Below, one piece after another: positions 1 to 64,000 of a stretch of DNA of 64,000 bases. The stretch lies in NCBI GenBank assembly GCA_024226315.1, contig JAAELT010000577.1, forward strand, positions 12,032 to 76,031, written 5' to 3'. The notes beneath the pieces are model-generated. The model was not told where the DNA came from, did not search any database, and worked only from the letters and a program-made list of their open reading frames with translations. Within the stretch, counting starts at the first letter, position 1. The number at the start of each line of letters is the position of its first letter. The DNA comes from a bacterium (GTDB lineage Bacteria; Acidobacteriota; Thermoanaerobaculia; Multivoradales; J023). A program made the position numbers and the translations under genes.

Positions 1-1
1 G

Positions 2-1417
2 GAAGCATCGCTGGCCAAGCTGCGCAATGCCCAGACCTCCCTCGGCGGCTTCCCCTGGTGGCCTGGCGGGCCGCCCTCGCCCTACATGACCCTCTACCTC
101 CTGCAGGGTTTCTCCCGCGCCCTGGAGTTCGAGGTTGCAGTGCCGCAGGACATGGTGACCCGCGCCTGGAGCTACATGCACCGGCACTACCTCGACCGCA
201 TGGTGCGCGACATGCAGCGCGAGGACTGCTGCTGGGAGTTCGTGACCTACATGAACTACGTGCTCTCCAGCTATCCAGACGACGTCCCGCCGGAGGCGGG
301 CCAACGTAACACGGCGCCAGAGGCGGGCCAACGCAATACAGACTGGACGGGAGGCGTGTTCACCGAGGACGACCGCCGCAAGATGCTCGACTTCTCGTTC
401 ACCCACTGGCGCCAGCACTCGCCGCGCCTCAAGGGCTACCTGGCATTGACGCTGCAGCGCGCCGGCCGCGAGGAGGACGCGCGGCTGGTGTTCGACAGCG
501 TCATGGACTCGTCCAAGACCACCCAGGACGAGGGCACCTTCTGGGCGCCCGAGGACCGCGCCTGGCTGTGGTACAACGACACCATCGAGACCCACGCCCA
601 GGCGCTGCGCACCCTCACCGAGCTCGGCCCCGACGACGCCCGCCGCCACGGCCTGGTGCAGTGGCTTCTGTTCAACAAGAAGCTCAACCACTGGAAGTCC
701 ACCCGCGCCACGGCGGAAGTCATCTACAGCCTGGTTCACTACCTGGAGCGCGAGGGCGCGCTCGGCGTCAAGGAGGAGGCCACTGTCACCCTCGGTGACC
801 GCCGAGAGACCTTCACCTGGGAGCCTGACCGCTATGAGGGCAAGAGCCAGCTCGTGTTGGTGGGTGAGGAGATCGACCCGCAATCGATGTCCACGATCGA
901 GGTGGCGAAAGAGACCCCGGGCTTCATGTTCGCCTCGGCCACCTGGCACTTTTCCACCGAGAAGCTGCCGGAGGAAGCGCGTGGCGACTTCTTCTCCGTG
1001 ACCCGGAAGTACTTCAAGCGCGTCAACACCGGCCGTGAGTGGATCCTCCAGCCGCTCACGGACGGCGCGGCTCTCCAGCCTGGCGACCAGCTCGAAGTCC
1101 AGATCTCGCTGCGCGCCAAGCACGCCGCCGAGTACGTCCACCTCCGCGACCCGCGCGGCGCCGGCTTCGAGCCCGAGACCACTGCGTCATCCTACAAGTG
1201 GGACCTCGGCATCGGCTGGTACGAGGAGGTGCGCGACAGCGGCACCAACTTCTTCTTCGAGTGGCTGCCGGCGGGCGAATACACCTTCAAGTACCGCCTG
1301 CGCGCCACCCTCGCCGGCACCTTCCGGGTCGGCCCGGCGACCGTGCAGTCGATGTACGCGCCGGAGTTCGTCGGCTACTCGGCGGGAGCGAAGCTGGGGA
1401 TCGAGCCGGGGGGCTGA
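2..1417 (+). CDS. alpha-2-macroglobulin family protein, C-terminal portion (5' end outside window)
   Basis: The open frame runs from window position 2 (EASLAKLRNAQTSLGGFPWWPGG...) and matches bacterial A2M/YfhM C-terminal regions. GC3-rich codon usage is consistent with coding. The C-terminal beta-sandwich-like tail reads FFEWLPAGEYTFKYRLRAT. Confidence 0.6.
   Translation, partial: EASLAKLRNAQTSLGGFPWWPGGPPSPYMTLYLLQGFSRALEFEVAVPQDMVTRAWSYMHRHYLDRMVRDMQREDCCWEFVTYMNYVLSSYPDDVPPEAGQRNTAPEAGQRNTDWTGGVFTEDDRRKMLDFSFTHWRQHSPRLKGYLALTLQRAGREEDARLVFDSVMDSSKTTQDEGTFWAPEDRAWLWYNDTIETHAQALRTLTELGPDDARRHGLVQWLLFNKKLNHWKSTRATAEVIYSLVHYLEREGALGVKEEATVTLGDRRETFTWEPDRYEGKSQLVLVGEEIDPQSMSTIEVAKETPGFMFASATWHFSTEKLPEEARGDFFSVTRKYFKRVNTGREWILQPLTDGAALQPGDQLEVQISLRAKHAAEYVHLRDPRGAGFEPETTASSYKWDLGIGWYEEVRDSGTNFFFEWLPAGEYTFKYRLRATLAGTFRVGPATVQSMYAPEFVGYSAGAKLGIEPGG
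291..344 (+). repeat. in-frame 27-bp perfect-ish tandem duplication inside the A2M-like CDS (encodes PPEAGQRNTA twice)
   Basis: 'cggaggcgggccaacgtaacacggcgc' is followed directly by 'cagaggcgggccaacgcaatacagact'. The protein reads PPEAGQRNTAPEAGQRNTD. Confidence 0.8.
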
Positions 1418-1434
1418 CCGATCCCCTCGAGCAT

Positions 1435-1860
1435 CTAGGTGCAGAAACAGGTCTTGGGGCCCGGTCCCGGGTAACAGCCGAAGCGCCACCTCGCGCAAAC
1501 GAAGTCGTAGAGCGGCTGGCCAGAGCAGACACCCTGGCAGTCTGTGTGGGTGTTGCACTCCACGCAAGTGTCCACCACGCGCGCTTTCAGCGTATCGATC
1601 ACTGAAGTGAAAAGCGGTAGGGCGACGGGCACCGCCGTGACTGCGGTCTCTGGTGTCGCGGCGGCCTGCGACGCGAGTGGCTCGACCTTGGTCGCCGCGG
1701 TGGCTTCACGGACCGCGGCCACGGGTGCCGACGCCATTTCTTTCAGCGCGACCACTTCTTCGCTGGCGGCAACGGCGGCAGCTCCGTCGGGCTCGGCCAG
1801 AGCCGGCGTCAGTGCAGCGGTCAGACCGAGGATGAGGAGCAAGGTCACTTTCTTCGCCAT
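1435..1860 (-). CDS. small secreted protein with signal peptide, Ala/Val-rich linker and Cys-rich C-terminal domain (8 Cys)
   Basis: N-terminus MAKKVTLLLILGLTAALTPALA is signal-peptide-like. An AGGAGA RBS lies 5 bp upstream of the ATG. The C-terminus DTCVECNTHTDCQGVCSGQPLYDFVCARWRFGCYPGPGPKTCFCT is cysteine-rich. Confidence 0.5.
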   Translation of the reverse strand: MAKKVTLLLILGLTAALTPALAEPDGAAAVAASEEVVALKEMASAPVAAVREATAATKVEPLASQAAATPETAVTAVPVALPLFTSVIDTLKARVVDTCVECNTHTDCQGVCSGQPLYDFVCARWRFGCYPGPGPKTCFCT

Positions 1861-1966
1861 GTCGTTCTCCTGAGATTAGGTTCGGGTTGGTCGTACGGTT
1901 TCGCCCGCGGGTCGGGACCGCTCAATGAGGTCCCGCTAGACACGCGCAATCGCGCGCCTGAATGGG

Positions 1967-4573
1967 TCAGCCGTCGAGCCGGCTCAGGAGCTGGCGGTAC
2001 TCAGCGGCGCGGTCGGGTTTGCCCCAGGCTTCGTAGAGCCCCACGAGACCGTCGAGCGCCTCCGCGACCCGCGGCCCGCCTTCGCCCGCGAGCGTCTCGT
2101 GGCTTTCGACCAGGAGCTTCTCGGCCTCGTCGAAGCGCCCGAGCTGGACGAGGCAGGCTCCCAGGAGGCTCTGGGTCTCGGCGATGGCGGGGTGGCCCGC
2201 GGGCAAGCCCCGGGTGCGCAGCTCGAGGGCCTCGCGGAGCAGCGGCTCCGCTTCATTCGGTGCCCCGGACTCGATCTTCAGGGCCGCCAGGCCCTGCAAA
2301 CTGTAGGCGCCGCCGGGGTGGCCCTTCGGAAGCGCCCGGAGAACGATCGCGTGCGCCCGTCGAAAGTGCGACTCCGCGGCGGTGAGGTTGCCCTTCCAGT
2401 GCATCAGCCTGCCCAGGTTGTAATGGAGCGGGGCCATGTTCCGATGGTCTTCACCCAGGATCCGGGGCGCGAACGCCAGCAGCTCGAGATAGAGCTCTTC
2501 CGCCTCTTCGAGCTCCCCTCTCTGGAGCAGGAGCGCGGCCAAGTCGTTCAGGGCCTGTCCGACCTGCGGGTGCTGGCCGAAGATCGGGCGCCGGATGGCG
2601 AGGACCTCGCGGTACAATCTCTCGGCACGATCGAGATCTCCCTTTTGCCGCATCAGGCTCGCCAGGTCGACGAGGACGTCGGCGACTTCCAGATGCTCGC
2701 TGCCGCGCTCGCGTCGCGTGGCGCGGAGGGCCTTTTCGAGAAGGTCTTCCGCGGCATCTAGATCGCCGATCTCGGTGAAGGGCTGGGCCAGGAGACGGCG
2801 GCTCTCGGCCACCTCGAGGGCGTCGTTCCCCAGGATCTCGCGCCGCAGCTCGAGGGCCTGGCGGTGGAGGCGCTCGGTCTCGGGATAGTCACCCTGCATG
2901 AAGAGCACGTTCCCCAGGCTGTGGAGGCTGTCCGCGACCGGCAGGGACTCGGGCCCCAGCGCCTGGCGGCGGATGTAGAGAGCCTCGCGAAAAAAGCGTC
3001 CGGCTTCGTCGTAGGCAGCCGTCGACAGGTGTAGTGCCCCGAGATGGTCGAGGCTGTCGGCGACGTCGAGATGACCCTCCGGCAGTACGCGGCGGCGCTC
3101 TGCGAGTCCCTCCTCGAGCAGCGGTCGCGCCTTCTCGAAGAGGGCGAGGCGGAGGTAGATGTAGCCCATGGTGTCGAGCAGCATGCCGCGCAGCTCGGGC
3201 TCGTCGTCGAGCCGCTGGCGGATCTCCTCCGATCCCCGATCGAGGATCTCGCGCACCGTCACCTCCCGGCCCGATGCCCGCCAGGGGTCGGTGTTCTGAA
3301 ACAGATCTACCAGGAACGCCGACAGCTCCCGCGCCTTGGTACTCTCGAGTTGGACGCGATCGTGTTCCCGGGCGAGCTTCGTGGCCTGCCGCGACTTGTC
3401 GATCGCGAAGGCGAGCAGGAGCGCGGCCACGGTGGCGGCGATGGCGACCGCGACGCGGTTGCGGCGCAGGTACTTGGTGGCTCGATAGCCGAGGGTCTGG
3501 GGCCGGGCGAGGATCGGCAGACCCGCGGCATGGCGCCGCAGATCCTCGGAAAGCTGCTCCACGGAGGCGTAGCGGCGGCCGGGCTCTTCGTCGAGGGCCT
3601 TGAGCAGGATGCCGTCGAGGTCGCGGCCGAGCTGGGTCGGGGCCGGCTCCCGCGCCAGCACGCGTTCGATCTCCGGCGGTGCCAGGGACTCGTAGAGACG
3701 CGGCGGGCAGCCGGTCAGGAGACAGTAGAGCAGTACCCCGAGGGAGTAGATGTCGGTGGCGGTGGTGATCGGCTCACCGCGCAGCTGCTCGGGACTGGCG
3801 TAGTTGGGGGTCAGCGGCCGCAGGCCTTGCCGGGTCACCTCGGAATCCACGTCGTCGGGCTGGAGCAGCTTGGCGATTCCGAAGTCGAGGAGCTTGGGCA
3901 CGCCCTCGGCGGTGATCAGGATGTTATCGGGCTTGAGGTCGCGGTGCACGACCAGGTTGCGGTGAGCGCACTGGACTGCGGCGCAGACCCTCTGGAACAG
4001 CTCGAGACGCTCGGCGGTCGAGAGCCCCCGCCGCTCGCAGTAGTCGTCGATGGCGGTGCCCTCGACGTACTCCATCACCAGATAGGGCAGGCCGTCGTCG
4101 GTGGTACCGCCGTCGAGCAGCCGGGCGATGTTGGGATGCTCGAGATTCGCCAGGATCTGACGCTCGCCGCGGAAGCGCCGCAAGAGATCCCGCGCCGCCG
4201 ACTCCTTGGCGAGCTTGATGGCGACCTGCTGGTGGTACTCGTCATCGTCGCGGTCTGCGAGGTAGACGGTACCCATCCCGCCCTGGCCGATCGGGCGCAG
4301 GATCCGGTAGGGGCCGATCCGCTCCCAGTTCCGGGCCGGCCGCGACCGCCACAGCTCGATCCAGGCGCCGAGCGCGGGTTTCTCGAGGAACCGAGGGGCC
4401 GCCTCGGCGTCGGCCTGGAGCAGCGACTCGATCTCGTCACCGAGAGTGGGGTCGCCCGCCAGCTCGGAATCGAGGAAAGCCTGCCGTTGCTCCGGGGGCT
4501 GCTCCAGGGCAGCCTCGAAGATCCTCGCCGCCTTTCCCCAGCGCTCGGCGGGCTCTTGTTCGGCCGTAGTCAT
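1967..4573 (-). CDS. Ser/Thr protein kinase with transmembrane segment and C-terminal TPR repeats
   Basis: Kinase motifs are present: GQGGMGTVYLA, VAIK, HRDLKPDNILI, DFGIAK, SPEQ. A hydrophobic segment VAVAIAATVAALLLAFAI follows, then multiple TPR-like repeats. Confidence 0.85.
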   Translation of the reverse strand: MTTAEQEPAERWGKAARIFEAALEQPPEQRQAFLDSELAGDPTLGDEIESLLQADAEAAPRFLEKPALGAWIELWRSRPARNWERIGPYRILRPIGQGGMGTVYLADRDDDEYHQQVAIKLAKESAARDLLRRFRGERQILANLEHPNIARLLDGGTTDDGLPYLVMEYVEGTAIDDYCERRGLSTAERLELFQRVCAAVQCAHRNLVVHRDLKPDNILITAEGVPKLLDFGIAKLLQPDDVDSEVTRQGLRPLTPNYASPEQLRGEPITTATDIYSLGVLLYCLLTGCPPRLYESLAPPEIERVLAREPAPTQLGRDLDGILLKALDEEPGRRYASVEQLSEDLRRHAAGLPILARPQTLGYRATKYLRRNRVAVAIAATVAALLLAFAIDKSRQATKLAREHDRVQLESTKARELSAFLVDLFQNTDPWRASGREVTVREILDRGSEEIRQRLDDEPELRGMLLDTMGYIYLRLALFEKARPLLEEGLAERRRVLPEGHLDVADSLDHLGALHLSTAAYDEAGRFFREALYIRRQALGPESLPVADSLHSLGNVLFMQGDYPETERLHRQALELRREILGNDALEVAESRRLLAQPFTEIGDLDAAEDLLEKALRATRRERGSEHLEVADVLVDLASLMRQKGDLDRAERLYREVLAIRRPIFGQHPQVGQALNDLAALLLQRGELEEAEELYLELLAFAPRILGEDHRNMAPLHYNLGRLMHWKGNLTAAESHFRRAHAIVLRALPKGHPGGAYSLQGLAALKIESGAPNEAEPLLREALELRTRGLPAGHPAIAETQSLLGACLVQLGRFDEAEKLLVESHETLAGEGGPRVAEALDGLVGLYEAWGKPDRAAEYRQLLSRLDG

Positions 4574-4615
4574 CTATCCTCCATGAAGACACGCGTATTC
4601 GCGCGGCGATCCGGC

Positions 4616-5236
4616 TCATTCGGAGAGCGTCTCCTCGCCTTTCATCTCACGATAGAGCCATGCCTTGGCCAGCCGCCACCGGCGTTTGACCGTCGCCTCC
4701 GAGCAGCCGAGGACCTCGCCCGTTTCCTTGTTGGAGAGCCCGCCGAAGAAGCGGTATTCGACGATCTTGACCTGAACCGGATCCACCTCCTCGAGGCGGC
4801 ACAGAGCCCGGTCGAGCGTCAACAGCTGGTCCGGCCGCTCGACCGCCAGGTCGACGACCTCCGACAGCGGCACCCTCTCGGCGGCGCCGCCGCGCTTGGC
4901 GGAGTGATGGCGGCGCGCGTGATCGACCAAGATCCGCCGCATCATCCTGGCGGCGATCCCAAAGAAATGGGAGCGGTTCTGCCAGCAAGCGTTCTTCTGA
5001 TCGACGAGCCGGAGATAGGCCTCGTTGACCAGGGCGGTGGGCTGGAGGGTGTGACCAGGCCGCTCGATAGAAAGGTAGCCCGCGGCGATCTTCCGCAACT
5101 CGCCGTAGACCAGGGGGAACAGCTCCTCGCCCGCCTGCTCATCGCCTCCCCGCCATGCCTCGAGGAGACGGGTCACGTCCCGTCCACCTGAGGAATTCAT
5201 AGATGAAAAGCTATCAGCTTCGCGACCGCATGACAA
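4616..5236 (-). CDS. ECF-type RNA polymerase sigma-70 factor, directly upstream of and cotranscribed with the Ser/Thr kinase
   Basis: N-terminus VTRLLEAWRGGDEQAGEELFPLVYGELRKIAAGYL. Region 4 reads LGCSEATVKRRWRLAKAWL. The stop lies 43 bp before the kinase start on the same strand. Confidence 0.8.
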   Translation of the reverse strand: MSCGREADSFSSMNSSGGRDVTRLLEAWRGGDEQAGEELFPLVYGELRKIAAGYLSIERPGHTLQPTALVNEAYLRLVDQKNACWQNRSHFFGIAARMMRRILVDHARRHHSAKRGGAAERVPLSEVVDLAVERPDQLLTLDRALCRLEEVDPVQVKIVEYRFFGGLSNKETGEVLGCSEATVKRRWRLAKAWLYREMKGEETLSE

Positions 5237-5285
5237 GAGTCTCCAGACTGCCCTCCAGACTGCGACTCGTTTTCAGTCGCCGTCT

Positions 5286-6544
5286 GTGCCTTGCGACGTC
5301 CTCTACTATTTCTGGGTCAAGGTACTTCCCTGCCCGGAGTGCTCGGCGGAGGTCGATCTCCGATCGTCCTACGTGTTCGCCAGGCACGCCTACGTCAAGA
5401 GAAACCCCCGAGCCCAGGTGCTGTGCCCTGGCTGCCATGGCGTCTTTCCGGCTCAGTATTCGGACGAGTCTGTCGACTGTCCGGCCTGCGAGCTGCGATT
5501 CGATCCCCGCGTGGGGCCCGTGCGCCGCAGCAAGGCACGGTGCGGCGGTTGCGGCGCGGAATTCCCGGTCGCCAAGACCGCGTGCGCTATGGGCAAGCCT
5601 CCGGGGCACAGGCTCTACGCGAAGCTCGTCTTGCGGCGGGACGGCACGCGACAGTATTTGCCGGCTACCTCCGAAGACCTCCACGCCTACGCGCTGGCGG
5701 GTCGCCGGCTGCGGTCGATGAAGCCGCCGAAGCCCGAAGTCCAAATCCAGGACGGACACAACACGCGCCAGGTTCTGAGCTATGGATATTCCTCCTGGGA
5801 TCAGATGTTCAATGATCGGCAGCGCCTGGCACTGGCGATCCTCGCCGACGGCATCCGGAAGCTGGAGCCTTGTGCAGAACGTGACGCACTGATGCTGCTG
5901 TTTTCGGGCGTCTTGGAGTTCAACAACATGTTCGCCAGCTACAAGGGCGAAGGCACCGGCGCCGTCAGGCACATGTTCAGCCATCACGTGCTCAAGCCGG
6001 AGCGCACGCCGATCGAGGCCAATCTCTGGGGGACTCCCAAGAGCTCCGGCTCCTTCTCGACCCTCTTTCGCTCGCGGTTGCTCCGGGCGTTGGACTACAA
6101 GCAGGCCCCGTTCGAGGTCGCCGTCGACAGGCGCGACGGGAAAACGAGAGGCCGGAAAGTCTTCGGCCTCAGCCCGCCGATGGGTGGCTTCCTCCTGGAT
6201 CGCTATCCCGAAGAGGGTCTGCCGGCAGGATCGGTGTACCTGTCCTGCGGCGACTCGGCGAGAGGCGTGATTCCCTGCAGCGAGCGGTCCGGAGCGCACG
6301 GAAGCGCACGATCCGTTTCAACAAAGCCGGGCGCGAGTTGTCGGAGAACGACGTACGCGTGATCGTGCACAGCCAGCTGCTGGTCGAGCTGTCACGCGTC
6401 GGAAACAAGCGCCGGGCACTGTCGCGCCTTGCCGAGCTGTTGCTCGAAACGTCGACGCCGGTTCTCGAGCTGTGGCGCAATCAAGAGGTGGCGACCGAGG
6501 TCGGCGCCGAATCTGAAGCCGATCAGCTGAGCTTTGTTCTATAG
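5286..6544 (+). pseudogene. fragment of a COG1743/DUF1156-like adenine-specific DNA methylase with Zn-ribbon (N-truncated, frameshift near 6290-6340)
   Basis: Four CxxC pairs form a zinc ribbon (CPECSAEV...CPGCHGVF...CPACELRF...CGGCGAEF). Conserved block MFNDRQRLALAILADGIRKL...LLFSGVLEFNNMFASYKGEGTGAVRHMFSHHVLKPERTPIEANLWG is present. The reading frame continues in a second frame (6338..6544). No N-terminal methylase core is present and the ORF starts 50 bp from the divergent sigma-factor start. Confidence 0.45.
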
Positions 6545-6699
6545 GACCGCCGCCTCGACTCGTCGACCGGCCCGGTCAGAGTCGGTACGGCCTCCAAGAA
6601 GGGGTCTGGATGGCTGGAAGGCTATTCTTCTAGCGTCAGGGAAGGCCTTTCGCTAGCTTGGCAGCTGGGTCCCTCCGGGGCCAGAAGGCCTTTTCGCGG

Positions 6700-6830
6700 C
6701 TGGTCAACTCCTACCCCCTACCCATGGAAGGAGTTTCACGGCTCTGACAACTCTATCCCTGGCGCCGGGGTAGGAGTTGTCGGGGCTCGGCAACCTGTTC
6801 CCTGACGTCAGGGTAGGAGTTGTCCGGCTC
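6700..6830. repeat. cluster of nested hairpin repeats of the GACAACTCC(T)ACCC / GGAAGGAGTT family in a 700-bp intergenic region
   Basis: gtcaactcctaccc (6703-6716) pairs with gggtaggagttgtc (6768-6781). An inner hairpin is ggaaggagtt-N13-aactctatcc (6726-6758). A perfect palindrome ccctgacgtcaggg lies at 6800-6813. A second gggtaggagttgtcc lies at 6811-6825. Confidence 0.6.
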
Positions 6831-7237
6831 GAACATGTTGTTCCTTGTTAGGAAATCCTTCTCTCGGGGAGCAGATTTGCACTCTTGGAGAGCCAGCCTC
6901 GTGAATGAGATTCAAGAAAATGAATCTTCCCCTGAAATCGCAATGGGAGCCCGCCTTCGGCCCCCTACCCGGACGGGTAGCCCCGAATCAACCCCTCCGA
7001 CCGGTGCAGCCAGAAGTAAAATGGGCTAATGTAATTGTTGCCTGCGAGAAAGGCACAGCCGGCGAAAGCCGGTGCCGCAAGCCACGGGGTCCTCGCCTCT
7101 TCCGCGACGGGCCTCCCGCCACGAAGGTCTCAAGATCGCCAGGCTTGCCGAAAGGCAGCAGATTCTGCTCGACAGCGCCCGGCTGCGGCTCGGAGAGCCG
7201 CAGCTCGTGTCCCCGGTCGAGACAAAAGGAGACCCTC

Positions 7238-16442: not shown

Positions 16443-17792
16443 ATGCGCAACATCCTCGTGCTCGGCGCCGGCCATAGCGCCACCTACCTGATCCGCCATC
16501 TGCTCGAGCAGGCCCAGGAGCGGGAGTGGTTCGTCACCGTCGGCGACCGCGACGGCGAGCTGGCGGCGCGGGCGGTGGACGGCCATCCATGTGGCGACGG
16601 CGTTGCCTTCGACGTCAACGACGCCGAGATGCGCGCGGCGCAGATAGAGGAGGCGGCGGTGGTGGTCAACCTGCTGCCGCAGCATTTCCAGAGCCTCCTG
16701 GCCTGGGATTGCCTGCAGCACGGGCGGCACCTGGTCTCGGTGTCCTACAAGGACCGGCGCATGGACGAGCTGGAGCGCGACGCCCGGCGCAAGGGCGTGC
16801 TGATGCTCACCGAGATCGGGCTCGATCCGGGCATCGACCTGATGTCGGCGATGGCGGTGATCGGCCGGGTGCAGGAGGCGGGCGGCGTGGTGAGGAGCCT
16901 CGAGTCGTACGGCTCGGGCGTGCCCGCCCCGGAGGTGGACGCCAATCCGCTCCGCTACGCCATCACCTGGAACCCGCGCAACGTCGCCATGGCCGGTGAG
17001 CAGGGCGCCCAGTACCTCGAGCATGGCGAGATCAAGATCGTCCCCTGGCACCAGATCTTCCATCACACCTGGCGCAAGGAAGTCGCCGGATTCGGCCCGA
17101 TGGAGGCCTACCCGAACCGCGATTCCCTCTCCTACCGCGACAAGTTCGGCATCTCCGACGCCGAGACCCTGATCCGCGGCACCCTTCGTTACCCCGGCTG
17201 GAGCGAGACCTGGCACCAGATCGTGCGCCTGGGGCTGCCGAACGAGAACATCGCGATCCCGAACCTCGAGCGGCGCTGCTTCCGCGACATCGTCGAGATG
17301 TTCCTGCCGCGCAGTGTCTCGGGCTCGGGCGTCGAAGGCCGCTTTGCCAACTACCTGGGGATCAGCGAGACCGGCCGCATCATGGACAACCTGCGCTGGC
17401 TCGGCCTGTTCTCCGCGGAAGTCCTCGGAATCGAGGGCTCGACCGCCACCGACGCCCTGATCTTCCTGCTCGAGCGCAAGCTCGCCCTGCCCGCGGACGG
17501 CCGTGATGCCATCATCCTGCTGCACGAGGTGATCGCCCGCTATCCCGGCGAGAACGGCCGCGAGGAGCGCATCACCTCGACCCTCGTCCACTACGGCGAG
17601 CCCGGCGGCACGACGGCGATGGCCAGAACGGTGGGGCTGCCGGCGGCGGTCGCCATCGAGCTGCTGCTCGCCGGCGAGCTGCCGCTGACCGGCTGTCACA
17701 TCCCCACCCATCCGGCCATCTACCGGCCCATCCTCGACCGGCTCGAGGCCGCGGGCCTGAGCTTCGACGAAACGGTCGAGCCCGGCGGCTGA
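16443..17792 (+). CDS. saccharopine dehydrogenase (NADP-binding Sacchrp_dh family)
   Basis: N-terminal Rossmann fold MRNILVLGAGHSATYLIRHL. Family blocks LLPQHFQ...VSVSY, GLDPGIDLM and ITWNPRN are present. Confidence 0.8.
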   Translation: MRNILVLGAGHSATYLIRHLLEQAQEREWFVTVGDRDGELAARAVDGHPCGDGVAFDVNDAEMRAAQIEEAAVVVNLLPQHFQSLLAWDCLQHGRHLVSVSYKDRRMDELERDARRKGVLMLTEIGLDPGIDLMSAMAVIGRVQEAGGVVRSLESYGSGVPAPEVDANPLRYAITWNPRNVAMAGEQGAQYLEHGEIKIVPWHQIFHHTWRKEVAGFGPMEAYPNRDSLSYRDKFGISDAETLIRGTLRYPGWSETWHQIVRLGLPNENIAIPNLERRCFRDIVEMFLPRSVSGSGVEGRFANYLGISETGRIMDNLRWLGLFSAEVLGIEGSTATDALIFLLERKLALPADGRDAIILLHEVIARYPGENGREERITSTLVHYGEPGGTTAMARTVGLPAAVAIELLLAGELPLTGCHIPTHPAIYRPILDRLEAAGLSFDETVEPGG

Positions 17793-17812
17793 AGCGAACG
17801 CGGGGGAGAAAG

Positions 17813-18952
17813 ATGTCACGTCTCGTCACCGGCGTCGTCGGCACCTCGTCGAAGGAGAACGAGCACCGCCTGCCGATCCATCCCCGGCACCTGGACAGGA
17901 TCCCCGAGGCGGCGAGGGCGAGCCTGCGCCTGGAACGTGGTTACGGCCGGCGCTTCGGCGTTGGCGACGTCGAGCTCGAGGGCTTCTGCGGCGGCCTGCT
18001 GACGCGCGAAGAGATCCTCGCCGGCTGCGACGTGGTGGTGCTGCCCAAGCCGGTCGAATCCGACTTCGAGGCGATGCGCGACGGCGGCGTGCTGTGGGGC
18101 TGGCCGCACTGCGTGCAGCAGCGGCGGGTGACCCAGCTGGCGATCGACAAGCGGCTGACCCTGATCGCCTTCGAGGCGATGTTCCGCTGGCGCCGGCCGG
18201 GCCGGCGCGGCGTGCACGTGTTCGCCAAGAACAACGAGCTCGCCGGCTACTGCGCGGTGCTCCACGCCTTCGAGCTGCTGGGGATCGACGGCCACTACGG
18301 GCCGCGCCGGCGCGCCGCCGTGCTCGGGTTCGGCTCGGTCAGCCGCGGCGCCGTCTACGCGCTGGAGGGCCGCGGCGTCACCGACATCACGGTCTACACG
18401 CAGCGGCCGCCGCACCTGGTGCGCGACCAGAAGCTCGGCGGCGTCCACTTGCAGATGCGGCGTGGCGACGGCGGCAGTATGGAGGCCGTGCGCGCCGACG
18501 GTTCGGCGACCCCGCTGGCCGCCGAGCTCGCCCGCGCCGACGTCATCGTCAATGGCACGCTCCAGGACACCGACCGGCCGCTGATGTACCTCCCCGAGGG
18601 GGAGGAGGCGAGCCTGCGGCCCGGCAGCCTGATCGTCGACGTCAGCTGCGACCTCGGGATGGGCTTCTCCTTCGCCCGCCCGACCACCTTCGAAGACCCG
18701 ATCTTCCGCGCCGGCAAGGCGACGTATTACGCCGTCGATCACACCCCGACCTACCTGTGGGACGCCGCCAGCTGGGAGATCTCCGAGAGTCTGCTGCCGT
18801 ACTTCGGCACGGTGACGGGCGGCCCCGAGAGCTGGCGCGAGGAGCCGGTGATCGACCGCGCGATCGAGATCCGCGGCGGCGTGATCGAGAACCCGAAGAT
18901 CCTGAGCTTCCAGCGGCGGCGGGCGGAGTACCCGCACCCGCTCCGCCGGTGA
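17813..18952 (+). CDS. alanine dehydrogenase/PNT-fold enzyme; likely lysine-ketoglutarate reductase / saccharopine dehydrogenase (L-lysine-forming) partner
   Basis: NAD-binding block AVLGFGSVSRGAVYALEGRGV in an AlaDH/PNT-like architecture. It sits 20 bp downstream of the Sacchrp_dh gene on the same strand. Confidence 0.7.
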   Translation: MSRLVTGVVGTSSKENEHRLPIHPRHLDRIPEAARASLRLERGYGRRFGVGDVELEGFCGGLLTREEILAGCDVVVLPKPVESDFEAMRDGGVLWGWPHCVQQRRVTQLAIDKRLTLIAFEAMFRWRRPGRRGVHVFAKNNELAGYCAVLHAFELLGIDGHYGPRRRAAVLGFGSVSRGAVYALEGRGVTDITVYTQRPPHLVRDQKLGGVHLQMRRGDGGSMEAVRADGSATPLAAELARADVIVNGTLQDTDRPLMYLPEGEEASLRPGSLIVDVSCDLGMGFSFARPTTFEDPIFRAGKATYYAVDHTPTYLWDAASWEISESLLPYFGTVTGGPESWREEPVIDRAIEIRGGVIENPKILSFQRRRAEYPHPLRR

Positions 18953-19057
18953 GCACATTTGGCCACCTTGATCCGCGCTGCGCGCCAGTCCCGCCCTGGG
19001 TTCGACGCCGTTAATCCGTTTGCGTCAAGGATCTCCGCGACCGGCGCCGGGCTCGTT

Positions 19058-20593
19058 TCATTCGACGACGAAGGTCTGGAGCTCGACCGGGACCATCGAA
19101 TTGGCCAGGCTGTCGAAGTACACGTCCCCCTTCGTATCGCCGCTGACGGCGGAAGTGAAGGCGAAATATGCGTCGGTGGCGTCGACCACGAGGCCGAGGT
19201 ACTCGCCCAGCCAGGGCTCGCTGCCGGGCAGGTTGGTGGGGGTCGCGAAGCTCTGGTCCGTGACCCGGACATTGGTCGAGAAGGTCGTGCCGCCGTCGGT
19301 GCTCTTGGCCACGTAGACGTCCCACATGTCGTCATTGGCGGCGTTGCGCTTGTCGTACCAGGCGACGTCGATCGTGCCGTCGGACTTGACCACGATCATC
19401 GGATGGATCTGATCGCGGGTCGTGGCGTCGTCGTTGACCGTGAGCGGGGTCGACCACGTGGCTGTGCTGCCGCTCATGGTGGACCTGGTGAAGAAGATGT
19501 CGGCCTCGTCGGCGGCGCCCATGGGATCGGCGGCGTAGACCATGTAGACGGTCGTCGAGCTCGACGGGTTGGTGGCGATGGCCGGATAGCTGCCCGAGCG
19601 CGCGTCGTCCATCGCGCCGCCGAGCGTCGACATGTGGTTCGAGAGCGCGGTGATGTTCTGCGCCACCTGGTCGGTGGTGAAGCTGACCCCGCCGTCGGTC
19701 GACCGGTCGAGGTGCAGCGTGCCGGGCTTGGGGTTCATGTCGGTGACGTCGACGTCGATCCAGGAGACGTAGATCGTGCCGTTGGCGGCCACCGCCACGT
19801 CCGGGACGTTGGCGAAGTCGGACGGCGGTGCCGGCAGCGGCATCCCGCCGGGATTGTCGTTGATCGTCTTCGGGGCGATGCTGCCTGCCGGCACGCCGGT
19901 GAAGTCGAGCCCCGTGGGGTTCATGGGTCCCGGCACGACGGGCGGCGGCGACTTGGCGAAGTAGATGTCACTGGTCGGCAGCCCCTGGCCGACGTCCTTG
20001 ATCCACACCACGTAGACGTGGTCGCTGCCGTCGACGGTCATGTCGGGCCGGTCGTTGAAACGATAGGGATCGGGCATCGGTGGCGGTGGCAGCATCCCGG
20101 CGCGTACGTCGAAGTCGATAGTGTCCGGCCCCGACCAGGTTGCCCCCTTGTCCGTCGACCTCTCGATGTAGATGCCGCCAGGGCCGCCGCCCGAGCCGTC
20201 GGTGGCGATGTAGCCGGCGTAGATGTTGCCCAGGGAGTCGGAGTCGATGAACGGATCGAAGATGAAGCTCAGGGAGATGCCGTCGTCCGGTGACGGCGGC
20301 ATGAGGATCGGATGGGTCGGAACGCCCAGTTGCCGATCGAGCCACGTGGCGCCGGCGTCGAGGCTGAAGCTGACCCCGAGCGGGCTTGAGGCGGCGCCTG
20401 CGTTGTCGTTGTAGGCGACCACGAAGTTGTTGGCGTCGGTGGCGTTCTGCGTGATCCGGATCTCGTTCTGGACCGTGCCGGCGGCGTCGGAGTTGATTTT
20501 GACGTCCACTCCTGCGAGGGCCAGGACCGGCCAGGCCACAACCGCGGCCGTGGCGGCCACGGTCCTGAGTGTCGGCGAGCGCAGATCGATCAT
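19058..20593 (-). CDS. secreted BNR/Asp-box repeat protein (sialidase-like beta-propeller)
   Basis: A GGAGGA RBS precedes ATG MIDLRS (an upstream GTG at 20647 is less likely). Signal peptide present. Asp-box motifs: STDKGATW, STDGGVSF, STDGGTTF, SLDAGATW. Confidence 0.75.
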   Translation of the reverse strand: MIDLRSPTLRTVAATAAVVAWPVLALAGVDVKINSDAAGTVQNEIRITQNATDANNFVVAYNDNAGAASSPLGVSFSLDAGATWLDRQLGVPTHPILMPPSPDDGISLSFIFDPFIDSDSLGNIYAGYIATDGSGGGPGGIYIERSTDKGATWSGPDTIDFDVRAGMLPPPPMPDPYRFNDRPDMTVDGSDHVYVVWIKDVGQGLPTSDIYFAKSPPPVVPGPMNPTGLDFTGVPAGSIAPKTINDNPGGMPLPAPPSDFANVPDVAVAANGTIYVSWIDVDVTDMNPKPGTLHLDRSTDGGVSFTTDQVAQNITALSNHMSTLGGAMDDARSGSYPAIATNPSSSTTVYMVYAADPMGAADEADIFFTRSTMSGSTATWSTPLTVNDDATTRDQIHPMIVVKSDGTIDVAWYDKRNAANDDMWDVYVAKSTDGGTTFSTNVRVTDQSFATPTNLPGSEPWLGEYLGLVVDATDAYFAFTSAVSGDTKGDVYFDSLANSMVPVELQTFVVE

Positions 20594-20742
20594 GTTCGTC
20601 CTCCTCGATCTCGGCACTTCGTTCCAGCGGAACAGGGCGGTGAACACTGTACCACGGTCCCCGCCGACCTATCAGATCGTCCGAATACTCGGGCAATCTG
20701 ATAGGGTTGTTCGACAAATCCGCGGATCAGGGAGGCCGGCAC

Positions 20743-20940
20743 ATGACGTACGACGACGTGATCGCGCAGCTGGAGGAGAACCGCAACGAACGGGGCATGG
20801 CCAACTGGGTCAAGCTCGGGGGAGGCACGAAGCTCGAGAGTTTCGGCATCGGCCTGACCCAGTTGCGCAAGCTGGCCAGGAAAGTCGGGCGCGACCACAT
20901 GCTGCTTTACGAGCTGGGCAAGAAGAAGGGTAAGGCCTGA
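20743..20940 (+). pseudogene. N-terminal 65-aa fragment resembling DNA alkylation repair enzyme (AlkD/PF08713 family), truncated
   Basis: A GGGAGG RBS lies 7 bp before the ATG. VIAQLEENRNERGMANWVKLGGGTKLESFGIGLTQLRKLARKVGRDHMLLYELG matches the N-terminal HEAT-like repeat of the family. It stops where the family continues (LW.S..E.R...). The ATPase gene starts 5 bp later. Confidence 0.45.
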
Positions 20941-20945
20941 CCCGC

Positions 20946-22310
20946 GTGTTGACCCGGCTGGAGGCGGACGGCTTCAAGAACCTGCTCGACTTCCGGGTCG
21001 ACTTCGGTCCCTTCAACTGCATCGCCGGGCCCAACGGCGTCGGCAAGTCGAATGTCTTCGACGCCATTCGCTTCCTGTCGCTGCTGACCGAGCACACCCT
21101 CACCGAGGCGGCGCTCTCCGTGCGTGGCGCGGATCCCGAGGCCAGCGATCCCCAGGACCTGTTCTGGACCGACGGCCAGAACCGCGCCCGCGAGCTGCGC
21201 CTGGCGGCGGAAATGCTGGTCGAGCCGGAGGTGATCGACGACTTCGGCCGCCCCGCCCACGCCAGCTCGACCTTTCTGCGTTACGAGCTGGTGATCGGCC
21301 ATCGCGACCACGGGCTCGAGTTGCTTGCCGAGCGCCTCGGCTACGTGACCGAGCGGGCGGCCGCGCGACGGCTCCGGTTTCCCCACAATGCCGCGGACTT
21401 CAGGCGCGCGGCGGTGGTGAACAGGCGGCGGCGCAAAGACGGTTACGTCTCCACTCACCGGGCGGCGGACGGCTCGGCCGAGATCGCCGTGCACCAGGAC
21501 GCGGGCGGCGTCGGCACCCCGGCGGCACCGGCGTCCTCGGCGCCGCGGACGATCGTCGGCACCTCGGGTACCGCGGTCACGCCGACGCTGCTGGCCGCGC
21601 GTCGGGAGATGGCGCGGTGGCGGCTGCTGGCGCTCGAGCCCCGGGCATGCCGCCGCGCCGACCGCTTTCACGCCGCGCCCCACGTCGACCAGCAGGGCGC
21701 CCACTTGCCCGCGGCGCTGCGACGCCTGGCGGACGGATCCGGAGAGCCGGAAAAGGTTTACGCGCGAATCGCCCGCCGCCTCGCCGAGCTCACGCCGGTG
21801 ACCGGCGTCGGCGTGGCGGTCGACCCGGTACGCAGGCTGCTGACGCTGGAAGTGGTGGAAGAGGGGGGCGCGGTGCTGCCGGCGCGCTCATTGTCGGACG
21901 GCACGCTGCGCTTCCTGGCTCTCTCGATTCTGCGCGAGGATCCCGAGCTCGGCGGCCTGCTGTGCCTGGAAGAGCCCGAGAACGGCGTTCATCCCGGCCG
22001 CATCGAGGCCTGGGTGCGATTGCTGCGCGACCTGGCGGTCGACCCCCGCCAGCCGCCTGGGCCGGGCAATCCACTCCGCCAGGTTATCGTCGCTACACAT
22101 TCGCCCGCCTTCGTCCAGCTGGTGGACGAAGGCGACCTGCTGCTGGCCACCCGCGAGAGCCTCGAGGACCGGAGCGCGACCGCCCTGCGATGCCGTCCTC
22201 TGGCCGGCAGCTGGCGCGCACGGGGCGGGGCCAAGGGTATGAGCCCAGGCACCGCCCTGGCCTACCTCACCACCCAGCACGGCGACCAGATTCGCCTGCC
22301 GGACTTATAG
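20946..22310 (+). CDS. AAA15/OLD-family ABC-type ATPase (stand-alone; defence-associated ATPase class)
   Basis: N-terminus RLEADGFKNLLDFRVDFGPFNCIAGPNGVGKSNVFDAIRFL (Walker A). Q-loop/signature LSDGTLRFLALSIL. Walker B/D-loop LLCLEEPENGVHP. H-loop VIVATHSPAF. A low-complexity insert sits between the lobes. Confidence 0.75.
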   Translation: MLTRLEADGFKNLLDFRVDFGPFNCIAGPNGVGKSNVFDAIRFLSLLTEHTLTEAALSVRGADPEASDPQDLFWTDGQNRARELRLAAEMLVEPEVIDDFGRPAHASSTFLRYELVIGHRDHGLELLAERLGYVTERAAARRLRFPHNAADFRRAAVVNRRRRKDGYVSTHRAADGSAEIAVHQDAGGVGTPAAPASSAPRTIVGTSGTAVTPTLLAARREMARWRLLALEPRACRRADRFHAAPHVDQQGAHLPAALRRLADGSGEPEKVYARIARRLAELTPVTGVGVAVDPVRRLLTLEVVEEGGAVLPARSLSDGTLRFLALSILREDPELGGLLCLEEPENGVHPGRIEAWVRLLRDLAVDPRQPPGPGNPLRQVIVATHSPAFVQLVDEGDLLLATRESLEDRSATALRCRPLAGSWRARGGAKGMSPGTALAYLTTQHGDQIRLPDL

Positions 22311-25300
22311 CCGCGCGGCCGCTCGCTGCGCGATCAGCGTGAAACCCTTGTCGGTGGCTTCCGGCACCAGCGCCTCGAGTCGCGCCCGGCCGTCGGCCGC
22401 GGCCTGGCCGCCGGCCGCGATTTCCACCGCGGCGCGGTCGAGCCTAGCCTCGAAGCCCAACCCCAGCAGACCCAGCTCCGCGGACTCGGCGTCGATACTG
22501 GCGAGCTTACCCAGGGCCGCCGAGGTCTCACGCCGAGCGGCCAGGAGGTTTGCCTCGGCGAGCTCGACCGACAGGCGCACCATCGGATTCTGACTCCTGG
22601 CCGCGTGGTCCCTGACCGCGTCCAGAGCTTCTCGGGCGCCGTCCAACTGCCCCTGGGCGACCCGCACCCTTGCCAGCAGCGCGGCCGCGGCGGCCTGGTA
22701 ATCGGTGCTCTCGCCGCTCCGCAGCTCCTCGACGGTGCGGCTGGCCAGGCTCTCGGCTTCGGCGGTGCGCTTGGTCTCGAGCAGCAGGCGGATCCAGGGC
22801 AGCTGGGTCTCGGCCAGCTCGGCCGGGTCGCCGAGTTGGGAGCGCAGCTCGACGGCCTGATCGAACCGCTCCCGTGCCGTTCCCAGAGCGCCCGTCGCCA
22901 GCAAGACCTGGCCCTGGCCCGAGAGGACGAAACCCAGTAGCGACTTGTTGCCGATCTGGTTGGCGATTTCGGCGGCCTGAGCATACTGCTCCACGGCGCG
23001 CGTCAAGTCGCCAGTGGCGAACGCGATCTTGCCGCGGTAGAAGTGGGCCCAGGCGATCCCTTCCCGGCTCCCGATCTCCCGGTAGAGGGCCATGCCCTCG
23101 AGAGCCGTCTCGTCGGCCTCGGTGTACCCTCCCTTGTGGATCAACACCCAGACTCTGGTGTCGAGGAAACTGGCCTCCATCTCGCGGTCGCCGATATCGC
23201 GCACCGCCGCCACGGCTTCGTCGACCATGGCGATCGCAGCTTCCAGCTCTCCGCGATCGAGGACCAGATCGGCCAGGTTGTTCTGCATCTGGGCAACCCC
23301 TTTGCGGTTGCCCGTCTGGCGGTGGATCTGCAATGTCTGACGGTAGAGCGCCTCGGCCTCCGAGCGCTTGCCTTCGTCTTCGAGCAACACCGCCAAGCCG
23401 CCCAGCACCTCGGCCAGGCGGCTCTGATCGCCGGCCTCCGCCAGCAGCTGCCGGGCTTCCTCCAGGGCTTTTCTGGCCTCGGCTGCGCGTCCGACGCTGC
23501 GCAACGCGCGCCACTGCCGCCGCTGGGCTTCCGCCACCAGGATCCATGCCTCGTGCTCCCGACCCTTGGTGAGCGCGCGCTCGGCGGCAGCCAGCTGGGC
23601 CGGGTAATTCGACAGTGCTCCGCTCGCCGACGCCTCTGCCAGGTCGATCCGGGGATCGTCGCTGGCTGGCGCCGGCAGAGTGCGCAGCGCTTCGAGCGTG
23701 GAGAGGGCATCGCGCGGCCGGCCGGCCGAGACCTCCGCCTCGGCGAGCTGCACGCCGTAGTCGATGTTGCCCGGCGACAGCTCCCACAACATGCGGTAGG
23801 CCGCGGACGCGCGGTCCCACTCGCCCGACGCCTGCCAGTAGCGTCCCTCGATCGCCAGCGATTCCGCCCGCGGCAGCCCCTGGGCCTCCTCGAAGGCCTT
23901 GCGAGCGCTCACCTCCGCCTGCTTGTCGTGGCCGAGGTCACGCCAGGCTTCGCTGAGAGCTGCGTGGGCGAGGGCGAAGCGCGGCTCGAGCTCGACCGCT
24001 TGCTGCAGCAGATCCCGAGCCGCCAGGGCGTCGAAACCGCGCAGCTCTTCGAGCCCTTCGGAGTACAGTTTGTTGGCCTCCGGGCTGGCGGACAACAGTG
24101 CCCGGACCGCCTCCTTCTGCTCATCCGAGAGCTCGGCGATGCCTAGTCGCTGACGCAGGATCTTGCCGGTGCGCGATACCAGCTCGAATAGCTCGGCCTC
24201 CGTGCCGGAGTCCGAGAGGGCGACGATCTTGCTCTCCTCGCGGGTATCCTGCAGCCGCAGCAGCAGCCGGAACTCGGAGTTCTCCTCGACTCCGACCGGC
24301 AGGTAAGAGCCGAGGAGGACATAGTCGGTGCCGAGGTTCCGGGCGATGGCGTCCAGGGTGTCGGCGCCGAGGGTCTCGACGTCCGGTGGCGCCAGCTCGA
24401 GCTTCATGTGGGCGATGCTCTCGCCGGGGATCAGGCGCAGCTGGCCACCGGTCGCCAGCTCGGTGGAAAACAGCTCCGAGAGCGCGGTCGACAGCCAGGC
24501 CAGCTCGGGCCTGCCGGAGAGATTCTTGAATCCGAGCACGGCGATCGCGGGCCTGGTCTCCGCCGACAGTGACTGTCGGCCCGTGGGTAGCACGAAGACC
24601 TTGATCAACAGCGCGATCAACACCAGTGCCGCGATTCCACGCAGCAGCCCGGGCAGCGTCCAGCGGCTACTCTTCGGCTGGACGCTCTCGTCGACCACGC
24701 GCCTGGCCTTCTCGCGGTCGGCGGGTGGTGCCAGCGGCGCGTTGCCCTCGAGGCCGGCCTCGAAGATCTGTAGACGGTCCTCCACTCCCTTGAAACGGTA
24801 CTCACCGTGGCTCATCCAGTGGACCGGGCGACCGTCGACATGCTCCTCTTTCATGGCCCGGCGCGACAGGTCGAAGGCCGCCCTGGTGAGCAGGGTCTGC
24901 CCACCTCCGGCGAGACTCATCGCCCGTGCCGCGATCGGCTTGGCGAGGCCTTGGACCTCGATCGGCTTGGCCCCGCGCAGGATGTCCTGCAGCGGGGTCT
25001 CGTGGAGGATCACTTCCCCGAGGTGTATGCCGACCCGTGCCTTGAGCTCGATGTCGGCTTCCGCCGAGACCCGCTCCAATTCGAGGTGGTACTTGAACGC
25101 GAACTCCACGGCGTCGACCGGCCGCTTGAACAGGATCAGGAAGCCGTCGGTCTTGTCGATCTCGCGTCCCTGGAACTCGGTCATCAGATCTCGGGCCAGC
25201 CGATCGTGGTGCGCCAGCACGTCGGCGGCACGGCGGTCGCCGAGATCCTCCACCAGGCGGGTGCTGCCGACCAGGTCGGTGACCAGGAGGGTCTTCAGGG

Positions 25301-26465
25301 ACACGATCTGCGTCTCGGTCGATCCCGCCTTGCTGTCCCCCCGGTGGGGGCCCGGATCGGTCAGCTCAGACAGCTTGATCGACTGGGTGCCCGGCATCGG
25401 CCCCTTGCCGGCCTCGATGCCGGATAGGGCCGAAACCACTTCCGCCGCGGTCTGGAGCCGGTTCTCGGGCTCTTTCTCCAGCAGCCGGTCGATCAGGGCG
25501 GACAGCTCGGCAGAGACCTGGTCGTTCACTCGGTTCGCGCTTTCCTGACGGCGGGAGCAAAGGCGCTGCAGGGTCTGGACGTAGCTGGAGCCGACGAACG
25601 GCGCTCGGCCGGTCACCATCTCGTAGAGCAGCGAGCCCAGTGAGAAGAGATCGGAGCGATGATCGACGACGTGTCCCATCGCCTGCTCGGGGGACAGGGT
25701 GCGGATGGCTCCCGGTGTGGCGATCGTTTCGCGCAGCGGATCGTCCTTGTCCCGGTGCAGGAGTCTGGCGAGGCCAATGTCGAGGATCTTGGCGTGGCCG
25801 TCGTCGCTCACCAGCACGCTGTCGGACTGCAGGCTCAGGAAGACGATGTCGCGGTCGTGGGCAACGGCCATCCCCTCGGTGATTTCGCGCGCCAGGGGCA
25901 CCGCCTGGACAGGGTCGAGGGCTCCTTCGTCGAGCAGCGCCCGCAGCGTTTGCCCCTCGATGAACTCCATCACGATCCAGTCGCCGTCCTCGGCCTCGAC
26001 GAAATCGTAGATCCGCACCAGGGACGGATGGCTCAAGCCGGCGATCGCGCGCGCGCCGCGCCGGAACCGCTCGAGCTCGAGGAGGTCGTCGATCACCGCC
26101 TGCCTCATCGTCACCCAGCGCTCCAGGTGCTCGTCCCAGGCGCGATAGACCATGCCCAGCTCGCCGACGCCGAGCCGGTTCTCGATGCGGTAGTGTCCGA
26201 CGCTCTCGGACGAGCCGAGTCGATTGGTCCCGTTCACCTGGCCCACCGGCCCCCACGGTCGTCTCGACCGTGGGCACGGCACCAGGGACGGAGCGCTGAA
26301 CGGTGAGAGAAATCCGTGTCGTGCAAGTCGTCCACCTGGCTTTGATCCGTCCGATCTTACACCAGGGAGAGGCGTCTGTTTGCCTGGCCTTCTCTGCCGA
26401 GGCATCTTTTGCCTGGGGTGCTGCGGTAAGTTCCGTGACGAGCTGCGACAGACCGATCGCGACAT
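22305..26465 (-). CDS. multidomain Ser/Thr kinase / adenylate-guanylate cyclase (CHD) / TM / TolB-N-like / TPR signalling protein (true start probably near 26310)
   Basis: Kinase: YRIENRLGVGELGMVYRAW, DIVFLSLQSDSVLV, DIGLAR. CHD cyclase: LLVTDLVGSTRL...GFLILFKRPVDAVEFAFKYH...ARVGIHLGEVI. TM: IAALVLIALLIKVFVL. Then AVLGFKNLSGRPELAWLS and a long TPR array. Confidence 0.8.
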   Translation of the reverse strand: MSRSVCRSSSRNLPQHPRQKMPRQRRPGKQTPLPGVRSDGSKPGGRLARHGFLSPFSAPSLVPCPRSRRPWGPVGQVNGTNRLGSSESVGHYRIENRLGVGELGMVYRAWDEHLERWVTMRQAVIDDLLELERFRRGARAIAGLSHPSLVRIYDFVEAEDGDWIVMEFIEGQTLRALLDEGALDPVQAVPLAREITEGMAVAHDRDIVFLSLQSDSVLVSDDGHAKILDIGLARLLHRDKDDPLRETIATPGAIRTLSPEQAMGHVVDHRSDLFSLGSLLYEMVTGRAPFVGSSYVQTLQRLCSRRQESANRVNDQVSAELSALIDRLLEKEPENRLQTAAEVVSALSGIEAGKGPMPGTQSIKLSELTDPGPHRGDSKAGSTETQIVSLKTLLVTDLVGSTRLVEDLGDRRAADVLAHHDRLARDLMTEFQGREIDKTDGFLILFKRPVDAVEFAFKYHLELERVSAEADIELKARVGIHLGEVILHETPLQDILRGAKPIEVQGLAKPIAARAMSLAGGGQTLLTRAAFDLSRRAMKEEHVDGRPVHWMSHGEYRFKGVEDRLQIFEAGLEGNAPLAPPADREKARRVVDESVQPKSSRWTLPGLLRGIAALVLIALLIKVFVLPTGRQSLSAETRPAIAVLGFKNLSGRPELAWLSTALSELFSTELATGGQLRLIPGESIAHMKLELAPPDVETLGADTLDAIARNLGTDYVLLGSYLPVGVEENSEFRLLLRLQDTREESKIVALSDSGTEAELFELVSRTGKILRQRLGIAELSDEQKEAVRALLSASPEANKLYSEGLEELRGFDALAARDLLQQAVELEPRFALAHAALSEAWRDLGHDKQAEVSARKAFEEAQGLPRAESLAIEGRYWQASGEWDRASAAYRMLWELSPGNIDYGVQLAEAEVSAGRPRDALSTLEALRTLPAPASDDPRIDLAEASASGALSNYPAQLAAAERALTKGREHEAWILVAEAQRRQWRALRSVGRAAEARKALEEARQLLAEAGDQSRLAEVLGGLAVLLEDEGKRSEAEALYRQTLQIHRQTGNRKGVAQMQNNLADLVLDRGELEAAIAMVDEAVAAVRDIGDREMEASFLDTRVWVLIHKGGYTEADETALEGMALYREIGSREGIAWAHFYRGKIAFATGDLTRAVEQYAQAAEIANQIGNKSLLGFVLSGQGQVLLATGALGTARERFDQAVELRSQLGDPAELAETQLPWIRLLLETKRTAEAESLASRTVEELRSGESTDYQAAAAALLARVRVAQGQLDGAREALDAVRDHAARSQNPMVRLSVELAEANLLAARRETSAALGKLASIDAESAELGLLGLGFEARLDRAAVEIAAGGQAAADGRARLEALVPEATDKGFTLIAQRAAARL

Positions 26466-26510
26466 GCCGGTGAAACGTTTCGCGACCCTCGGCGAGCTGG
26501 CAACCAGTAT

Positions 26511-27155
26511 TCAGTTCTGAGGCGAAAAGGTTTCGAAGATCTGCACGGGCAGATATTCGAAACTCCGCAAGTGGTGGTAGCCTGCCAGATTCATTTCGTC
26601 GTGTAACGTCTTGCGCGGCGTCCAATGGTCGCGATGTGCGAAGAGGCGCGCGATGCCGGCGAGGTCGTCCCTCATGTCGATGATCGCGATCCTGCCGCCG
26701 GGGCTCAGATCGACGCGAAGGTTGGCGAAGTATTCGACGCGGCCTTCGATGTGATGGTAGGTGTTGCAGAGAAAGACGAGGTCGACGCCCTCGTCTGGCA
26801 GGCGAGGGTCGTCGAGCTCGCCGTGGATGACCTCGACGTTGGGCAGATCTTTCAATTGGGCCTGCTTTTCCAGGTCGCGCACCAGGTGCTCGTCGACCTC
26901 GACCGCGTAGACCCGACCCGCCGGGCCCACGGCCTCGGCCAGCGGGAATAGAAAGTAGCCGTCGCCGGCACCGATGTCGGCCACGCGGTCGCCCGGTTTC
27001 AAGCCCAGCGAGGCGATCACCCGGTCCGGCAGCTGCCAGGTGGCTCGCCCCGGCAGCTTCGCGTAGTCGAGCTTTGCCAGCTCGGATCCGCTCGACCAGA
27101 TCAGCACACCCAGGAGGGCGACGAGAATCAGCGCGACGAGCAGGCGTCTGCTCAT
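26511..27155 (-). CDS. membrane-anchored class I SAM-dependent methyltransferase
   Basis: Start MSRRLLVALILVALLGVLIW (TM helix). Motif I VADIGAGDGYFLFPLA. Post-I D/E AVEVDEHLV. Motif IV VDLVFLCNTYHHI. The ATG overlaps the decarboxylase stop by 4 bp. The upstream part of the ORF-track entry (to 27842) is out-of-frame overlap with the decarboxylase. Confidence 0.7.
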   Translation of the reverse strand: MSRRLLVALILVALLGVLIWSSGSELAKLDYAKLPGRATWQLPDRVIASLGLKPGDRVADIGAGDGYFLFPLAEAVGPAGRVYAVEVDEHLVRDLEKQAQLKDLPNVEVIHGELDDPRLPDEGVDLVFLCNTYHHIEGRVEYFANLRVDLSPGGRIAIIDMRDDLAGIARLFAHRDHWTPRKTLHDEMNLAGYHHLRSFEYLPVQIFETFSPQN

Positions 27156-28618
27156 CGACCGCAAGCCGCGGCGGTTGCTGCCGGCGCGGCGTGTCCGGCG
27201 AGCTCCTGCGCCGCTGCCCGGATGTCCTCGAGCGCCATCTCCATACGCTCTTGGTGGGTCCGGAACGACAGAACGCAGATGCGCAGGGCGAAGCTGCCGT
27301 CCAGAACCGTGCCGGTCAGCATGACTCTCTGACGCTGGTTGATGCGCTCCATGAAGTCGCGGTTGAGCTGGTCGAGTTGCTCGCGGCCCGCGCCCTCTGG
27401 GCGTAGGCGAAACACCACCAGTGAGAGCTGCGGCTCGGCGACGATCTCGAGATCGGGAATCGTCCTCAGCTCTTCGGTGGCCCAGCGGACGAGGTCCAGC
27501 TTCTCGTCGAGATTCCAGCGAAAGACGCCGATGCCGTGCATCTTGATCGGCAGCCAGGCCCGCAGGCCGCGGAGCTCGCGCGACAGCTCGGGAGAGATCT
27601 CGCAGAAGTCGGCCATCTCGGCGCCGCCGCGCATCGCGGGCATGTAGTCGGCGTGGATCGAGTGCGTGCGCTTGAGCGCGCCGACGTCTCGGACCAGCAG
27701 CGAGCCGGTGCCGTAGGGCAGGAACAGGCCCTTGTGGGGATCGAGGGTGATCGAGTCGGCGCGTTCGAGGCCGCGCATCGCGCGACGGCCGCGCTCGGTG
27801 AGCGCGAAGAAGCCGCCGTAGGCGGCATCGACGTGCAGCCACAGCTGGTGGCGGGCGGCGACGTCCGCGAGCCCCCCCAGGTCGTCGACAGCGCCGGTGT
27901 TGGTGGTGCCGGCGTTGCCGGCGATCAGGAACGGTTGCAGACCGTCCGCGTGATCTTCGCCGATGCGTCGCTCGAGCTCATCGGTGCGGATGCGGAAGCC
28001 CTCGTCACAGGGTACGGAGCGGACGTTGCGCGCCGGGAATCCCGCTAGCACGGCCGCCTTGAGCACCGAGTGGTGGGTCTGGTCGGAGGTATAGAGGGTG
28101 CCGCGAAGGAAGTCCTCGCCCAGGCGTTCCTGGCGGGCGGTTACCACCGCCGTCAGATTGGCCAATGATCCGCCGCTGAGCAGCACGCCGCCGGCGTCCG
28201 GCGGATAGCCGACCATCTCGCACAGCCAGCGCACGACGTTGATCTCGAGCTGGGCCAGCCCCGGCGCCGCCAGCCAGACGCCGACGTAGCGGTTGACCGA
28301 GTCGGCGATCAGGTCGGCGACCGCGGAGTGGAAGATGCCGCCGCTCGGGATGTAGGCCAGGTAGCCGGGCGAGGCGGTGTTGAACGAGCACGGCACGGCG
28401 CGGTCGAAGATCAGGTCGAGCAGCTCGTCGAAGGGCGTGCCGGCCTCGGGTAGCGGCTCGGCGAGCGACCGCGCGAGCTCCTCGCCGCCGTGACTGGCGC
28501 TCACCGGCTGCTCGGGGAGCGACTCGATGTGGGCGACGATGCGCTCCATCGCGCGCTCGACCATCGAGCGCATCTCGTCTGCGCCGGGCTCCAGGGGATG
28601 TCCGTCGTGATGCTTCAT
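27152..28618 (-). CDS. pyridoxal-phosphate-dependent group II (aromatic/glutamate-type) amino-acid decarboxylase
   Basis: SPGYLAYIPSGG, SGGSLANLTAV, HVDAAYGGF and DPHKGLFLPYGTGSLLVRD (PLP-Lys) are present. Start MKHHDGHPLEP at 28618. The ORF-track N-terminal extension is arbitrary. Confidence 0.8.
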   Translation of the reverse strand: MKHHDGHPLEPGADEMRSMVERAMERIVAHIESLPEQPVSASHGGEELARSLAEPLPEAGTPFDELLDLIFDRAVPCSFNTASPGYLAYIPSGGIFHSAVADLIADSVNRYVGVWLAAPGLAQLEINVVRWLCEMVGYPPDAGGVLLSGGSLANLTAVVTARQERLGEDFLRGTLYTSDQTHHSVLKAAVLAGFPARNVRSVPCDEGFRIRTDELERRIGEDHADGLQPFLIAGNAGTTNTGAVDDLGGLADVAARHQLWLHVDAAYGGFFALTERGRRAMRGLERADSITLDPHKGLFLPYGTGSLLVRDVGALKRTHSIHADYMPAMRGGAEMADFCEISPELSRELRGLRAWLPIKMHGIGVFRWNLDEKLDLVRWATEELRTIPDLEIVAEPQLSLVVFRLRPEGAGREQLDQLNRDFMERINQRQRVMLTGTVLDGSFALRICVLSFRTHQERMEMALEDIRAAAQELAGHAAPAATAAACGR

Positions 28619-28670
28619 ATGCCCATCAGATGCTATCCGATCGGTGGCGGCGCACGTACAATCCTTCGAG

Positions 28671-31184
28671 ATGTGCTCACGCCGACACCTGCTGCCGCTC
28701 CTCGTCGCACTGCTCCTGCCCTTGGCTCCGCCGGCGCCGGCGCAGGGGCAGGGCTCCGGGCCGACCGGTACCGAGCTGCCGTTGACGCCCGAGGCCCGCT
28801 CCCAGGGCCTCGCCTCTCTGGCTCCACAGTACGTCGAGTGGCTGCGCAGCGTCCGCGGGCTGATCACCCAGCCGGAGCAGGACTACTTCCTGCGACTCGA
28901 GGAGGACTTCCGGCGCGATCTCTTCATGCGCGCTTTCTGGGAGCCGCGCGATCCTGATCCCGCGACCCGCGGCAACGAGCTCAAGGAGCGCTTCGACGAG
29001 TATCGCGGCAAGGGCGACGTACCCTATGACGATCCCCGGTTCCTGCTGGTGCTGTTCAACGGCCCGCCGGGAGCCTGGTCACTGCCCGACGGCCGTCCGG
29101 TGGCGATCTGTTTTTCCAAGTCTCGCGAGCTCGAGATCTGGTTCTATGGCGCCAGCGAGCGCACCGCGCGCCGGTTTCCCGTGATCCTGCAGCGCCGGAG
29201 CGGCGAGGCGCCCTACGAGGCGTACCTGCCGGGGCAGGGCCTGCGGCCGATCCAGCGCTCGGGCGGCTTGCCGACCACCAACCTGCAGGCGCTGTGCGCC
29301 GACGACCTGCTGCGCTACACAATCTCCGAAATCTCGCGCATCACCGGCTACGATCAGCTGCTGCGCGAGGTGCTTTCGCCGCTCTTGCCGTCGCCGGAGT
29401 GGCTGGCCAACCTGGCTTCGAGCGCCACCGATCTGCCGCGCGACGCCGAGACCTTCGACGCCGGCATCGAGATCGATTTCCCGGCCCGCAAACAGAGCCG
29501 GGCGGCGGTGCGCGTGATGCTCGGCGTACCGCTGACGGCGGCGCCCGGGCGCCGTTTCGATGGCGAGCTGTTCCACAACTTCCAGCTGGTCGGCGAGGTG
29601 GTTCGCGACGGCAAGCTGTTCGAGAGCTTCCGCTACGGCTACGAGGGGCCGACGCCGCCGTCGGCGACGACCATCCCGATCGGCTTCACGCGTTACCTGC
29701 GCGCCGGTGGGGCGAGCTTGCGGATCCTCATCGAGGACCTCTACTCGGGTCGCTTCGCGCGCGTTGTGCGGGAAATCGAGATCCCCGCCGCGGACGGCCT
29801 ACCGGCGGCGGTAGGCGTACCGATGCCCGTCTCCGAGCAGCGACCCAGCGGTCCGACACTCGAGCTCTATCCGCCACCGGGCAACGTTCACGTCGGCAAA
29901 GTCCGCTTCCGCGCCCGCGCTTCCGGCGAGCTCGAGAAAGTCACCTTCTACCTCGACGACCGGCCCGCGTTGAGCAAGCGCCGGCCGCCATACAGCGTCG
30001 AGCTCGATCTGGGCTCCTCGCCAGAGCCGCATCGGGTGCGCGTGGTGGGTTTCTTCGGTGGTGCCGAGGTAGCGACCGATCAGATCTGGCTCAACCAGGG
30101 CGCGCAGCGGTTCCGCGTCCACTTGATCGAGCCACGACCAGGAGGAATCTACCCGGGCAGCCTGACCGCGCGGGTCGGAGTCGAGACCCCGGACGGCGGC
30201 CCCCCGGAGCGGGTGGAGCTGTTTCTGAACGACGAGCTCCTGGAGACCTTCCGTGACGGCCCGGTACAGCGCAGCCTGCGCTTGTCCGGGCAGGAGCCGG
30301 CGGTCGTACGTGCCGTTGCCTATCTGGCTGACGGCACATCGTCGGAGGACGCGGTAGTGGTCAACACCTCGGGGTTCACGGCGGCGATCGAGGTGCGGTT
30401 GACCGAGCTCCATGCGCTGGTCTCAGACTCCCGCGGCCAGCCGATCAGGGGCCTCGGGCGGGAAAAGTTCCGGGTCTTCGAGAACGGCGTCGAGCAGCGG
30501 ATCGAGCTCTTTGCCGAGGCCGGCAGCGCACCGGTGCGCGCGGCGCTGCTACTCGATCGTTCGGTGTCGATGGAGTCGCAGTTGGAGCGGGTCGCCGAAG
30601 CGTCGTTAGCCTTCGCCACCGCCGCCATGGCCATGCCCGAGGACCGGCTCGCCGTACTCTCCTTCGCCGAACAGCTGACCATCGACGCCGCGCTCACCGC
30701 CAATGCCGCCACCGTCGAGCGGGCGCTGGCCGGGCTCGACGCCGGCGGCCGGACCGCGCTCTGGGACGGCCTGGTGCAGGCGTTCAACACCTTCGATGGT
30801 GGAGACGCACCGTCGGCCCTGGTGCTGTTCACCGACGGCCAGGACGACTCCAGTCGCCTGAGCTTCGATCAAGCGATGACGGCGGCCCGCGGTGCCGGTA
30901 TCACCCTCTACGTCATCGGGCTCGAAGAGTCGTTCCCGGAGAAGCGGGACCGCCGGCCGCTCGGCGAGCTGGTGGCCGAGACCGGCGGTCGCGCCGCGTT
31001 CATCGGCGCGCTCGACGAGCTCGACGGCCTCTACGCGTCGATCCTCGAGGAGCTGCGCGGCCGCTACCTGCTGGGGTACTCTCCGGCGAGCGCCGCCGAG
31101 GCTGGCGCGCCGCGGGCCATCCGCGTCGAAGTAGACGCCCCCGGGGCGCGCGTGCGAACCCGGCGCGGAATCGCTCCACTGTAG
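28671..31184 (+). CDS. secreted protein with N-terminal GWxTD-like domain and C-terminal von Willebrand factor A (VWA) domain
   Basis: Signal peptide MCSRRHLLPLLVALLLPLAPPAPAQG. FMRAFWEPRDPDPATRGNELKERFDEYRG...ELEIWFY is GWxTD-like. VWA: LLLDRSVSM...LSFAEQ...TALWDGL...LFTDGQDD...ITLYVIGL. Confidence 0.7.
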   Translation: MCSRRHLLPLLVALLLPLAPPAPAQGQGSGPTGTELPLTPEARSQGLASLAPQYVEWLRSVRGLITQPEQDYFLRLEEDFRRDLFMRAFWEPRDPDPATRGNELKERFDEYRGKGDVPYDDPRFLLVLFNGPPGAWSLPDGRPVAICFSKSRELEIWFYGASERTARRFPVILQRRSGEAPYEAYLPGQGLRPIQRSGGLPTTNLQALCADDLLRYTISEISRITGYDQLLREVLSPLLPSPEWLANLASSATDLPRDAETFDAGIEIDFPARKQSRAAVRVMLGVPLTAAPGRRFDGELFHNFQLVGEVVRDGKLFESFRYGYEGPTPPSATTIPIGFTRYLRAGGASLRILIEDLYSGRFARVVREIEIPAADGLPAAVGVPMPVSEQRPSGPTLELYPPPGNVHVGKVRFRARASGELEKVTFYLDDRPALSKRRPPYSVELDLGSSPEPHRVRVVGFFGGAEVATDQIWLNQGAQRFRVHLIEPRPGGIYPGSLTARVGVETPDGGPPERVELFLNDELLETFRDGPVQRSLRLSGQEPAVVRAVAYLADGTSSEDAVVVNTSGFTAAIEVRLTELHALVSDSRGQPIRGLGREKFRVFENGVEQRIELFAEAGSAPVRAALLLDRSVSMESQLERVAEASLAFATAAMAMPEDRLAVLSFAEQLTIDAALTANAATVERALAGLDAGGRTALWDGLVQAFNTFDGGDAPSALVLFTDGQDDSSRLSFDQAMTAARGAGITLYVIGLEESFPEKRDRRPLGELVAETGGRAAFIGALDELDGLYASILEELRGRYLLGYSPASAAEAGAPRAIRVEVDAPGARVRTRRGIAPL

Positions 31185-31209
31185 CGCAGAGACGGGTAGC
31201 GCAGAGACG

Positions 31210-32484
31210 ATGATCGCCTTCGCCACACTGTTCCTCGGCCTGTTCTTCGGCGTCAAACCGGTCGAGGTAGTGGTGGGGGAGGGTGTCGCGGCGGTCGAGC
31301 TACGGCTCGACGGCGAGCGCCTGGGGATGCTGCGCGGCGAGCCCTGGGTAATGGAGTGCGACTTCGGTGATGAGCTCGCTCCCCGGCATCTGGAGGCGGT
31401 GGCCTATGACGCCGAGGGCCGCGAGCTGAACCGGATCAGTCAGTGGCTCAACCTGCCGCAACCCGAGGTGGTGACCAGCGTCATCTTCGAGCCGCGCGAG
31501 CCGGGGCAACCACGGGCCGCGCGGCTGGCCTGGGAGAGCACGGTGGGCGCCGAGCCGGAATCGGTGATCGCGTCCCTCGACGGCCGGCCCCTGGCGGTGG
31601 CCGAGCCACGGCGGATCGTGCTGCCGGCGGTGGACGAGAAGCAGCTGCACCTGCTGAGCGTCGAGCTGCAGTTCGAAGACCATGTCACCTCGAGCGTCGA
31701 CGTCACCTTCGGTGGCGCCTACGCCGACGAGGTGTCGACGGAGATCACCGCCCTGGCGATCCGAGCGACGGGCAAGGGGCGGACGCCGCCGAGCGCCACG
31801 GTCGCGGCTGATTGGTTCGAGAAAGACGGCGAGCCGCTCGAGGTGATCGCGATCGAGAAGGAGACCGCCGAGCTGGTGGTGGTCAAGGCGCGGCCCTTTC
31901 CCCGTTTCTTCGGCCCTGGAGAGAGCCACAAGGTGCCGAAGTCGCTCCTGCTCTCGGGGGACCAACGCGTGCGCTTCGTGACGCCGGTGCCGACACCCAC
32001 GGAGGGAGTGGCGGCTACCTTCAACCTGTTTCCGATCTCGCAGGCCTTCGACGGCGGCCTGGGCGATCTCTACCGGTTGTTGACCGGGCTCGTCCGTCGG
32101 CCGGAAGAGCGGTCGCCGCGACTCAATGCGGCGGTCACGGTAGCCGGTCTGGCCGCCTACCGGGGGCGTCACCGCCGGGCCGTGGTGCTCATTCCAGGCT
32201 CGAAGCCTGGAGAGCGGGAGGCCCTGAGCCCGGCGCAGGCGCGTCGCTACCTGGAGCATCTGCGGGTGCCGTTCTTCGTCTGGAATCCGGAGAGCCGGAC
32301 CCCGGCCTATCTCGAGGACTGGGGGGAGGTCCGCGACGTCGGCTCCATCAAGAAGCTGGCCGCCGCCTTCGAGGAGGTCGACCAGCTTCTGGGCCAGCAG
32401 TGGATCGTATGGCTCGACGGCCGGCACCTGCCTCAGGAGATCGAGCTGTCGCCGGAAGTCAGGGGTTTCGAGCTGCTCCAGTAG
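31210..32484 (+). CDS. hypothetical protein (424 aa), probable operon partner of the VWA protein
   Basis: Starts 26 bp after the VWA gene stop on the same strand. Coding bias is consistent. N-terminal hydrophobic segment MIAFATLFLGLFFGV. No family recognised. Confidence 0.55.
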   Translation: MIAFATLFLGLFFGVKPVEVVVGEGVAAVELRLDGERLGMLRGEPWVMECDFGDELAPRHLEAVAYDAEGRELNRISQWLNLPQPEVVTSVIFEPREPGQPRAARLAWESTVGAEPESVIASLDGRPLAVAEPRRIVLPAVDEKQLHLLSVELQFEDHVTSSVDVTFGGAYADEVSTEITALAIRATGKGRTPPSATVAADWFEKDGEPLEVIAIEKETAELVVVKARPFPRFFGPGESHKVPKSLLLSGDQRVRFVTPVPTPTEGVAATFNLFPISQAFDGGLGDLYRLLTGLVRRPEERSPRLNAAVTVAGLAAYRGRHRRAVVLIPGSKPGEREALSPAQARRYLEHLRVPFFVWNPESRTPAYLEDWGEVRDVGSIKKLAAAFEEVDQLLGQQWIVWLDGRHLPQEIELSPEVRGFELLQ

Positions 32485-32798
32485 AGCCGAGAAAGGTCTT
32501 CGGGAATTTTTTTCTGCCCCGATGACCAGATCCATACGCGGATTTCGCGTCCTCTACAGAGCCGGGGATTTTCTCCTCACGAAGAAACGCCTCAAGGCTT
32601 CCGGATCCCGGCCTCGTCGCTGTCTTGCCGCAATAGCGGCATCACTAAACCCCATCGCCCCCCCCTGACAGCGGCGAGGCCAGGATTCACCTTTGATTCA
32701 AATGCCCTTGGGCGGCGCGGCCACGGTCACGCCGCCCTTTCTATATGCCCTGTCCTGCTAGAGTTCGGGCGTCTGGAACTTCCTCGAGGGACAAGTCC

Positions 32799-34646
32799 AT
32801 GCTGCCAACCCGTGTCGCCGTTGTCGCGATTGTGCTCTTGCTCGTTTCACTGCCCGTCCGCGCTTCGGTGGAGCCGGAGGAGGACTGGGCCACCCATGCC
32901 GAGGCCAGCGACTATCGCGCGACTCCGAGCTACGCCGAGACCATGGAGTTTCTGCGCCGTCTCGAGAGGCGCTCACCGCGGATCCAGCTCGCTACTTTTG
33001 GCCGCTCGCCCCAGGGGCGGGACCTGCCGCTGGTGATCGTCTCTGGGGAAGGGGCCTTCACGCCGGAGGCGGCGCACCGGCTCGGCAAGCCCATCGTGCT
33101 GATCCAGAACGGCATCCACTCCGGCGAGATCGACGGCAAGGACGCTTGCCTGGCCCTGCTGCGAGACCTGGCGACGGGCCGGCGACCCGACTTCGGGCAG
33201 GGCGTCACGCTGCTGATCGTCCCGATCTACAACGTCGACGGCCACGAGCGGACCTCGCCCCACAACCGGCCGAACCAGAACGGGCCGGTGGAGGGCATGG
33301 GTTTTCGCACCACCGCAGCCGGCTACGATCTCAACCGCGATCACCTGAAGCTCGAGTCGATGGAGGCGCGGGCGCTGATCGAGTTGGTCAATCGTTGGCG
33401 GCCGCACCTGCACGTCGACGATCACGTCACCAACGGCTCGGACCACGCCTGGGTCTTCACCTGGTCATGGGGCGAGGCGCCGCAACTGGCGGCCCCGGTC
33501 GCCGGCTGGCTGGCCGAGCACATGGGCAGCGTGCTCGACGCCGTCGAGGCTGCCGGCTACCGCACTGGCCCCTACGTGGGCCTGATCGACCGCAACGACC
33601 CGGCCAAGGGCTTCAGCTCCTGGGTGGGCGAGCCGCGCTATTCCGGCGGCTACTTCGCGCTGCGCCACCGGCCGTCGATCCTGGTCGAGATGCACGCCTA
33701 CAAGCCCTATCGCCAGCGCGTGCTGGCGTTGACCGAGTTCCTCGCGGCGCTGGTCGAGCGCGCCGGCGCCAGCGGCCGCCAGCTGGTCGAGGCGGTGGCC
33801 GCCGCCGAGGCCGCCACCGTGGCGCTCGGTGCCGCCGACGCCGAGTCCTCTGAGGTGGTGGTCGCCTGGGAGTCACACGATACCGGCGACACCATTCGCT
33901 GGCCGGTCTACGATTGGTCGTTCGAGCCGTCGCTGGCCCTGGGAGTGCCGATCCTGACCTTCGACCGCGGCAAGATCCGGGGCAGCGACCCGGCGGGCAT
34001 CGAGGTTCCCTGGATCCACGCCGGGCGCGCGGCCGAGACCGCGCCGCGCCCGCGTGGTTACCTGGTCGAGCCCGGCTGGCCGCAGATCGAGGAACGACTC
34101 ACTGCCCACGGCCTGGTGACCGCCCGCCTGAAGGAGGCCGTCGAGCTCGAGCTCGAGGTCTACCGCCTGGAGGATCCCGTCTTCGCCGAGGCGCCCTACC
34201 AGGGCCGCCACCGGCTGGACGAAGTAAGCCTCGCCCGCGTGACCGAGACCGTCTCGGTGCCGGCGGGCACCCTGTGGGTGCCCGCGAACCAGCCCGACTT
34301 CGAGGTGGCGGCGCAGCTGCTCGAACCCGAGGCGCCGGACTCACTGGTCTCCTGGGGCCTGACGTCGACCGTCTTCGAGCCCAAGGAGTACATCGACCCG
34401 CGGGTGCTGGAGCCGATCGTCCAGGAGCTGCTCCAAGACGACGAGGTGCGGGCCCGGTGGGAGGAAGCGCTCGAAGACGAGAGCTTCGCCGCCGATCCCA
34501 GGGCGCGCTGGATGTGGTGGTACCGCCAGACTGTCTACTGGGACGACACCGTCGGCCGCTGGCCGGCCTTGCGGGTAATGGGAGTCACGCCAGAGCTGTC
34601 GAACAGGGTGCGAAGACCAGAGTCGGCCCGCGCTGGTCGGCCCTGA
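32799..34646 (+). CDS. secreted M14-family zinc carboxypeptidase
   Basis: Signal peptide MLPTRVAVVAIVLLLVSLPVRA. Zn-binding HSGEIDG. LNRDHLKLES. N-terminal carboxypeptidase A-like domain plus a long C-terminal extension. Confidence 0.8.
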   Translation: MLPTRVAVVAIVLLLVSLPVRASVEPEEDWATHAEASDYRATPSYAETMEFLRRLERRSPRIQLATFGRSPQGRDLPLVIVSGEGAFTPEAAHRLGKPIVLIQNGIHSGEIDGKDACLALLRDLATGRRPDFGQGVTLLIVPIYNVDGHERTSPHNRPNQNGPVEGMGFRTTAAGYDLNRDHLKLESMEARALIELVNRWRPHLHVDDHVTNGSDHAWVFTWSWGEAPQLAAPVAGWLAEHMGSVLDAVEAAGYRTGPYVGLIDRNDPAKGFSSWVGEPRYSGGYFALRHRPSILVEMHAYKPYRQRVLALTEFLAALVERAGASGRQLVEAVAAAEAATVALGAADAESSEVVVAWESHDTGDTIRWPVYDWSFEPSLALGVPILTFDRGKIRGSDPAGIEVPWIHAGRAAETAPRPRGYLVEPGWPQIEERLTAHGLVTARLKEAVELELEVYRLEDPVFAEAPYQGRHRLDEVSLARVTETVSVPAGTLWVPANQPDFEVAAQLLEPEAPDSLVSWGLTSTVFEPKEYIDPRVLEPIVQELLQDDEVRARWEEALEDESFAADPRARWMWWYRQTVYWDDTVGRWPALRVMGVTPELSNRVRRPESARAGRP

Positions 34647-34977
34647 CAGGTTCGACTCGCACCAGGCAAGGCAGCAAACGGTGACCATGCCCCATGGTCT
34701 CGATGAAGGCCGGCCGTGCCGGGTCGTCACCCAGGCCGGCCCGGATCTGTGAGATGCAGCGCTGAACCGCCGCGTCGACCACGTGCGGCGTTCCCCAGAC
34801 CTCCGATTTGAGCTCGTCGTTGGGGACCACCGTTCCCCGATGCCGCGCCAGATAGCACAACACATCCATGGCGCGCGGCTCGAGCCGCACGTCACGGCGG
34901 CCATCGTTGACCAGGAACTCGGAGGGGTGGACGCTCCAGGAACCAATTCCTGAATCCGAAGGCCTCGTTTTTCTCAT
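34585..34977 (-). CDS. small winged-helix transcriptional regulator (OmpR/CadC-type trans_reg_C DNA-binding domain only)
   Basis: VRLEPRAMDVLCYLARHRGTVVPNDELKSEVWGTPHVVDAAVQRCISQIRAGLGDDPARPAFIETMGHGHRL matches the trans_reg_C consensus. No receiver domain. The 3' end overlaps the convergent M14 gene by about 60 bp, so the C-terminal extent is uncertain. Confidence 0.5.
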   Translation of the reverse strand: MRKTRPSDSGIGSWSVHPSEFLVNDGRRDVRLEPRAMDVLCYLARHRGTVVPNDELKSEVWGTPHVVDAAVQRCISQIRAGLGDDPARPAFIETMGHGHRLLPCLVRVEPVRADQRGPTLVFAPCSTALA

Positions 34978-35045
34978 CTGATAGGGAATTCGTACGAGAG
35001 CCAGTTCCGGATTCCTTGATCCAGGATTGCTATCCGGCCGCGCCG

Positions 35046-35274
35046 AACCGGGGGCGCTCGGGGTTGGGCTTGAGGCGGCCGAGCTCGATGCCGGTGTAGT
35101 AGTGGGCGAGGATGGAGCGGTAGCCGGCGCCGCGGACCGCCATGCCGAAGGCGCCGGCCTGGCACATGCCGACGCCATGGCCCCAGCCCTTGCCGCGGAA
35201 CACCCAGCCGGGCTCGCCGCCTCCGCCATTGGACGGCTGGGCCCAGAAGAGGGTGTCCCAGACGTCGAGGGTCC
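35046..35274 (-). repeat. diverged partial copy (about 230 bp, roughly 90% identity) of the 3' end of the SpoIID gene (original 36368..36596); in-frame translation ...[80 protein letters not shown]
   Basis: Direct alignment of 35046-35274 with 36368-36596. Substitutions are mostly synonymous or conservative (ASYRAILGHYY vs [11 protein letters not shown]). No upstream gene body. Confidence 0.75.
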
Positions 35275-35361
35275 TGGAAACCACCGTGCCCCGTTCCCGG
35301 ATTACCCTCATCAGGCGGAGTTCGATGTCGGCGGAGTGATCATCGACGCAAACTTGGGTGG

Positions 35362-35841
35362 TTACAGAATCTCTTCGAGCTTCGTGACGGGCGCGCGGTA
35401 GCCCTGAACGATCATGACGTCGAGCAGCTGGTTGCCCTCCTTCAGCGACAGCACACCGTTCTTGACGCATAGACCGAGGATGCCAACAGTGCCGGTGGTC
35501 GAGAGCCCCAATCTGCTCGCTGCCTTGCGAGCATCAAGGTCGTCAGTCACGATCACTTTGCCACGATGATGGGCGATCGCCAGGCAGCTTTTCTCGCCGG
35601 CTCCGAGCGAAGGTGGTAGCTCTTCAGCTGTCTTGTTCTCTTCGTCAGTAAGCTCGACGACAGTGAGGTCGTTCCAGGCCTCGGCAGGGACGCGGCCGCG
35701 TTCGACGCCGGCACGGTACTCACCTATCACGACCGCGGTGGTGCAGGCCGCATCGCCCCAGAGCCTGACGACCAGGTCTGGCCTACCGACCTTGGCGAGA
35801 TTCGACAACACGGTGTTGTCGAGGACGACCGACTGCGCCAC
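35362..35841 (-). CDS. PIN-like toxin (COG2405/DUF3368-type predicted nucleic-acid-binding PIN protein)
   Basis: N-terminus [25 protein letters not shown] conserved acidic position lies in [12 protein letters not shown]. Architecture and size are typical. Its start is 3 bp after the upstream antitoxin stop. Confidence 0.65.
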
Positions 35842-35843
35842 CG

Positions 35844-36278
35844 TCAGGAGAGAGTCGACTCCGCGATGAGGAGATCCTGCTTTGCGCCCTCACGATCGAT
35901 CGGAGCGTCGCGAAGGGGTAGGCCGAGACGCGAGAAGCGACCCCGCAGATCCAGCCAGGAGGTCCCCAGGACTTCTGCGGCTCGGGAGAGGCTGATGGCG
36001 CCGGACAGATAGTAGGCGAGGGCCGTTTCGGTTCGCGCCGTACCCGATAGACCGAGCAGCTTCGAGCCCTCCAGCCCCTGGCCCCGGTCGATCTGTGGGC
36101 GGTTGACGTAGTAGCAGATGACCGCCTTCAGGATCTCGAGATCGACAGGGTCGACGATGACGGCCTGGGGCTGACCGTGCTCTTCCACAACGATAGTTTC
36201 GCCTTGGCGAACGGCTCGGAGCACCCGGCCGGGGTCGCCGGCCAGCTCGTCTCGTCGGATGTGTCTGGCGGTTTTCAT
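35844..36278 (-). CDS. antitoxin: Phd/YefM-like N-terminus fused to UPF0175-type HTH C-terminus
   Basis: N-terminus MKTARHIRRDELAGDPGRVLRAVRQGETIVVEEHGQPQAVIV is Phd-like. C-terminus ALAYYLSGAISLSRAAEVLGTSWLDLRGRFSRLGLP is the UPF0175 motif. The upstream part of ORF-track entry 35844..36500 is out-of-frame read-through of the repeat. Confidence 0.6.
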   Translation of the reverse strand: MKTARHIRRDELAGDPGRVLRAVRQGETIVVEEHGQPQAVIVDPVDLEILKAVICYYVNRPQIDRGQGLEGSKLLGLSGTARTETALAYYLSGAISLSRAAEVLGTSWLDLRGRFSRLGLPLRDAPIDREGAKQDLLIAESTLS

Positions 36279-36351
36279 GGTCGTTCCTACCTGGAACGAG
36301 TGTAGCACCAGGTGGTCGGGGACCCTCAGGAGGGGACGAATCGCGTCGTCG

Positions 36352-38595
36352 CTAGCCGGTCTCGCCAAACCGGGGGCGCTCAGGGTTGGGCTTGAGGCGG
36401 CCGAGCTCGATGCCGGTGTAGTAGTGGCCGAGGATGGCTCGGTAGCTGGCGCCGCGGACGGCCATGCCGAAGGCGCCGGCCTGGCACATGCCGACGCCAT
36501 GCCCCCAGCCCTTGCCGCGGAACACCCAGCCGGGCTCGCCGCCTCCGCCGTTTGAGGGCTGCGCCCAGAAGAGGTTGTCCCAGACGTCGAGGGTCCAGCG
36601 CACCGCGAGGCCCTCGACCTCCAGACTCTCTCCGCCGGTGCCGAGGAGGCGCAGCTTGCCGACGCGGCCGGAGACGCCGCGCGCGACGACTTCGAAGCCC
36701 TCGAAGGGAAAGCCCGGGTACCGCGCCTGGACCGCGGAGCGCAGCTTGCGGGCGGAGATGAAGCGTGACCAGGTCTGCTTCGACACCTTGCCTGCCAGGC
36801 GCACCGGAGACGCCTCGACCGGCTGCACCAGGGCGATCAGATCGCCGCGGTGGCGGTAGAGGTCGAGCCGGTCGCCGGCCATGAGCTCCAGCTGACCGGC
36901 GCTCAAGCTGTCGCCGCGGCGCCTGAAGGTGGCGAAGTCGCTCGTCAGGTCGTAGGCGTGGCGGCCGGCCCGGTCCTTGACTTCCAGGCGGCCCTGGACC
37001 AGCCGCAAATAGCTGGTCCGCTGGCGCTCCACCACGCCCAGATAGGAGGCGAGCCGGAACAGCAGCTCTTCGACCTCGCCGTCGCCGGCCGCCTCCTCGC
37101 CGGTCCCGGCGAGCCACGAGCTGGAGACCAGGTAGGCGGCGAGCTCGCGCTCGCGTCCGCGCCAGTCGGCGGGAGGCTCTTCGAGCATCGTCTCGAGCTC
37201 CGCGCGAGTCGACCGCAGACGCCGGTCGAGAGCCAGGTCGTAGACCGAGGTGGCGAAGCGCAGGACCTCCTTGCGGCGCATCGAGCGCAAGCGGTCTTTC
37301 GGCACCGGCAGGTGGGCGAGCAGTGCCAGCTGTTCCATGCGCGCGGCCAGGCTCCGATGCCTCTTGCCGGCAGCGGGCGGCAGCAGGCGGCGGGTGAGGC
37401 CGGCGGGGAACGGGGTGCCCACGGCGGCACCGCCCTGCAGCCGACCGGCGCCGGACTCCAGGCACGGGACGCCCCGCAGGTAGGGGCCGGTCTTGAGCGG
37501 AAAGATCACCTCGACGTTCTCGGTGTGGCCGCCGCAGGTGGCGCCGTAGAAGGTCTCGGCCGGTTGGCCCTCGAACAACACCACCTGGCCGGCGGTCTCG
37601 GCGACCGCCCGGTCGGAGACCGGGTGCTCGACGGCCATGCCGCCGTAGACCTGGCAACGCGGGGTCGAGCAGATATCGTAGCCCTCGGCCTTGAACTCGT
37701 CCAGGCTGCGCACCGTGTAGGTTCGCGCCGCCACTGCCTGCGCCTTGAGCGCCTCCAGCCGGTCGAACAGCTCGGGGCCCATCTCCTTGGGCACCACGCC
37801 ACGAAGGTAATCCTCTAGCTCGATCTCGTTGATGATGTTGAGGTTGCCGCGCTCGTTCAGGAAGATCAGCAGCCGGCCTCGATAGCGCACGCCGTCGTAG
37901 GGAATGCCGACGCCTGCCGGCGCGGAGATCTCGAGCCAGCGGCCGGGGACGTCACGGCGCTCGCCGCCGAGGACGATCTCGAACGCCGGGTCTCGCAGGT
38001 CGCCGCCCTCGCTGGCGATCCAGCCCTTCTCCAGGCCGAGGCTCTGGAGGCGCCCCTGACCGGCTTCGGCCTCCTCGCGGGTGGCGAAGCGTCCGACGCG
38101 CACGCGGTAGAGATCGGTGCCGGCGTCGAAGACGGCATCGGCCGGCTGGCCGGTGGTGGCGGCGAGTCGCTCGGCGAGACCGATGGCCTGGCGCTCGTCC
38201 TTGAGTGCCGCCACCTGCAGGCGGTAGACGGCGCGCTCGGCCAGGGTGCCGGCGGGAGAGACGCTGGCGGTCTGCGAAAGCGGGAGCATCTCGCCGCCGG
38301 CGTCGAGCTCGAGCCTGGCGTCGCAGCACGGCAGGTCCACGGACCTGAGGTCGGTGGCCAGGCCGACGCGCACGACCAGCGGGCCGGTGGGGACGGGCGG
38401 TGGCGGCGGCGGCGGTGGCGGCACCCGGCGCGGTGGCGCCTCGCGGCGTGGTGGCGGCGGTGGCGGCGTGATCCGCTCCTCCGGCGGGCGCGGCTCGGGT
38501 TTCGAGACCGGCCTGGCGCCGGGGCGGCAGGAGACCAGCGCGATCGCGAATCCCAGAGCGAGACCCAGCGAACAGATCAGCGTACGGCGAGGCAT
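36352..38595 (-). CDS. SpoIID/LytB-domain cell-wall protein with SPOR domain and N-terminal Pro-rich linker (lipoprotein-like signal LVSC)
   Basis: SPOR: YRLQVAALKDERQAIGLAERLAATTGQPADAVFDAGTDLYRVRVGRFATREEAEAG. SpoIID: LEALKAQAVAARTYTV...[40 protein letters not shown] tract. Confidence 0.8.
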   Translation of the reverse strand: MPRRTLICSLGLALGFAIALVSCRPGARPVSKPEPRPPEERITPPPPPPRREAPPRRVPPPPPPPPPVPTGPLVVRVGLATDLRSVDLPCCDARLELDAGGEMLPLSQTASVSPAGTLAERAVYRLQVAALKDERQAIGLAERLAATTGQPADAVFDAGTDLYRVRVGRFATREEAEAGQGRLQSLGLEKGWIASEGGDLRDPAFEIVLGGERRDVPGRWLEISAPAGVGIPYDGVRYRGRLLIFLNERGNLNIINEIELEDYLRGVVPKEMGPELFDRLEALKAQAVAARTYTVRSLDEFKAEGYDICSTPRCQVYGGMAVEHPVSDRAVAETAGQVVLFEGQPAETFYGATCGGHTENVEVIFPLKTGPYLRGVPCLESGAGRLQGGAAVGTPFPAGLTRRLLPPAAGKRHRSLAARMEQLALLAHLPVPKDRLRSMRRKEVLRFATSVYDLALDRRLRSTRAELETMLEEPPADWRGRERELAAYLVSSSWLAGTGEEAAGDGEVEELLFRLASYLGVVERQRTSYLRLVQGRLEVKDRAGRHAYDLTSDFATFRRRGDSLSAGQLELMAGDRLDLYRHRGDLIALVQPVEASPVRLAGKVSKQTWSRFISARKLRSAVQARYPGFPFEGFEVVARGVSGRVGKLRLLGTGGESLEVEGLAVRWTLDVWDNLFWAQPSNGGGGEPGWVFRGKGWGHGVGMCQAGAFGMAVRGASYRAILGHYYTGIELGRLKPNPERPRFGETG

Positions 38596-38607
38596 CTGGC
38601 TCTTGAG

Positions 38608-39549
38608 TTAGTCGGCGGACCGCCTGTGCCAGATGTCGTGTTGCCCCACCTTGACCTCCCTCCGGAAATCCCAATCCGGGAACCTGATCGGAAGCGCCAT
38701 TTCATAGAGGCGGCTCACCAGTTGCGCCGAGATCTTTTTCCGGAGATTGCCGTAGGGATTAACTGGGCGCTTCTGCTCGAAGGCCTGCGCCTCGCCCGAC
38801 TCGCGTCGACCGATCTCCTGCGCCGCGTGAGCGTCGCTGTTCAGTCGGGACATGTGTTTCGCTTTGATCGCGGCCAGTTTCTGGCTCTCTCCCGGGAGAT
38901 CCAGCCGGTAATTGGTAGTGAAAATCGTAGGAAGGCGGCGCAGGTAGCGGGTGTTCATGATCAGGTAGAGCGTGTCCATCACGAATTCGGTCGGTTTCTG
39001 GGCTCCCAGCTCGTCCAAAACGAGAACCTCGGCCGACATGATCGGATCCAGGATCTGGTGCTTCGATTCGGCCGAGCTGGGGTCGAACGTCGACTGGATC
39101 TGCTGGATCAACGCTGTGAAATCGACGAAGCGTCCTCGGACTCGATAGCGATCGATAAGTTCGGCCAGCACCGCCACTGCTAGATGAGTCTTGCCGGTGC
39201 CAGGGTTGCCGATGTAGATCAGCCCCGTTTCTATGGTGCGGTTCTCGATCGGATCGAAGAAATTGTCGACGTAGCGTTTGCTGGTCGATAGCGCCCTCTG
39301 AAGGAGATTGTGGACGTGAGGGTCAACGTTGGCGGACTTGAAGTTACCAAGCCGGCAGTGCTGGTAGCGTGCCGGGATTCTGGCTTTCGATCGATACTCG
39401 TGGGGCCGGTCGCGCTTGGTGCAGTCACAGGGCACGGCGGCGCCGGCACCGCCGTCGGCGGTCACTTTCCAGCCGCGACCGTGGCAGTCGGGACAGATGT
39501 TGGGATCCGGCTCGACGATCTGTGCCTCGGAGGGCACGAACTGCTTCAT
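38608..39549 (-). CDS. DnaC/IstB-family AAA+ ATPase (putative helicase loader) with N-terminal zinc ribbon
   Basis: CPDCHGRGWKV...CDCTK Zn ribbon. IPARYQHCRLGNF. Walker A GNPGTGKTHLAVAV. Walker B VLVLDELG. Sensor IFTTNY. Confidence 0.65.
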   Translation of the reverse strand: MKQFVPSEAQIVEPDPNICPDCHGRGWKVTADGGAGAAVPCDCTKRDRPHEYRSKARIPARYQHCRLGNFKSANVDPHVHNLLQRALSTSKRYVDNFFDPIENRTIETGLIYIGNPGTGKTHLAVAVLAELIDRYRVRGRFVDFTALIQQIQSTFDPSSAESKHQILDPIMSAEVLVLDELGAQKPTEFVMDTLYLIMNTRYLRRLPTIFTTNYRLDLPGESQKLAAIKAKHMSRLNSDAHAAQEIGRRESGEAQAFEQKRPVNPYGNLRKKISAQLVSRLYEMALPIRFPDWDFRREVKVGQHDIWHRRSAD

Positions 39550-39598
39550 GAATGGATGCTAACAGACCGGGTGGTCGGTGAGCGGACACCTTCGCGCG

Positions 39599-40981
39599 TC
39601 AGACCACGCCGTAGGCCAGCATGGCGTCGGCCACCTTGATGAAGCCGGCAATGTTGGCGCCCTTGACGTAGTTCACGTAGCCGTTGTCGTCGCGGCCCCA
39701 TTCGACGCAGCGATCGTGGATTCTGCGCATGATCTGACGCAGCCTCTCGTCCACCTCCTCGCGTTCCCAGGAGATGCGCAGGGCGTTCTGGCTCTGCTCC
39801 AGGCCGGAGACCGCCACGCCGCCGGCGTTGGCGGCCTTGGCCGGACCGTAGAGCACCTTGGCATCCACCAGTGCCTGCACCGCTTTCAGCGTGCTCGGCA
39901 TGTTGGCGCCCTCGACCACGCCGATCACGTTGTTGCCGATCAGCGTCTTGGCATCGTCACCGTCGAGCTCGTTCTGGGTGGCGCAGGGGAAGGCGAGGTC
40001 GACCGGCACCCCCCACGGGCGCTGGTCGGGGAAGTACTCGGCGGAGGCGAACTGCTCGGCGTATTCGTGAATCCGCCCGCGGCGGTTCTCTTTGAGGTCG
40101 ATCAGCCAGGCAAGCTTCTCCTGATCGATGCCGTCTGGATCGTGGACGAAGCCGCCGGAATCAGAAGCGGTCACTACCTTGGCACCGCGCTGCAGGAGCT
40201 TTTCGGCGGTATAGAGAGCGACGTTACCGGCGCCCGAAACCGAGCATACTTTGCCCTCGATCCCCTCGCCCTTGCGCTCGAGCATGTTCTCGGCGAAGTA
40301 CACGTTGCCGTAGCCGGTGGCTTCCTTGCGGATCAGGCTGCCGCCGAAGGACAGTCCTTTGCCGGTGAGGATGCCGGCGAAGCGGTTCTGCATCCGCTTG
40401 TACTGGCCGAACATGTAGCTGATCTCGCGGGCTCCGACGCCGATATCGCCGGCCGGCACGTCGGTGTCTTCGCCGATGTGCCGGTGCAGCTCGATCATCA
40501 GAGAGTGACAGAAACGCATCACCTCGCGGTCGGTCTTGCCCTTGGGATTGAAGTTCGACCCGCCCTTGCCGCCGCCCAGCGGCAGCCCGGTGAGGCTGTT
40601 CTTGAACACCTGCTCGAAGCCCAGGAACTTGAGGACGCTCAAGGTCACCGACGGGTGGAATCGCATGCCGCCCTTGTACGGGCCGATCGAGTTGTTGAAC
40701 TGCACCCGCCATGCACGGTTGGCGCGGACAGTGCCCGAGTCGTCCTCCCAGGTCACCCGGAAGATCACGATCCGGTCGGGCTCCGTCATCCGTTCGAGGA
40801 TCTGCGCGTCCCGGTATTCCTGGTGATCCCACACGAAGGGCATGAGGTACTCGACCACCTCCTGCACCGCCTGTTGGAACTCCATCTCGTACGGATTGCG
40901 CTTCTTCAGCCCGCGCATGAACCGCCGGATTTCGGTCTCGATCGGGTCGGTCGACTTGGATGCTTTGACGGCGACGCTCAT
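39599..40981 (-). CDS. gdhA: NADP-specific glutamate dehydrogenase
   Basis: KGGMRFHPSVTLSVLKFLGFEQVFKNSLTGLPLGGGKGG (GDH active-site block). GAGNVALYTAEKL NAD(P)-binding. Start at MSVAVK with a GAGGAG RBS. The longer ORF-track start is unlikely. Confidence 0.85.
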   Translation of the reverse strand: MSVAVKASKSTDPIETEIRRFMRGLKKRNPYEMEFQQAVQEVVEYLMPFVWDHQEYRDAQILERMTEPDRIVIFRVTWEDDSGTVRANRAWRVQFNNSIGPYKGGMRFHPSVTLSVLKFLGFEQVFKNSLTGLPLGGGKGGSNFNPKGKTDREVMRFCHSLMIELHRHIGEDTDVPAGDIGVGAREISYMFGQYKRMQNRFAGILTGKGLSFGGSLIRKEATGYGNVYFAENMLERKGEGIEGKVCSVSGAGNVALYTAEKLLQRGAKVVTASDSGGFVHDPDGIDQEKLAWLIDLKENRRGRIHEYAEQFASAEYFPDQRPWGVPVDLAFPCATQNELDGDDAKTLIGNNVIGVVEGANMPSTLKAVQALVDAKVLYGPAKAANAGGVAVSGLEQSQNALRISWEREEVDERLRQIMRRIHDRCVEWGRDDNGYVNYVKGANIAGFIKVADAMLAYGVV

Positions 40982-41331
40982 GGCCATCTCCTCGTGATGG
41001 TGAACGGTGACGTGCGTGAGCGGGCGACCGTGGCGCGAGCGCACGGCGCGAAGCTGTGGAGGGTTGAAACCACGCTGTCCATGATGGCGGCCTCTGGTGT
41101 TGACCAGCTGATATGGAGCGACCCTGAGTTTGGGGAGAACCCTTTGGAGTTCGAGCTAGCGGGGGGAGCCTGCGTGAGCGGGTCCCTGCCGGTGTGTTGC
41201 TGTCGAGGAGCGCCGCGCCTTGAGGTTTGCTTGTGCCTTCAGGAGGTAGGGAGTGTCACACGACGTAGGCTGCACAGATTATAGGGCAGTTAGATTACGA
41301 TTCACATTACGAAAACAGGTTGTGGGCCGAG

Positions 41332-41934
41332 CTAGGTGTGTTTGACGTAGGTGTCCCACAGCTCGCCTAGGAAGAACTGGCCGAACTTGGTGACGGTCTT
41401 GGCCTGCTCCGTCTTGGATTCGGTGCCGGTGACGCGCAGGGCCCTGACCAGTTCGATGATGCCTTTGACGCCGATGCGCAGCACGCCGGCGCCGATCACT
41501 GGACCGGACTTGTCGGTGCCCTCGTGGAGCTGGGTGAAGAGGGTGGTGGTGTCGCGCCACAGGTCGAGCCCGCCGTCGTCGCTCACCTCTTTCTTCCCCG
41601 CTACGTAGTAGGGCTTGCCGTCGTGCTCGATGGCCAGCTCGTAGACCATCAGCTTGAGATTGGAGTCCTCGGGGTAGAAAAGGCTGAAGGCGCCGGGGCC
41701 GGTGCCGTGCATGCCCTCGCCGAAAGGCGTCAAGTCGATACTGCCGGCGATCGAGCCCTGGTGTCCAGGCTCGGAGGTGAAACGATCGAGGTCGTCGATG
41801 ATGACCGTGGCGTGCATGGCCATTTCGCTGCCGATCTGCTCGCCTTTCTTCTTGCCGGCCTTGGGGTCGGTCTCGCCCAGGGCGAAGCCGCCGGCCATGG
41901 TCTCGCTGAAGGTGATGCCTGGATTCTCGCTCAT
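41332..41934 (-). CDS. hypothetical protein (200 aa)
   Basis: Good coding bias. Divergent from the SGNH hydrolase gene across a lower-GC promoter region. No family recognised. Confidence 0.5.
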   Translation of the reverse strand: MSENPGITFSETMAGGFALGETDPKAGKKKGEQIGSEMAMHATVIIDDLDRFTSEPGHQGSIAGSIDLTPFGEGMHGTGPGAFSLFYPEDSNLKLMVYELAIEHDGKPYYVAGKKEVSDDGGLDLWRDTTTLFTQLHEGTDKSGPVIGAGVLRIGVKGIIELVRALRVTGTESKTEQAKTVTKFGQFFLGELWDTYVKHT

Positions 41935-42060
41935 CTCCGTCGCCTCCGGTTCCTCTGGCAGTGCCGACCGTTGCCCAGAGTGTGTTCAGATGTGAAGACT
42001 TCGTTCCGATACTGTATTACATCGCGCCGTAGACCACTCACAGACGAATTCACTTGCCCG

Positions 42061-43083
42061 ATGATCTCCGAGAAATCCACCCATGCCTCGTTCTTCGGTC
42101 GGCTGCGTGCCGTCGCGGTCAACCTGTCGCTGGTCGTCTTGAGCCTCGTGGTCTTCGCCGCGGTGGTCGAGATCGCCCTGCGCTTGAGCGGTTTCTCGTT
42201 CGTGCTCTATCCGGAGGAGATCGAGTTCGGCAAGCCTGATCCGGTGCTGCTCGAGATCGGTTTCCTTGAAGACCAGGATCTCTTCTGGGTGACCAAGGGA
42301 TATCCGGAGAAGCTCGAAGGCTTGCGCGTCTCCCGGCCGGCGCTGCTGTTCATGGGCGACTCCTGCACCCACCTCGGTCACTACGACGAGGAGCTCGAGC
42401 GTCTGGTGACGGCACGGCGGGGCCTCAGCCTGCGCGCCGGCAATCTCGGTGTGGCGGGCTGGTCGTCGTATCAAGGCCGCCGCCAACTGGAGCGCGACGT
42501 GCTGCCGCTCGAACCCGCGGTGGTGACGATCTACTACGGCTGGAACGACCACTGGATCGGTTTCGGCATCGAGGACAAGAACGTTGCCCTGATCAAGCGG
42601 GTGTTCTCCGGCCCCTGGAGCGGTCTACGGCTTGTTCAGCTCGCCACCAAGGCGACGGTAGCTATCGGCACCCGCGAGACGGCTTATCCCAACCGTGTGT
42701 CGCGTCCTGATTTCGAGGACAACCTGCGCGCTATGGCGAACACGGCACGCGACGCCGGCATCAGGCCGGTGCTGGTGACGGCGGCGACCTCGCACACCCC
42801 CGGCCAGGAACCCGAGCACTTCGGCCAGCGTTGGCTGCGCGACGTCTCGGAGCTGGTGCCGTTGCACCGCGGCTACGTCGACGCGGTGCGTAGGGTGGCC
42901 GCCGAGGAAGACGCGATCCTGTGTGACGCGGCCGCTCGCTTCGACGCCTTGCCGCGGGAGGAGATAGAGAGCTCGTTCATGAAGGACGGTATCCATCTCA
43001 CCACCGAGGGCGATCGCAGGCTGGCGGAGATGCTCTACGACTGTCTGGAGCGCGAGGGGTTGCTGGAGTTGGTCAGTCAGTGA
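42061..43083 (+). CDS. membrane-anchored SGNH/GDSL-family hydrolase
   Basis: N-terminal TM VAVNLSLVVLSLVVFAAVV. Block I LLFMGDSCTH. Block III YGWNDH. Block V DGIHLT. True start ATG at 42061. The ORF-track entry starts further upstream, out of frame. Confidence 0.7.
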   Translation: MISEKSTHASFFGRLRAVAVNLSLVVLSLVVFAAVVEIALRLSGFSFVLYPEEIEFGKPDPVLLEIGFLEDQDLFWVTKGYPEKLEGLRVSRPALLFMGDSCTHLGHYDEELERLVTARRGLSLRAGNLGVAGWSSYQGRRQLERDVLPLEPAVVTIYYGWNDHWIGFGIEDKNVALIKRVFSGPWSGLRLVQLATKATVAIGTRETAYPNRVSRPDFEDNLRAMANTARDAGIRPVLVTAATSHTPGQEPEHFGQRWLRDVSELVPLHRGYVDAVRRVAAEEDAILCDAAARFDALPREEIESSFMKDGIHLTTEGDRRLAEMLYDCLEREGLLELVSQ

Positions 43084-44446
43084 CTCCGGCGTAGATCCGC
43101 AGAAATCGCCGTAGGTTCTCGACGCCGCGCAGGAAGGCGTCGATGGGCACGGCTTCGTCCTTGCCGTGGATGCCGTGCATATCCCGTGCGTTGACGCCGA
43201 AGGGCGAGAAGCCGTAGGCCGGGATGCCGCGCTGGCGAAAGAAGCGGGAGTCGGTGGTGCCCGAGATGAAGGTGGGGACGACCGGCGCGCGCACCGACAA
43301 TGCCTCTTCGAGCGCCAGGTAGATCGGGTGATCGCGCGGCGAAGCCGGGGCCTCGGGGGCTTCGAGCAGCACCTCGATCTCCAGGTCTTCACCCAGCAGC
43401 TCACGCACCTCGGCGAGCAGGGCGCCGGAATCGGTGTCCGGCAGCAGTCGCATGTCGATGTTCGCGACCGCTTCGGGCGAGACGACGTTCGAGCCCCGGG
43501 CGTTGCGGATCTCGGTGACCTGAATGGTGTCGAGAAAGTAGACTGGCAGGCCGGGCGCCATGGGTAGGTTCGGCAGCTCGTCGCCGTCGCCGGCTTCGAT
43601 CAGGCGGTAGATCTCCTCCGCCCGGCCGCCTTCGAGCCGTGCCAGCGTGCCCAGGTACATGCGCGCGGCGTCGGTCACCCGGAAGGTCATCGGGCGCTCG
43701 AGCAGACGGGCCAGACCGGCCACCAGCTTGTGGGTGGCACTGTGCGGGTGCAGGCCCGAAGCGTGCCCGCCGCGGCCGCTGGCGGTGACCCGCAGCCACA
43801 GCGGACGTTTCTGCGTCACCTCGATTCCCCACCAGATCAGCCGGTCGTTGAGCACTCGGTTGGAGCCGCCTTCGTTCAACACCCCCTCGACGCCCTCGAA
43901 CAGCTCGGGATGTGCTTCGAGCAGCCACCGTGCTCCCTGGCCGCCGCCGGCCTCCTCGTCGGCCACCGCCAGCAGGATCACGTCGCGCCCGCGCGTGCCT
44001 CCGGTACGCTTCAGGTCCAGCACCGCGGCGAGCTGGGCGATGCCCAGACCCTTGACGTCGAGGGCACCGCGCCCCCAGACCTTGTCGCGCCAGCGGCGGC
44101 CCGAGAACGGCTCCACCGCCCAGTCGTCGCCAGCCGCCACCACGTCGACGTGGTGCAGTAGCACGATCGCGGGCCGTGGGCCTCCGGGCGCCTCCAGGCG
44201 GGCGTAGAGGCTGGCCCGGCCCTCCGGGCTCTCGAACACCCGGCTGGCGATGCCTTCTCGCTCCAGGATGGCGGCCAGGTAATCTGTGGCTGCGCGCTCG
44301 CCTCCCGGCGGGTTGGTGGTGTCGATCTGGATGTACTCCTGCAGCCAGCCGACGATCTCCTCGGCGGATTCCGACGCCTGGGCGGGAGGAACCTGTAGGA
44401 TCCCCAGCCAGCAGACGAGGGAGAACGAGAGACACCGCGCCGACAT
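43073..44446 (-). CDS. secreted M20/M25/M40-family metallopeptidase (ArgE/DapE/CPG2-like)
   Basis: Signal peptide. HHVDVVAAGDDW. GRGALDVKG. LLAVADEEAGGGQG. Dimerisation-domain-like middle segment. Confidence 0.75.
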   Translation of the reverse strand: MSARCLSFSLVCWLGILQVPPAQASESAEEIVGWLQEYIQIDTTNPPGGERAATDYLAAILEREGIASRVFESPEGRASLYARLEAPGGPRPAIVLLHHVDVVAAGDDWAVEPFSGRRWRDKVWGRGALDVKGLGIAQLAAVLDLKRTGGTRGRDVILLAVADEEAGGGQGARWLLEAHPELFEGVEGVLNEGGSNRVLNDRLIWWGIEVTQKRPLWLRVTASGRGGHASGLHPHSATHKLVAGLARLLERPMTFRVTDAARMYLGTLARLEGGRAEEIYRLIEAGDGDELPNLPMAPGLPVYFLDTIQVTEIRNARGSNVVSPEAVANIDMRLLPDTDSGALLAEVRELLGEDLEIEVLLEAPEAPASPRDHPIYLALEEALSVRAPVVPTFISGTTDSRFFRQRGIPAYGFSPFGVNARDMHGIHGKDEAVPIDAFLRGVENLRRFLRIYAGVTD

Positions 44447-44467
44447 CGGGCGATCTTAGCAAGCATC

Positions 44468-46450
44468 ATGACTGCGAGCCGCCTCTGGCCAAGCCCCACC
44501 CCGCGCTCGCGCATCCTGCTCTGGGTCGCCGTCGCGGCGTTGATCGTCCGCGTCCTGTACTTCGCCGAGCACGCGGGCTCGGCGTTCTTCGAATTCCCGG
44601 TCCTCGACGAGAAGTTTTACGACGCGCTGGCGCGTGCGCTCGTTGCCGGGGACGACGTCTCCCGGCTCAATCCGGGCTTCCGCCCCTGGCTCTATCCGCT
44701 CTACCTGGCCACCTGTTTCCTCACCGGTGGCCAGTGGGACACGGTGCTGGCGCTGCTCGGCCAGCACCTGCTCGGAGTGGTGACGGCGGTGCTGGTCGCC
44801 GATCTGGCGATGCGACTCTTCGGTCGTCCGTCCGCCGGCGCCGTGGCCGGCGCGCTCTACGTGCTGGCCGGCCCGCCGCTGTTCTTCGAGGGCGAGCTGC
44901 TGATCACGGGCCTCTTCACCTTCCTGGGAGCTGCCCTGCTGTGGATCCTCGCCCGCGCCGATCTCGCAGCTTCGAGAGCGCCGGCCTGGTGGCTGGCGGC
45001 TGGCCTGTGGACCGGTCTGGCGGCCCAGGCGCGACCCAACGCCTTGCTCTTCCTGGCCGCTTTCCCGCTCGCCGCGGTGGTCGTCCGCCCCCCGCCCGGT
45101 GCCCTCCGGCGTTGGGCGCTGGCCGGCACGGCCCTGGCGGGTGCGCTGATCACGATGATCGCCTTCGCCGGCATCCAGCACGGCCTGATCGGCCGCTTCC
45201 AGCTGCTCGGCAGCTCGGGCGGCGTCAACTTCTATCTCGGCAACAAGAGCGGCGCCGACGGAATGATCCCGCGCCAGGACCGCCGGGTCACCTACGGCGA
45301 GGAGTATCGTGACTCGGTGCAGGTGTTCGCCTCCCAGCTGTACGTGGAGGAGACCGGCGAGACCGGTACCTCGGCCGAGGTCTCGCGCTACTGGCTGGGC
45401 CGGGCGGTCCAGGACATCGGCGATGATCCCGGGCGCTGGCTTGGCCTCATGGGGCGCAAGGCACTGTTCCTGCTGTGGAACCGCGAGATCCCCAACAACA
45501 AGAGCTACGACTTCGTTCTCGCCGAGGAGTCACGGTTGCTGCGCGTGCTGCCGGTGCGCTGGTGGCTCTTGCTGAGCCTCGGCGCCCTCGGTCTGCTCCA
45601 TGCCTGGCGTGGCGGCGATCGGCGGCTGCTGTTCTGGATCGCCACGTTCCTCGCCCTCCACGGTGCAGGCATCGTGCTGTTCTTCGTCAACAGTCGCTAC
45701 CGGATTCCGATGTGGCCGGCGATGGCGGTGCTCGCCGCCGGTGGCGTGCTGGCCCTCCTCGACCTGGCGCGGCGCCGGGCGCGGGCGGATCTGGGCGTGG
45801 CTCTCGCCGTCGCCGTCGGTGTGGCCTCGATCTCGCTGGTCAACTGGCTCCAGGTCGAGCCGCCGAGCTTCGCGCGAGACTATTTCTTCCGCTCCCTGGC
45901 CCAGCTGGAGAAGGGCCGGCTCGAGGAAGCTCGGGCAGACGCCGAGCGCAGCGTGGAGCTCGATCCGGCGGATCCGGCAGCGCGCTTCCAACTCGGCAAC
46001 GTGATGCTGGCGCTGGGCGACGACGAGGTCGCTTACCGCCACTACAGCATTGCTTCCGGCCTGTCACCACCCGAGCCCAGGATCCTCAACAACCTCGGTG
46101 TCATCCTGGAGCGGCGCGGCCGTCTCAGCATGGCATACGACCACTACCTGAAAGCCCTCCGGATCACCAGTGACTACGCTCCGGCGCTGATCAATGCTGC
46201 CCTGATCGAGCTGCGAGGTGGTCTGCTCGACGTCGCGGAGCAGAAGATCGTGCGTGCCGAGGCACTGGGCGTCGAGTCGGTGCAGCTGCTCTGCGCCCGC
46301 GCATTCCTGGAGCGCGACAGCGGCCGCGAGGACTCGGCGGCGAAGATCCTCGACGCCGCCCGCGCCGAGGATCCCGAGGCGGTCGAGCGCCTGGTGGAGG
46401 AGAACCGCCGGCGCCTGGTGCCGAAGCGGCCGGGCGAAGACGCTCGCTGA
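44468..46450 (+). CDS. PMT/GT39-like (ArnT-type) membrane glycosyltransferase with C-terminal TPR repeats
   Basis: Multiple TM helices with an early loop YFAEHAGSAFFEFPVLDEKFYDALARAL (DE-containing). C-terminal TPR repeats follow (ARFQLGNVMLALGD..., NLGVILERRGRL...). Confidence 0.7.
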   Translation: MTASRLWPSPTPRSRILLWVAVAALIVRVLYFAEHAGSAFFEFPVLDEKFYDALARALVAGDDVSRLNPGFRPWLYPLYLATCFLTGGQWDTVLALLGQHLLGVVTAVLVADLAMRLFGRPSAGAVAGALYVLAGPPLFFEGELLITGLFTFLGAALLWILARADLAASRAPAWWLAAGLWTGLAAQARPNALLFLAAFPLAAVVVRPPPGALRRWALAGTALAGALITMIAFAGIQHGLIGRFQLLGSSGGVNFYLGNKSGADGMIPRQDRRVTYGEEYRDSVQVFASQLYVEETGETGTSAEVSRYWLGRAVQDIGDDPGRWLGLMGRKALFLLWNREIPNNKSYDFVLAEESRLLRVLPVRWWLLLSLGALGLLHAWRGGDRRLLFWIATFLALHGAGIVLFFVNSRYRIPMWPAMAVLAAGGVLALLDLARRRARADLGVALAVAVGVASISLVNWLQVEPPSFARDYFFRSLAQLEKGRLEEARADAERSVELDPADPAARFQLGNVMLALGDDEVAYRHYSIASGLSPPEPRILNNLGVILERRGRLSMAYDHYLKALRITSDYAPALINAALIELRGGLLDVAEQKIVRAEALGVESVQLLCARAFLERDSGREDSAAKILDAARAEDPEAVERLVEENRRRLVPKRPGEDAR

Positions 46451-46580
46451 GCGTCTTCCGACCCGGGGAGCGGGAACCGGCGCCCGCGCCGAGGGGTCGA
46501 AGCAAGCAGTAGGAGACGCCACTGGGCTCGGCGACGAGCCTGCAACCGCGGCCCCCACTGCACGCTTGAAGGAGCTCGAA

Positions 46581-47303
46581 ATGAGGGAAGAGAACCGATC
46601 CGTTCCAATCCGTTCCGATGCCGATGTGGGAGGCGCCGAGTTCTCGGCGTTCGTCCTCGAGGATGCCGCCGACAACCGGGCGCTGAAGTCCGCGTTCTGG
46701 GTGGCGGTGGCATTCCACCTGATCCTGGTGTTGATCACCTTCCCCTCCCTGGGCGGCCAGCCGATGATGGAGGAGGAGTCCGATAAAAAGGTCTTCCTGG
46801 TGCAGAGCTACCGGTACAAGGTGCCGCCACCACCACCGCCGCCGGACATTCCGGAGAAGAGGGTCGAGCGCATGCCGATGCCCGATCCCACCCCCGACGA
46901 CCCCGAGCCCCTGAACCTCGACGATCCGCCGCCCGAGGTCGAGCTCGACCTCGATACCGACGTCAACCTGTTCGCCTTTCCCGAGGCGCCGCCGCCCCTG
47001 GACGAGCAAGTCGGACCGCTGGTCGTGGCCGGCGAAGTGATCAAGCCGGAGAAGACCTACGCTCCCCAGCCGCAGTACACCGAGATCGCTCGCAAGGCGC
47101 GGATCCAGGGCGTGGTAATCGTTCAGGCGATCATCGACCGCGAGGGCAACGTCACCAACGTCAAGGTGCTGCGCGGACAACCGATGGGGTTGTCCGAGGA
47201 GGCGGTCAAGGCGATCAAGCAGTGGAAGTTCAAGCCCGCCACCCTGCGCGGCAAGCCGGTGGACGTCTACTTCAACCTGACAGTGAACTTCAAGCTGCAG
47301 TAG
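46581..47303 (+). CDS. TonB-family protein (Pro-rich spacer and C-terminal TonB domain)
   Basis: TM AFWVAVAFHLILVLITF. PPPPPPPD tract. C-terminus PQYTEIARKARIQGVVIVQAIIDREGNVTNVKVLRGQPMGLSEEAVKAIKQWKFKP. GAAGGAG RBS. Confidence 0.75.
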   Translation: MREENRSVPIRSDADVGGAEFSAFVLEDAADNRALKSAFWVAVAFHLILVLITFPSLGGQPMMEEESDKKVFLVQSYRYKVPPPPPPPDIPEKRVERMPMPDPTPDDPEPLNLDDPPPEVELDLDTDVNLFAFPEAPPPLDEQVGPLVVAGEVIKPEKTYAPQPQYTEIARKARIQGVVIVQAIIDREGNVTNVKVLRGQPMGLSEEAVKAIKQWKFKPATLRGKPVDVYFNLTVNFKLQ

Positions 47304-47339
47304 CGCGCAGGAGCCCCGCAGGAGCCCCGCTGGGGCTCT

Positions 47340-49052
<1,713 letters not shown>

Positions 49053-49431
49053 ATCGATTCTCCTAGTCTGCGACCCGGCTTGCAGGATTCCCGGGCCGGC
49101 ATGGCGTTTCGAGCCATCCGGTCGATCGTCCCCACGCGGGTGCTGTTGCCGGAGTCTCTCTCCCGAAGGGACACCCCCAAAACGACACCGAGATCACTGC
49201 CGATCCCACGCCGTTTTCGTGATTGGCCCAGCTGAAGAGAGGGGGGGAGGATGAGATACTGGGCTCCCCTCACGCATCCTATCACAGCCCCCTGAAATCC
49301 GACAGTCCGAATTTCGATTGGTTCTCGCGGGCCTGATTTTGACATGCCGAGATCTTTCGGGAGGTCGCGATCGGTGGCTGGGGCTCGGAGAGAGAGACCT
49401 CCGAGGAGGGAGTCGGACGGGCAGGGGACGG

Positions 49432-49647
49432 CTAGCTTCGAGGTGGCGGCCTCACGTCCGCCCAGGTGTCGCACACCCGGCGCATGCGGCGAGGCTCTTC
49501 GTCCTCCAGAGCCTCTTCGGTGAAACGGGAGACTTCGGATTCATCCACGTGTGCCTGACGCAGCGCCAGACGCACCGCGCTGACCAGCGCGTACGGGTTG
49601 CGGCTGCGCAGCCTGACGTGGATTTCGGGATAGCGGGGGGCCATCAT
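49432..49647 (-). CDS. small conserved-looking hypothetical protein (71 aa) upstream of rpoD
   Basis: MMAPRYPEIHVRLRSRNPYALVSAVRLALRQAHVDESEVSRFTEEAL. Plausible coding bias. No family assigned. Confidence 0.35.
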   Translation of the reverse strand: MMAPRYPEIHVRLRSRNPYALVSAVRLALRQAHVDESEVSRFTEEALEDEEPRRMRRVCDTWADVRPPPRS

Positions 49648-49818
49648 GCGTCACTCTGCCGTGCCGTTTAGACTCGGCGACCTGCCAAAAAAGTTCCGAA
49701 TCTCGGTCCGGGGTCTCGAAAACCCGATCAGACCGCCCTTCACAGAGTTCCTACCGATCTGGAAGCAAACTCCGTTCCAGGCGAGGACCGTGGATTTCGC
49801 GGCTCCTCGAGCGACTGG

Positions 49819-49838
49819 CTGTCCCGATCTAGGGACAG
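49819..49838. promoter_or_regulatory. perfect palindrome CTGTCCC-GATCTA-GGGACAG in the lower-GC promoter region of the efflux operon; candidate operator
   Basis: The palindrome is read directly from the sequence. It lies about 175 bp upstream of the membrane-fusion-protein start codon, in a 360-bp AT-richer intergenic stretch. Confidence 0.35.
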
Positions 49839-50013
49839 TCATGCTCGAGATCGGGCGAACTTTTTGGTCTGCCATGGCGTCTAAGAAGTGTGAGGACAGA
49901 CCTCCAGAAAGAAGACGCGGCGTGGCGTAACAAACCCGCGCCCGTGCCGTATGAGATACCAGAGCACACACTGGAGCAACCCGCGAGGCTCCTTGAAACG
50001 TGGGGAGAACGAC

Positions 50014-51216
50014 ATGAGCGACACCACTTCGAAGAAGAGATTCCCGGCCGTCTCGATCATCGCCGGGTTGGTAATAGCCGCAGTTTTGGGCTTCTACGCC
50101 TTCGACGCCGCCAAAGCCAACGGCGAAACCAGCAACGACGACAGCGCCGAGGCGGCTGAGGACGGCGAAGAGAAAGACAGCGAAGACAAAGACGACGAGG
50201 GCGAAGACGGGGAAGAAAAGAAGAAGACACCGATCCCGGTCGAGGCTGCCGCCACCCTGAGCGGCCGCATCTCCTCTTATATCTCCGCCACCGCCAACCT
50301 GGTGCCGGAGAGCGAGGTCCGGATCCTCGCCGAATGGGAGGGGCGCCTGGCCAAGCTCAACGTCGAGGAGGGCGACCGCATCAAGAAAGGCCAGGTGCTG
50401 GCCGAGCTGGCGCGCCAGGACGGTGAGATCACCCTCAACAAGGCCAAGCTCAAGGAGTCGACCAGCCGTCTGGCCTACGAGCGCGCCGAGCGCCTGAAGG
50501 CCCAGGAGCTGATCAGCCCCGAGGAGTTCGACAAGATCGCGCTCGACCACGAGATCGCCGGCCAGGAGCTGGCCGAGGCCGAGTGGAAGCACGAAAAGAC
50601 CCTGATCCGCTCGCCTTTCACCGGCCGCGTCACCGAGCGCATGGTGCAGCCGGGCCAGCACGTGCGCCCGGGTGACGAGCTGTTCACCGTCGCCGATTTC
50701 GACCCGCTGATCGCCCGTATCTTCCTGCCCGAGCGCGACGTCCTGACGCTCGACGAAGGGCGCGGCGTGCGCATCGCCCTGCGCGCCGATGCCGGCATCG
50801 AGTTCGACGGCCGTATCCGCCAGATCAGCCCGGTGGTCGACACCGCCACCGGCACGGTGAAGATCACCGTCGAGGCCCGTTCGGTGCCGGCCGCGGTACG
50901 TCCGGGAGCCTTCGTGCGCATCGACATCGTGCGCGACTCGATCGCCGACGCGGTGCTGATGCCGCGCGAGGCGGTGATCCGCGAGCTGCAGAACGCCTAC
51001 GTCTTCGTCGCCACCGACGGTCACGCCGAGAAGCGGACGGTGACCCTGGGCCTCGAGGAGGAAGACCACATCCAGGCAGTCTCCGGCGTCGAGGAGGGCG
51101 AGCAGGTGATCGTCGCCGGTCAGGGCGGCCTCAAGGACGGCTCGGTGGTCAAGCTGATGGGCGCCGAAGCAGAAGCCGAAGCGGGTGAAGAGCCCGCCGA
51201 GGCCACCGTCAGCTAG
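50014..51216 (+). CDS. RND efflux membrane fusion protein (periplasmic adaptor, HlyD/AcrA family)
   Basis: N-terminal TM AVSIIAGLVIAAVLGFYAF. Lipoyl/hairpin region RIKKGQVLAEL...EAEWKHEKTLIRSPFTGRV. Acidic Glu/Asp-rich linker. The stop lies 10 bp before the RND pump. Confidence 0.85.
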   Translation: MSDTTSKKRFPAVSIIAGLVIAAVLGFYAFDAAKANGETSNDDSAEAAEDGEEKDSEDKDDEGEDGEEKKKTPIPVEAAATLSGRISSYISATANLVPESEVRILAEWEGRLAKLNVEEGDRIKKGQVLAELARQDGEITLNKAKLKESTSRLAYERAERLKAQELISPEEFDKIALDHEIAGQELAEAEWKHEKTLIRSPFTGRVTERMVQPGQHVRPGDELFTVADFDPLIARIFLPERDVLTLDEGRGVRIALRADAGIEFDGRIRQISPVVDTATGTVKITVEARSVPAAVRPGAFVRIDIVRDSIADAVLMPREAVIRELQNAYVFVATDGHAEKRTVTLGLEEEDHIQAVSGVEEGEQVIVAGQGGLKDGSVVKLMGAEAEAEAGEEPAEATVS

Positions 51217-51226
51217 GGGCGCGCAC

Positions 51227-54200
51227 ATGAAGATCATCGAGTTCTTCATCAAGCGACGGGTCGCCGTCGCCATGGCGGCGATCGCCGTCTCGATGTTCGG
51301 CGCTGTGGCCTTCAGCCGCCTGCAGATCAACCTGCTGCCGGATATTTCCTACCCCAGCCTGACTGTCGAAAGCCGCTTCCCCGGCGCCGCGCCGGCGGAG
51401 GTCGAGTCGCTGCTCACCCGCCAGATCGAAGAGGCGGTGGGGGTGGTGGCCGGCGTGCAGCGCCTGACCTCGGTGTCGCGGCCCGGTTTGTCGCAGGTGA
51501 CGCTCGAGTTCGACTGGGGCCGCAACATGGATTTCGCGGCGCTCGACGTGCGCCAGAAGCTCGACCTGGTGCCCCTGCCGCGGGAGTCCTCCAAACCCGT
51601 GCTGCTGCGCTTCGATCCGTCCAACGATCCGATCATGCGGCTCTACCTCTCCGGTACCGAAGATCTTTTCCAGCTGCGCTACCTCGGCGAGGAGGTGCTG
51701 AAGAAGGACCTCGAATCCACCGAGGGAGTGGCCGCGATCAAAGTGGCCGGAGGCTACGAGGAAGAGATCCAGGTGCAGGTCGACGAGGGCAAGTTGGCGC
51801 TGCTGGGGCTCGACATCGGTGCCGTGCGCGACCGCCTGGCGCAGGAGAACATCAACCAGGCGGGGGGCAGCCTGTACGAGAAGGAGGCCCGCTACCTGGT
51901 GCGCTCACGCAACGAGTTCGAGCGCCTGGACGACATCCTGGAGACGGTGCTGTTCGCCGAGGGCGGCCGTATCGTCACCCTGGCGGACGTCGCTACCGTC
52001 GAGCGCGGCCACCGGCAGCGCGAGGTGGTGACGCGTTTCGACGGCGACGAGGCCGTCGAGCTGGCGATCTACAAGGAGGGCGACGCCAACACCGTGCAGG
52101 TGGCCAGGGCGTTGCGCGCCCGGCTGGAGAACGCCTCCGAGGAGCTGCCGGAAGGGATCGCCATCGCCGCCGGCACCGATCAGTCCGGCTTTATCCAGGC
52201 GTCGATCCGCGAGGTGCTGAACAACGCCGCCCTGGGCGGTGCCATCGCCATCCTGATCCTGCTGCTGTTCCTCAAGAACCCGCGCTCGACCCTGATCATC
52301 GGCGTCTCGATCCCGCTGTCGGTGATCGCCACCTTCTTCCTCATGTACCAGACCGGCACGTCGCTCAACATCATGTCCCTGGGCGGCCTCGCCCTGGGCA
52401 TCGGCATGTTGGTGGACAACGCCATCGTGGTCTTGGAGGCGATCTCCAAGCGTCACGAGCTCGGCGACAGCGCTTTCGAGGCGGCGCGCAACGGCACGGC
52501 AGAGGTGGGCAAGGCGGTGGTCGCCTCGACGCTCACCACCGTCGCGGTATTCGTGCCGGTGGTCTTCTTGCAGGGCGTGGCGGCGCAGCTCTTCCGTGAC
52601 CAGGCGCTGACCGTGTCGTTCTCGCTCATCGCCTCGCTGGTCGTGTCGCTGACCCTGATCCCGATGCTCGCCGCCCTGATCACCGGCCGGCGCGAGAAGC
52701 ACGCGGTCGCCCCGGCACCGCCGATCGAGGAGAGCCGCAAGTCCATGCGGTGGGCCAAGAAGAGCGCCCGCTTCGTGTTCGTCACCATGCCGTCGTATCT
52801 CGTATTCGGCGTACGCTTCGTCTTGCGCTGGACCGGTTGGCTGCTGGCCTTCCTCACCCGGCCGGTGGGCAAGGTGTTCGACGCTGGCATGGGCGTGCTG
52901 TCGTCCCTCTACCCCAAGACCCTGCGTTGGGCGCTGGGCGCCCGCGGCACGGTGCTGGCGGTGGCGGTCCTGGCGTTCGCCGGCGCCGTCTGGCTGGTGC
53001 CGACCCTCGGGCTCGACCTGATCCCGACCCTGTCGCAGGGCGAGTTCAGCTTCCGCGTCGAGCTGCCGGAAGGCACGCCTCTTCCGGCCACCGACCGCTT
53101 CATCGACGACGTGCAGACGGTGCTCGCAGGCGACGAGCGCATCGAGTCGTTCTCATCGATCACCGGCGGCGCCGGCTTGTCGCTGTCGAACACCGGCACC
53201 GAGGGCGAGAACGTCGCCCGCATCCAGGTGCGGATGAAGTCGGGCACCACCGCGGCCCAAGAGCAGGCGGTCGCCGCCAACCTGCGCGAGCGGCTCGAGG
53301 GCGCCGCCGAGGCGCACTTCAAGTTCGAACGGCCGTCGGTCTTCACCTTCCGTACGCCGGTCGAGGTGGAGGTCTACAGCGACAGCCTGGCTGACCTGCA
53401 GACCGCGGCCAGCGCGCTGCGCGACCGGATCGAGGACGTGCCCGGCGTGGTCGACCTCGAGTCCTCCGCCGAGCTCGGCAACCCCGAGCTGCAGGTGACC
53501 TTCAACCGCGAGCAGCTGGTGCAGCTGGGCCTGGATCTCAGCCAGGTCGCCGCCACCGTGCGCAACAAGATTCAGGGCGACGTCGCCACCCGATTCACCG
53601 AAGGAGATCGTGAGATCGACATCCTGGTGCGCTCGATGGAGGCCGGAGAGGCGACCGTCGACCAGGTCGGTGACCTGATCATCGGTCAGCGCGAGGTGGG
53701 TGGCTCACGGATGATCACCGAGCGCACCCAGTTCGGCATCCTGGTGGACCGCGAGATCGCCACCGGCCGCGCCCAGAGCGTGCCGATCCGGCTCAAGTCG
53801 GTGGCCGACATCAAGCTGGTGGACGGCCCGAGTGAAATCCGTAGGATCGGCCAGAAGCGCGCGGCGGTGATCTCGGGCAACCTCGCCGGCCGTGACATGG
53901 GCGCCGTGGCCGTCGACCTCGAGCGCACCATTCGCGACGAGGCCCTGCCGCTCTCCGCCACCGCCGAGGTAGGCGGCCAGCAAGAGGAGATGGCGCGCTC
54001 GATCCGCTCGCTGCTGATGGCCCTGGCGCTGGCGATCTTCCTCGTCTACCTGGTGATGGCCTCGCTGTTCGAATCGTTCCTGCATCCCTTCGTGATCATC
54101 TTCACCCTGCCCCTGGCGGCGATCGGCGTGATCGTTTCGCTGGCCGCCACCGGTAATACCGTCAACGTCGTCGCCCTGATCGGCGCGGTGATGTTGGCCG

Positions 54201-54586
54201 GGATCGTGGTCAACAACGCCATCGTGCTGATCGACGCGGTCAACCGGTTGCGGCGCGAGGAGGGCCTGTCCAAGCACGAGGCCCTGATCGAGGCCGGCTC
54301 GCGGCGCCTGCGGCCGATCCTGATGACCTCGGCGACCACCATCTTCGGCCTGCTGCCGATGGCCATGGGTCTGGGCGAGGGCGCCGAGCTGCGGGCGCCG
54401 CTGGCGATCACCGTCGTCGGCGGTCTGGCGATGGCCACGCTGTTGACGCTGATCGTCATCCCGGTGGTCTACTCGTTGCTCGACCGCACGGTGATGGTGG
54501 CGGACGAAGCGGCCCGGACCACGCCGACGGGCGATCAGGCGCCGCGCCTCGGCGCGGTCGCAAAACCCGCCGAGGCGGCGGGGTAG
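51227..54586 (+). CDS. RND efflux transporter permease (AcrB/HAE1 family), first of tandem pair (MdtB-like)
   Basis: MKIIEFFIKRRVAVAMAAIAVSMFGAVAFSRLQINLLPDISYP is the typical N-terminus. 12 TM helices and two large periplasmic loops. About 1119 aa. Confidence 0.9.
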   Translation: MKIIEFFIKRRVAVAMAAIAVSMFGAVAFSRLQINLLPDISYPSLTVESRFPGAAPAEVESLLTRQIEEAVGVVAGVQRLTSVSRPGLSQVTLEFDWGRNMDFAALDVRQKLDLVPLPRESSKPVLLRFDPSNDPIMRLYLSGTEDLFQLRYLGEEVLKKDLESTEGVAAIKVAGGYEEEIQVQVDEGKLALLGLDIGAVRDRLAQENINQAGGSLYEKEARYLVRSRNEFERLDDILETVLFAEGGRIVTLADVATVERGHRQREVVTRFDGDEAVELAIYKEGDANTVQVARALRARLENASEELPEGIAIAAGTDQSGFIQASIREVLNNAALGGAIAILILLLFLKNPRSTLIIGVSIPLSVIATFFLMYQTGTSLNIMSLGGLALGIGMLVDNAIVVLEAISKRHELGDSAFEAARNGTAEVGKAVVASTLTTVAVFVPVVFLQGVAAQLFRDQALTVSFSLIASLVVSLTLIPMLAALITGRREKHAVAPAPPIEESRKSMRWAKKSARFVFVTMPSYLVFGVRFVLRWTGWLLAFLTRPVGKVFDAGMGVLSSLYPKTLRWALGARGTVLAVAVLAFAGAVWLVPTLGLDLIPTLSQGEFSFRVELPEGTPLPATDRFIDDVQTVLAGDERIESFSSITGGAGLSLSNTGTEGENVARIQVRMKSGTTAAQEQAVAANLRERLEGAAEAHFKFERPSVFTFRTPVEVEVYSDSLADLQTAASALRDRIEDVPGVVDLESSAELGNPELQVTFNREQLVQLGLDLSQVAATVRNKIQGDVATRFTEGDREIDILVRSMEAGEATVDQVGDLIIGQREVGGSRMITERTQFGILVDREIATGRAQSVPIRLKSVADIKLVDGPSEIRRIGQKRAAVISGNLAGRDMGAVAVDLERTIRDEALPLSATAEVGGQQEEMARSIRSLLMALALAIFLVYLVMASLFESFLHPFVIIFTLPLAAIGVIVSLAATGNTVNVVALIGAVMLAGIVVNNAIVLIDAVNRLRREEGLSKHEALIEAGSRRLRPILMTSATTIFGLLPMAMGLGEGAELRAPLAITVVGGLAMATLLTLIVIPVVYSLLDRTVMVADEAARTTPTGDQAPRLGAVAKPAEAAG

Positions 54587-54601
54587 AGAAAGGGGCATGC
54601 C

Positions 54602-57600
54602 ATGAATCCCGCTTCCCTCGCCGTTCGCCGCCCGATCACCACCGCCATGCTGCTGCTCAGCATCCTGCTGTTCGGCGGCATCGCGCTCACGCGCCTGCCG
54701 GTGGAGTTCCTGCCCGAAGTCGACATCCCGTTCATCGCCGTCGAGATCCCCTACGACAACACCAACCCGGCGCAGGTCGAGCGCGAGATCACCAAGCCGG
54801 TGGAGGAGATCCTGGCGACGCTGCCCGGCATCAAGCGGCTGGGCTCGGACTCCAACGCCGACGGCGCCTTCATCTTCCTGGAGTTCAACTGGGGCCACGA
54901 CCTCGACATCGTGCGCATGCAGGTGTCGGAGAAGATGGACCAGGTCGAGGGTGAGCTGCCCGAGCAGATCGGCGAGATCCGGATCTTCTCCTTCAACAGC
55001 TCCGACATCCCGGTAGTCGAGGCGCGCATCTCGGCCGAGGGCGTCGACATGTCGGAGAACTACCAGCTGCTCGAGGCCCGGGTGCTCAACCGCATCCGGC
55101 GCATCCCGGGCGTCGCCAAGGTCGAGCTCGACGGCGTCGAGCCGCGCGAGATCTTCGTCGAGCTGGTGCTCGACAAGGTCAAGGAGCACGGCGTCGACGT
55201 CGGCGAGCTGATCCAGTTGCTGAACGGTGCGTCTTCCAACCTGGTACTGGGCGAGGTCCAGGACGGAGGCCTGCGCTACACCGCCCGCGCCCTGGGCTCG
55301 TTCGAGAGCGTCCAGGAGCTGCGCGAGCTGGTGATCGACGAGCGCGGCCTGCGCCTGGCCGACATCGCCGAGATCAGTTACGAGGAGCCGCCGATCCGCT
55401 ACGGCCGGCACCTGAACCGCAAAGACGCCGTCGCCCTGACCGTGTTCAAGGAGTCCACCGCCAACACCGTCGAGGTGGTCAACGCGGTGATGGGCGTGAT
55501 CGAGAACGACATCGACGGCGACCCCCTGCTGCAGGGCGTCAGCCTGTTCGTGTGGCAGAACCAGGCCGAGCAGATCACGGGCGCCCTCAACGGCCTGACC
55601 CGCGCCGGCTTGATCGGCGCCCTGCTCGCCGTCCTGGTGCTCTACTTCTTCCTGCGCCGCCTTGGCTCGACGCTGATCGTCTCCATGTCGATTCCGTTCT
55701 CGATCATCGCCGCCTGCGGCGTGATGTATTTCATGGGCAAGACCCTGAACGTGCTGTCGATGATGGGATTGATGCTGGGCGTCGGCATGCTGGTCGACAA
55801 CGCCATCGTCATCCTGGAATCGATCGACCGCACCAAGCGCAGCGAGCCGGACCCGAAGAAGGCCGCGCTGAAAGGCACCAAGAGCGTCTCGATGGCGGTC
55901 ATCGCCTCGACCGCGACGTCGCTGATCGTCTTCCTGCCGCTGATCGTTGGGGGCGAGTCCGAGCTCACCGTCTGGCTCGGCGAGGTGGGCATCGCCATCG
56001 CCCTGGCGCTGGTCTGCTCGCTGGTCTCGTCACTGACCCTGATCCCGCTGATGACCAGCCGCTTCCTGCCGGCCGGCAAGTCGAAGCCGATTCCGCTGAT
56101 GGCCCGCACCGAAGACCGCTACGTGCATCTGCTGCACTGGACGCTGCGGCACAAGCTGCGGACCTTCCTGCTGATCGTCGGCGGCGCCGGCTTCGGCTTC
56201 CTGCCGTTCTTCGCCGGCTGGGTGGACATGAGCCAGTTCTCCGGCGCGGTCAACGAGCGCCTCTACCTGGACTACGAGTTCACCGACTTCGTCTACAAGT
56301 CCCAGGCCGAGGACGTGGTCGACGTCGTCGAGCAGCACCTCGAGCCACAGCTCGAGGAGCTGGGCGTCGCCTCGATGTACAGCTTCTACACCTCCAACCG
56401 GGCCGGCACCACGTTGACCCTGGCGCGCAAGGACCTGGGCGACAAGGAGGTCAAGAAGCTGCGCCAGAAGATCCGCGACGGCCTGCCCGAGATCCCGGGC
56501 GTCAAGCTGGCGTTCTTCGAGGACGCTGACTCGGGCGGTGGCTCGACCTACTTCTCGGTCAACTTCTTCGGCCAGGATTCAGGCGTGCTGGCGAAGTTCG
56601 GCGACGAGGCCAAGCGGCGGCTCGAGACCGTCGAGGGCGTGCAGGACATCACCACTTCGTTCGGCAAGAGCCGCAAGGAGATCCAGGTTCAGGTCGACCG
56701 CGACAAAGCGGCGCGCTTAGGGCTGACCGCCCAGGAGGTGGCCGACACCTTCTCCTTCACCCTCGGCAGCTTCCGCCTGCCGCGCTTCAACGACGGCAAG
56801 CGCGAGGTGGAGACCTCGCTCGGGCTGCGCATCGTCGACCGCGAGAACCTGGCGGACCTCAAGGAGATCCCGTTCCGTGACGTCGACGGCCGGCCGGTGA
56901 CCCTGGGCGACGTCGCCACCTTCGAGGTGGTGGAGAAGCCCGAGGAGATCGAGCGCCAGGACCGCAAGGTGCGCGCCGCGGTGCGGGCCACCTACGAGGG
57001 CGAGAACTGGGACGAGGCGCGCGAGGAGATCACCGCCCTGATGGACGCCTTCGACCTGCCGGGCGGCTATTCCTGGTCGTGGAACCGGCGCATGATCGAG
57101 CAGGACCAGCAGGGCGCCGAGATGGGCGTCAACATGCTGCTGGCGCTGGTGCTGATCTACCTGGTGATGGCGTCGCTGTTCGAATCGCTGGCGCAGCCGT
57201 TCTCGATCCTGTTCTCGATCCTCTTCGCCCTGCCCGGCGTTGCCTGGCTGCTGGCCGCCACCGACACGCCTTTCAACCTGATGTCGTGGATCGGCTTCCT
57301 GATCCTGATGGGCATCGTGGTCAACAACGGCATCGTGTTGCTGGATCACATGAACCAGCTGCGCAAGGAAGGCCTGGGCATCGAGGAGTCCATCCTCATG
57401 GCCGGCCGCGACCGCATGCGAGCCGTGCTGATGACCGCCTCGACCACCATCATCGGCCTCCTGCCATTGGCCATCGGCGGCTCCCGTGTCGGCGGCTTGT
57501 TCTACTATCCGCTGGCCATCACCGTCATGGGCGGACTGATGTCCTCGGCGGTGCTGACCCTGGTGGTGCTGCCCTACATCAACTGGAACGTCGAGTTCGT

Positions 57601-57703
57601 GGCGGCGTGGATCCGGCGGCTGTGGCGGGAGTCCGGGGCGGTGCGGTCGCCGCGTCGGGTGGAGTCGGCTCGGCCGGTCGAGACCGTCGAAGTGGTGGGT
57701 TGA
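54602..57703 (+). CDS. RND efflux transporter permease, second of tandem pair (MdtC-like)
   Basis: MNPASLAVRRPITTAMLLLSILLFGGIALTRLPVEFLPEVDIP. About 45% identity to the upstream paralog in conserved blocks. The tandem arrangement is as in MdtABC. Confidence 0.9.
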   Translation: MNPASLAVRRPITTAMLLLSILLFGGIALTRLPVEFLPEVDIPFIAVEIPYDNTNPAQVEREITKPVEEILATLPGIKRLGSDSNADGAFIFLEFNWGHDLDIVRMQVSEKMDQVEGELPEQIGEIRIFSFNSSDIPVVEARISAEGVDMSENYQLLEARVLNRIRRIPGVAKVELDGVEPREIFVELVLDKVKEHGVDVGELIQLLNGASSNLVLGEVQDGGLRYTARALGSFESVQELRELVIDERGLRLADIAEISYEEPPIRYGRHLNRKDAVALTVFKESTANTVEVVNAVMGVIENDIDGDPLLQGVSLFVWQNQAEQITGALNGLTRAGLIGALLAVLVLYFFLRRLGSTLIVSMSIPFSIIAACGVMYFMGKTLNVLSMMGLMLGVGMLVDNAIVILESIDRTKRSEPDPKKAALKGTKSVSMAVIASTATSLIVFLPLIVGGESELTVWLGEVGIAIALALVCSLVSSLTLIPLMTSRFLPAGKSKPIPLMARTEDRYVHLLHWTLRHKLRTFLLIVGGAGFGFLPFFAGWVDMSQFSGAVNERLYLDYEFTDFVYKSQAEDVVDVVEQHLEPQLEELGVASMYSFYTSNRAGTTLTLARKDLGDKEVKKLRQKIRDGLPEIPGVKLAFFEDADSGGGSTYFSVNFFGQDSGVLAKFGDEAKRRLETVEGVQDITTSFGKSRKEIQVQVDRDKAARLGLTAQEVADTFSFTLGSFRLPRFNDGKREVETSLGLRIVDRENLADLKEIPFRDVDGRPVTLGDVATFEVVEKPEEIERQDRKVRAAVRATYEGENWDEAREEITALMDAFDLPGGYSWSWNRRMIEQDQQGAEMGVNMLLALVLIYLVMASLFESLAQPFSILFSILFALPGVAWLLAATDTPFNLMSWIGFLILMGIVVNNGIVLLDHMNQLRKEGLGIEESILMAGRDRMRAVLMTASTTIIGLLPLAIGGSRVGGLFYYPLAITVMGGLMSSAVLTLVVLPYINWNVEFVAAWIRRLWRESGAVRSPRRVESARPVETVEVVG

Positions 57704-57881
57704 GTTTCACTCGCCCTGAGTCTCCCAGCCCGAGAGCTCGTCTCCCAGCCCCTGCCCTCGCTGTAGGCCTCGGCCCGCAGCTCGGGCTCGTCCTGACTGT
57801 AGGGCACCAGTTCGCCTAAACGCCGTTTCGAACTCGTACGTATTGGCAGGTGTACCGGGTGTTCGATTTCAGGAGTCGTAG

Positions 57882-59999
57882 ATGCTCGATGAGGTGCTAC
57901 CGGCGACACGATCCGGCGGTGTACGCTGCTCGAAGGGGCGGTCTCACCGTGGCGGTCTGCTCCTCGTCTGCGCCCTCCTGACGCAGCCAGCGTCGGCGGG
58001 GGCTCGAGAGGAACAGAGCGCGCCAGTCGTGCCGCCCGCTATCCAGCACCTACACAGCGCCCATCGGCTGATAGAGCTCGGTCTTCCGGACTTCGCCTTG
58101 GAGCATCTCCTGGAGATCGATCACGAGGTTCTGCCCGAGAGTGGTCTCTCGCCTTACACCGCGCAGATCGCGTATCTCGCCGCGAGACTCGACGTCCTCG
58201 GCGAGGCGCTCGAAACTCTCACCGCGTCGAACCTGACCGCCGAGCGTCTGCGGCCCTTCGCCGCCACCTGGAACGCCAGGGCCGTGGTCGCGATTCGCGA
58301 CGGCCGGGTTTCCGAGGCGCTCGAGGCCTGGGACCAGAGCCTCGAGCGCGAGCCATCGTTCGGAGAGCGACGTACGATCTTCCGGTCGGCGATCGCGCGG
58401 ATCGGGAACACGGACGCGGGATACATCGAGGTTGACCCGGAGGTCCAGGGAGGTGCCTTGAGGTCGTTCTTGGAGACCTGGGGCAAGCGCACTTCTTTGG
58501 GGCTCGACCCCGAGGTGGTCGAGCTTCTCTTCGCCCTAGAGAAGAAGCTGGACCCCGAAGGCCCTGACGCGCAGCTCTGGGCCGAACGCTATCTCACGCT
58601 CACCCAGGCGACTCCGCTCGCCCTCTATCGCCGGGGGGCTCTGGAGATGGCGCGCAGGCAACCGGACATGGCCTTGCCCTGGTTTCTCTGGGCGGCTCAT
58701 ACGGACAAGTTCGCATCGGACCTGTCGCCGAAGAGTTGGAGATCCCTCGCAGTGGTTTACAGAGAGCTCGGATGGTGCGATCGAGCCGCCGAGGCGTGGG
58801 AGCTCGCCCTGGCGCAGGGACGGCCTCCGTGCCAGCCGGCGGCAAGGCGCTCGACGAATTTCGAGGAGTGCGTCGACTGGCACGACCAACTTCTGGCCTA
58901 TTCGCCGGAGCGAATGATCGTCTTCTGGCGCGGCAGCTGGCAGGATTCCGTGCCCGACCTGCACATCTGGAGGAGTCGATGCCGCTGGCCCGAGCCCAGT
59001 CCGTTCGCGCACATGTCCGACTCGTACGATTGCAGCCGCAATCGGCGACCTCGCCTGGCGGAAAGGCAGCTGGATCGCCAGGGGCCCGGGAGTTTTCCCA
59101 CTCGCCTGCTTTGCGCCCTGAACCAGGCGAAGCTCATGTTCCCGGCGCTCGGTCGTCGCTTCGACGACGAGCTCCTAACGCGTAGGCTCTCAGAGGTGCC
59201 CGCCGACCAGCGCTCGAGCTTGTGGGAGGCGAGGGCTCTCTTCAGCCTGCGACAGGGTGATGTGGACCAGGCGATGGCCTACTTCTGGAACGTTCTCGAG
59301 CACGATCCATTCGCGCGGCGGAAGCGCGACCGTTGGAGAAGGTTCTCGCGTGGTCTGTCGAGAAGTCCGGTGGCGCGAGGAGATCGGGTCGCGAGGTTCT
59401 TGCGCGACACGTTCGACCACCATGTGAGCACCGAGGAGCGGCCTGGCCTCTACCGGGTCCATCTCGCCACCCATCTGAGGAGAGTGGCTCCGAGCTCGAG
59501 CATCACCCTGCGCTTGGTCGACGAGATTCTGAGCTCGCCGTTGCCCCATGACGGATCCCTCTCGATGTTCCGGACGACGATCGAGCTCGACCTCGATCGC
59601 CCCGCGGACGCGCTTCCCCACCTGCTGCAGGCCTACGAGGAGCTCGGAACGCGTGAGCTCCCTGCCTTGCAGCCCGACCGGGGGAGGTACCGTGAGATCG
59701 CGGGGACGTTGGTGAGCGTCTACAGCCGTTTGCGTTGGTGGGATTTGGCCCTGGACATCGCGGCGACGCTCGATTCCGAGATTCCCGAGCTGTCGGCTCT
59801 CGATCCGGCGGATATTCTCGAATCGAGCTTGCCGGAACAGTGCCGTGCCCTGCGGTCGCGATTGGAGAAGGGACGTGGTGCCAGCCTGATTCGGACCGAA
59901 GGTGAATGGCATCGGGAGCGTCTGAGAATCCTGGCCGAGTGGGAGGGTGCATGTACTTCGCTGCGGCCGGCAGAGCGAGAATCCTCTCCCGCGTCGTAG
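57882..59999 (+). CDS. hypothetical protein (705 aa, N-terminal signal-like segment, helical/TPR-like). It is cargo of the first insertion module downstream of the RND gene.
   Basis: Long ORF with coding bias. LLLVCALLTQPASAGA is signal-like. It lies between the RND gene stop and the duplicated RND 3'-end copy. No family recognised. Confidence 0.5.
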   Translation: MLDEVLPATRSGGVRCSKGRSHRGGLLLVCALLTQPASAGAREEQSAPVVPPAIQHLHSAHRLIELGLPDFALEHLLEIDHEVLPESGLSPYTAQIAYLAARLDVLGEALETLTASNLTAERLRPFAATWNARAVVAIRDGRVSEALEAWDQSLEREPSFGERRTIFRSAIARIGNTDAGYIEVDPEVQGGALRSFLETWGKRTSLGLDPEVVELLFALEKKLDPEGPDAQLWAERYLTLTQATPLALYRRGALEMARRQPDMALPWFLWAAHTDKFASDLSPKSWRSLAVVYRELGWCDRAAEAWELALAQGRPPCQPAARRSTNFEECVDWHDQLLAYSPERMIVFWRGSWQDSVPDLHIWRSRCRWPEPSPFAHMSDSYDCSRNRRPRLAERQLDRQGPGSFPTRLLCALNQAKLMFPALGRRFDDELLTRRLSEVPADQRSSLWEARALFSLRQGDVDQAMAYFWNVLEHDPFARRKRDRWRRFSRGLSRSPVARGDRVARFLRDTFDHHVSTEERPGLYRVHLATHLRRVAPSSSITLRLVDEILSSPLPHDGSLSMFRTTIELDLDRPADALPHLLQAYEELGTRELPALQPDRGRYREIAGTLVSVYSRLRWWDLALDIAATLDSEIPELSALDPADILESSLPEQCRALRSRLEKGRGASLIRTEGEWHRERLRILAEWEGACTSLRPAERESSPAS

Positions 60000-60088
60000 G
60001 CTTCGCGGGGCGCGGACGCCCGATGGGTGAACCTCGGCGACCAGGACCTCGCTCGGGGCGCCTCGAATCGCCGACGTAATGAGTCGCC

Positions 60089-60338
60089 GGCCTCCTGCCC
60101 CTGGCCCTGGGCGGCTCCCGTGTCGGCGGGCTGTTCTACTACCCGCTGGCGATCACCGTCATGGGCGGGTTGATGTCCTCCGCGGTGCTGACCCTGGTGG
60201 TGCTGACCTACATCAACTGGATCGTCGAGTTCGTGGCGGAGTGGCTGAAGCGGCTGTGGCGGGAGTCGGGGGTGGTGCGGGCTCCGCGTCGGGCGGAGCC
60301 GGCGCCGGTAGGCGAGACCGTCGAGGCGGTGGGGTGAG
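60089..60338 (+). repeat. diverged copy (about 250 bp, roughly 88% identity, in-frame, with stop) of the 3' end of the second RND gene (original 57455..57703)
   Basis: The alignment is in frame. The copy encodes LLPLALGGSRVGGLFYYPLAITVMGGLMSSAVLTLVVLTYINWIVEFVAEWLKRLWRESGVVRAPRRAEPAPVGETVEAVG* against the original GLLPLAIGGSRVGGLFYYPLAITVMGGLMSSAVLTLVVLPYINWNVEFVAAWIRRLWRESGAVRSPRRVESARPVETVEVVG*. Confidence 0.8.
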
Positions 60339-60367
60339 CCGCTGAGCGCCTGTGATCGCGAATCCGA

Positions 60368-60607
60368 TCAAGCCTGCTCGTAGGCGCTCAAGAAGTCGTC
60401 TCTGGTGATCTTCGACTGTCTCAAGATGGTCCGGAGGGTGGACGCCTTGAGGCGGCGATGGTTGGGCATCGTCAGAGGCGTTTTCGTGCCGTCTGCATTC
60501 TCGCGAACCATGGCGATGTGGTTGCCTTCGCGGACGATCACGAAGCCGACTGACCCCAGCGCTTTGACGACCCGCTTCTTCGGGGCATCGACGGGGAACT
60601 TCGGCAT
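60368..60607 (-). CDS. hicA: HicA-family mRNA interferase toxin
   Basis: MPKFPVDAPKKRVVKALGSVGFVIVREGNHIAMVRENADGTKTPLTMPNHRRLKASTLRTILRQSKITRDDFLSAYEQA matches the YcfA/HicA consensus (GSH-like segment EGNH, trailing helical region). Confidence 0.7.
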   Translation of the reverse strand: MPKFPVDAPKKRVVKALGSVGFVIVREGNHIAMVRENADGTKTPLTMPNHRRLKASTLRTILRQSKITRDDFLSAYEQA

Positions 60608-60832
60608 CTAGACCGCGACGGCCATCTCGGCAACGAAGACCTCGCTGGCCTCGTCTTCTTCCTCGAGGACTTCTCGGCCGAAGGTCTCTACGTGGAACTC
60701 GATGGCGGACTTCGCATCCGCTAGCGCCTCTTCGTACGTGTCGCCTTCAGCAACCACGACTCCTTTGAGCCCGACCGGATAGGCGACATAGCCGTCGGCG
60801 TGTTTCTCGACAATGATCTTGATGTTCTTGAC
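60608..60832 (-). CDS. hicB: HicB-family antitoxin (UPF0150)
   Basis: GTG start preceded by a GGAGGAG RBS. VKNIKIIVEKHADGYVAYPVGLKGVVVAEGDTYEEALADAKSAIEFHVE. The stop abuts the hicA ATG. The ORF-track entry extends upstream without support. Confidence 0.65.
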   Translation of the reverse strand, partial: VKNIKIIVEKHADGYVAYPVGLKGVVVAEGDTYEEALADAKSAIEFHVETFGREVLEEEDEASEVFVAEMAVAV

Positions 60833-60863
60833 CACTGGGGAACTCCTCCGGTTGGAAGGCGTG

Positions 60864-61136
60864 CTAATTGCGCTGAGTAGCCCGGTGGGCATCGGCGAGA
60901 TCCTGCTCGAGCTCTTCCGGGGCCTCTCCGAAGGGGGAGAGGCCATAGCGACTCAACAAGAAGAGGAAGGTGAAACGAGGCATCCCGGCGAGGCTGGCCG
61001 CCAGCCCCGTGCTCAGCCGTCCCGTCTTGTAGAGCTGCAATGCCAGCAGGAGGGGAGCCTCCGCCTCGAACTCCTCGGGCTCCTGCTGGAGAGCCCACAA
61101 GACTTCGGATGGGTAGTCGATGGTGAGGGTCTTCAT
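60864..61136 (-). CDS. UPF0175-family small HTH protein (antitoxin-type) without adjacent PIN partner
   Basis: MKTLTIDYPSEVLWALQQEPEEFEAEAPLLLALQLYKTGRLSTGLAASLAGMPRFTFLFLLSRYGLSPFGEAPEELEQDLADA is a UPF0175 match (LS.G.AA.LAGM.R..F...L...G). Confidence 0.5.
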   Translation of the reverse strand: MKTLTIDYPSEVLWALQQEPEEFEAEAPLLLALQLYKTGRLSTGLAASLAGMPRFTFLFLLSRYGLSPFGEAPEELEQDLADAHRATQRN

Positions 61137-61458
61137 CGACAGAGAGCCTATCACCCCAGGGTGCGGGGAGCCCGACGGCTCCCCGCGCGGGGCACTGACT
61201 TCAGTCGGCCCAGAGATAGCTCTAAAGGTGCCGGCCGAATCGGCAGAAGTTGCGGCGGGTCGTCCGGCAGTTAGTCTTAGGGTCGGCTGGGGTACGCCGC
61301 CTTCAGCTGCTTGCGCACCTTGGCGAGGCCCCGGACACGGCAAGGCGGCGAGGCCGGATACTTCTGTGAGACCACTCGACAAGGGGATCTTCTGCACGAC
61401 CCCGGTCTCCTTGTCCACCCTCAGCAGCACGCCGTTTGAAGGGGCGGTCGCGGCCCAG

Positions 61459-61740
61459 AGGGTGCCGTCGCTGAGCGCGGCTGTACATGATGTCAATGCA
61501 TCCGTTGTCACCGACCGGGGTCAAGTCTCCATTCCGGCTCATCTCCGCAAAGAGCTCGCTTTGACCAAGGGCCAACGCCTTCTCTGGCGGAAGACAGGTG
61601 AGCGCGAGCTCCGGATCGTAGTTCTCGAGCCTCCGGCACCCCGTGGCGCCCAGGCCATGCGCGGTTTCGCCCGACGATTCCGCGCCGAGCCTCGGACGAC
61701 GGCCGAGTGGATGGCTGAGCTGCGGGCAGGCGAGAGCTGA
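61459..61740 (+). CDS. vapB: VapB-type antitoxin (AbrB/MazE/SpoVT swapped-hairpin domain), GTG start
   Basis: SVVTDRGQVSIPAHLRKELALTKGQRLLWRKTGERELRIVVL is the SpoVT/AbrB fold signature. Its stop overlaps the vapC ATG (ATGA). The exact start is uncertain. Confidence 0.55.
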   Translation, partial: RVPSLSAAVHDVNASVVTDRGQVSIPAHLRKELALTKGQRLLWRKTGERELRIVVLEPPAPRGAQAMRGFARRFRAEPRTTAEWMAELRAGES

Positions 61741-62207
61741 TGACCTGGGTGGTCGACACCTGCATGTTGATCGACATTCTGGAGGACGATCCGAGGTTTG
61801 GCGAGGCTTCGGCTCAGTTCTTCGATCACCACACCAGCGATGGTCTGGTCGTCTGCCCGGTGACCTACGCCGAGCTGGCACCCGCCTTCCGAGGCAACCT
61901 GACTCTTCAAGACGAATTCCTCGATGGTATTGGAGTCGACTGCCGAGAGGATTGGGTCCGGCAGGACACTCTCAAAGCGCATGAAGCCTGGAGTGCTCAC
62001 ATCCGGCGGCGGCGTGGCGGCCAAGCGCCCAAGCGGCCTCTGGCCGACATCCTGATCGGCAGCTTCGCCCTCCGCTTCCAGGGCTTGATGACTAGAAATC
62101 CGGACGGTTTTCGGACCGCCTTCCCCTCTCTCGAGCTTCGAGTTCCAATCGTCCCGGAGAACGATGATCTTGCAGCTGATCAGGACCGGGACGCTCCCCA
62201 GCCTTGA
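61740..62207 (+). CDS. vapC: VapC-type PIN-domain toxin
   Basis: MTWVVDTCMLIDILEDDP (first Asp). Conserved acidic residues lie in LVVCPVTYAEL and ADILIGSFAL. PIN-like size and architecture. Confidence 0.75.
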   Translation: MTWVVDTCMLIDILEDDPRFGEASAQFFDHHTSDGLVVCPVTYAELAPAFRGNLTLQDEFLDGIGVDCREDWVRQDTLKAHEAWSAHIRRRRGGQAPKRPLADILIGSFALRFQGLMTRNPDGFRTAFPSLELRVPIVPENDDLAADQDRDAPQP

Positions 62208-62277
62208 GCCACTCCGTGACGCGATCGTCGAGCTCGGCCAGGCAGTCGGCGTCCCAGGTGACCGGCTTGTCGCGGCG

Positions 62278-62343
62278 GCCGTCTCGGCAGGTGCGGGCTC
62301 CGCGTCGGGTGGAGCCGACTCGGCCGGTCGAGACCGTCGAAGC
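62278..62343 (+). repeat. third, short (about 66 bp) copy of the extreme 3' end of the RND gene, including stop
   Basis: ggtgcgggctccgcgtcgggtggagccgactcggccggtcgagaccgtcgaagcggtggggtga aligns with 57640-57703 and with 60275-60338. Confidence 0.65.
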
Positions 62344-62482
62344 GGTGGGGTGAGCGACGTCTGATCGAGCCTTCGCGGCCTCCCGAGCTTCCGCGACCGC
62401 TACGGGTTCTGCTAGACTTCCTCACGAAGGGTCACGCCGCAACGCGGTGTGAGACGGACAACGGCAGGACCAGGAAAGCATC

Positions 62483-63091
62483 ATGCCTCCATCGACACCG
62501 AGCCCCTCGACGGTCGCGTACCTGCACGCGCATGGTTTGCAGGTCACTCCGGAGCAGTTGGACGGCCTGGTCCAGGAGGCGATCGACCGTCTGCAGCAAG
62601 AGCTCTTTCGCTCCGATCCGCGGCGCGAGCTCTCCCGGGAGGAGATCGAGATCCTGGAGGCCGGAGGATTCGACCTCGAGCCCGTCGACCTGGGCGGCGA
62701 GGATCCCCTCGCGCGAGCGGCGGCGCTCTATTCCGGGCTGCTCAAGACCAGTCTCGACACCGCCGCCGCGGCGCGGCTGCTGGGAGTCGATCCGAGCCGC
62801 ATACGGCATCGGTTGACGTCTCGTCCGCCGAGCCTCTACGGAATCCGTCTCGGGTCGGGGTGGCGCCTGCCGCGCTTCCAGTTCGACGGCGAGAGACTCG
62901 TTCCCGGCATCGGCGAGGTGGTGGCGGAGCTCGATCCCGAGCTCCATCCCGCGACAGTCCACAACTGGTTCGTCTCGTCCAATCCAGACCTCGTGGCCGA
63001 GAGCCTCGCCGAAGGGCTGCTGAGCCCGCGCGACTGGCTGTGTCACGGATTCCCGCCGCGAGCCGTCGCCGCGCTGGCGAGGCATCTGTAG
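62483..63091 (+). CDS. putative Xre/MbcA/ParS-like antitoxin partner of the RES toxin (HTH-containing)
   Basis: Lies immediately upstream of the RES gene (15-bp gap). HTH-like AAARLLGVDPSRIRHRLTSRPPSLYGIRLGSGWRLPRF. The gene-order convention is antitoxin then RES. Confidence 0.45.
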   Translation: MPPSTPSPSTVAYLHAHGLQVTPEQLDGLVQEAIDRLQQELFRSDPRRELSREEIEILEAGGFDLEPVDLGGEDPLARAAALYSGLLKTSLDTAAAARLLGVDPSRIRHRLTSRPPSLYGIRLGSGWRLPRFQFDGERLVPGIGEVVAELDPELHPATVHNWFVSSNPDLVAESLAEGLLSPRDWLCHGFPPRAVAALARHL

Positions 63092-63106
63092 CCAGATTCG
63101 ACGCAG

Positions 63107-63730
63107 GTGCCCAGGTTTCCGGAGCCGCCGACGGACGCGGAGCTGGCCGAAAGCTCGCCCGAGCGGAAGATTCTGCCGGCCGGCACCCTGCTCTGGCGCG
63201 TGTACTTCCGGGGCGGAGATCATCCGACGTACTGGGATACCTTCCGCTCGTTCGGCCCCACGACCGGCCGGTTCGATCATCACCCGCCGCCGTCTTCGGT
63301 GCAGGAGCGGAGAATCTTGTACAGCGCCGAGCAGGGCCTGACCTGCCTCGCGGAAGTGTTTCAGGACAGCAGGATCATCGATCGAACGGCTCGCAAACCG
63401 TGGATCGTCGCCTTCCGCACCCGGCAGGACCTGACGCTGCTCGATCTGACGGGCGACTGGCCGACGCGAGCCGGCGCCTCCATGGTCATCAGCTCCGGGC
63501 CGCGGCCTCGGGCGCAGCGTTGGTCGCGAGCGATCTACTCCGCGTTCGCGGACGTCGACGGGCTCTACTACCCCTCTTCCATGGCGGCCAGCCGCCCTGC
63601 TCTGGCGCTCTACGAGCGCGCCGGGTCGGCGATACCCACCGCTCCTGCCTTTCACCGGCCGCTGTCGGATCCCACGCTGCTCACGTTGCTGCGCAACGCG
63701 GCGCGGGATCTGGGCTATGCCGTGCTTTGA
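63107..63730 (+). CDS. RES-domain toxin (NAD+-targeting RES family)
   Basis: LWRVYFRGGDHP...GRFDHHPP (R). ILYSAEQGLTCLAEVF (E). WIVAFRTRQDLTLLDLT (S). Order and spacing match the RES consensus. Confidence 0.75.
   Translation: MPRFPEPPTDAELAESSPERKILPAGTLLWRVYFRGGDHPTYWDTFRSFGPTTGRFDHHPPPSSVQERRILYSAEQGLTCLAEVFQDSRIIDRTARKPWIVAFRTRQDLTLLDLTGDWPTRAGASMVISSGPRPRAQRWSRAIYSAFADVDGLYYPSSMAASRPALALYERAGSAIPTAPAFHRPLSDPTLLTLLRNAARDLGYAVL

Positions 63731-64000: not shown

Follow-up and report, generated by a model that had tools for sequence, protein, structure and literature searches.

The locus consists of an intact ATPase gene, a 65-codon ORF 5 bp upstream of it (the gap spans 20941-20945) and a convergent gene for a large Ser/Thr kinase (Table 1). 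The spacing and the convergent arrangement described in an earlier note on this DNA were confirmed. The stop codon of the ATPase gene, TAG, lies at 22308-22310 and that of the kinase gene, TTA or TAA when read on the minus strand, at 22305-22307, giving a 3' overlap of 6 bp. The GC3 values of the two ORFs, 0.82 and 0.88, are of the coding type. The intergenic region ahead of the small ORF contains a palindrome with 17-nt arms and a GGGAGG Shine-Dalgarno sequence. It is presumed, from its sequence, to be a promoter region now serving both the small ORF and the ATPase gene. It holds no sigma-70 consensus, and a scan of 20400-22600 for sigma-70 promoters and intrinsic terminators was uninformative.

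Table 1. Features of the ATPase locus, in positions of the window (the whole 64-kb stretch of DNA analysed)
Feature	Position	Strand	Description
Divergent intergenic region	20648..20742		BNR/sialidase-like gene on one side, alkD-like remnant on the other
Palindrome	20668-20705		17-nt arms
Shine-Dalgarno sequence	20730-20735		GGGAGG, ahead of the small ORF
Small ORF (alkD-like remnant)	20743-20940	+	65 aa from ATG
alkD-like remnant, piece 1	20743..20898	+	Codons 1-52; PF08713 profile positions ~2-55 of 213
alkD-like remnant, piece 2	20899..20940	+	Codons 53-65 (MLLYELGKKKGKA) and stop; ~residues 138-150 of full-length homologues
ATPase ORF	20946-22310	+	GTG start, 454 aa, intact, without partner
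Walker A / P-loop	21027..21050	+	GPNGVGKS, residues 28-35; invariant G28, N30, G33, K34, S35
ABC signature-like motif	21888..21905	+	SLSDGT, residues 315-320; invariant S315-G319
Walker B and loop	21957..21986	+	LLCLEEPENG, residues 338-347; invariant C340, E342-G347, H349, P350
Strain-variable tract	21975..22575		ATPase codons ~341-454 and 3' end of the kinase gene; window versus locus L001
H-loop	22092..22106	+	ATHSP, residues 383-387; invariant A383, H385, S386, P387
Ser/Thr kinase gene	22305..26465	-	Kinase, cyclase-like region, TM segment, TPR repeats (Pfam Pkinase and TPR); up to 1386 aa

The window carries core chromosomal genes, among them those for RpoD, GDH, AcrB and saccharopine dehydrogenase, as well as AlaDH-like and PLP decarboxylase neighbours. 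It reads as core chromosome without signs of mobile elements. No defence-island or Hma-embedded context was found at the ATPase locus, ten unannotated ORFs of the window gave zero PADLOC matches, and no other match to a defence model emerged among the ORFs scanned. A search around the ATPase gene for direct or inverted repeats, tRNA genes and integrases revealed no convincing signature of insertion.

The ATPase has the sequence motifs of the ABC superfamily: a Walker A motif, a signature motif, a Walker B motif with its catalytic glutamate (E342/E343) and an H-loop. These motifs fall on columns which are invariant in an alignment of 27 family sequences. The start codon can be regarded as fixed, since the N-terminus, MLTRLE, is conserved across the same alignment. 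Homologues matching over the full length share 57-97% identity. In Pfam, the protein exceeds the cut-offs of AAA_21 (1e-28) and AAA_15 (3e-15), and it also matches SMC_N. The PADLOC profile search which the earlier note had called for names the precise family, HEC-01A: profile PDLC04184 is matched with an E-value of 5.9e-94 and 313.7 bits, residues 1-395 of the protein aligning to positions 1-396 of the 464 in the model. Among PDB sequences, the Thermus OLD nuclease (6p74) is matched, as is the OLD nuclease of retron Eco8, in both cases across the N-terminal P-loop region. Foldseek placed SMC, Rad50, OLD, PtuA and AriA heads at the top with a probability of 1.0, although the TM scores are only 0.2-0.3 and the underlying AF2 model, built on the 27-sequence alignment, is of low quality (pLDDT 65, pTM 0.53), so that the comparison speaks for a generic ABC fold only and is too poor to discriminate between OLD, PARIS and Septu heads. 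Pfam, PADLOC, PDB and Foldseek thus agree with the proposal that the protein belongs to the defence-type AAA_15/AAA_21 class of the OLD, PARIS and Septu kind. By contrast, the Arg/Ala-rich stretch between the lobes (approximately residues 136-230), which had been taken for an unusual low-complexity insert, is gapless across the family and keeps about 20 invariant positions across phyla; its sequence marks it as a family hallmark.

A very different identity, that of a housekeeping DNA-repair ATPase of the RecF, SbcC or RecN type with conserved synteny, would fit the core chromosomal setting, the SMC_N and RecF matches of the N-terminus and the conserved gene order described below for the closest relatives. 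It is nevertheless very improbable. With the RecF model TIGR00611, whose cut-off is 172 bits, the protein reaches 33, over residues 2-48 alone, whilst its SMC scores are 21-24 bits against 567-729 and concern the P-loop only. The best full-length matches are all to defence-candidate models, sister proteins carry a TOPRIM partner, and an IS element or integrase gene is adjacent in two of the loci examined. The HEC-01A assignment effectively rules out the housekeeping alternative, which the earlier note had named as grounds for abandoning its reading.

HEC-01 (Hma-embedded candidate 01 of PADLOC-DB v2) is a candidate anti-phage system of two genes, defined as an ABC ATPase together with a TOPRIM protein (bioRxiv 10.1101/2024.01.29.577857); the literature on the anti-phage activity of complete HEC-01 systems is mixed. 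The protein described here resembles its ATPase over the full length of the profile, with the same inserts. It differs in setting, lying outside any Hma system or defence island and, in its closest relatives, in a chromosomal synteny with a DUF885 gene. Likeness to PARIS extends to the ATPase class, AriA being of the same AAA_21/AAA_15 class, and to the presumed logic of the system: canonically, the sensor and scaffold ATPase AriA holds the TOPRIM nuclease AriB (PMC11464382), and HEC-01 likewise pairs an ATPase with a TOPRIM nuclease presumed to be under its control. The AriA models score far below HEC-01A, however (4e-28 and 1e-16), and AriB is a DUF4435 protein whereas the HEC-01 partner is DUF4276-like; the 64-kb window contains no TOPRIM gene. 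OLD-family proteins, Gabija GajA and the retron proteins PtuA and Eco8 share the ABC ATPase head, and the fold matches include OLD and PtuA; they carry a TOPRIM or HNH nuclease, either fused or as a partner, whereas this ATPase has no nuclease domain, and its PADLOC matches reach only about 1e-10 for GajA and Old. Against the MADS component MAD3 (equivalog NF047739) it scores 135 bits, well short of the cut-off of 420. A scan of viral contigs returned only relatives of 24-29% identity, leaving phage carriage of this ATPase subfamily unsupported.

The principal departure from HEC-01 is the lack of HEC-01B. In partnered loci this predicted TOPRIM/DUF4276-like nuclease of approximately 215 residues lies directly 3' of the ATPase gene, as it does in relatives of 43-63% identity; in a 57%-identical relative, the downstream gene of 217 codons matches the HEC-01B profile PDLC04210 at 5e-17 and DUF4276 weakly. 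A profile built from more than 70 such partners gave no match in a six-frame translation of the window (best E = 3), in agreement with the original observation that no nuclease partner is present, and the small ORF, having no PADLOC match, does not supply a HEC-01B at the flank of the ATPase. The ATPase without its partner, judged within the 64-kb window, would not constitute a complete defence system. Loss of the partner has precedents in the wider family: among 80 reference-genome loci it is intact in approximately 64, split in approximately 6, a remnant in 4 and missing in 6, so that some 20% lack an intact copy. A scan of GTDB genomes gave a best relative of 58% identity and none that was close, and was used solely as background on the partnered family.

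The orphan state is shared. The partner is also absent from nine other loci which group with the ATPase studied here (L001, L002, L005, L088-L090 and L188-L190), and this clade, at 71-97% identity, is monophyletic in a neighbour-joining tree of 12 sequences (bootstrap 100/100). Thus the earlier description of a partner-less ATPase inserted at this site stands as regards the orphan state, but the state is not peculiar to an insertion here, the whole clade being without a partner. The sequence EEPENGVHPG, Walker B with its continuation, is carried by each of the 11 clade members compared and by none of the 109 other family proteins (counted on 120 protein-search hits) or the 80 genome loci (0/189 in total). 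Within the family, the continuation VHPG[RK] marks the clade, although it is also found in distant AAA_21 ATPases. For this reason the clade could not be enlarged by scanning the metagenome collection with a degenerate DNA pattern that encodes EEPENGVHPG: this gave 97 stretches, the best at 46% identity and none within the orphan clade.

Gene order suggests what the clade inherited. A DUF885 gene lies directly downstream of the ATPase in 7 of 10 distinct clade contexts; at L191 the downstream gene encodes DUF885. The upstream context is of four different kinds. ATPase followed by DUF885 would accordingly be the ancestral neighbourhood of the clade. The DUF885 protein itself was considered as a replacement effector and rejected, as it carries a lipoprotein signal peptide. 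Since the ATPase gene is mostly followed by the DUF885 lipoprotein gene and often lies near a kinase/TPR gene, it appears to behave as a chromosomally fixed orphan within the clade. Vertical inheritance rests here on synteny rather than on a species tree, the clade being sampled by only about 12 sequences, mostly from short metagenomic contigs of few samples. As the orphan state is common to the monophyletic clade, the partner would have been lost long before the ATPase gene came to lie behind its present upstream neighbour.

Is the ATPase then a relic, its TOPRIM effector lost and its own function gone, intact only because too little time has passed for it to become a pseudogene? Partner decay is frequent in the family, the ATPase gene adjoins another decayed gene (see below), and dN/dS in orphan pairs, at 0.15-0.35, is about twice that of comparably diverged partnered pairs (median 0.12), which would be compatible with slow decay. 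These ratios are still well below 1, however, and all the catalytic columns are invariant. The clade has diverged to 71-73% identity (dS up to approximately 0.75), with every compared copy full length, and is old enough to have acquired its four upstream contexts. A functionless relic is hence considered unlikely. Instead, with its motifs intact and under purifying selection, the ATPase is expected to remain capable of ATP binding and hydrolysis as a head-to-head dimer.

The 65-codon ORF had been read earlier as the first HEAT-like repeat of an AlkD-family glycosylase, cut off mid-domain, and an alignment to PF08713 had been proposed. Searched alone against Pfam (E up to 10), NCBIfam, PADLOC and the PDB it matched nothing, and its relationship to PF08713 emerges solely via its homologues. 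Residues 1 to approximately 52 share 52-67% identity with the N-terminal part of proteins of 224-234 residues which carry PF08713 along their whole length; 110 homologues align their own N-termini to residues 1 to approximately 60. Two homologues, P0122 and P0123, exceed the PF08713 gathering score over profile positions 2-69 and 5-85, and the full-length P0252, P0260 and P0277 cover positions 2-198. The AlkD-like origin therefore stands, through these homologues rather than by direct match. The notion of a simple cut does not: a second HSP aligns HMLLYELGKKKGKA with YMLLYELAKKKGKA (residues 137-150 of P0252; 12 of 14 identical, E 8e-5), and HMMER likewise aligns P0252 and P0260 to the ORF in two separate stretches. 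This implies a stump which begins with the N-terminal 52 or so codons, after which about 85 internal codons would have been deleted in frame, and from which the last 80 or so codons are gone; the internal deletion depends on a 14-residue match which is strongest to one homologue. The remainder of the gene was not found anywhere in the 64-kb window. The ORF, lacking a domain match of its own and keeping some 28% of the protein, is to all appearances a pseudogene remnant of a PF08713 gene of approximately 230 codons, truncated close to ancestral codon 150. With the greater part of the solenoid of HEAT-like repeats gone (some 65 of 230 residues are left), it cannot encode a working glycosylase.

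The earlier note had offered two readings of this ORF, and the evidence favours the one in which the ATPase gene replaced the rest of the alkD-like gene. The other, in which the ORF encodes a novel partner for the ATPase, draws on the 5-bp gap, the strong Shine-Dalgarno sequence, the coding-like GC3 and 100% conservation of the ORF in L001, and is barely credible. Conservation in L001 is uninformative because this locus comes from the same population, its flanks differing from those of the window by 0-0.26%. No homologue of the ORF exists at the nine other orphan loci or the 80 family loci, and an ORF which no other clade member carries is not a partner; moreover, it consists of two PF08713 pieces joined by a deletion, with about 165 of some 230 residues gone. 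An intact alkD gene at this site was found in none of the relatives. Homologues of the BNR/sialidase-like neighbour at 65-73% identity lie on contigs which match none of those bearing alkD-like genes. In one tract (Table 1) the window and L001 diverge by up to approximately 23 differences per 100 bp, with 34 synonymous and 12 non-synonymous codon changes. The tract is taken to reflect either import by recombination or a mosaic assembly.

The kinase gene raises a further possibility, namely that the orphan ATPase, domesticated and nuclease-free, has been exapted together with the large transmembrane kinase/cyclase-like/TPR protein as a new two-component sensing and signalling or defence unit. 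Such a unit could include the FHA or ECF-sigma genes which lie nearby in some clade genomes, and it loosely echoes MADS, in which an ATPase, MAD3, accompanies a kinase, MAD6. The true start of the kinase probably lies downstream of 26465. The same full-length kinase architecture adjoins the ATPase gene in two arrangements, convergent and downstream in the window and L001, and divergent and upstream in L005, L089 and L090 (in L088 it lies about 4 kb upstream), whilst no kinase of this sort lies within 6 kb at any of the 80 partnered loci. Yet L005, L088, L089 and L090 form one sub-clade, which reduces these cases to about two independent observations, and the kinase family is absent from L002, L188 and L189. 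Kinase/TPR genes are common locally, with two in 64 kb, and short-range rearrangements could preserve proximity without any function. The window kinase may furthermore be a paralogue, being only 44-45% identical over its full length to those of L005, L089 and L090, when those are 75-78% identical to each other. The MAD3 and MAD6 matches are weak and far below their cut-offs, that to MAD6 at 124 bits against 460; the PD-T4-6 and mad6 matches are confined to the generic kinase domain, and TIGR04510 is reached with 267 bits, below its cut-off of 400. An exapted module of this kind is accordingly considered improbable, slightly more so than a decaying relic.

The account regarded as probable is that of a HEC-01A ATPase of ABC type, intact and resembling SMC/Rad50 heads, which belongs to a partner-less sub-lineage and is now situated behind an alkD stump. 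The ATPase would represent one half of the two-gene candidate system of which HEC-01B is the other. A monophyletic sub-lineage, hosted by uncultured high-GC bacteria, would have lost the TOPRIM gene and thereafter inherited the ATPase as a single chromosomal gene, typically followed by DUF885 and, in many cases, close to a large kinase/TPR gene. A local rearrangement in the lineage of the window may then have separated the ATPase gene from DUF885 and placed it 5 bp behind the decayed alkD gene, whether by movement of the ATPase gene into alkD or by deletions which joined the two. The promoter region and strong ribosome-binding site of the stump probably drive the ATPase gene today. In complete systems, as the analogy to PARIS, OLD and Gabija suggests, the ATPase is likely to act as a sensor or scaffold controlling the TOPRIM nuclease, and with no nuclease found in the 64-kb window it would be unable to carry out the cleavage step. 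Its most likely present state would be that of a retained sensor or scaffold, which either works with an effector encoded elsewhere or has drifted to a nuclease-independent role under an approximately two-fold relaxed constraint.

The orphan HEC-01A ATPase is thus a modest curiosity and not a new system, and only proof of a linkage to the kinase or of a new function would alter current understanding. Such a gene would be either ignored or over-called by automated defence annotation, and the case serves as a caution that a defence-type ATPase is not equivalent to a defence system. The alkD stump, for its part, is an example of a rearrangement leaving behind a short translatable ORF which mimics a small partner gene. 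What the locus offers is a bona fide HEC-01A ATPase without its effector, in which a long-standing, clade-wide loss has been tolerated under continued purifying selection, relaxed about two-fold, and hence a natural test case for effector-independent or trans-acting roles of OLD/PARIS-like sensor ATPases.

The decisive evidence for the predicted family of the ATPase is its match to HEC-01A, the ABC ATPase of the candidate defence system HEC-01. In the PADLOC profile search proposed in the earlier note, model PDLC04184 (HEC-01A) aligned with residues 1–395 at an E-value of 5.9e-94. The profile of AriA from PARIS also matches, but at 4e-28, and those of GajA and Old reach only about 1e-10. Pfam recognises AAA_21 (1e-28), AAA_15 (3e-15) and the P-loop region of SMC_N. 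The idea that the protein might be a housekeeping ATPase fails, with RecF scoring 33 bits against a cut-off of 172 and the SMC match confined to the P-loop; MAD3 was also rejected (135 bits against a cut-off of 420). In the PDB, sequence similarity is restricted to OLD nucleases and, within these, to the N-terminal P-loop region; a mediocre AF2 model (pLDDT 65) retrieves the heads of SMC, Rad50, OLD, PtuA and AriA, which is to say a generic ABC fold only. The family is large, with more than 6,900 matches in a protein search. The best 120 of these all cover the full length, are 55–63% identical outside the ATPase's own clade, and include some from MAGs of other phyla.

Features of the ATPase locus (window coordinates) and conserved motifs of its product (residues, 27-sequence family alignment)
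Feature	Position	Strand	Remarks
Small ORF	20743–20940	+	ATG start, 65 codons
Shine–Dalgarno of small ORF, GGGAGG	20730–20735		7 nt before ATG
ATPase ORF	20946–22310	+	GTG start, 454 aa
Kinase gene	22305–26465	-	up to 1386 aa; Ser/Thr kinase, weak cyclase-like region, TM segment, TPR repeats
Walker A	G28–S35		invariant
Signature	S315–G319		invariant
Walker B and following loop	C340, E342–G347		invariant
H-loop	H385–P387		invariant

The layout first described was found again in full: the coordinates, the gap of 5 bp between the small ORF and the ATPase start, and the convergent overlap, which is of 6 bp and joins the ATPase stop TAG (22308–22310) to the stop of the kinase gene. Third-position GC is of coding type in both plus-strand ORFs (0.82 and 0.88), in a window of about 67% GC. 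Motif conservation was judged on an alignment of 27 family sequences. The Arg/Ala-rich region (residues ~136–230), earlier thought an unusual insert, is not one, being free of gaps across this alignment with about 20 invariant positions; it is a hallmark of the subfamily, its composition reflecting the high GC.

HEC-01 was defined as an ABC ATPase with a TOPRIM-like protein, HEC-01B, and no protection was seen when it was first tested (bioRxiv 10.1101/2024.01.29.577857); for a representative from a cold seep, protection from at least one phage has since been reported (PMC12881386). At the related locus L006, whose ATPase is 57% identical, a 217-aa gene directly 3' of the ATPase gene, with no intergenic gap, matches HEC-01B (PDLC04210) at 5e-17 and DUF4276 weakly. 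A profile seeded with this partner was run against the sequence 3' of the ATPase gene at 80 loci in reference genomes from many phyla (ATPases 43–58% identical). One intact partner ORF is present in about 64, a partner split in two in about six, a short remnant only in four and no partner in six, so that it is damaged or missing in about 20%. This recurrent splitting and loss suggests that partner decay is a repeated route to orphan ATPases. Frameshifts divide HEC-01B into two ORFs beside an intact ATPase gene at L007 (7430–8071), L019, L022, L035, L054 and L084. On plasmid p1 of Burkholderia sp. FERM BP-3421 (NZ_CP117780.1), a 49%-identical ATPase overlaps a 218-aa partner, and the pair adjoins an IS3 transposase. 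RefSeq calls the first just 'AAA family ATPase' and the second 'hypothetical protein', and the pair is therefore unrecognised by standard annotation.

Within the 64-kb window, the HEC-01B profile found nothing in any frame (best E = 3), bearing out the claim that the ATPase lacks a nuclease partner, and there is no physical room for one 3' of the ATPase gene since it abuts the kinase gene. Ten unannotated window ORFs gave no PADLOC match. Annotated genes nearby have core or metabolic roles and encode saccharopine dehydrogenase, AlaDH-like, BNR/sialidase-like, PLP decarboxylase, VWA, M14 peptidase, GDH, RpoD and AcrB proteins. An RHS-repeat protein gene (11638–14298) is followed by a stretch containing the lowest GC of the window (53% at 14001–15000), with unannotated small ORFs that match nothing in Pfam or PADLOC; the interval 11638–15200 may represent the tip of an RHS toxin plus an immunity region.

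The orphan state is a property of a clade and not of the window locus. The closest relatives of the ATPase are eleven proteins (P0001–P0011, 71–97% identity), which group with the window copy in one clade among 122 sequences (NJ bootstrap 100/100). The motif EEPENGVHPG[RK] is found in 11/11 clade members, in none of 109 other family proteins and in none of the 80 genome loci, and a deletion of 8–9 residues near residue 120 is common to the clade and absent from the other family sequences compared. None of the clade contexts retrieved contains HEC-01B. Instead, in seven of ten distinct contexts the next gene 3' of the ATPase encodes DUF885 (L005, L088, L089, L188, L189, L190 and L191, the last holding the closest relative outside the population of the window and L001, at 78% identity), with spacing from a 93-bp gap to a 4-bp overlap. 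The DUF885 proteins carry lipoprotein signal peptides (LLAAC), making a cytoplasmic effector role implausible, and are better seen as syntenic neighbours. A GC-rich hairpin-like sequence, ccgccggaggcgggccaacgaag, some 20–45 nt upstream of the ATPase start, is shared by L005, L088 and L190 (one sub-clade) and absent from the window.

In L005, L089 and L090 a kinase/TPR protein with the full-length architecture of the window kinase is encoded upstream of the ATPase; in L088 its gene lies about 4 kb upstream. The 80 partnered loci have no such kinase and no DUF885 within 6 kb, and DUF885 is absent from the window too. Functional coupling of the ATPase to this kinase, suggested by their adjacency in two different arrangements, is nevertheless improbable: counted independently, the adjacency has been observed only about twice, the source genome is well supplied with kinase/TPR genes (two in 64 kb), and some clade members have no such kinase family. 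Moreover, the window kinase is 44–45% identical to the clade kinases, themselves 75–78% identical to each other, and may be a paralogue. It scores 267 bits against NCBIfam TIGR04510, 'putative peptide modification system cyclase' (cut-off 400). Its start is probably annotated too far upstream (ATG at 26465), since relatives align with this ~1300–1386-aa protein from residue 87 onwards.

Pairwise dN/dS (NG86) is 0.15–0.35 for the orphan genes, against a median of 0.12 (IQR 0.09–0.14, maximum 0.21) for partnered genes of similar divergence; the orphan ATPase is thus still under purifying selection, relaxed about two-fold. Pure decay is unlikely for a long-persisting clade with dN/dS well below 1. 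Probably the TOPRIM gene was lost once, at the base of the orphan clade, and the ATPase was then retained on its own as a chromosomally fixed gene; the window arrangement, with no DUF885 and the kinase convergent downstream, would be a later, lineage-specific rearrangement.

Searched alone, the 65-aa ORF has no match in Pfam, NCBIfam, PADLOC or the PDB, and the proposed connection to PF08713 (AlkD-like) was made through homologues. A word-indexed search returned short metagenomic proteins, two of which carry PF08713 above the gathering score (profile positions 2–69 and 5–85 of 213). An exhaustive HMMER search gave 110 homologues, in nearly all of which ORF residues 1 to ~60 align at or near the homologue's own N-terminus; complete homologues are 224–234 aa long, and in three of the four scanned PF08713 covers most of the protein. 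The metagenomic alkD-like protein P0123 was trimmed before aligning of its C-terminal ...LIHISEPTRPY, which we take to resemble a translated sequencing-adapter artefact. The last 14 residues of the ORF, HMLLYELGKKKGKA, differ from those normally following GRDH in homologues, and 12 of the 14 are identical to residues 137–150 of the homologue P0252, YMLLYELAKKKGKA (E 8e-5). Both P0252 and P0260 gave two matched stretches against the ORF, which is therefore a remnant: about 52 N-terminal codons were kept, some 85 were deleted internally in frame, and the gene breaks off near ancestral codon 150. No trace of the final ~80 codons was found in the window. The AlkD-like origin thus stands, whilst the simple mid-domain cut gives way to internal deletion plus truncation.

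That the ORF is a new partner protein is not upheld; no counterpart exists in nine other orphan loci or 80 family loci, and this PF08713 remnant is a pseudogene stump. Its 100% identity in L001 is uninformative because L001 belongs to the same population. Given the intact Shine–Dalgarno sequence and start and the close spacing, the promoter and translation of the stump likely now feed the ATPase. No sigma-70 promoter turned up in a simple scan for the consensus. Between the divergent BNR/sialidase-like gene and the stump lies a near-perfect palindrome with 17-nt arms (20668–20705, CCTATCAGATCGTCCGA-ATAC-TCGGGCAATCTGATAGG), resembling an operator site.

Over 6.2 kb, L001 and the window share 98.3% identity, with strikingly localised differences. 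Divergence is 0–0.26% in the flanks and stays within 0–0.3% when the stump and the first 340 codons of the ATPase are included, whilst 21975–22575, comprising ATPase codons 341–454 and the kinase 3' end, reaches ~23 differences per 100 bp. This tract spans the convergent junction exactly and falls where the family alignment is most variable and most prone to indels, in its C-terminal part. Its codon changes are mostly synonymous (34, against 12 non-synonymous). The pattern suggests import by homologous recombination or an assembly that is a mosaic of strains, and not hypermutation.

The observation in the earlier note was therefore sound and its interpretation only partly so. The best-supported reading is of an intact, partner-less HEC-01A ATPase of sensor/scaffold type, belonging to an orphan clade and lying just 3' of a decayed AlkD-like gene. 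The protein is predicted to bind and hydrolyse ATP without the nuclease of complete systems, and may work with an effector encoded elsewhere or have a nuclease-independent role. The locus holds an effector-less, chromosomally fixed form of a known candidate defence family, together with a gene remnant.

Follow-up and report, generated by a model that had tools for sequence, protein, structure and literature searches.

Beyond the 3' end of a SpoIID/SPOR-domain gene, past an intervening toxin-antitoxin (TA) pair, lies a second copy of that same 3' end with no gene body attached, which raises the question of how a gene tail came to stand alone. The original prediction, noting the same pattern at an RND transporter gene, proposed a family of 3'-end-targeting integrative elements. 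We examined the locus within the whole 64,000-nucleotide stretch, here called the window, and compared it with fetched loci from other genomes and contigs.

The SpoIID locus and its orphan tail

The features of the locus are:

32745..34646, plus strand: M14 carboxypeptidase gene, native convergent neighbour of SpoIID (Pfam Peptidase_M14)
34585..34977, minus strand: stand-alone OmpR/CadC-type winged-helix gene, 130 aa (Pfam Trans_reg_C 4.3e-14)
34978..35029, unstranded: AT-richer spacer, 52 nt, orphan-tail stop to winged-helix start (GC 0.60)
35030..35276, minus strand: R2, the orphan tail, 82 codons plus TAG (repeat; dN/dS against R1 0.18)
35277..35361, minus strand: spacer, 85 nt, toxin stop to orphan tail (unstructured, fold z-score +0.96)
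35362..35841, minus strand: toxin gene, 159 aa, PIN-like DUF3368, COG2405 type (Pfam, weak)
35844..36278, minus strand: antitoxin gene, 144 aa, Phd/YefM-like N-terminus and UPF0175-like C-terminus (Pfam, weak)
36279..36351, minus strand: spacer, 73 nt, SpoIID stop to antitoxin start (sequence)
36352..36598, minus strand: R1, the proximal tail, last 82 codons plus TAG of the working SpoIID gene (direct repeat with 35030-35276)
36352..38595, minus strand: SpoIID/SPOR-domain gene, 747 aa, intact (Pfam SpoIID 1.3e-25, SPOR 2.9e-13)

A repeat search of the window returned a direct repeat (35029-35291 / 36351-36613; 91% identical, spacing 1322) that ranks top in the 64 kb (E 2e-93), and alignment and blastn narrowed the SpoIID tail homology to 35030-35276 versus 36352-36598 (246 nt, 16 mismatches, 93.5%, gapless). 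One edge of this homology lies 1 nt beyond the TAG stop and the other at codon 3 of '...RW/TLDVWD...'; the longest identical run common to R1 and R2 is 47 nt. The orphan stands 1322 nt downstream of SpoIID's own tail, in frame and without a gene body, has neither indel nor stop across its 82 codons, and is annotated in the MAG as a 93-aa hypothetical ORF (35030-35311, MCP3962989.1 / GY719_34550). Repeat search, alignment and blastn thus bear out the claim that a copy of the SpoIID 3' end lies without a gene body beside a TA pair, although its extent had been put slightly short (35046-35274, about 75 codons, rather than 82 codons and the stop). Between the two tails are the antitoxin gene, the DUF3368/PIN toxin gene and two short spacers; local alignment of the 85-nt spacer with the SpoIID body and the SpoIID upstream region was no better than with shuffled sequence.

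A TA pair does lie, as predicted, between an intact SpoIID 3' end and an in-frame orphan copy, and it is compositionally distinct: GC is 0.63 against 0.72 for SpoIID, and GC3 of the toxin gene is 0.75 against about 0.9. For the antitoxin, the Pfam matches to PhdYeFM (6e-5) and UPF0175 (3.4e-4) both fall below the gathering score, and NCBIfam gives phd_fam at 5.6e-4. The toxin matches to DUF3368 (8.4e-5) and PIN (3.7e-3) are likewise sub-threshold, and the PIN call is backed by precomputed PF11848 (DUF3368) annotation on 56/56 toxin homologues and by acidic residues D8, E41, E83, D100 and D101, which are invariant, with D103 nearly so. The toxin starts 2 nt past the antitoxin stop, and a partner of 144-149 aa lies upstream of homologous PIN genes in L087, L088, L090 and L092. 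Just upstream of the antitoxin ATG is a perfect palindrome, CGTTCC-N5-GGAACG (36282-36298), which is kept as a hairpin in the centroid fold and may be the operator of the pair. With two small co-oriented genes, antitoxin first, a 2-nt gap, conserved PIN acidic residues and an upstream palindrome, the arrangement resembles the UPF0175 (COG2886) / PIN-DUF3368 (COG2405) type II TA systems; it differs in the extra Phd/YefM-like N-terminal segment of the putative antitoxin and in Pfam scores that, judged from sequence, lie below gathering thresholds.

The genes around the locus are syntenic core genes. The SpoIID protein is identical to P0001 ('MAG: SpoIID/LytB domain-containing protein'), and its upstream context is native, adjoining a DnaC/IstB-like ATPase gene in an order (IstB-like to SpoIID) kept in L003-L006, L011, L013 and L014. 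The closest full-length SpoIID homologue in the database is 78% identical; R1 and R2 are mutual nearest relatives and share 14-residue and 10-residue stretches absent from every database homologue. On the other side, the M14 gene matches its L005 orthologue at 72% (tblastn) until residue 612 (~nt 34580), the point at which the winged-helix ORF ends. An empty site had been sought in relatives, and L005 provides it: there SpoIID and M14 are convergent, overlap by 9 nt and have no winged-helix gene between them. None of the 83 fetched loci matching the SpoIID tail has a second tail copy, and none therefore shows the tail duplicated without intervening genes.

The winged-helix gene, which at its 3' end shares 62 nt with the M14 gene, has the CadC N-terminus as its top NCBIfam match (3e-13, far under the cut-off), and a homologue was found in no fetched locus other than L086. 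On the question of whether it travels with the TA pair, it does not do so elsewhere: four other genomes with homologous DUF3368/PIN pairs have neither flanking repeats nor a winged-helix neighbour around them. The far edge is AT-richer, as described (GC 0.60 at ~34800-35100 against about 0.72), whereas the imperfect inverted repeats ascribed to it came down to one 9-nt pair (fold z-score +0.36), with no significant inverted repeat or fold in the spacer at 34978-35029.

Tails at the RND and BNR genes

Two other regions of the window carry duplicated tails:

57454..62354, plus strand: RND transporter gene case, tails R1-R3 and cargo (repeat search)
16290..19147, minus strand: BNR-repeat gene case (repeats 16290-16382 / 19055-19147)

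The architecture reported for the RND locus was confirmed, with tails at 57454-57704 and 60088-60338 that are 87% identical (dN/dS 0.37) and a third, partial copy of 81 nt at 62274-62354. The order is R1, a TPR gene, R2, HicAB, UPF0175 and MazE-PIN genes and partial R3, after which comes an Xre-like/RES TA pair. Recurrence at unrelated genes extends to the BNR case, where the tail at 19058-19147 has a second copy at 16293-16382 and the two enclose an opposite-strand operon that pairs a saccharopine-dehydrogenase gene with an AlaDH-like one. That operon is also present in the relative L097, in a different upstream context. In 4/4 events the cargo ends 60-88 nt beyond a gene boundary. Across the window, the sole sign of a recombinase is a weak rve_3 fragment at about 15 kb.

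In L096, a mosaic 1.9-kb contig of the sister population in which a BNR-type gene is seen by its start, that start occupies the exact position of the 93-nt orphan tail in the window. It has an ATG and ribosome-binding site, is 88% identical to the window BNR 5' end and abuts the SacDH spacer, and CTGAC is common to both junctions. The BNR orphan tail is best read as the deletion relic of a second gene copy. It had been allowed that an orphan tail might be the end of a second paralogue separated from its 5' part by misassembly; for the BNR gene the second copy comes close to what we find, though without misassembly.

Divergence, junctions and alternative origins

At SpoIID, R1 and R2 differ by 10 synonymous and 6 non-synonymous changes (dN/dS 0.18; P = 0.0014 under neutrality, 0.05 under omega 0.5), and with the three loci pooled non-synonymous changes make up 27/58 (P = 0.045 under omega 0.5). 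The mostly synonymous differences imply that most divergence accrued while both tails sat in functional genes. Tail dS (0.19-0.28) is near the 0.24-0.36 measured when the window is compared with the diverged end segments of L086 and L096. These contigs come from one metagenome assembly, different from that of the window, and close to one end their identity falls from 100% to about 86-88%; a sister population of fitting divergence co-occurs in the metagenome. The tail might instead have been duplicated in tandem in situ, for example as a long target-site duplication, after which the orphan would have decayed neutrally. Direct repeats lying close together would suit this, but the low dN/dS, the rejection of neutrality and the absence of indels and stops from the 82 orphan codons oppose it, as does the lack of terminal inverted repeats and transposase. 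No transposon is known to make a target-site duplication of 246 nt, and this reading is disfavoured to the point of carrying almost no weight. An assembly artefact, whether tandem stitching of alleles from two co-occurring populations that differ by ~10% or a graph loop traversed twice, would fit a MAG source, tail-to-tail divergence that matches divergence between populations, and the identity switch in L086 and L096, which shows two populations and suggests chimeric ends, contigs of the related assembly being mosaic there. Against this, L086 is a separate contig, 100% identical to the window over part of R1, the TA pair, R2 and the winged-helix gene, and contains all three junctions (R1-cargo, cargo-R2 and R2-winged-helix gene). 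No alternative source exists for the cargo-R2 junction, where the 85-nt spacer meets internal SpoIID tail sequence, and a graph path would need real k-mers to cross it. The 47-nt limit on runs common to R1 and R2 also tells against a loop or stitch; an artefact is very improbable.

More weight goes to a deletion relic, though this too is unlikely. The TA pair would once have lain between two complete, diverged copies of SpoIID, as tandem paralogues or in a heterologous merodiploid, and a later microhomology-mediated deletion would have taken out the downstream gene body but spared its last 82 codons. The BNR-type start and CTGAC junctions in L096 support such a course and low dN/dS is equally expected from it; L096 is, however, itself mosaic and short, the spacer upstream of R2 is unlike SpoIID body or upstream sequence, and no relative among the 83 tail-matched loci has two copies. 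Ranked after this, and doubtful, is what the original prediction amounts to: a site-specific element, either one resembling e14 or phage 21 at icd or a small mobilisable islet, with an att site in the SpoIID 3' end; it would carry a replacement tail, its integrase would be lost or act in trans, and R1 and R2 would be attL and attR. In E. coli e14 and phage 21 integrate into the 3' end of icd, and streptococcal ICEs and IMEs target the 3' ends of rpsI, rplL, fda and similar genes; each brings its own tyrosine or serine integrase, encoded beside the attachment site, and a defined core. As in those systems, a diverged replacement 3' end would keep the target gene functional and the original would remain as a pseudo-copy at the far junction. 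Foreign-looking cargo between direct repeats at the 3' end of a gene that stays intact, the empty site in L005, an RND three-tail array resembling serial integration and a 47-nt run that could hold a core all point the same way. Unlike those systems, the units here are 1.1-2.7 kb with no detectable recombinase or core: no recombinase or transposase was found in the four cargo units or surrounding core genes, the SpoIID locus has no integrase, attC-like hairpin or tRNA, and no boundary motif or hairpin is common to the three loci, whose target genes are unrelated. Cargo varies from TA pairs to a TPR protein to a metabolic operon on the opposite strand that L097 carries in another context, related TA pairs occur elsewhere without repeats, and deletion accounts better for the BNR case. 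The proposed family of integrative elements is thus unsupported.

Proposed recombination at the SpoIID locus

The best explanation, which we hold with even confidence, is that the SpoIID locus is a recombination scar and not an autonomous element, left by homology-driven capture of a diverged tail and its cargo and possibly by later deletion. The donor would be a close relative, roughly as distant as the sister population in the same metagenome, whose DNA would carry a SpoIID 3' end followed by the lower-GC PIN/UPF0175 TA pair. Entry into the resident chromosome would be anchored on SpoIID homology. A circularised fragment could have integrated by a RecA-type (Campbell-type) single crossover, or one end could have invaded by homology while the other was joined illegitimately, as in homology-facilitated illegitimate recombination. 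A larger merodiploid with a second full gene copy, later trimmed by deletion, is a possible intermediate; the deletion relic overlaps with the scar here, this intermediate state being the only difference. The outcome would be an intact SpoIID gene ending in allele R1, then cargo, then allele R2 just upstream of the old downstream DNA, with homology ending at the stop codon because donor-recipient orthology ends there. The anatomy, the allele-like divergence, the empty site, the second contig L086 and the lack of recombinase, att or attC features are directly observed; this route and the direction of transfer (which tail is the donor's) are inferred.

Gapless in-frame tails ending at the stop, mostly synonymous differences, allele-like dS, the mutual nearest kinship of the tails, cargo GC, the L005 empty site, the lack of an integrase or common boundary motif, and L086 all support a scar. 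On the other side, a sister genome with SpoIID and the TA pair and no orphan tail was not found, nor was any database SpoIID sequence closer than 78% identity; RecA recombination is inefficient across 6-13% divergence over just 81-250 nt; four events in 64 kb exceed what random recombination would suggest; and cargo ends look tidier than random fragment ends, which selection or later deletions could explain.

Comparable outcomes are known. In E. coli, plasmids with a lacZ-end fragment integrated mostly via single crossover of recircularised molecules, giving 109-950-bp duplications of the gene end (PMC3240628). As there, a direct duplication of a gene end (81-251 nt here) flanks cargo, the target gene stays intact and no dedicated recombinase is needed; the copies here are 6.5-13% diverged alleles rather than identical, and the event is a natural one in an uncultured Acidobacteriota-like genome, with a hypothetical circular intermediate. 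Orphan 3' ends in Rhs, CdiA and T6SS effector-immunity arrays reflect C-terminal displacement, proposed to occur via homology-facilitated illegitimate recombination (PMC5361080). There too, homology-anchored incoming DNA brings a new 3' end with downstream genes and pushes the old one downstream as an orphan, and repeats of the process build arrays (compare the RND locus). In those polymorphic toxins, however, the displaced tips are toxin domains that differ in function and come with immunity genes, and the repeat is the conserved stretch preceding the tip, whereas here the displaced tail belongs to a housekeeping-type gene, of which it is a nearly identical allele, and what is new is the cargo between tails. 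Once in place, the TA pair probably stabilises the arrangement, because deletion by recombination between R1 and R2 would remove the antitoxin gene.

Layout of the duplicated SpoIID tail

In the window, a SpoIID/SPOR gene is followed by a cargo of putative antitoxin and toxin genes, beyond which the 3' end of SpoIID occurs again as an orphan. The locus comprises:

36352-38595 (-): SpoIID/SPOR gene, 747 aa, with a TAG stop (Pfam SpoIID 1.3e-25, SPOR 2.9e-13); its tail at 36352-36598 is the proximal copy, R1
Directly after the SpoIID TAG stop: 73-nt spacer containing the perfect palindrome CGTTCC-N5-GGAACG
35844-36278 (-): antitoxin-like gene, 144 aa, with weak Phd and UPF0175 matches
35362-35841 (-): DUF3368/PIN gene, 159 aa, with weak Pfam matches
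Between the PIN gene and R2: unstructured 85-nt spacer
35030-35276 (-): R2, the orphan tail, repeating the last 82 SpoIID codons and the TAG, gene body absent
Downstream of R2: AT-richer 52-nt spacer
34585-34977: stand-alone OmpR/CadC-type winged-helix gene (Trans_reg_C 4e-14)
Beyond the winged-helix gene: convergent M14 peptidase gene

R1 and R2 align without gaps at 93.5% identity (16 mismatches over 246 positions), their homology starting 1 nt past the stop codon and their longest identical stretch being 47 nt. As direct repeats they include the SpoIID 3' end and leave the target gene intact. These results confirm the original prediction of a duplicated SpoIID tail beyond the toxin-antitoxin (TA) pair, with a slightly wider extent (35030-35276); the inverted repeats it had placed at 34960-35040 were not significant by repeat search or folding. 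The annotated 93-aa 'hypothetical protein' at R2 is a gene fragment.

The window comes from a 131,934-bp metagenome-assembled genome (MAG) contig, and we consider it very improbable that assembly produced the structure. A separate 2.2-kb metagenome contig (L086, JAANTA014008280.1) matches window 36427-34455 at 100% identity and independently contains the R1-cargo, cargo-R2 and R2-winged-helix junctions. Hopping between strain variants cannot yield the cargo-to-R2 junction, because its k-mers have no other source. Exact-match queries for SpoIID, for the winged-helix protein and for the orphan ORF brought up no variant context other than L086.

The two cargo genes share the minus strand and are separated by 2 nt, with the antitoxin-like gene upstream. 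All Pfam bit scores fall below their cut-offs (DUF3368 22.8 vs 27.3; PIN 18.3 vs 23.6; UPF0175 20.7 vs 27.9; Phd 23.2 vs 29.8), the PIN protein has no NCBIfam match, and a PDB sequence search with it returned only spurious repeat-protein matches. PF11848 is precomputed on all 56 of its homologues, and across 16 PIN homologues five acidic residues (D8, E41, E83, D100, D101) never vary and D103 almost never does. The nearest homologues, at no more than 60% identity, sit beside similar antitoxin genes in unrelated contexts; such pairings occur in four comparison loci (L087, L088, L090, L092). No flanking direct repeats were found around homologous pairs in other genomes, and the idea that the winged-helix gene travels with the TA pair fails, as no winged-helix gene lies beside the nearest PIN homologues. 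The GC content of the cargo is 0.63 vs 0.72 for SpoIID. The palindrome in the 73-nt spacer (36282-36298) lies just before the ATG of the antitoxin gene, where it overlaps the ribosome-binding region, and is a candidate autoregulatory operator.

Divergence of the tails and comparison with relatives

The differences between R1 and R2 comprise 10 synonymous and 6 non-synonymous changes (dN/dS 0.18, dS 0.19). Neutral decay of the orphan tail is rejected (binomial test, P = 0.0014), and a mixture in which one lineage was constrained and the other free is unlikely as well (P = 0.05; P = 0.045 pooled over three loci), so the tails diverged mainly within functional genes. This pattern argues that R1 and R2 are alleles of two lineages. 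They are mutually closest, sharing residues found in no database homologue, and the nearest database SpoIID homologues, from Acidobacteriota/Thermoanaerobaculia MAGs, reach at most 78% identity.

L086 and L096 (JAANTA013077185.1), another short contig, both belong to assembly GCA_024449835.1 and match the window exactly save for an end segment of ~240 nt that is 12-14% diverged:

L086 1974-2219: diverged end segment, corresponding to window 34209-34454
L096 40-275: diverged end segment, corresponding to window 16416-16651

Against the window these ends have dS of 0.24-0.36, vs 0.19-0.28 between tail copies, which indicates that a lineage at the right distance to be the donor exists. They represent either genuine tracts of recombination between two populations that co-occur or contigs whose ends are chimeric.

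The upstream order, a DnaC/IstB-like gene then SpoIID, is kept in relatives. In one of these, L005 (SpoIID 69% and M14 72% identical), SpoIID and M14 are convergent with a 9-nt overlap, and the TA pair, winged-helix gene and orphan tail are all absent; the empty site sought in relatives thus exists. None of the 83 fetched loci matching the SpoIID tail has a second tail copy. A scan of the genome collection with SpoIID gave only distant cyanobacterial matches, and a metagenome scan with the tail alignment gave a single close locus, L006. There, at 4158-4785, the SpoIID gene (68% identical) is followed by an AT-rich gap, a small ORF and a VapC-like PIN ORF with an in-frame stop. This ORF pair was recognised by eye, has no Pfam match and differs from the TA pair of the window. 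TA pairs may land repeatedly in the 3' flank of SpoIID.

The last 21 codons of the window's M14 gene (34582-34646) lack an equivalent in the orthologue of L005. They overlap the winged-helix ORF, which is on the opposite strand, at its 3' end, so the native C-terminus of M14 was apparently replaced when the winged-helix gene inserted. The flanks of the SpoIID unit hold the winged-helix, M14, DnaC/IstB-like and GDH genes, and the surroundings are core genes, including GDH and a GDSL lipase (syntenic with the comparison locus L003) and an M20 peptidase, among others.

Parallel cases at the RND and BNR loci

Recurrence at unrelated genes, which the original prediction had also claimed, was borne out: a duplicated tail with an insert was found twice more in the window.

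54602-57703: RND gene; its last 83 codons occur again after a TPR gene (705 aa), at 87% identity
57454-63730: RND array; a third tail copy, the last 27 codons (81 nt), lies after HicA/HicB, UPF0175 and MazE-PIN genes and is followed by an Xre-like ORF and a RES-domain toxin gene
19058-20647 (-): BNR-repeat gene; its last 30 codons occur again at 89% identity (pair spanning 16290-19147)

At all three loci the tails are gapless and in frame, every copy ends at the stop codon, and dN/dS is low (0.18 for SpoIID, 0.37 for RND, 0.26 for BNR). The three RND tail alleles are mutually distinct, star-like and not mosaic, so at least three lineages contributed to that array. No boundary motif is common to the SpoIID, RND and BNR loci, and the spacers before orphan tails (60-88 nt) fold no better than shuffles (z-scores +0.6 to +2.1). 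In 662 kb of other fetched loci such repeats are seldom seen, and the close relatives have none.

The BNR tail copies are separated by an oppositely oriented saccharopine-dehydrogenase/AlaDH-like operon. L096 has, at its diverged end, the start of a BNR-type gene (ribosome-binding site and ATG), which abuts the saccharopine-dehydrogenase spacer and sits exactly at the position of the window's 93-nt orphan tail; CTGAC is common to both BNR junctions, in the window and in L096. Given this gene start and the shared CTGAC, the BNR orphan tail is most simply read as the remnant of a second gene copy lost by microhomology-mediated deletion.

Other elements lie nearby. An ORF fragment at 14990-15364 (-), some 1 kb away from the orphan tail of the BNR gene, has a weak rve_3 (integrase core) match (4e-5, below threshold) and is probably an IS remnant. 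Palindromic, GC-rich REP-like elements, possibly terminators or a family of repeated extragenic elements, occur at 6699-6828, 16197-16262 and 63813-63974 (core GGAGTTGTC...GACAACTCC); one of them comes directly after the orphan BNR tail. An RHS-repeat protein is encoded at 11638-14298 (+) and an AAA_21/AAA_15 (AbiEii/OLD-like) ATPase at 20946-22310 (+), which suggests that this region of the contig is rich in conflict or defence genes.

Origin of the displaced tails

The reading we favour, with confidence that stands at about the halfway mark, is homology-anchored capture of a diverged allele together with neighbouring DNA from a sister lineage. A circularised fragment would enter by a single crossover, or one end would be joined homologously and the other illegitimately, and either route could involve a larger merodiploid intermediate, trimmed afterwards. 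That homology breaks off sharply at the stop codon would need no special design, because orthology between donor and recipient ends there. Both routes have precedent: E. coli lacZ-end constructs gave mostly single crossovers of recircularised molecules, with gene-end duplications of 109-950 bp (PMC3240628). We infer that the TA pair protects the direct-repeat structure against deletion.

A variant of this reading, in which a full second gene copy at the SpoIID locus was trimmed by deletion, is less likely: the spacers before orphan tails have no significant similarity to gene bodies or upstream regions, and a search for a further SpoIID paralogue, in the vicinity or in relatives, found none among the 83 loci matching the tail. 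Slightly less probable again is a site-specific integrative element of the e14, phage 21 or IME type, its integrase lost or acting in trans. The tail array at the RND gene, the tidy cargo ends and direct repeats that cover the target 3' end while keeping the gene intact speak for such an element. Against it, the 1.07-kb SpoIID cargo is a TA pair only, no recombinase is present in this cargo or its flanks or in the RND and BNR cargo, the boundaries of the three loci have no motif in common, the cargo is heterogeneous, the BNR result points elsewhere, and among the closest PIN homologues and the 83 tail-matched loci cargo and tail do not recur at the same target. On this evidence the insertion, displaced tail and recurrence that were first described stand, but not their attribution to a family of 3'-end-targeting integrative elements. 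A long shot is that the lineage has an unrecognised system moving small cassettes, each with a replacement tail, that land right after a stop codon; the gene for its enzyme would lie in trans or still escape recognition. TA pairs would be favoured cargo since they lock in otherwise deletable direct repeats. In all four units the cargo stops 60-88 nt beyond a gene boundary, and the four events fall within 64 kb; under this proposal the tidy ends and the density would be signatures of a system and not accidents.

Several known systems were rejected. An integron gene cassette lacks support, with no attC hairpin (the spacers are unstructured) and no IntI/integrase. The mismatches are of all types (C/G, C/T, G/A) and not adenine-specific, unlike a TR/VR pair of a diversity-generating retroelement, and no reverse transcriptase was found among the ORFs scanned with Pfam. 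A transposon with a long target duplication is contradicted by the lack of terminal inverted repeats and transposase, and by tails that diverged under purifying selection. A tRNA, tmRNA or other RNA attachment site was dismissed: the window holds no tRNA, and 33.5-37.5 kb gave no Rfam match. In the MITE-flanked TA pair after a Microcystis MaOC1 gene (PMC7935541), the repeats are intergenic and not gene tails.

At each locus the repeat corresponds to part of the resident gene, and each copy carries the signature of a functional allele. We regard the structure as a natural variant, outside toxin loci, of known recombination scars, and not as categorically new. If capture from a sister lineage is the correct reading, displaced gene tails would be datable footprints of gene flow between uncultured sister lineages: each scar would mark the entry point of accessory DNA, here TA pairs and a TPR gene, and the divergence between its tails would indicate the distance of the donor. 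TA modules could then spread and fix beside housekeeping genes without mobile-element machinery, and a TA pair may shield its insertion from recombinational loss. Scans of MAGs for orphan in-frame gene tails would give a cheap map of such events.

Follow-up and report, generated by a model that had tools for sequence, protein, structure and literature searches.

We favor, as probable on balance, the reading that the 705-aa gene studied here encodes an exported, all-alpha TPR scaffold built from two modules, and that it was acquired as a single-gene block in a series of islets behind an MdtC-like permease. It lies in a window (the whole stretch of DNA that was analyzed) of 64,000 nt. In the mechanism we propose, the gene would be a horizontally acquired accessory block, and the one closest to the permease gene in a tandem series of islets that lack an integrase. 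These islets would have been inserted right behind the stop codon of the MdtC-like RND permease in a Thermoanaerobaculia chromosome, by recombination with DNA of related lineages bearing the same permease tail, and each would be delimited by a diverged allele of that 3' tail. Expression of the gene would then probably come from read-through of the pump operon. The gene and the parts of its product are located as follows:

57882-59999, plus strand: gene for a TPR-family protein of 705 aa, predicted to be exported (ORF, TPR matches, homologues, structure model)
57882-58001, plus strand: N-terminus resembling a signal peptide, spanning aa 1 to about 40 (n-region basic, h-region LLLVCALL, with an A-S-A motif; cleavage position placed by eye)
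58242-58988, plus strand: module 1, aa 121-369 (TPR hairpins, RPDxALPWFLWAAHT, GWCD and the Cys330...Cys367 hairpin, CxxWHD...W...W...C; from HHalign and conserved columns)
59196-59960, plus strand: module 2, aa 439-693 (TPR hairpins, RPxxALPHLL, LRWWDLA and the Cys654...Cys691 hairpin; from HHalign and conserved columns)

The 705-aa ORF is a genuine protein-coding gene, because it has a full-length homologue (45% identity, E = 2e-177) and a confident fold. It runs for 705 codons from an ATG on the plus strand, with an AGGAG ribosome-binding site 6 nt 5' of the start. This removes a doubt left by the first-pass annotation, which had allowed that the ORF might be non-coding. The same annotation had described the codon usage as mildly atypical, and this is borne out by a GC3 of 0.78, against 0.93-0.95 in the adjacent RND genes, and by a codon-match score that is the fourth lowest among 35 genes (z = -1.5) and close to that of the TA cargo.

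The protein had been described as secreted and helical, with no recognisable domain. The first part of this description is supported, export by the character of the N-terminus and the helices by the structure model, and the second part is wrong. TPR_2 (45.1 bits, cut-off 27, aa 127-159), TPR_1 (38.6 bits, cut-off 27.8) and TPR_14 (33.4 bits, cut-off 23.5, aa 447-476) all match above their Pfam cut-offs, and TPR_2 is matched by 8 of the 11 family members. A search for TPR- or SEL1-like repeats had been advised: TPR repeats are there, and none of the 11 members matches Sel1 (PF08238) at E <= 0.01. Structure prediction had been advised too. The AF2 model, built on the alignment of 11 sequences, has a pLDDT of 82.1 and a pTM of 0.83 and consists of helical hairpins throughout, forming an all-alpha TPR solenoid in which aa 1-45 are disordered; an earlier alignment of 2 sequences gave a pLDDT of 49.7 and its model was discarded as unusable. 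The predicted right-handed superhelix of antiparallel helical hairpins is the fold of the TPR clan. When the N-terminal half is compared with the C-terminal half by HHalign, the probability is 99.8% (E = 1.2e-29), and the protein is a tandem duplication of a module of ~250 aa.

Each module ends in a conserved unit, "RPDxALPWxLWA ... LGW(C/W)D ... C-x36-C". The residues C330, C367, C411, C654 and C691 are near-invariant in the family, together with the ALPW and WHD motifs, and the conserved cysteine pairs probably form disulfide-clamped helical hairpins. The N-terminus had been called signal-like, and it does carry four K/R residues followed by LLLVCALLTQPASA/GA, where the slash marks the putative cleavage position. 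Basic residues and then a hydrophobic stretch occur in the same arrangement in every full-length family member, which suggests export via a Sec-type signal peptide. The 705-aa protein has no match to an enzyme domain or an enzyme fold, and none to HlyD, ACR_tran or OEP; its fold is a solenoid and not a barrel. We suggest that it is a putative extracytoplasmic binding scaffold or adaptor for a protein or envelope ligand. In our view it is neither part of the pump nor an immunity protein.

The TPR family is tiny, with about 10 clusters. An exhaustive HMMER search of 1.84 billion representatives found 10 clusters at E < 1e-30. A word-index search of 5.8 billion clusters gave 2 matches, and such searches saturate on generic TPR words, returning 2-3 proteins. 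The 11-sequence alignment has no stretch conserved enough for a locus search, and two sub-alignments seeded the scans. Pattern-seeded tblastn of GTDB species-representative genomes and JGI metagenome contigs found no relatives, an absence that carries less weight than the result of the exhaustive HMMER search because seeded scans can find only members that match a seed pattern. Both hosts that could be placed, that of the window and that of the homologue at locus L003, belong to the Thermoanaerobaculia (Acidobacteriota).

Across the family contexts there is neither conserved synteny nor a conserved neighbor, so this is not a housekeeping family with conserved synteny, as the annotation had considered it might turn out to be. 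The homologues are solitary and stand beside housekeeping genes (aspS-rnc-mutL, proC/putA, ADH and RNase E), and no RND gene is found near any other family member. An apparent conserved pair, the 316/152-aa genes at L003 and the 324/149-aa genes at L006, was rejected since these have no mutual similarity. What does recur is the bracketing of the gene by repeats, which was seen in 4 of the 9 contexts of the family but in none of 216 control genes (E < 1e-5); the other 5 contexts have no such repeats. The family genes at L001, L007 and L011 are bracketed by local direct repeats. At L007 the duplicate comprises two convergent gene ends and the spacer between them. No common core motif is shared by the bracketing repeats of different contexts.

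In the window the gene stands between an MdtABC-like efflux operon and a series of tail remnants and further blocks:

49951-51216, plus strand: RND periplasmic adaptor (membrane-fusion protein, MFP), first gene of the MdtABC-like operon (TIGR01730 RND_mfp, E = 4e-69; HlyD_3, HlyD_D23)
51185-54586, plus strand: RND permease 1, MdtB/C-like (ACR_tran, E = 8e-244)
54602-57703, plus strand: RND permease 2, whose 3' tail is repeated downstream (ACR_tran, E = 2.5e-184)
57454-57704, plus strand: in-gene RND 3' tail, the reference repeat copy (last TM helix, cytoplasmic tail, stop codon and 1 nt more)
57705-57881, plus strand: 5' flank of the inserted block, containing the AGGAG site
60000-60087, plus strand: 3' flank of the inserted block, without a terminal inverted repeat to the 5' flank
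60088-60338, plus strand: RND-tail copy 1, a remnant fragment (251 nt, 87%; no start codon, in-frame stop just upstream)
60339-62273, mixed strands: block 2, with HicA, HicB-like, UPF0175 antitoxin, and an AbrB/MazE-like region with PIN toxin
60368-60607, minus strand: HicA of block 2
60608-60853, minus strand: HicB-like gene of block 2
60864-61136, minus strand: UPF0175 antitoxin of block 2
61740-62207, plus strand: AbrB/MazE-like region and PIN toxin of block 2
62274-62354, plus strand: RND-tail copy 2 (81 nt long with 85% identity, the final 69 nt matching best; ends in TGAG)
62355-63730, plus strand: block 3, with a 202-aa protein (62483-63091) and a RES-domain toxin (63107-63730)

These coordinates confirm that the 705-aa ORF is the sole gene between permease 2 and the first tail copy, and the TA genes that had been noted in the later blocks were found (HicA, HicB-like, UPF0175, PIN and RES). 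An 88-aa ORF at 60079-60345 uses another frame than the tail copy and is not a gene. The orthologues of permease 2 (76-78% identity) come from Acidobacteriota/Thermoanaerobaculia MAGs.

The RND-tail repeats occur at three places only in the window, and the homology of both downstream copies stops exactly at TGAG. The copies are 81-87% identical, with exact shared stretches of up to about 24 nt. Over about 251-252 nt, copy 1 aligns with the in-gene tail without an indel despite 13% divergence. In the TM part of the tail the changes between these two are mostly synonymous (omega = 0.13, dS = 0.29), and in the cytoplasmic part omega is 0.73. The low omega of the TM part fits what would be expected of an imported allele. 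Signals as to which copy is the resident one conflict, GC3 slightly favoring copy 1 and protein similarity to the orthologues favoring the in-gene tail. The window has a second locus of the same architecture:

35029-36613, minus strand: SpoIID/SPOR gene tail at 36351-36613, repeated at 35029-35291

This repeat is 263 nt long and 91% identical, its homology ends at TAGC and its omega is 0.31. The two tail copies bracket a UPF0175-like antitoxin and a DUF3368 toxin. At both loci in the window the homology ends exactly after the stop codon.

The block that holds the 705-aa gene has two features of a CIME-like islet. It is bracketed by direct repeats that contain the target gene's 3' end (the 87% and 85% copies), and it carries the TPR gene alone, without integration or transfer genes of its own. 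No integrase, transposase or other recombinase is encoded in the blocks or in the whole window, which ends at position 64000. Inverted matches between the two ends of a cassette reach 3-6 nt at most. The Rfam gathering scan gave 0 matches, and no tRNA targets were found. Two further candidates were rejected: an IS, MITE or mobile insertion cassette, given the lack of terminal inverted repeats, the duplications of 25-263 nt and the variable length, and an Rhs/CDI-like array of orphan tips, given a repeated tail that has no toxin domain. The islets could have accreted either by CIME-like site-specific recombination, with a recombinase acting in trans, or by homology-anchored recombination. If one site-specific recombinase were responsible, the repeats should share a core, and the lack of any such core counts against it. 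We also entertain, tentatively and with considerable doubt, a broader idea. Thermoanaerobaculia may gain genes by an undescribed cassette-type route, in which compact promoterless units, such as this TPR gene and TA pairs, are placed directly after the stop codon of an expressed host gene and the tail of that gene serves as attachment or homology site. Diverged tail copies would be left behind in a stack, and the element itself would encode no recombinase. The TPR family would then be a recurrent passenger expressed by read-through.

Alternatively, the repeats may have been made in situ, as long target-site duplications (by staggered-break fill-in, template switching or possibly an NHEJ-type process) that have decayed since, with the TPR gene as a passenger. 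We regard this as rather unlikely. It would agree with the lack of an integrase, with repeat lengths that vary (25, about 200, 251 and 263 nt) in sequences that are unrelated between contexts and share no core, and with the indels in the L007 duplicate, which decay predicts. However, if one copy had been drifting neutrally, an omega of ~0.5 or more would be expected, and both the RND tail, in its TM part, and the SpoIID tail have lower values (13 changes, P about 0.02 by a binomial estimate). The indel-free alignment of copy 1 and the exact end of homology after the stop codon at both loci argue against it as well.

The first-pass annotation had proposed the 705-aa protein as a candidate for a new factor in defence or competition. 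Read this way, it would act against phages as sensor or effector, or be secreted as an antagonist, and its gene would reside in a defence/TA island. TPR domains serve as sensors in some defence proteins, and the gene shares its insertion array with HicAB, PIN, UPF0175 and RES modules. In addition, the homologue at L011 follows a LodA/LodB-like antimicrobial oxidase operon, and the one at L003 has a TcdB/RHS toxin gene at a distance of about 5 kb. Nevertheless, we now find this proposal improbable. Four family members gave 0 matches to PADLOC-DB v2 and to PHROG. The structure model is of TPR type only, with no nuclease, NTPase, protease or toxin fold, and a predicted exported location is atypical for anti-phage sensors. 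The annotation had asked whether homologues are island-borne elsewhere; none was seen in a defence island, and their solitary positions beside housekeeping genes argue against the proposal. At L011, the family gene is flanked by a duplicated LodB tail, which makes it an insertion there and not an operon partner. The adjacency of TA modules in the window reflects a shared insertion hotspot, not a shared function.

It is also very doubtful that the 705-aa protein serves the MdtABC-like pump as a dedicated accessory in the periplasm, encoded by a fourth operon gene and acting as an OMF substitute or assembly scaffold. The layout would suit such a role, since the gene is on the same strand as the operon, 178 nt past the permease stop codon, with no sigma70-like promoter and only a chance-level terminator-like site in between. 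An exported protein would meet the periplasmic domains of the pump, and the window has no OMF gene behind the permeases. The comparison with related loci says otherwise. The 705-aa gene is present in 0 of 66 orthologous RND loci, as is any cargo gene, and it is not among the ORFs that follow the five closest orthologues, though the adaptor gene is conserved beside the RND orthologues, with 52 tblastn matches in the set of 66 loci. The tail duplicate is found in 0 of the 62 loci that have downstream sequence; some long tblastn spans that looked like extra tail copies in relatives came from the tail of the upstream paralogue and were rejected. Against a pump role we can further set the codon usage, sharply unlike that of the pump genes, the lack of RND genes near other family members, the lack of an OEP/TolC-like beta-barrel fold, and the duplicated tail, which separates the gene from the rest of the chromosome just as it does the TA blocks. 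Because the gene is absent from the 66 loci and the tail duplicate from the 62, its codon usage deviates and a diverged tail allele brackets it, the evidence supports the view that the 705-aa gene is cargo, as the annotation had held, and not a member of the pump operon.

An assembly artefact, in which the shared tail would have joined strain variants into a chain, is hardly credible. The contig does belong to a MAG from a complex metagenome and the tail copies do share short exact stretches, but the independently assembled 3.4-kb contig L002 has the same order of tail, TPR gene, tail and HicA as the window, a second assembly (L008) reproduces the L007 arrangement, the tail copies are only 81-87% identical and have no long shared k-mers at the junctions, and analogous structures occur in unrelated samples.

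Taken alone, the 705-aa protein is another uncharacterised TPR scaffold of modest interest, and the pattern that surrounds it is more useful. A family of about ten clusters recurs between duplicated pieces of whichever host gene adjoins it. TA modules of this genome form similar stacks behind two different genes, with tail copies that look imported. If a defined mechanism lies behind this, it would explain how the large, poorly studied genomes of Acidobacteriota take up small accessory genes. It would also provide a sequence signature for genome-wide searches, namely a copy of a gene tail that ends at the stop codon. For annotation, the correction is that position alone gives no ground for listing the 705-aa gene as a defence candidate.

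Among known extracytoplasmic TPR scaffolds, the peptidoglycan-synthase activators LpoA/LpoP, MamA and the adaptors of BamD/CpoB type give only local (<= 217 of 705 residues) and generic matches. The 705-aa protein is much larger than these and tandem-duplicated, and shares no sequence family with them beyond TPR. Unlike known TPR scaffolds, it has ALPWxLWAAYT, CxxWHD and paired cysteines, which are unique to its about 10 clusters. The cysteine-rich, Sel1-like proteins of Helicobacter are secreted alpha/alpha repeats in which disulfides clamp helical hairpins. By comparison, the protein described here has two clamp-like cysteine pairs, ~37 residues apart within each, not one per repeat, and has no Sel1 match.

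For the insertion itself, e14 and phage 21 in icd offer a parallel. There, the element supplies a substitute 3' end, and the displaced tail becomes a downstream pseudo-copy with mostly synonymous differences. Those are full prophages that encode an integrase, whereas here a single TPR gene has no recombinase with it. In CIMEs and where elements accrete in tandem at a gene's 3' end (ICESt1/fda-type), the newest element adjoins the intact gene (PMC5704250). Compared with these CIMEs (PMC5704250), the islets described here are tiny (1.4-2.6 kb, 1-5 genes), with long, diverged repeats of 81-263 nt. They have no known cognate integrase, and one cargo family stands behind unrelated targets with unrelated repeats. 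The array appears to differ from integron cassettes in that its repeated boundary is the tail of a coding gene, not an attC hairpin, that the orientation of the cargo in block 2 is mixed, and that no IntI-like protein is encoded in the window. It is like them in being made of compact, mostly promoterless units that are stacked in an array and would be expressed from an upstream promoter, and TA cassettes are common in chromosomal integron arrays.

The notable point of this region is the manner in which the TPR gene and the neighbouring toxin-antitoxin (TA) modules have been inserted. The TPR gene is a + strand open reading frame of 705 codons, with its ATG at 57882, its stop codon at 59997-59999 and an AGGAG sequence 6 nt 5' of the ATG; its position agrees with the first-pass annotation. 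It is immediately preceded by an MdtABC-like efflux operon, and two further blocks of inserted genes follow it:

49951-51216, RND adaptor of the MdtABC-like efflux operon
51185-54586, RND permease 1 of the same operon
54602-57703, RND permease 2 of the same operon
Block 2, HicA, a HicB-like gene, a UPF0175 antitoxin and a PIN toxin
Block 3, a 202-aa gene without an assigned family and a RES toxin

The 3' end of permease 2 recurs twice. Its final 251 nt (57454-57704, which take in the stop codon and 1 nt beyond it) are repeated at 60088-60338 with 87% identity (copy 1), and its last 81 nt are repeated again at 62274-62354 with 85% identity. A BLAST search with this tail as query revealed no other copies in the window. 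As had been claimed, the TPR gene is the sole gene between the RND gene and the first tail copy, the other blocks carry TA genes, and its codon choice is slightly atypical. The deviation is mild: GC3 is 0.78 versus 0.93 and 0.95 in the two permeases, and the codon-match score of 0.515, similar to those of the TA genes, is the fourth lowest among 35 genes. Because an in-frame stop codon (60080-60082) lies just upstream of tail copy 1 and there is no start codon, this copy is a non-coding remnant. An 88-aa ORF listed over it (60079-60345) does not share the reading frame of the RND tail and was rejected as a gene. At the end of block 3, where the window also ends, the RES gene is followed immediately by at least four hairpin units with a 42-nt period (ATCCAACCnACC...GGTCGGTTGGA; 63814-63990). 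They may represent a REP-like element or mark the boundary of the array.

The 705-aa protein, hypothetical protein GY719_34635 at NCBI, had been described as lacking a recognisable domain. This is incorrect, as TPR_2 matches with 45.1 bits (cut-off 27), and TPR_1 and TPR_14 are likewise above threshold. The TPR-type helical repeats that the first-pass annotation proposed to look for are present, and the confident AlphaFold2 model from an 11-sequence alignment (pLDDT 82.1, pTM 0.83) consists of helical hairpins throughout, with residues 1-45 disordered. Its Foldseek matches in the PDB are generic, being TPR superhelices only (Ctr9, OGT, Naa15; TM ≤ 0.25). A structure search of BFVD gave no significant match, and comparisons with NCBIfam, PADLOC, PHROGs and the sequence profiles of the PDB gave none beyond TPR. 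In a profile-profile comparison, residues 121-369 align with residues 439-693 (probability 99.8%, E = 1.2e-29), so the protein is a tandem duplicate of a module of ~250 aa, which ends in both copies with a helical hairpin delimited by two cysteines ~37 residues apart. Both the fold and the internal duplication are demonstrated.

The protein belongs to a new, very rare family inside a very common fold class. A word-indexed search of 5.8 billion clusters returned the protein itself and P0002, a 735-aa homologue with 45% identity over the full length, and nothing else. When 1.84 billion representatives were searched exhaustively with an HMMER profile, 10 clusters had E < 1e-30, including that of the query, and outside them there were only weak generic TPR matches (E > 1e-10). 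Members are mostly 660-725 aa long; two are shorter and fragmentary. Near-invariant in the alignment are the motifs RPDRALPW(F/L)LWAAYT, GW(C/W)D and C-x2-WHD-x-L...W...DL..W...C, and five cysteines (C330, C367, C411, C654 and C691). The N-terminus is basic and then hydrophobic in all full-length members. From these sequence features, we suggest that the protein is exported, is probably stabilised by disulfides and may act as a TPR scaffold without catalytic function.

The TPR gene is a sporadic accessory gene, and neither a pump component nor a housekeeping gene with conserved synteny, since it is missing from RND-orthologue loci and its neighbours differ among family loci. Orthologues of permease 2 (60-78% identity) were found in 66 species-representative genomes, nearly all labelled Acidobacteriota or Thermoanaerobaculia. 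The adaptor gene was found 52 times among these loci, while the TPR gene and the other cargo genes of the array occur in 0 of 66 and a duplicated tail in 0 of the 62 with downstream sequence. The ORFs 3' of the five closest orthologues vary by locus. We also inspected the family gene at 14 further loci, which represent ~10 distinct contexts (L002 repeats the window arrangement, L004/L005 that of L003, L008 that of L007 and L079 that of L006). No RND gene lies beside the family gene at these 14 loci, where the neighbours include the following:

L003, on a 12.18-Mb chromosome: Trans_reg_C regulator, proC/putA
L006/L079: AhpC, PMT_2 glycosyltransferase
L007/L008: TPM phosphatase, aspS-rnc-mutL genes
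L009: alcohol dehydrogenase
L010: RNase E/G, ureidoglycolate lyase
L011: LodA/LodB-like genes
L080: DUF423

Shared neighbours between L003 and L006 were considered and rejected, the putative pairs being unrelated. The labels of the RND orthologues place the window's organism among the Acidobacteriota/Thermoanaerobaculia, and neighbour proteins in L003 share ≥90%-identity clusters with those of Thermoanaerobaculia MAGs, so the two placeable hosts, those of the window and L003, are of the same class. Further evidence that the family gene moves and can decay comes from L012, where a degraded copy (1664-3627; three ORF pieces, the N-terminal ~200 aa gone), 74% identical to P0002, lies in an entirely different neighbourhood. 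Expression by read-through is plausible, since we found no sigma70-like promoter between permease 2 and the ORF and one terminator-like site within chance expectation, and 8 of 10 family genes are co-oriented with the gene upstream. The observations of the first-pass annotation largely hold, apart from that on domains, and its reading of the gene as cargo is supported; a defence or competition factor is unsupported.

Direct repeats bracket the family gene in 4 of 9 evaluable contexts, the window included, and three of these cases are strong. In a control set of 216 other genes (400-1333 aa) from 1.3 Mb of related loci, no gene is flanked by a direct repeat at E < 1e-5. In L001 (1815-5538), the homologue lies between copies of a 25-nt repeat (24/25 identical) that divides an apparent single gene into a 366-aa N-terminal ORF ending ...SGPDWAAQADLG* and a downstream 126-aa part starting ...PGPDWAAQAGLVW with an Lcl_C/DUF1566-like domain; both parts contain the duplicated 25-mer, which codes for GPDWAAQA. 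Insertion is therefore not always at gene ends. In L007, a duplicated stretch of ~200 nt flanks the family gene on both sides. It covers the TPM-phosphatase gene end, the spacer and the 3' end of aspS, which is convergent with that gene; a 68-nt core is 84% identical, and there are indels elsewhere. In L011 (651-7422), the family member directly follows an operon of LodA/LodB-like genes (antimicrobial, lysine-oxidase type), and the LodB-like stop region (19/20) and a 31-nt inner piece (28/31) recur in the same order directly 3' of it. The two flanking LodB 3'-end fragments are colinear, and the downstream one resembles a tail copy that has lost ~360 nt internally. Terminal inverted repeats are absent from the family inserts, and their flanks share no motif.

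The window holds a second locus of the same architecture:

35029-36613, minus strand, SpoIID/SPOR gene tail repeat

Here, the final 263 nt of a SpoIID/SPOR gene (36352-38595, minus strand) have a second copy at 35029-35291 (91%), with a UPF0175-like/DUF3368 antitoxin-toxin pair between the copies. At both loci the homology ends 1-2 nt past the stop codon, at TGAG| (RND) and TAGC| (SpoIID). Two minus-strand genes, of 508 aa and 529 aa (the latter with a BNR-like match), carry a 93-nt repeat (16290-16382 and 19055-19147, 89%) at their 3' ends and have a 380-aa gene between them; they are probably paralogues and not another such islet.

How did the repeats arise? A copy made in place and drifting afterwards would be expected to show omega of ~0.5 or more. 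The membrane-helix part of the RND tail gives 0.13 (dS = 0.29) and the SpoIID tail 0.31; at the cytoplasmic end of the RND tail, where constraint is poor, the value is 0.73. Copy 1 has no indel across 252 nt. The low omega and the lack of indels favour an origin of both tail copies as ends of working genes in separate lineages, and argue against duplication in place. We suggest that a block would arrive by recombination with DNA of a relative carrying the same gene tail, and the displaced tail would remain behind as a remnant. As to which RND tail copy is resident, GC3 slightly favours copy 1, and protein similarity to the orthologues favours the in-gene tail. Homology-anchored illegitimate recombination is a possible source of the repeats. 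A genuine long target duplication is also possible; the indels of the L007 repeat make it look more like a duplicate in decay. Assembly error is unlikely, because the window arrangement recurs on the independently assembled contig L002 and that of L007 in a second assembly, L008. That Thermoanaerobaculia possess an undescribed process inserting cassettes next to stop codons through tail homology seems to us rather improbable.

Other features occur in the window, in which we found no tRNA gene and no Rfam family match. An RHS-repeat protein (11638-14690, 886 aa) has its 3' end and the next small ORF in a GC trough (0.53-0.60 versus ~0.67), as is usual for an exchanged polymorphic-toxin tip accompanied by an immunity gene. 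A distinct REP-like, intergenic family of ~66-nt hairpin-containing repeats has three copies (64-79%) at 6723-6831 and 16197-16262. An AbiEii-like AAA_21 ATPase (20946-22310) and, adjoining the SpoIID gene on its upstream side, an IstB/DnaC-like AAA protein (38608-39549) are not recombinases and are typical of accessory or defence regions.

The elements e14 and phage 21 replace the 3' end of icd, which is a parallel to the tail substitution proposed for the window. The closest described pattern to the window blocks is tandem site-specific accretion at a gene 3' end, where decay yields CIMEs that keep attL and attR and have lost integrase and transfer genes (PMC5704250). The window departs substantially from this pattern: its islets are small (1.4-2.6 kb) and its repeats long and diverged, the cargo family is found behind unrelated targets with unrelated repeats, and the whole 64 kb contains no gene for an integrase, a transposase or any other recombinase.

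Follow-up and report, generated by a model that had tools for sequence, protein, structure and literature searches.

Why toxin-antitoxin (TA) genes of several families should be packed together directly 3' of an efflux gene is the question raised by this locus. It lies on a metagenome-assembled contig of an uncultured, Thermoanaerobaculia-like member of the Acidobacteriota, of which a stretch of 64,000 nucleotides (the window) was analyzed. The islet of small TA genes directly follows the gene for an RND (AcrB-type) efflux permease (54602-57703, plus strand; Pfam ACR_tran, 615 bits). Of the two permeases in its MFP-RND-RND operon, which is syntenic in relatives, it is the second, and the islet occupies variable DNA immediately downstream of this conserved operon. 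The islet itself is real but ordinary; the interesting part is the scars within it, relic copies of the end of the permease gene. We consider it probable that the islet sits at a recombination hotspot and was built by serial insertion-duplication through homology of gene ends, without an integron.

Gene content of the islet

A sequence-only reading had described a dense cluster of TA modules of different families in both orientations, and Pfam searches found the cluster, made up of type II modules, where it had been placed. The family assignments held for HicA, UPF0175, an AbrB-type VapB, a PIN-domain VapC and a RES toxin, all of which passed their Pfam thresholds, whereas HicB scored below threshold and the protein labeled Xre was unmatched. 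The suggested defence island was not recovered by PADLOC, which returned only a weak match to UPF0175 (PDC-S70, 20 bits).

Judged from the sequence, two modules of the islet are apparently intact two-gene modules: VapBC and a pair of a winged-helix protein and the RES toxin. The VapB antitoxin (61462-61740, plus strand; 92 aa from a GTG at 61462) has an AbrB/SpoVT/MazE fold (Pfam MazE_antitoxin, 28.8 bits, cut-off 24.7; TIGR01439 AbrB, 25.4 bits, under the cut-off). The PIN score of VapC (61740-62207, plus strand; 155 aa) was marginal at 24.5 bits, 0.9 bits over the cut-off of 23.6. The vapB stop and vapC start codons overlap by one base (TGATG). The catalytic residues of both toxins, raised earlier as possible sites of inactivating substitutions, were in place when read by eye, with D6, E45, D103 and D122 in VapC and the signature residues R55, E83 and S157/S158 in RES. 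A divergent intergenic region (61137-61461; ORF 60864-61511) separates the vapBC operon from the UPF0175-hicBA operon. On its minus strand there is a possible fragment of a beta-propeller gene, for which the match to DUF6923 (E 0.007) was not significant.

The RES-domain toxin (63107-63730, plus strand; 207 aa) matched Pfam RES with 52.8 bits (cut-off 23.2) over HMM positions 2-149 of 157, and its signature residues are invariant in a 76%-identical homologue from another contig (L043); no PDB relative was detectable by sequence. The gene directly upstream (62483-63091, plus strand) encodes a 202-aa protein with a winged helix, whose family has no name; its adjacency to RES and its fold mark it as a putative antitoxin. 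It had no match in Pfam, NCBIfam or PADLOC, nor by sequence in the PDB, and none of its 269 homologues has a Pfam domain on record. RES is likewise immediately preceded by a member of the family in L043 and L044. These Thermoanaerobaculia-like contigs overlap at 99.99% identity and were therefore counted as a single independent locus. The AlphaFold model of the protein (pLDDT 84) gave a fold match to Rv2175c (E 1.8e-4), and weak matches to HTH_17 and Rv2175c_wHTH were obtained across members of the family. From its predicted structure, the RES partner is a winged helix of the Rv2175c/HTH_17 kind, and the Xre label was dropped, as no Xre, ParS or MbcA model matched it. The arrangement resembles the RES-Xre systems MbcT-MbcA (PMC6436930) and NatT-NatR (PMC11535050), in that a RES toxin with intact R/E/S residues lies directly downstream of a gene for a small DNA-binding protein. 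It differs from them in its partner, which at 202 aa is of the Rv2175c/HTH_17 type and showed no match to the Xre HTH_3 domain or to the MbcA/ParS C-terminal domain.

Relic gene ends in the window and in relatives

The RND 3' end was observed three times in the window (repeat families D2 and D4 and alignment), with 80-87% identity among the copies. The live end (57454-57704, plus strand), taken as the reference copy, holds the last transmembrane helix, the cytoplasmic tail and the stop codon. Relic 1 (60088-60338, plus strand) is a 251-nt copy, 87% identical to the live end, gapless and in frame. Relic 2 (62274-62354, plus strand) is an 81-nt copy of the 3' tail, 85% identical to 57624-57704 and 82% identical to the same part of relic 1 (60258-60338). 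The right ends of all copies lie at the stop codon (TGA plus 1-2 nt); leftward, the relics reach to different extents (251 and 81 nt). The two relics split the TA cluster into blocks. Block A (57705-60087, plus strand), between the live end and relic 1, carries a gene for a TPR-repeat protein (57882-59999, 705 aa; Pfam TPR_2/TPR_1) that had no tblastn match in the contigs L001-L031, nor in L032 or L033. Relics of the same kind were found at two further genes: a SpoIID gene has a 263-nt relic (91-93% identical) after a 1.06-kb block with only a PIN/antitoxin pair, and a BNR-repeat gene has a 93-nt relic (89% identical), so that the pattern occurs at three different genes within 64 kb. The GC3 values of the cluster genes were 0.68-0.84 (0.78 for the TPR gene), compared with 0.88-0.95 in neighboring core genes, while relic 1 was core-like at 0.94; these values suggest that the cargo was horizontally acquired.

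The site was also found to be variable. In four close relatives (L032, L033, L045 and L046), whose RND proteins are 78-86% identical to the one in the window, unrelated content lies right after the gene, and the left flank alone is conserved. The gene is followed in L032 by BrnT, UPF0175 and a PIN gene that appeared truncated by eye, in L045 by a TIR-BNR protein and in L046 by small ORFs without identification. In L033, a 9.3-Mb contig (ctg322095_55x_c, a name that suggests 55x coverage), it is followed by VapBC and then by a 170-nt RND fragment (89% identical). This fragment is internal to the RND gene and not its extreme 3' end, so that a later deletion must be assumed. Another PIN module in L033 is flanked by a 190-nt repeat (97% identical) that spans a 5' gene end. 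More distant relatives have one conserved neighbor in common and no relics. Because the RND 3' flank holds TA genes in L032 and L033 and small ORFs in L046, the clustering of TA genes appears to be tied to this locus and not to chance.

In the transmembrane stretch of the relics, all of the ∼19 nucleotide changes are synonymous and the protein is identical; the 73 substitutions are accompanied by no indel. When RND relic 1, the SpoIID relic and the BNR relic were each taken at full length, dN/dS was 0.26-0.44 (0.44 for RND relic 1), and it was less clear on shorter stretches (tail of relic 1, 0.60; 81-nt relic 2, 1.6). When the changes were polarized with outgroups, 19 fell on the relic and 16 on the live copy, and the next relative is ∼77% identical to both alike. 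As the relics are gapless and in frame, with synonymous changes in the transmembrane stretch, low dN/dS and a near-even split of changes, we infer that they are alleles with a past as functional gene ends in sister lineages, and not new duplicates undergoing decay.

Direct repeats flanking each block would also result from tandem duplication of the gene end in place with neutral decay, or from very long target-site duplications as in transposition, and the 97%-identical repeat pair of L033 could be recent. This account is highly improbable, however, given that the cargo blocks are mutually unrelated, and thus were not duplicated, and that neutral decay does not fit the balanced changes, the synonymous-only transmembrane segment or the lack of indels. 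We know of no transposase that makes target-site duplications of 81-263 nt. An assembly artefact, in which strains that differ beyond the end of the RND gene were joined in series through the gene end they share, deserves equally little credence. The contig is metagenome-assembled, the relics (81-263 nt) fall in the range of reads and k-mers, and they look like alleles of co-existing sister strains. Against such a join, the block-to-relic junctions share no live-gene sequence that could bridge the assembly graph, the pattern is present at three loci of the window and in the independent L033 contig, and a 565-nt stretch from the interior of block B recurs without a mismatch in an independent assembly.

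No integrase, transposase or other recombinase domain was found in the scanned ORFs taken as the genes of the window. The right flank of the islet lies past the window end (64000), and an integrase gene may be located just outside. TA genes are typical cargo of chromosomal integrons, and the cluster had been likened to a sedentary integron array. A sedentary integron, or a cassette array without integrase, is nevertheless the least credible reading and may practically be set aside: the scanned window genes include no IntI or tyrosine recombinase, no attC-like imperfect palindromes or inverted repeats occur at the block boundaries, the blocks are multi-gene, in both orientations and with their own upstream regions, and the separators are relics of the RND gene.

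Site-specific integration is unlikely but more credible than an integron. It would involve small integrase-less elements mobilized in trans, or decayed remains of larger integrative elements, with an attP that mimics the RND 3' end. The geometry is that of tandem integrative arrays, with an intact gene followed by blocks and partial 3' ends that share a stop point; relics resembling functional alleles would fit a mimic borne by the element, and the end of the array lies outside the window. Several observations speak against it. No integrase, excisionase or transposase domain was found in the 64-kb window or in the visible parts of L032, L033, L045 and L046, and three genes within 64 kb would require three target specificities. 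A block may measure only 1.06 kb and hold a single TA pair, the relics begin at differing points on the left (81, 251 and 263 nt) with no common junction motif by eye, and the L033 repeat spans a 5' gene end.

An orphan UPF0175 gene beside hicBA

The UPF0175 antitoxin (60864-61136, minus strand; Pfam UPF0175, 76.3 bits, cut-off 27.9) was confirmed to have no PIN gene alongside, and homologue neighborhoods confirmed that its usual partner is a DUF3368/COG2405 PIN. It is followed by a short HicB-like antitoxin (60608-60835, minus strand; 75 aa) and by the HicA toxin (60368-60607, minus strand; 79 aa; Pfam HicA_toxin, 44.5 bits, cut-off 27), in which His30 was read by eye within a G-N-H motif. 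The HicB protein scored 18.7 bits against HicB_lk_antitox (cut-off 27) and has no DNA-binding domain in Pfam; the label rests mainly on position, as its stop codon abuts the hicA start. Its start was placed at a GTG at 60835 preceded by a GGAGGAG Shine-Dalgarno motif, and an alternative in-frame start is the ATG at 60892.

The UPF0175 gene appears, from its sequence context, to be an eroded UPF0175/DUF3368-PIN module in which only the start codon of the PIN toxin is left and hicBA stands in the toxin's place. The ATG CCC of the lost toxin is kept at 60892-60887, which suggests that the PIN gene was lost in place and not shuffled. The earlier proposal of module shuffling with the locus at 35 kb was likewise discarded, since a BLASTP comparison of the UPF0175 protein with the antitoxin at 35844-36278 returned nothing at E <= 100.

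A working three-gene module, in which the HTH protein UPF0175 supplies the DNA binding and autoregulation that the short HicB lacks, is a doubtful but somewhat better-founded alternative than the other rival readings. The three genes share a strand and are separated by 27 nt and 0 nt, UPF0175 is intact, and an ORF from the former PIN start runs in frame into HicB with the original overlap geometry kept. The Shine-Dalgarno motif before the GTG, on the other hand, suggests an independent HicB start. The partner of UPF0175 homologues with 74-76% identity is a DUF3368 PIN, intact or decayed, and not HicBA. No second example of UPF0175-HicB-HicA was found in another genome; the one further copy is on L041, a 565-nt contig that is 100% identical to the window.

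Proposed assembly and related systems

In the preferred reading of serial insertion-duplication, at least two successive insertions at the RND gene end would have built the islet. Each incoming piece would have brought along a homologous copy of the RND 3' end, or used one for recombination, leaving one copy fused to the RND gene, which stays intact, and the other as a relic beyond the new cargo; which of the two arrived with the cargo cannot be distinguished. Among mechanisms, homologous recombination of the RecA type is the most likely, either as a Campbell-type single crossover with a circular molecule of gene end plus cargo, or as a double crossover in which a relic serves as the second homology arm. 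The incoming DNA may have come from sister lineages, and a dedicated integrase would not be needed. The replacement of the PIN gene by hicBA, which would have left UPF0175 as an orphan just upstream, may have occurred in an older module. From what is known of their families, HicA and VapC are expected to be RNases and the RES toxin to degrade NAD+, each curbed by a labile antitoxin encoded next to it, so that each module would resist its own loss. Blocks flanked by repeats are probably prone to deletion, and addictive TA cargo may be what survives there. Homologous recombination does not explain the origin of the first unit of gene end plus cargo. The analysis encountered no excised circle and no donor strain, nor an unoccupied site in the same population, and two metagenome scans were blank.

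Related arrangements are found in several systems. Integration of phage 21 and e14 at icd of E. coli replaces the gene 3' end, and tandem island arrays occur at tRNA genes or fda, such as ICESt1/3 with cis-mobilizable elements and the build-up at fda in Streptococcus thermophilus; arrays of this kind can grow at the gene-proximal end. As in these cases, the target gene remains whole, and beyond each block lies a partial 3' copy that has diverged slightly. The icd and fda systems, however, rely on a tyrosine integrase, their own or borrowed, that has a defined core site, whereas no integrase is visible in the acidobacterial window, its blocks can be a single TA pair, and the pattern is repeated at several unrelated genes within 64 kb. 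Orphan cdiA-CT/cdiI and rhs-CT/rhsI arrays are attributed to homologous recombination in the conserved portion of the gene, and have the same order of gene, cargo, displaced 3' fragment and further cargo. Their displaced 3' ends are variable toxins and their cargo immunity genes, whereas the 3' ends in the acidobacterial islet derive from a conserved pump tail, for which no variable function is evident, and self-contained TA modules make up the cargo. The minimal mobile elements of Neisseria are cassettes between two conserved flanks, swapped by homologous recombination without duplicated gene ends. They share with the islet differing cassettes at one site beside conserved genes and, probably, exchange by homologous recombination with no recombinase of their own; the islet differs in its duplicated gene ends and in that only the left flank is conserved among close relatives. 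The term "minimal mobile elements" occurs in a passage of PMC8627216.

The acquisition and erosion of TA islets ("spots") has been described in Photorhabdus (Belot et al., Mol Biol Evol 2026; PMC13617665), where islets without mobile-element genes spread by homologous recombination in flanking core genes and erode by toxin loss. Similarly, the acidobacterial islet groups type II modules that are unrelated to one another in a compact region of high turnover beside core genes, with no mobile-element genes; its content differs between related genomes, and loss of a toxin has apparently left an orphan antitoxin. It differs in keeping relic allelic copies of the core-gene 3' end between its blocks; relic scars of a core gene were not found in the text of PMC13617665.

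tRNA and Rfam searches returned no match. A palindrome array was detected by repeat and fold analysis (63814-64000; fold z-score -6.0); it consists of at least five units of TCCAACCGACC-N10-GGTCGGTTGGA with a spacing of 42 nt and runs past the end of the window.

Displaced copies of the RND gene end

The islet is attached to the 3' end of an AcrB-type RND efflux permease gene (54602-57703, +; ACR_tran, 615 bits in Pfam), the second permease gene of an MFP-RND-RND operon. Toxin-antitoxin islets are common and the cluster alone adds little; the noteworthy feature of the region is its relic gene ends. By repeat search and alignment, the last 251 nt of the RND gene were found again at 60088-60338 (relic 1, 87% identical) and the last 81 nt at 62274-62354 (relic 2, 85% identical). 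The three copies of the RND end all finish one or two bases past the stop codon, and their left ends vary. The order after the RND gene is live end, block A (a 705-aa TPR protein), relic 1, block B (hicBA, UPF0175 and vapBC), relic 2 and block C (a winged-helix/RES pair followed by a hairpin array running past the window end). The islet start in the sequence-only reading, 60339, is the first base past relic 1.

The relics are gapless and in frame, and in the last transmembrane helix the ∼19 nucleotide changes between relic and live copy leave the amino acid sequence unaltered. The dN/dS of relic 1 was 0.44 over its whole length, 0.36 in the membrane part and 0.60 in the 26-codon tail. Relic 2, with the few sites of an 81-nt sequence, gave 1.6, and the relics of a SpoIID gene and a BNR-repeat gene elsewhere in the window gave 0.31 and 0.26, respectively. 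A total of 73 substitutions and not one indel were counted across the four relics. When five relatives were used as outgroups, relic 1 had 19 derived differences and the live copy 16, and each of the two was ∼77% identical to the next relative, locus L032. The simplest reading of these alignments is that the relics would be allelic 3' ends, which were working in sister lineages until their displacement. On-the-spot copies left to decay were rejected, given the gapless, in-frame and constrained state of the relics and the 19 versus 16 derived differences. A diversity-generating retroelement was rejected as well, since the mismatches between the repeats were of all types and not adenine-specific, and a reverse transcriptase domain was absent from the scanned genes. 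Silent cassettes that vary the C-terminus of the pump are unlikely: such variation would have no plausible function in a cytoplasmic tail, and SpoIID as well as a gene 5' end in the relative L033 show the pattern too. The RND tail had zero matches in a metagenome scan.

The upstream MFP-RND-RND operon is syntenic in the relatives, and rpoD is also located upstream in L001, L004, L032 and L033. The content directly past the RND stop codon was different in all four close relatives. L032 (RND 86% identical) contained BrnT (85 bits), a small ORF, UPF0175 (71 bits) and what appeared by eye to be a truncated PIN gene with its antitoxin, L033 (82%) contained VapBC, L046 (81%) small unnamed ORFs, and L045 (78%) a TIR-BNR protein. 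No downstream gene or right flank was common to these close relatives. The more distant loci L001, L004 and L009 have one conserved neighbour in common and contain no relics. The comparison indicates that the RND 3' flank is a hotspot across relatives. At 10928-11492 (-) of L032, two ORFs were observed by eye: an antitoxin-like one without a Pfam match and, after it, a PIN-like one extending into the UPF0175 gene, which has the opposite orientation. No DUF3368 toxin lies adjacent to this UPF0175. The arrangement looks like an erosion resembling that of the window.

A gain-and-erosion life cycle of toxin-antitoxin islets was recently described (PMC13617665). The RND site resembles the islets in the consulted part of that paper in that gene content differs at the same core-gene flank (L032, L033, L045 and L046), and it differs from them in its relic gene ends, which are not described in that part. 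Nothing specific was found in the literature on relic-flanked toxin-antitoxin insertions. The relic gene ends would provide a readable record of the stepwise assembly of an islet from diverged sister lineages, without mobile-element genes.

Relic pattern at other genes and loci

The relic pattern is seen in its cleanest minimal form at the SpoIID gene (36352-38595, -). This gene is followed by a 1.06-kb block and then by a relic of 263 nt from its 3' end, 91-93% identical to the live end. The block (35029-36613 region) contains as its only cargo a DUF3368 PIN and a Phd antitoxin that also matches UPF0175 weakly. A shuffling of modules between this locus and the islet had been proposed, since the likely PIN partner type of the solo islet UPF0175 is located here; this proposal was dropped, as the islet UPF0175 and the antitoxin at 35844-36278 show no similarity. 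Directly past the SpoIID relic lies a small stand-alone gene (34588-34956, -) for an OmpR/CadC-type Trans_reg_C winged helix alone (53 bits).

At the BNR-repeat gene (19058-20647, -) the relic comprises 93 nt of the 3' end and is 89% identical (copies at 16290-16382 and 19055-19147). Between gene and relic, on the opposite strand, lie two saccharopine-dehydrogenase-type genes, and the cargo of relic blocks is therefore not always toxin-antitoxin. The window also contains a second hairpin-repeat family (6722-6832 and 16197-16262; ∼43-66 nt, core GACAACTCC...GGAGTTGTC), of which one copy is located ∼30 nt past the BNR relic. Beside the BNR gene and the gene of a 1386-aa kinase-TPR protein, an AAA ATPase (20946-22310, +; AAA_21, AbiEii-like) was observed, with a PADLOC score of 314 bits against the candidate defence protein HEC-01A.

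In L033, a 9.3-Mb contig, a 170-nt RND fragment with 89% identity lies past the VapBC pair that directly adjoins the RND gene. The same contig holds a 190-nt direct repeat (16299-16488 and 17743-17932, 97% identical) around a PIN/antitoxin pair. The repeat comprises the initial 124 nt of an acetyltransferase gene together with the region upstream of it. The PIN between the two copies appeared frameshifted by eye. This repeat is a 5'-end mirror image of the relic pattern and apparently a recent event. Four or five relic-type events were counted in ∼87 kb of two genomes. Self-comparison detected no such repeats in ∼390 kb of more distant bacteria, covering 31 loci from Thermoanaerobaculia, other Acidobacteriota and a small number of further phyla.

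Other repeats were observed downstream of the RND gene in the relatives. Past its RND relic, L033 has a tandem duplication of 336 nt with 82% identity (14607-15272), and 42/84-nt units form a tandem array at 15919-16149. In L046, a 71-nt direct repeat (5040-5110 and 7067-7135, 87% identical) surrounds a 2-kb block that lies just upstream of a YidC-like gene.

Possible routes of islet assembly

No integrase or transposase domains were detected among the scanned genes of the window (to 64000), and a site-specific recombinase was found neither in 57705-64000 nor among the scanned genes elsewhere in the window. The window also contained no tRNA targets or known RNA elements. The density of the cluster had been taken as typical of sedentary integron arrays or defence islands; the integron was rejected, as neither integrase domains among the scanned genes nor attC-like inverted repeats were found. 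At the block boundaries, no attC-like imperfect palindromes were seen in a search made without a dedicated attC model, and the boundaries consist of RND 3' relics.

Judged from the relic-flanked sites, the probable route is homologous recombination via the gene end. It is favoured because the targets include several unrelated genes, the blocks can be very small, and the relics differ in their left ends and appear allelic. The event could have taken one of two forms: a single crossover with a circular molecule composed of gene end and cargo, or a double crossover in which the relic would be the second arm. The target gene would be kept intact only when the homology segment takes in its true end, which would explain the location of the relics. 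Blocks flanked by direct repeats would be prone to deletion, so that the surviving blocks should be enriched in addictive cargo.

The main rival is a site-specific integrase that acts in trans on elements carrying a mimic of the gene 3' end. Site-specific examples are phage 21 and e14 at icd and the build-up of cis-mobilisable elements at fda. Such an integrase would agree with the direct repeats of the target gene's 3' end that flank the inserts, and the distal end of the array lies beyond the window, but the cognate recombinase is absent from the scanned genes in the window. An assembly artefact is unlikely, as three loci share the pattern and a large independent contig shows it too.

Under homologous recombination, the relics would record serial and apparently recombinase-free insertions at one gene end; such relics recur in the lineage. 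A tentative and on balance improbable extension is a spread of small blocks, for the most part toxin-antitoxin pairs, in the form of recombinase-free "insertion-duplication cassettes" in the Thermoanaerobaculia-like lineage of the source genome and the 9.3-Mb relative. Each block would carry an 80-260-nt handle copied from the end of the neighbouring core gene and, in a new host, would be inserted at the orthologous gene end through ordinary homologous recombination. The resulting repeat would let the block loop out and move again, and addictive cargo would guard the block against deletion via its own repeats. If true, this would be a frequent, lineage-specific route of gene gain. If the relic pattern is general in the lineage, its signature would be a small block with copies of a gene end, 80-97% identical, on either side. 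By this signature, recombination-driven gene gain could be found and dated in metagenome genomes. The pattern would also give a concrete, testable reason for the pile-up of toxin-antitoxin pairs at such sites.

Gene content of the islet

Six-frame ORFs and inspection of the sequence resulted in seven short genes in 60339-63730. Three are on the reverse strand: a UPF0175 antitoxin (61136-60864; PF03683, 76.3 bits, Pfam cut-off 27.9), a HicB-like protein (60835-60608; GTG start after GGAGGAG) and HicA (60607-60368; PF07927, 44.5 bits, cut-off 27), which starts directly after the hicB stop codon. The HicB-like protein scored 18.7 bits against PF15919, below the cut-off of 27. The forward strand encodes VapB of the MazE/AbrB type (61462-61740; PF04014, 28.8 bits, cut-off 24.7), the PIN protein VapC (61740-62207; PF01850, a marginal 24.5 bits, cut-off 23.6), a 202-aa RES partner (62483-63091) and RES (63107-63730; PF08808, 52.8 bits, cut-off 23.2). 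The vapB stop and vapC start codons overlap in TGATG (61738-61742). The sequence-only reading had described a dense cluster of four families, and this stood for the genes themselves, five of the seven (HicA, UPF0175, VapB, PIN and RES) being above the curated Pfam cut-offs; the HicB assignment remained below its cut-off and the label "Xre" for the RES partner was not supported. By its domains the cluster is an ordinary toxin-antitoxin islet, with predicted new members of known families.

From their families, the HicA and VapC toxins would act as RNases neutralised by HicB and VapB, and RES toxins degrade NAD+. The catalytic residues of the predicted toxins were intact on inspection: the acidic residues D6, E45, D103 and D122 of VapC, His30 of HicA in a G-N-H motif (located without a residue-level alignment to a solved HicA) and the RES signature R55, E83 and S157/158, which is invariant in a 76%-identical homologue. 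These residues were assigned by eye, because PDB sequence searches with RES, VapC, HicA and the RES partner returned no usable relatives. A promoter and terminator scan found no sigma-70 consensus sites and was uninformative. PADLOC gave a single weak UPF0175 match among the islet proteins. The search for a plasmid or phage vehicle yielded one weak 65% match to a Rhodobacter megaplasmid and no phage matches, and no close copy of the islet was found on a known plasmid or phage. The cargo genes have a GC3 of 0.68-0.84 versus a core-like 0.94 in relic 1.

The UPF0175 gene has indeed no adjacent PIN partner. Its homologues, which are 74-76% identical, are followed either by a 166-aa DUF3368 PIN-like gene overlapping the antitoxin by 29 nt (L047-L050) or by a decayed DUF3368 PIN-like copy (L034). 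In the window, the adjacent overlapping toxin gene is absent and nucleotide similarity to the UPF0175/DUF3368 module ends at the toxin start codon, ATG CCC at 60892, which is all that is left; the ORF from 60892 continues in frame into HicB. As the similarity stops at the PIN start and the ORF enters HicB, the PIN toxin appears to have been replaced in place by hicBA, an event seemingly "caught in the act". The islet would then offer a naturally occurring example in which hicBA took the place of another toxin cassette (PIN) under a kept antitoxin gene. An exact-protein look-up with UPF0175 returned solely a 565-nt contig identical to the window, and no second example of the order UPF0175-HicB-HicA was found in another genome. 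The HicB-like protein (75 aa) has no RHH or HTH match in Pfam and thus no C-terminal DNA-binding domain; such a domain is present in many HicB proteins, not in all. Control of hicBA by UPF0175 is plausible because of this short HicB. The upstream extension of the UPF0175 ORF (61137-61511, -) contains a beta-propeller-like stretch (DUF6923, E 0.007, not significant), and may be a gene fragment brought from an earlier location of block B.

The RES partner had been read as an Xre protein. By sequence, it has zero matches in Pfam, NCBIfam, PADLOC and the PDB. Its family has 269 detectable members, with a Pfam domain on record for none of the members listed, and the few members with an organism name belong to Thermoanaerobaculia or other Acidobacteriota. 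An AlphaFold model built from 39 sequences (mean pLDDT 84) had as sole significant PDB match the winged-helix protein Rv2175c (E 1.8e-4), and the comparison with MbcA was not significant (E 1.2, probability 0.11). Among the 39 members, weak HTH_17 and Rv2175c_wHTH matches were seen, and PF20432 matched weakly in only 5 of them; the MbcA/ParS domain PF09722 was absent from the 25 families listed of the 37 matched. A 75%-identical homologue lies directly upstream of a RES gene at one locus covered by two overlapping contigs (L043/L044), and nucleotide similarity to the window module extends from ∼62410 (in locus L042) to the RES stop codon (in L043/L044). The comparison indicates that the winged-helix/RES pair is a conserved two-gene module. 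Its sequence and model suggest that the 202-aa protein works like a RES antitoxin and regulator outside the Xre/ParS/MbcA family, and the putative antitoxin family would be an unnamed one overlooked by current models.

The hairpin array starts 84 nt past the RES stop codon. It comprises at least five palindromic units at 63814-64000, with 11-bp arms (TCCAACCGACC / GGTCGGTTGGA), a 10-nt loop and a spacing of 42 nt (fold z-score -6.0), and continues past the window end. The unit occurred nowhere else in the window and had zero matches in the metagenome collection. It may represent a REP-like cluster or a series of sites for protein binding.
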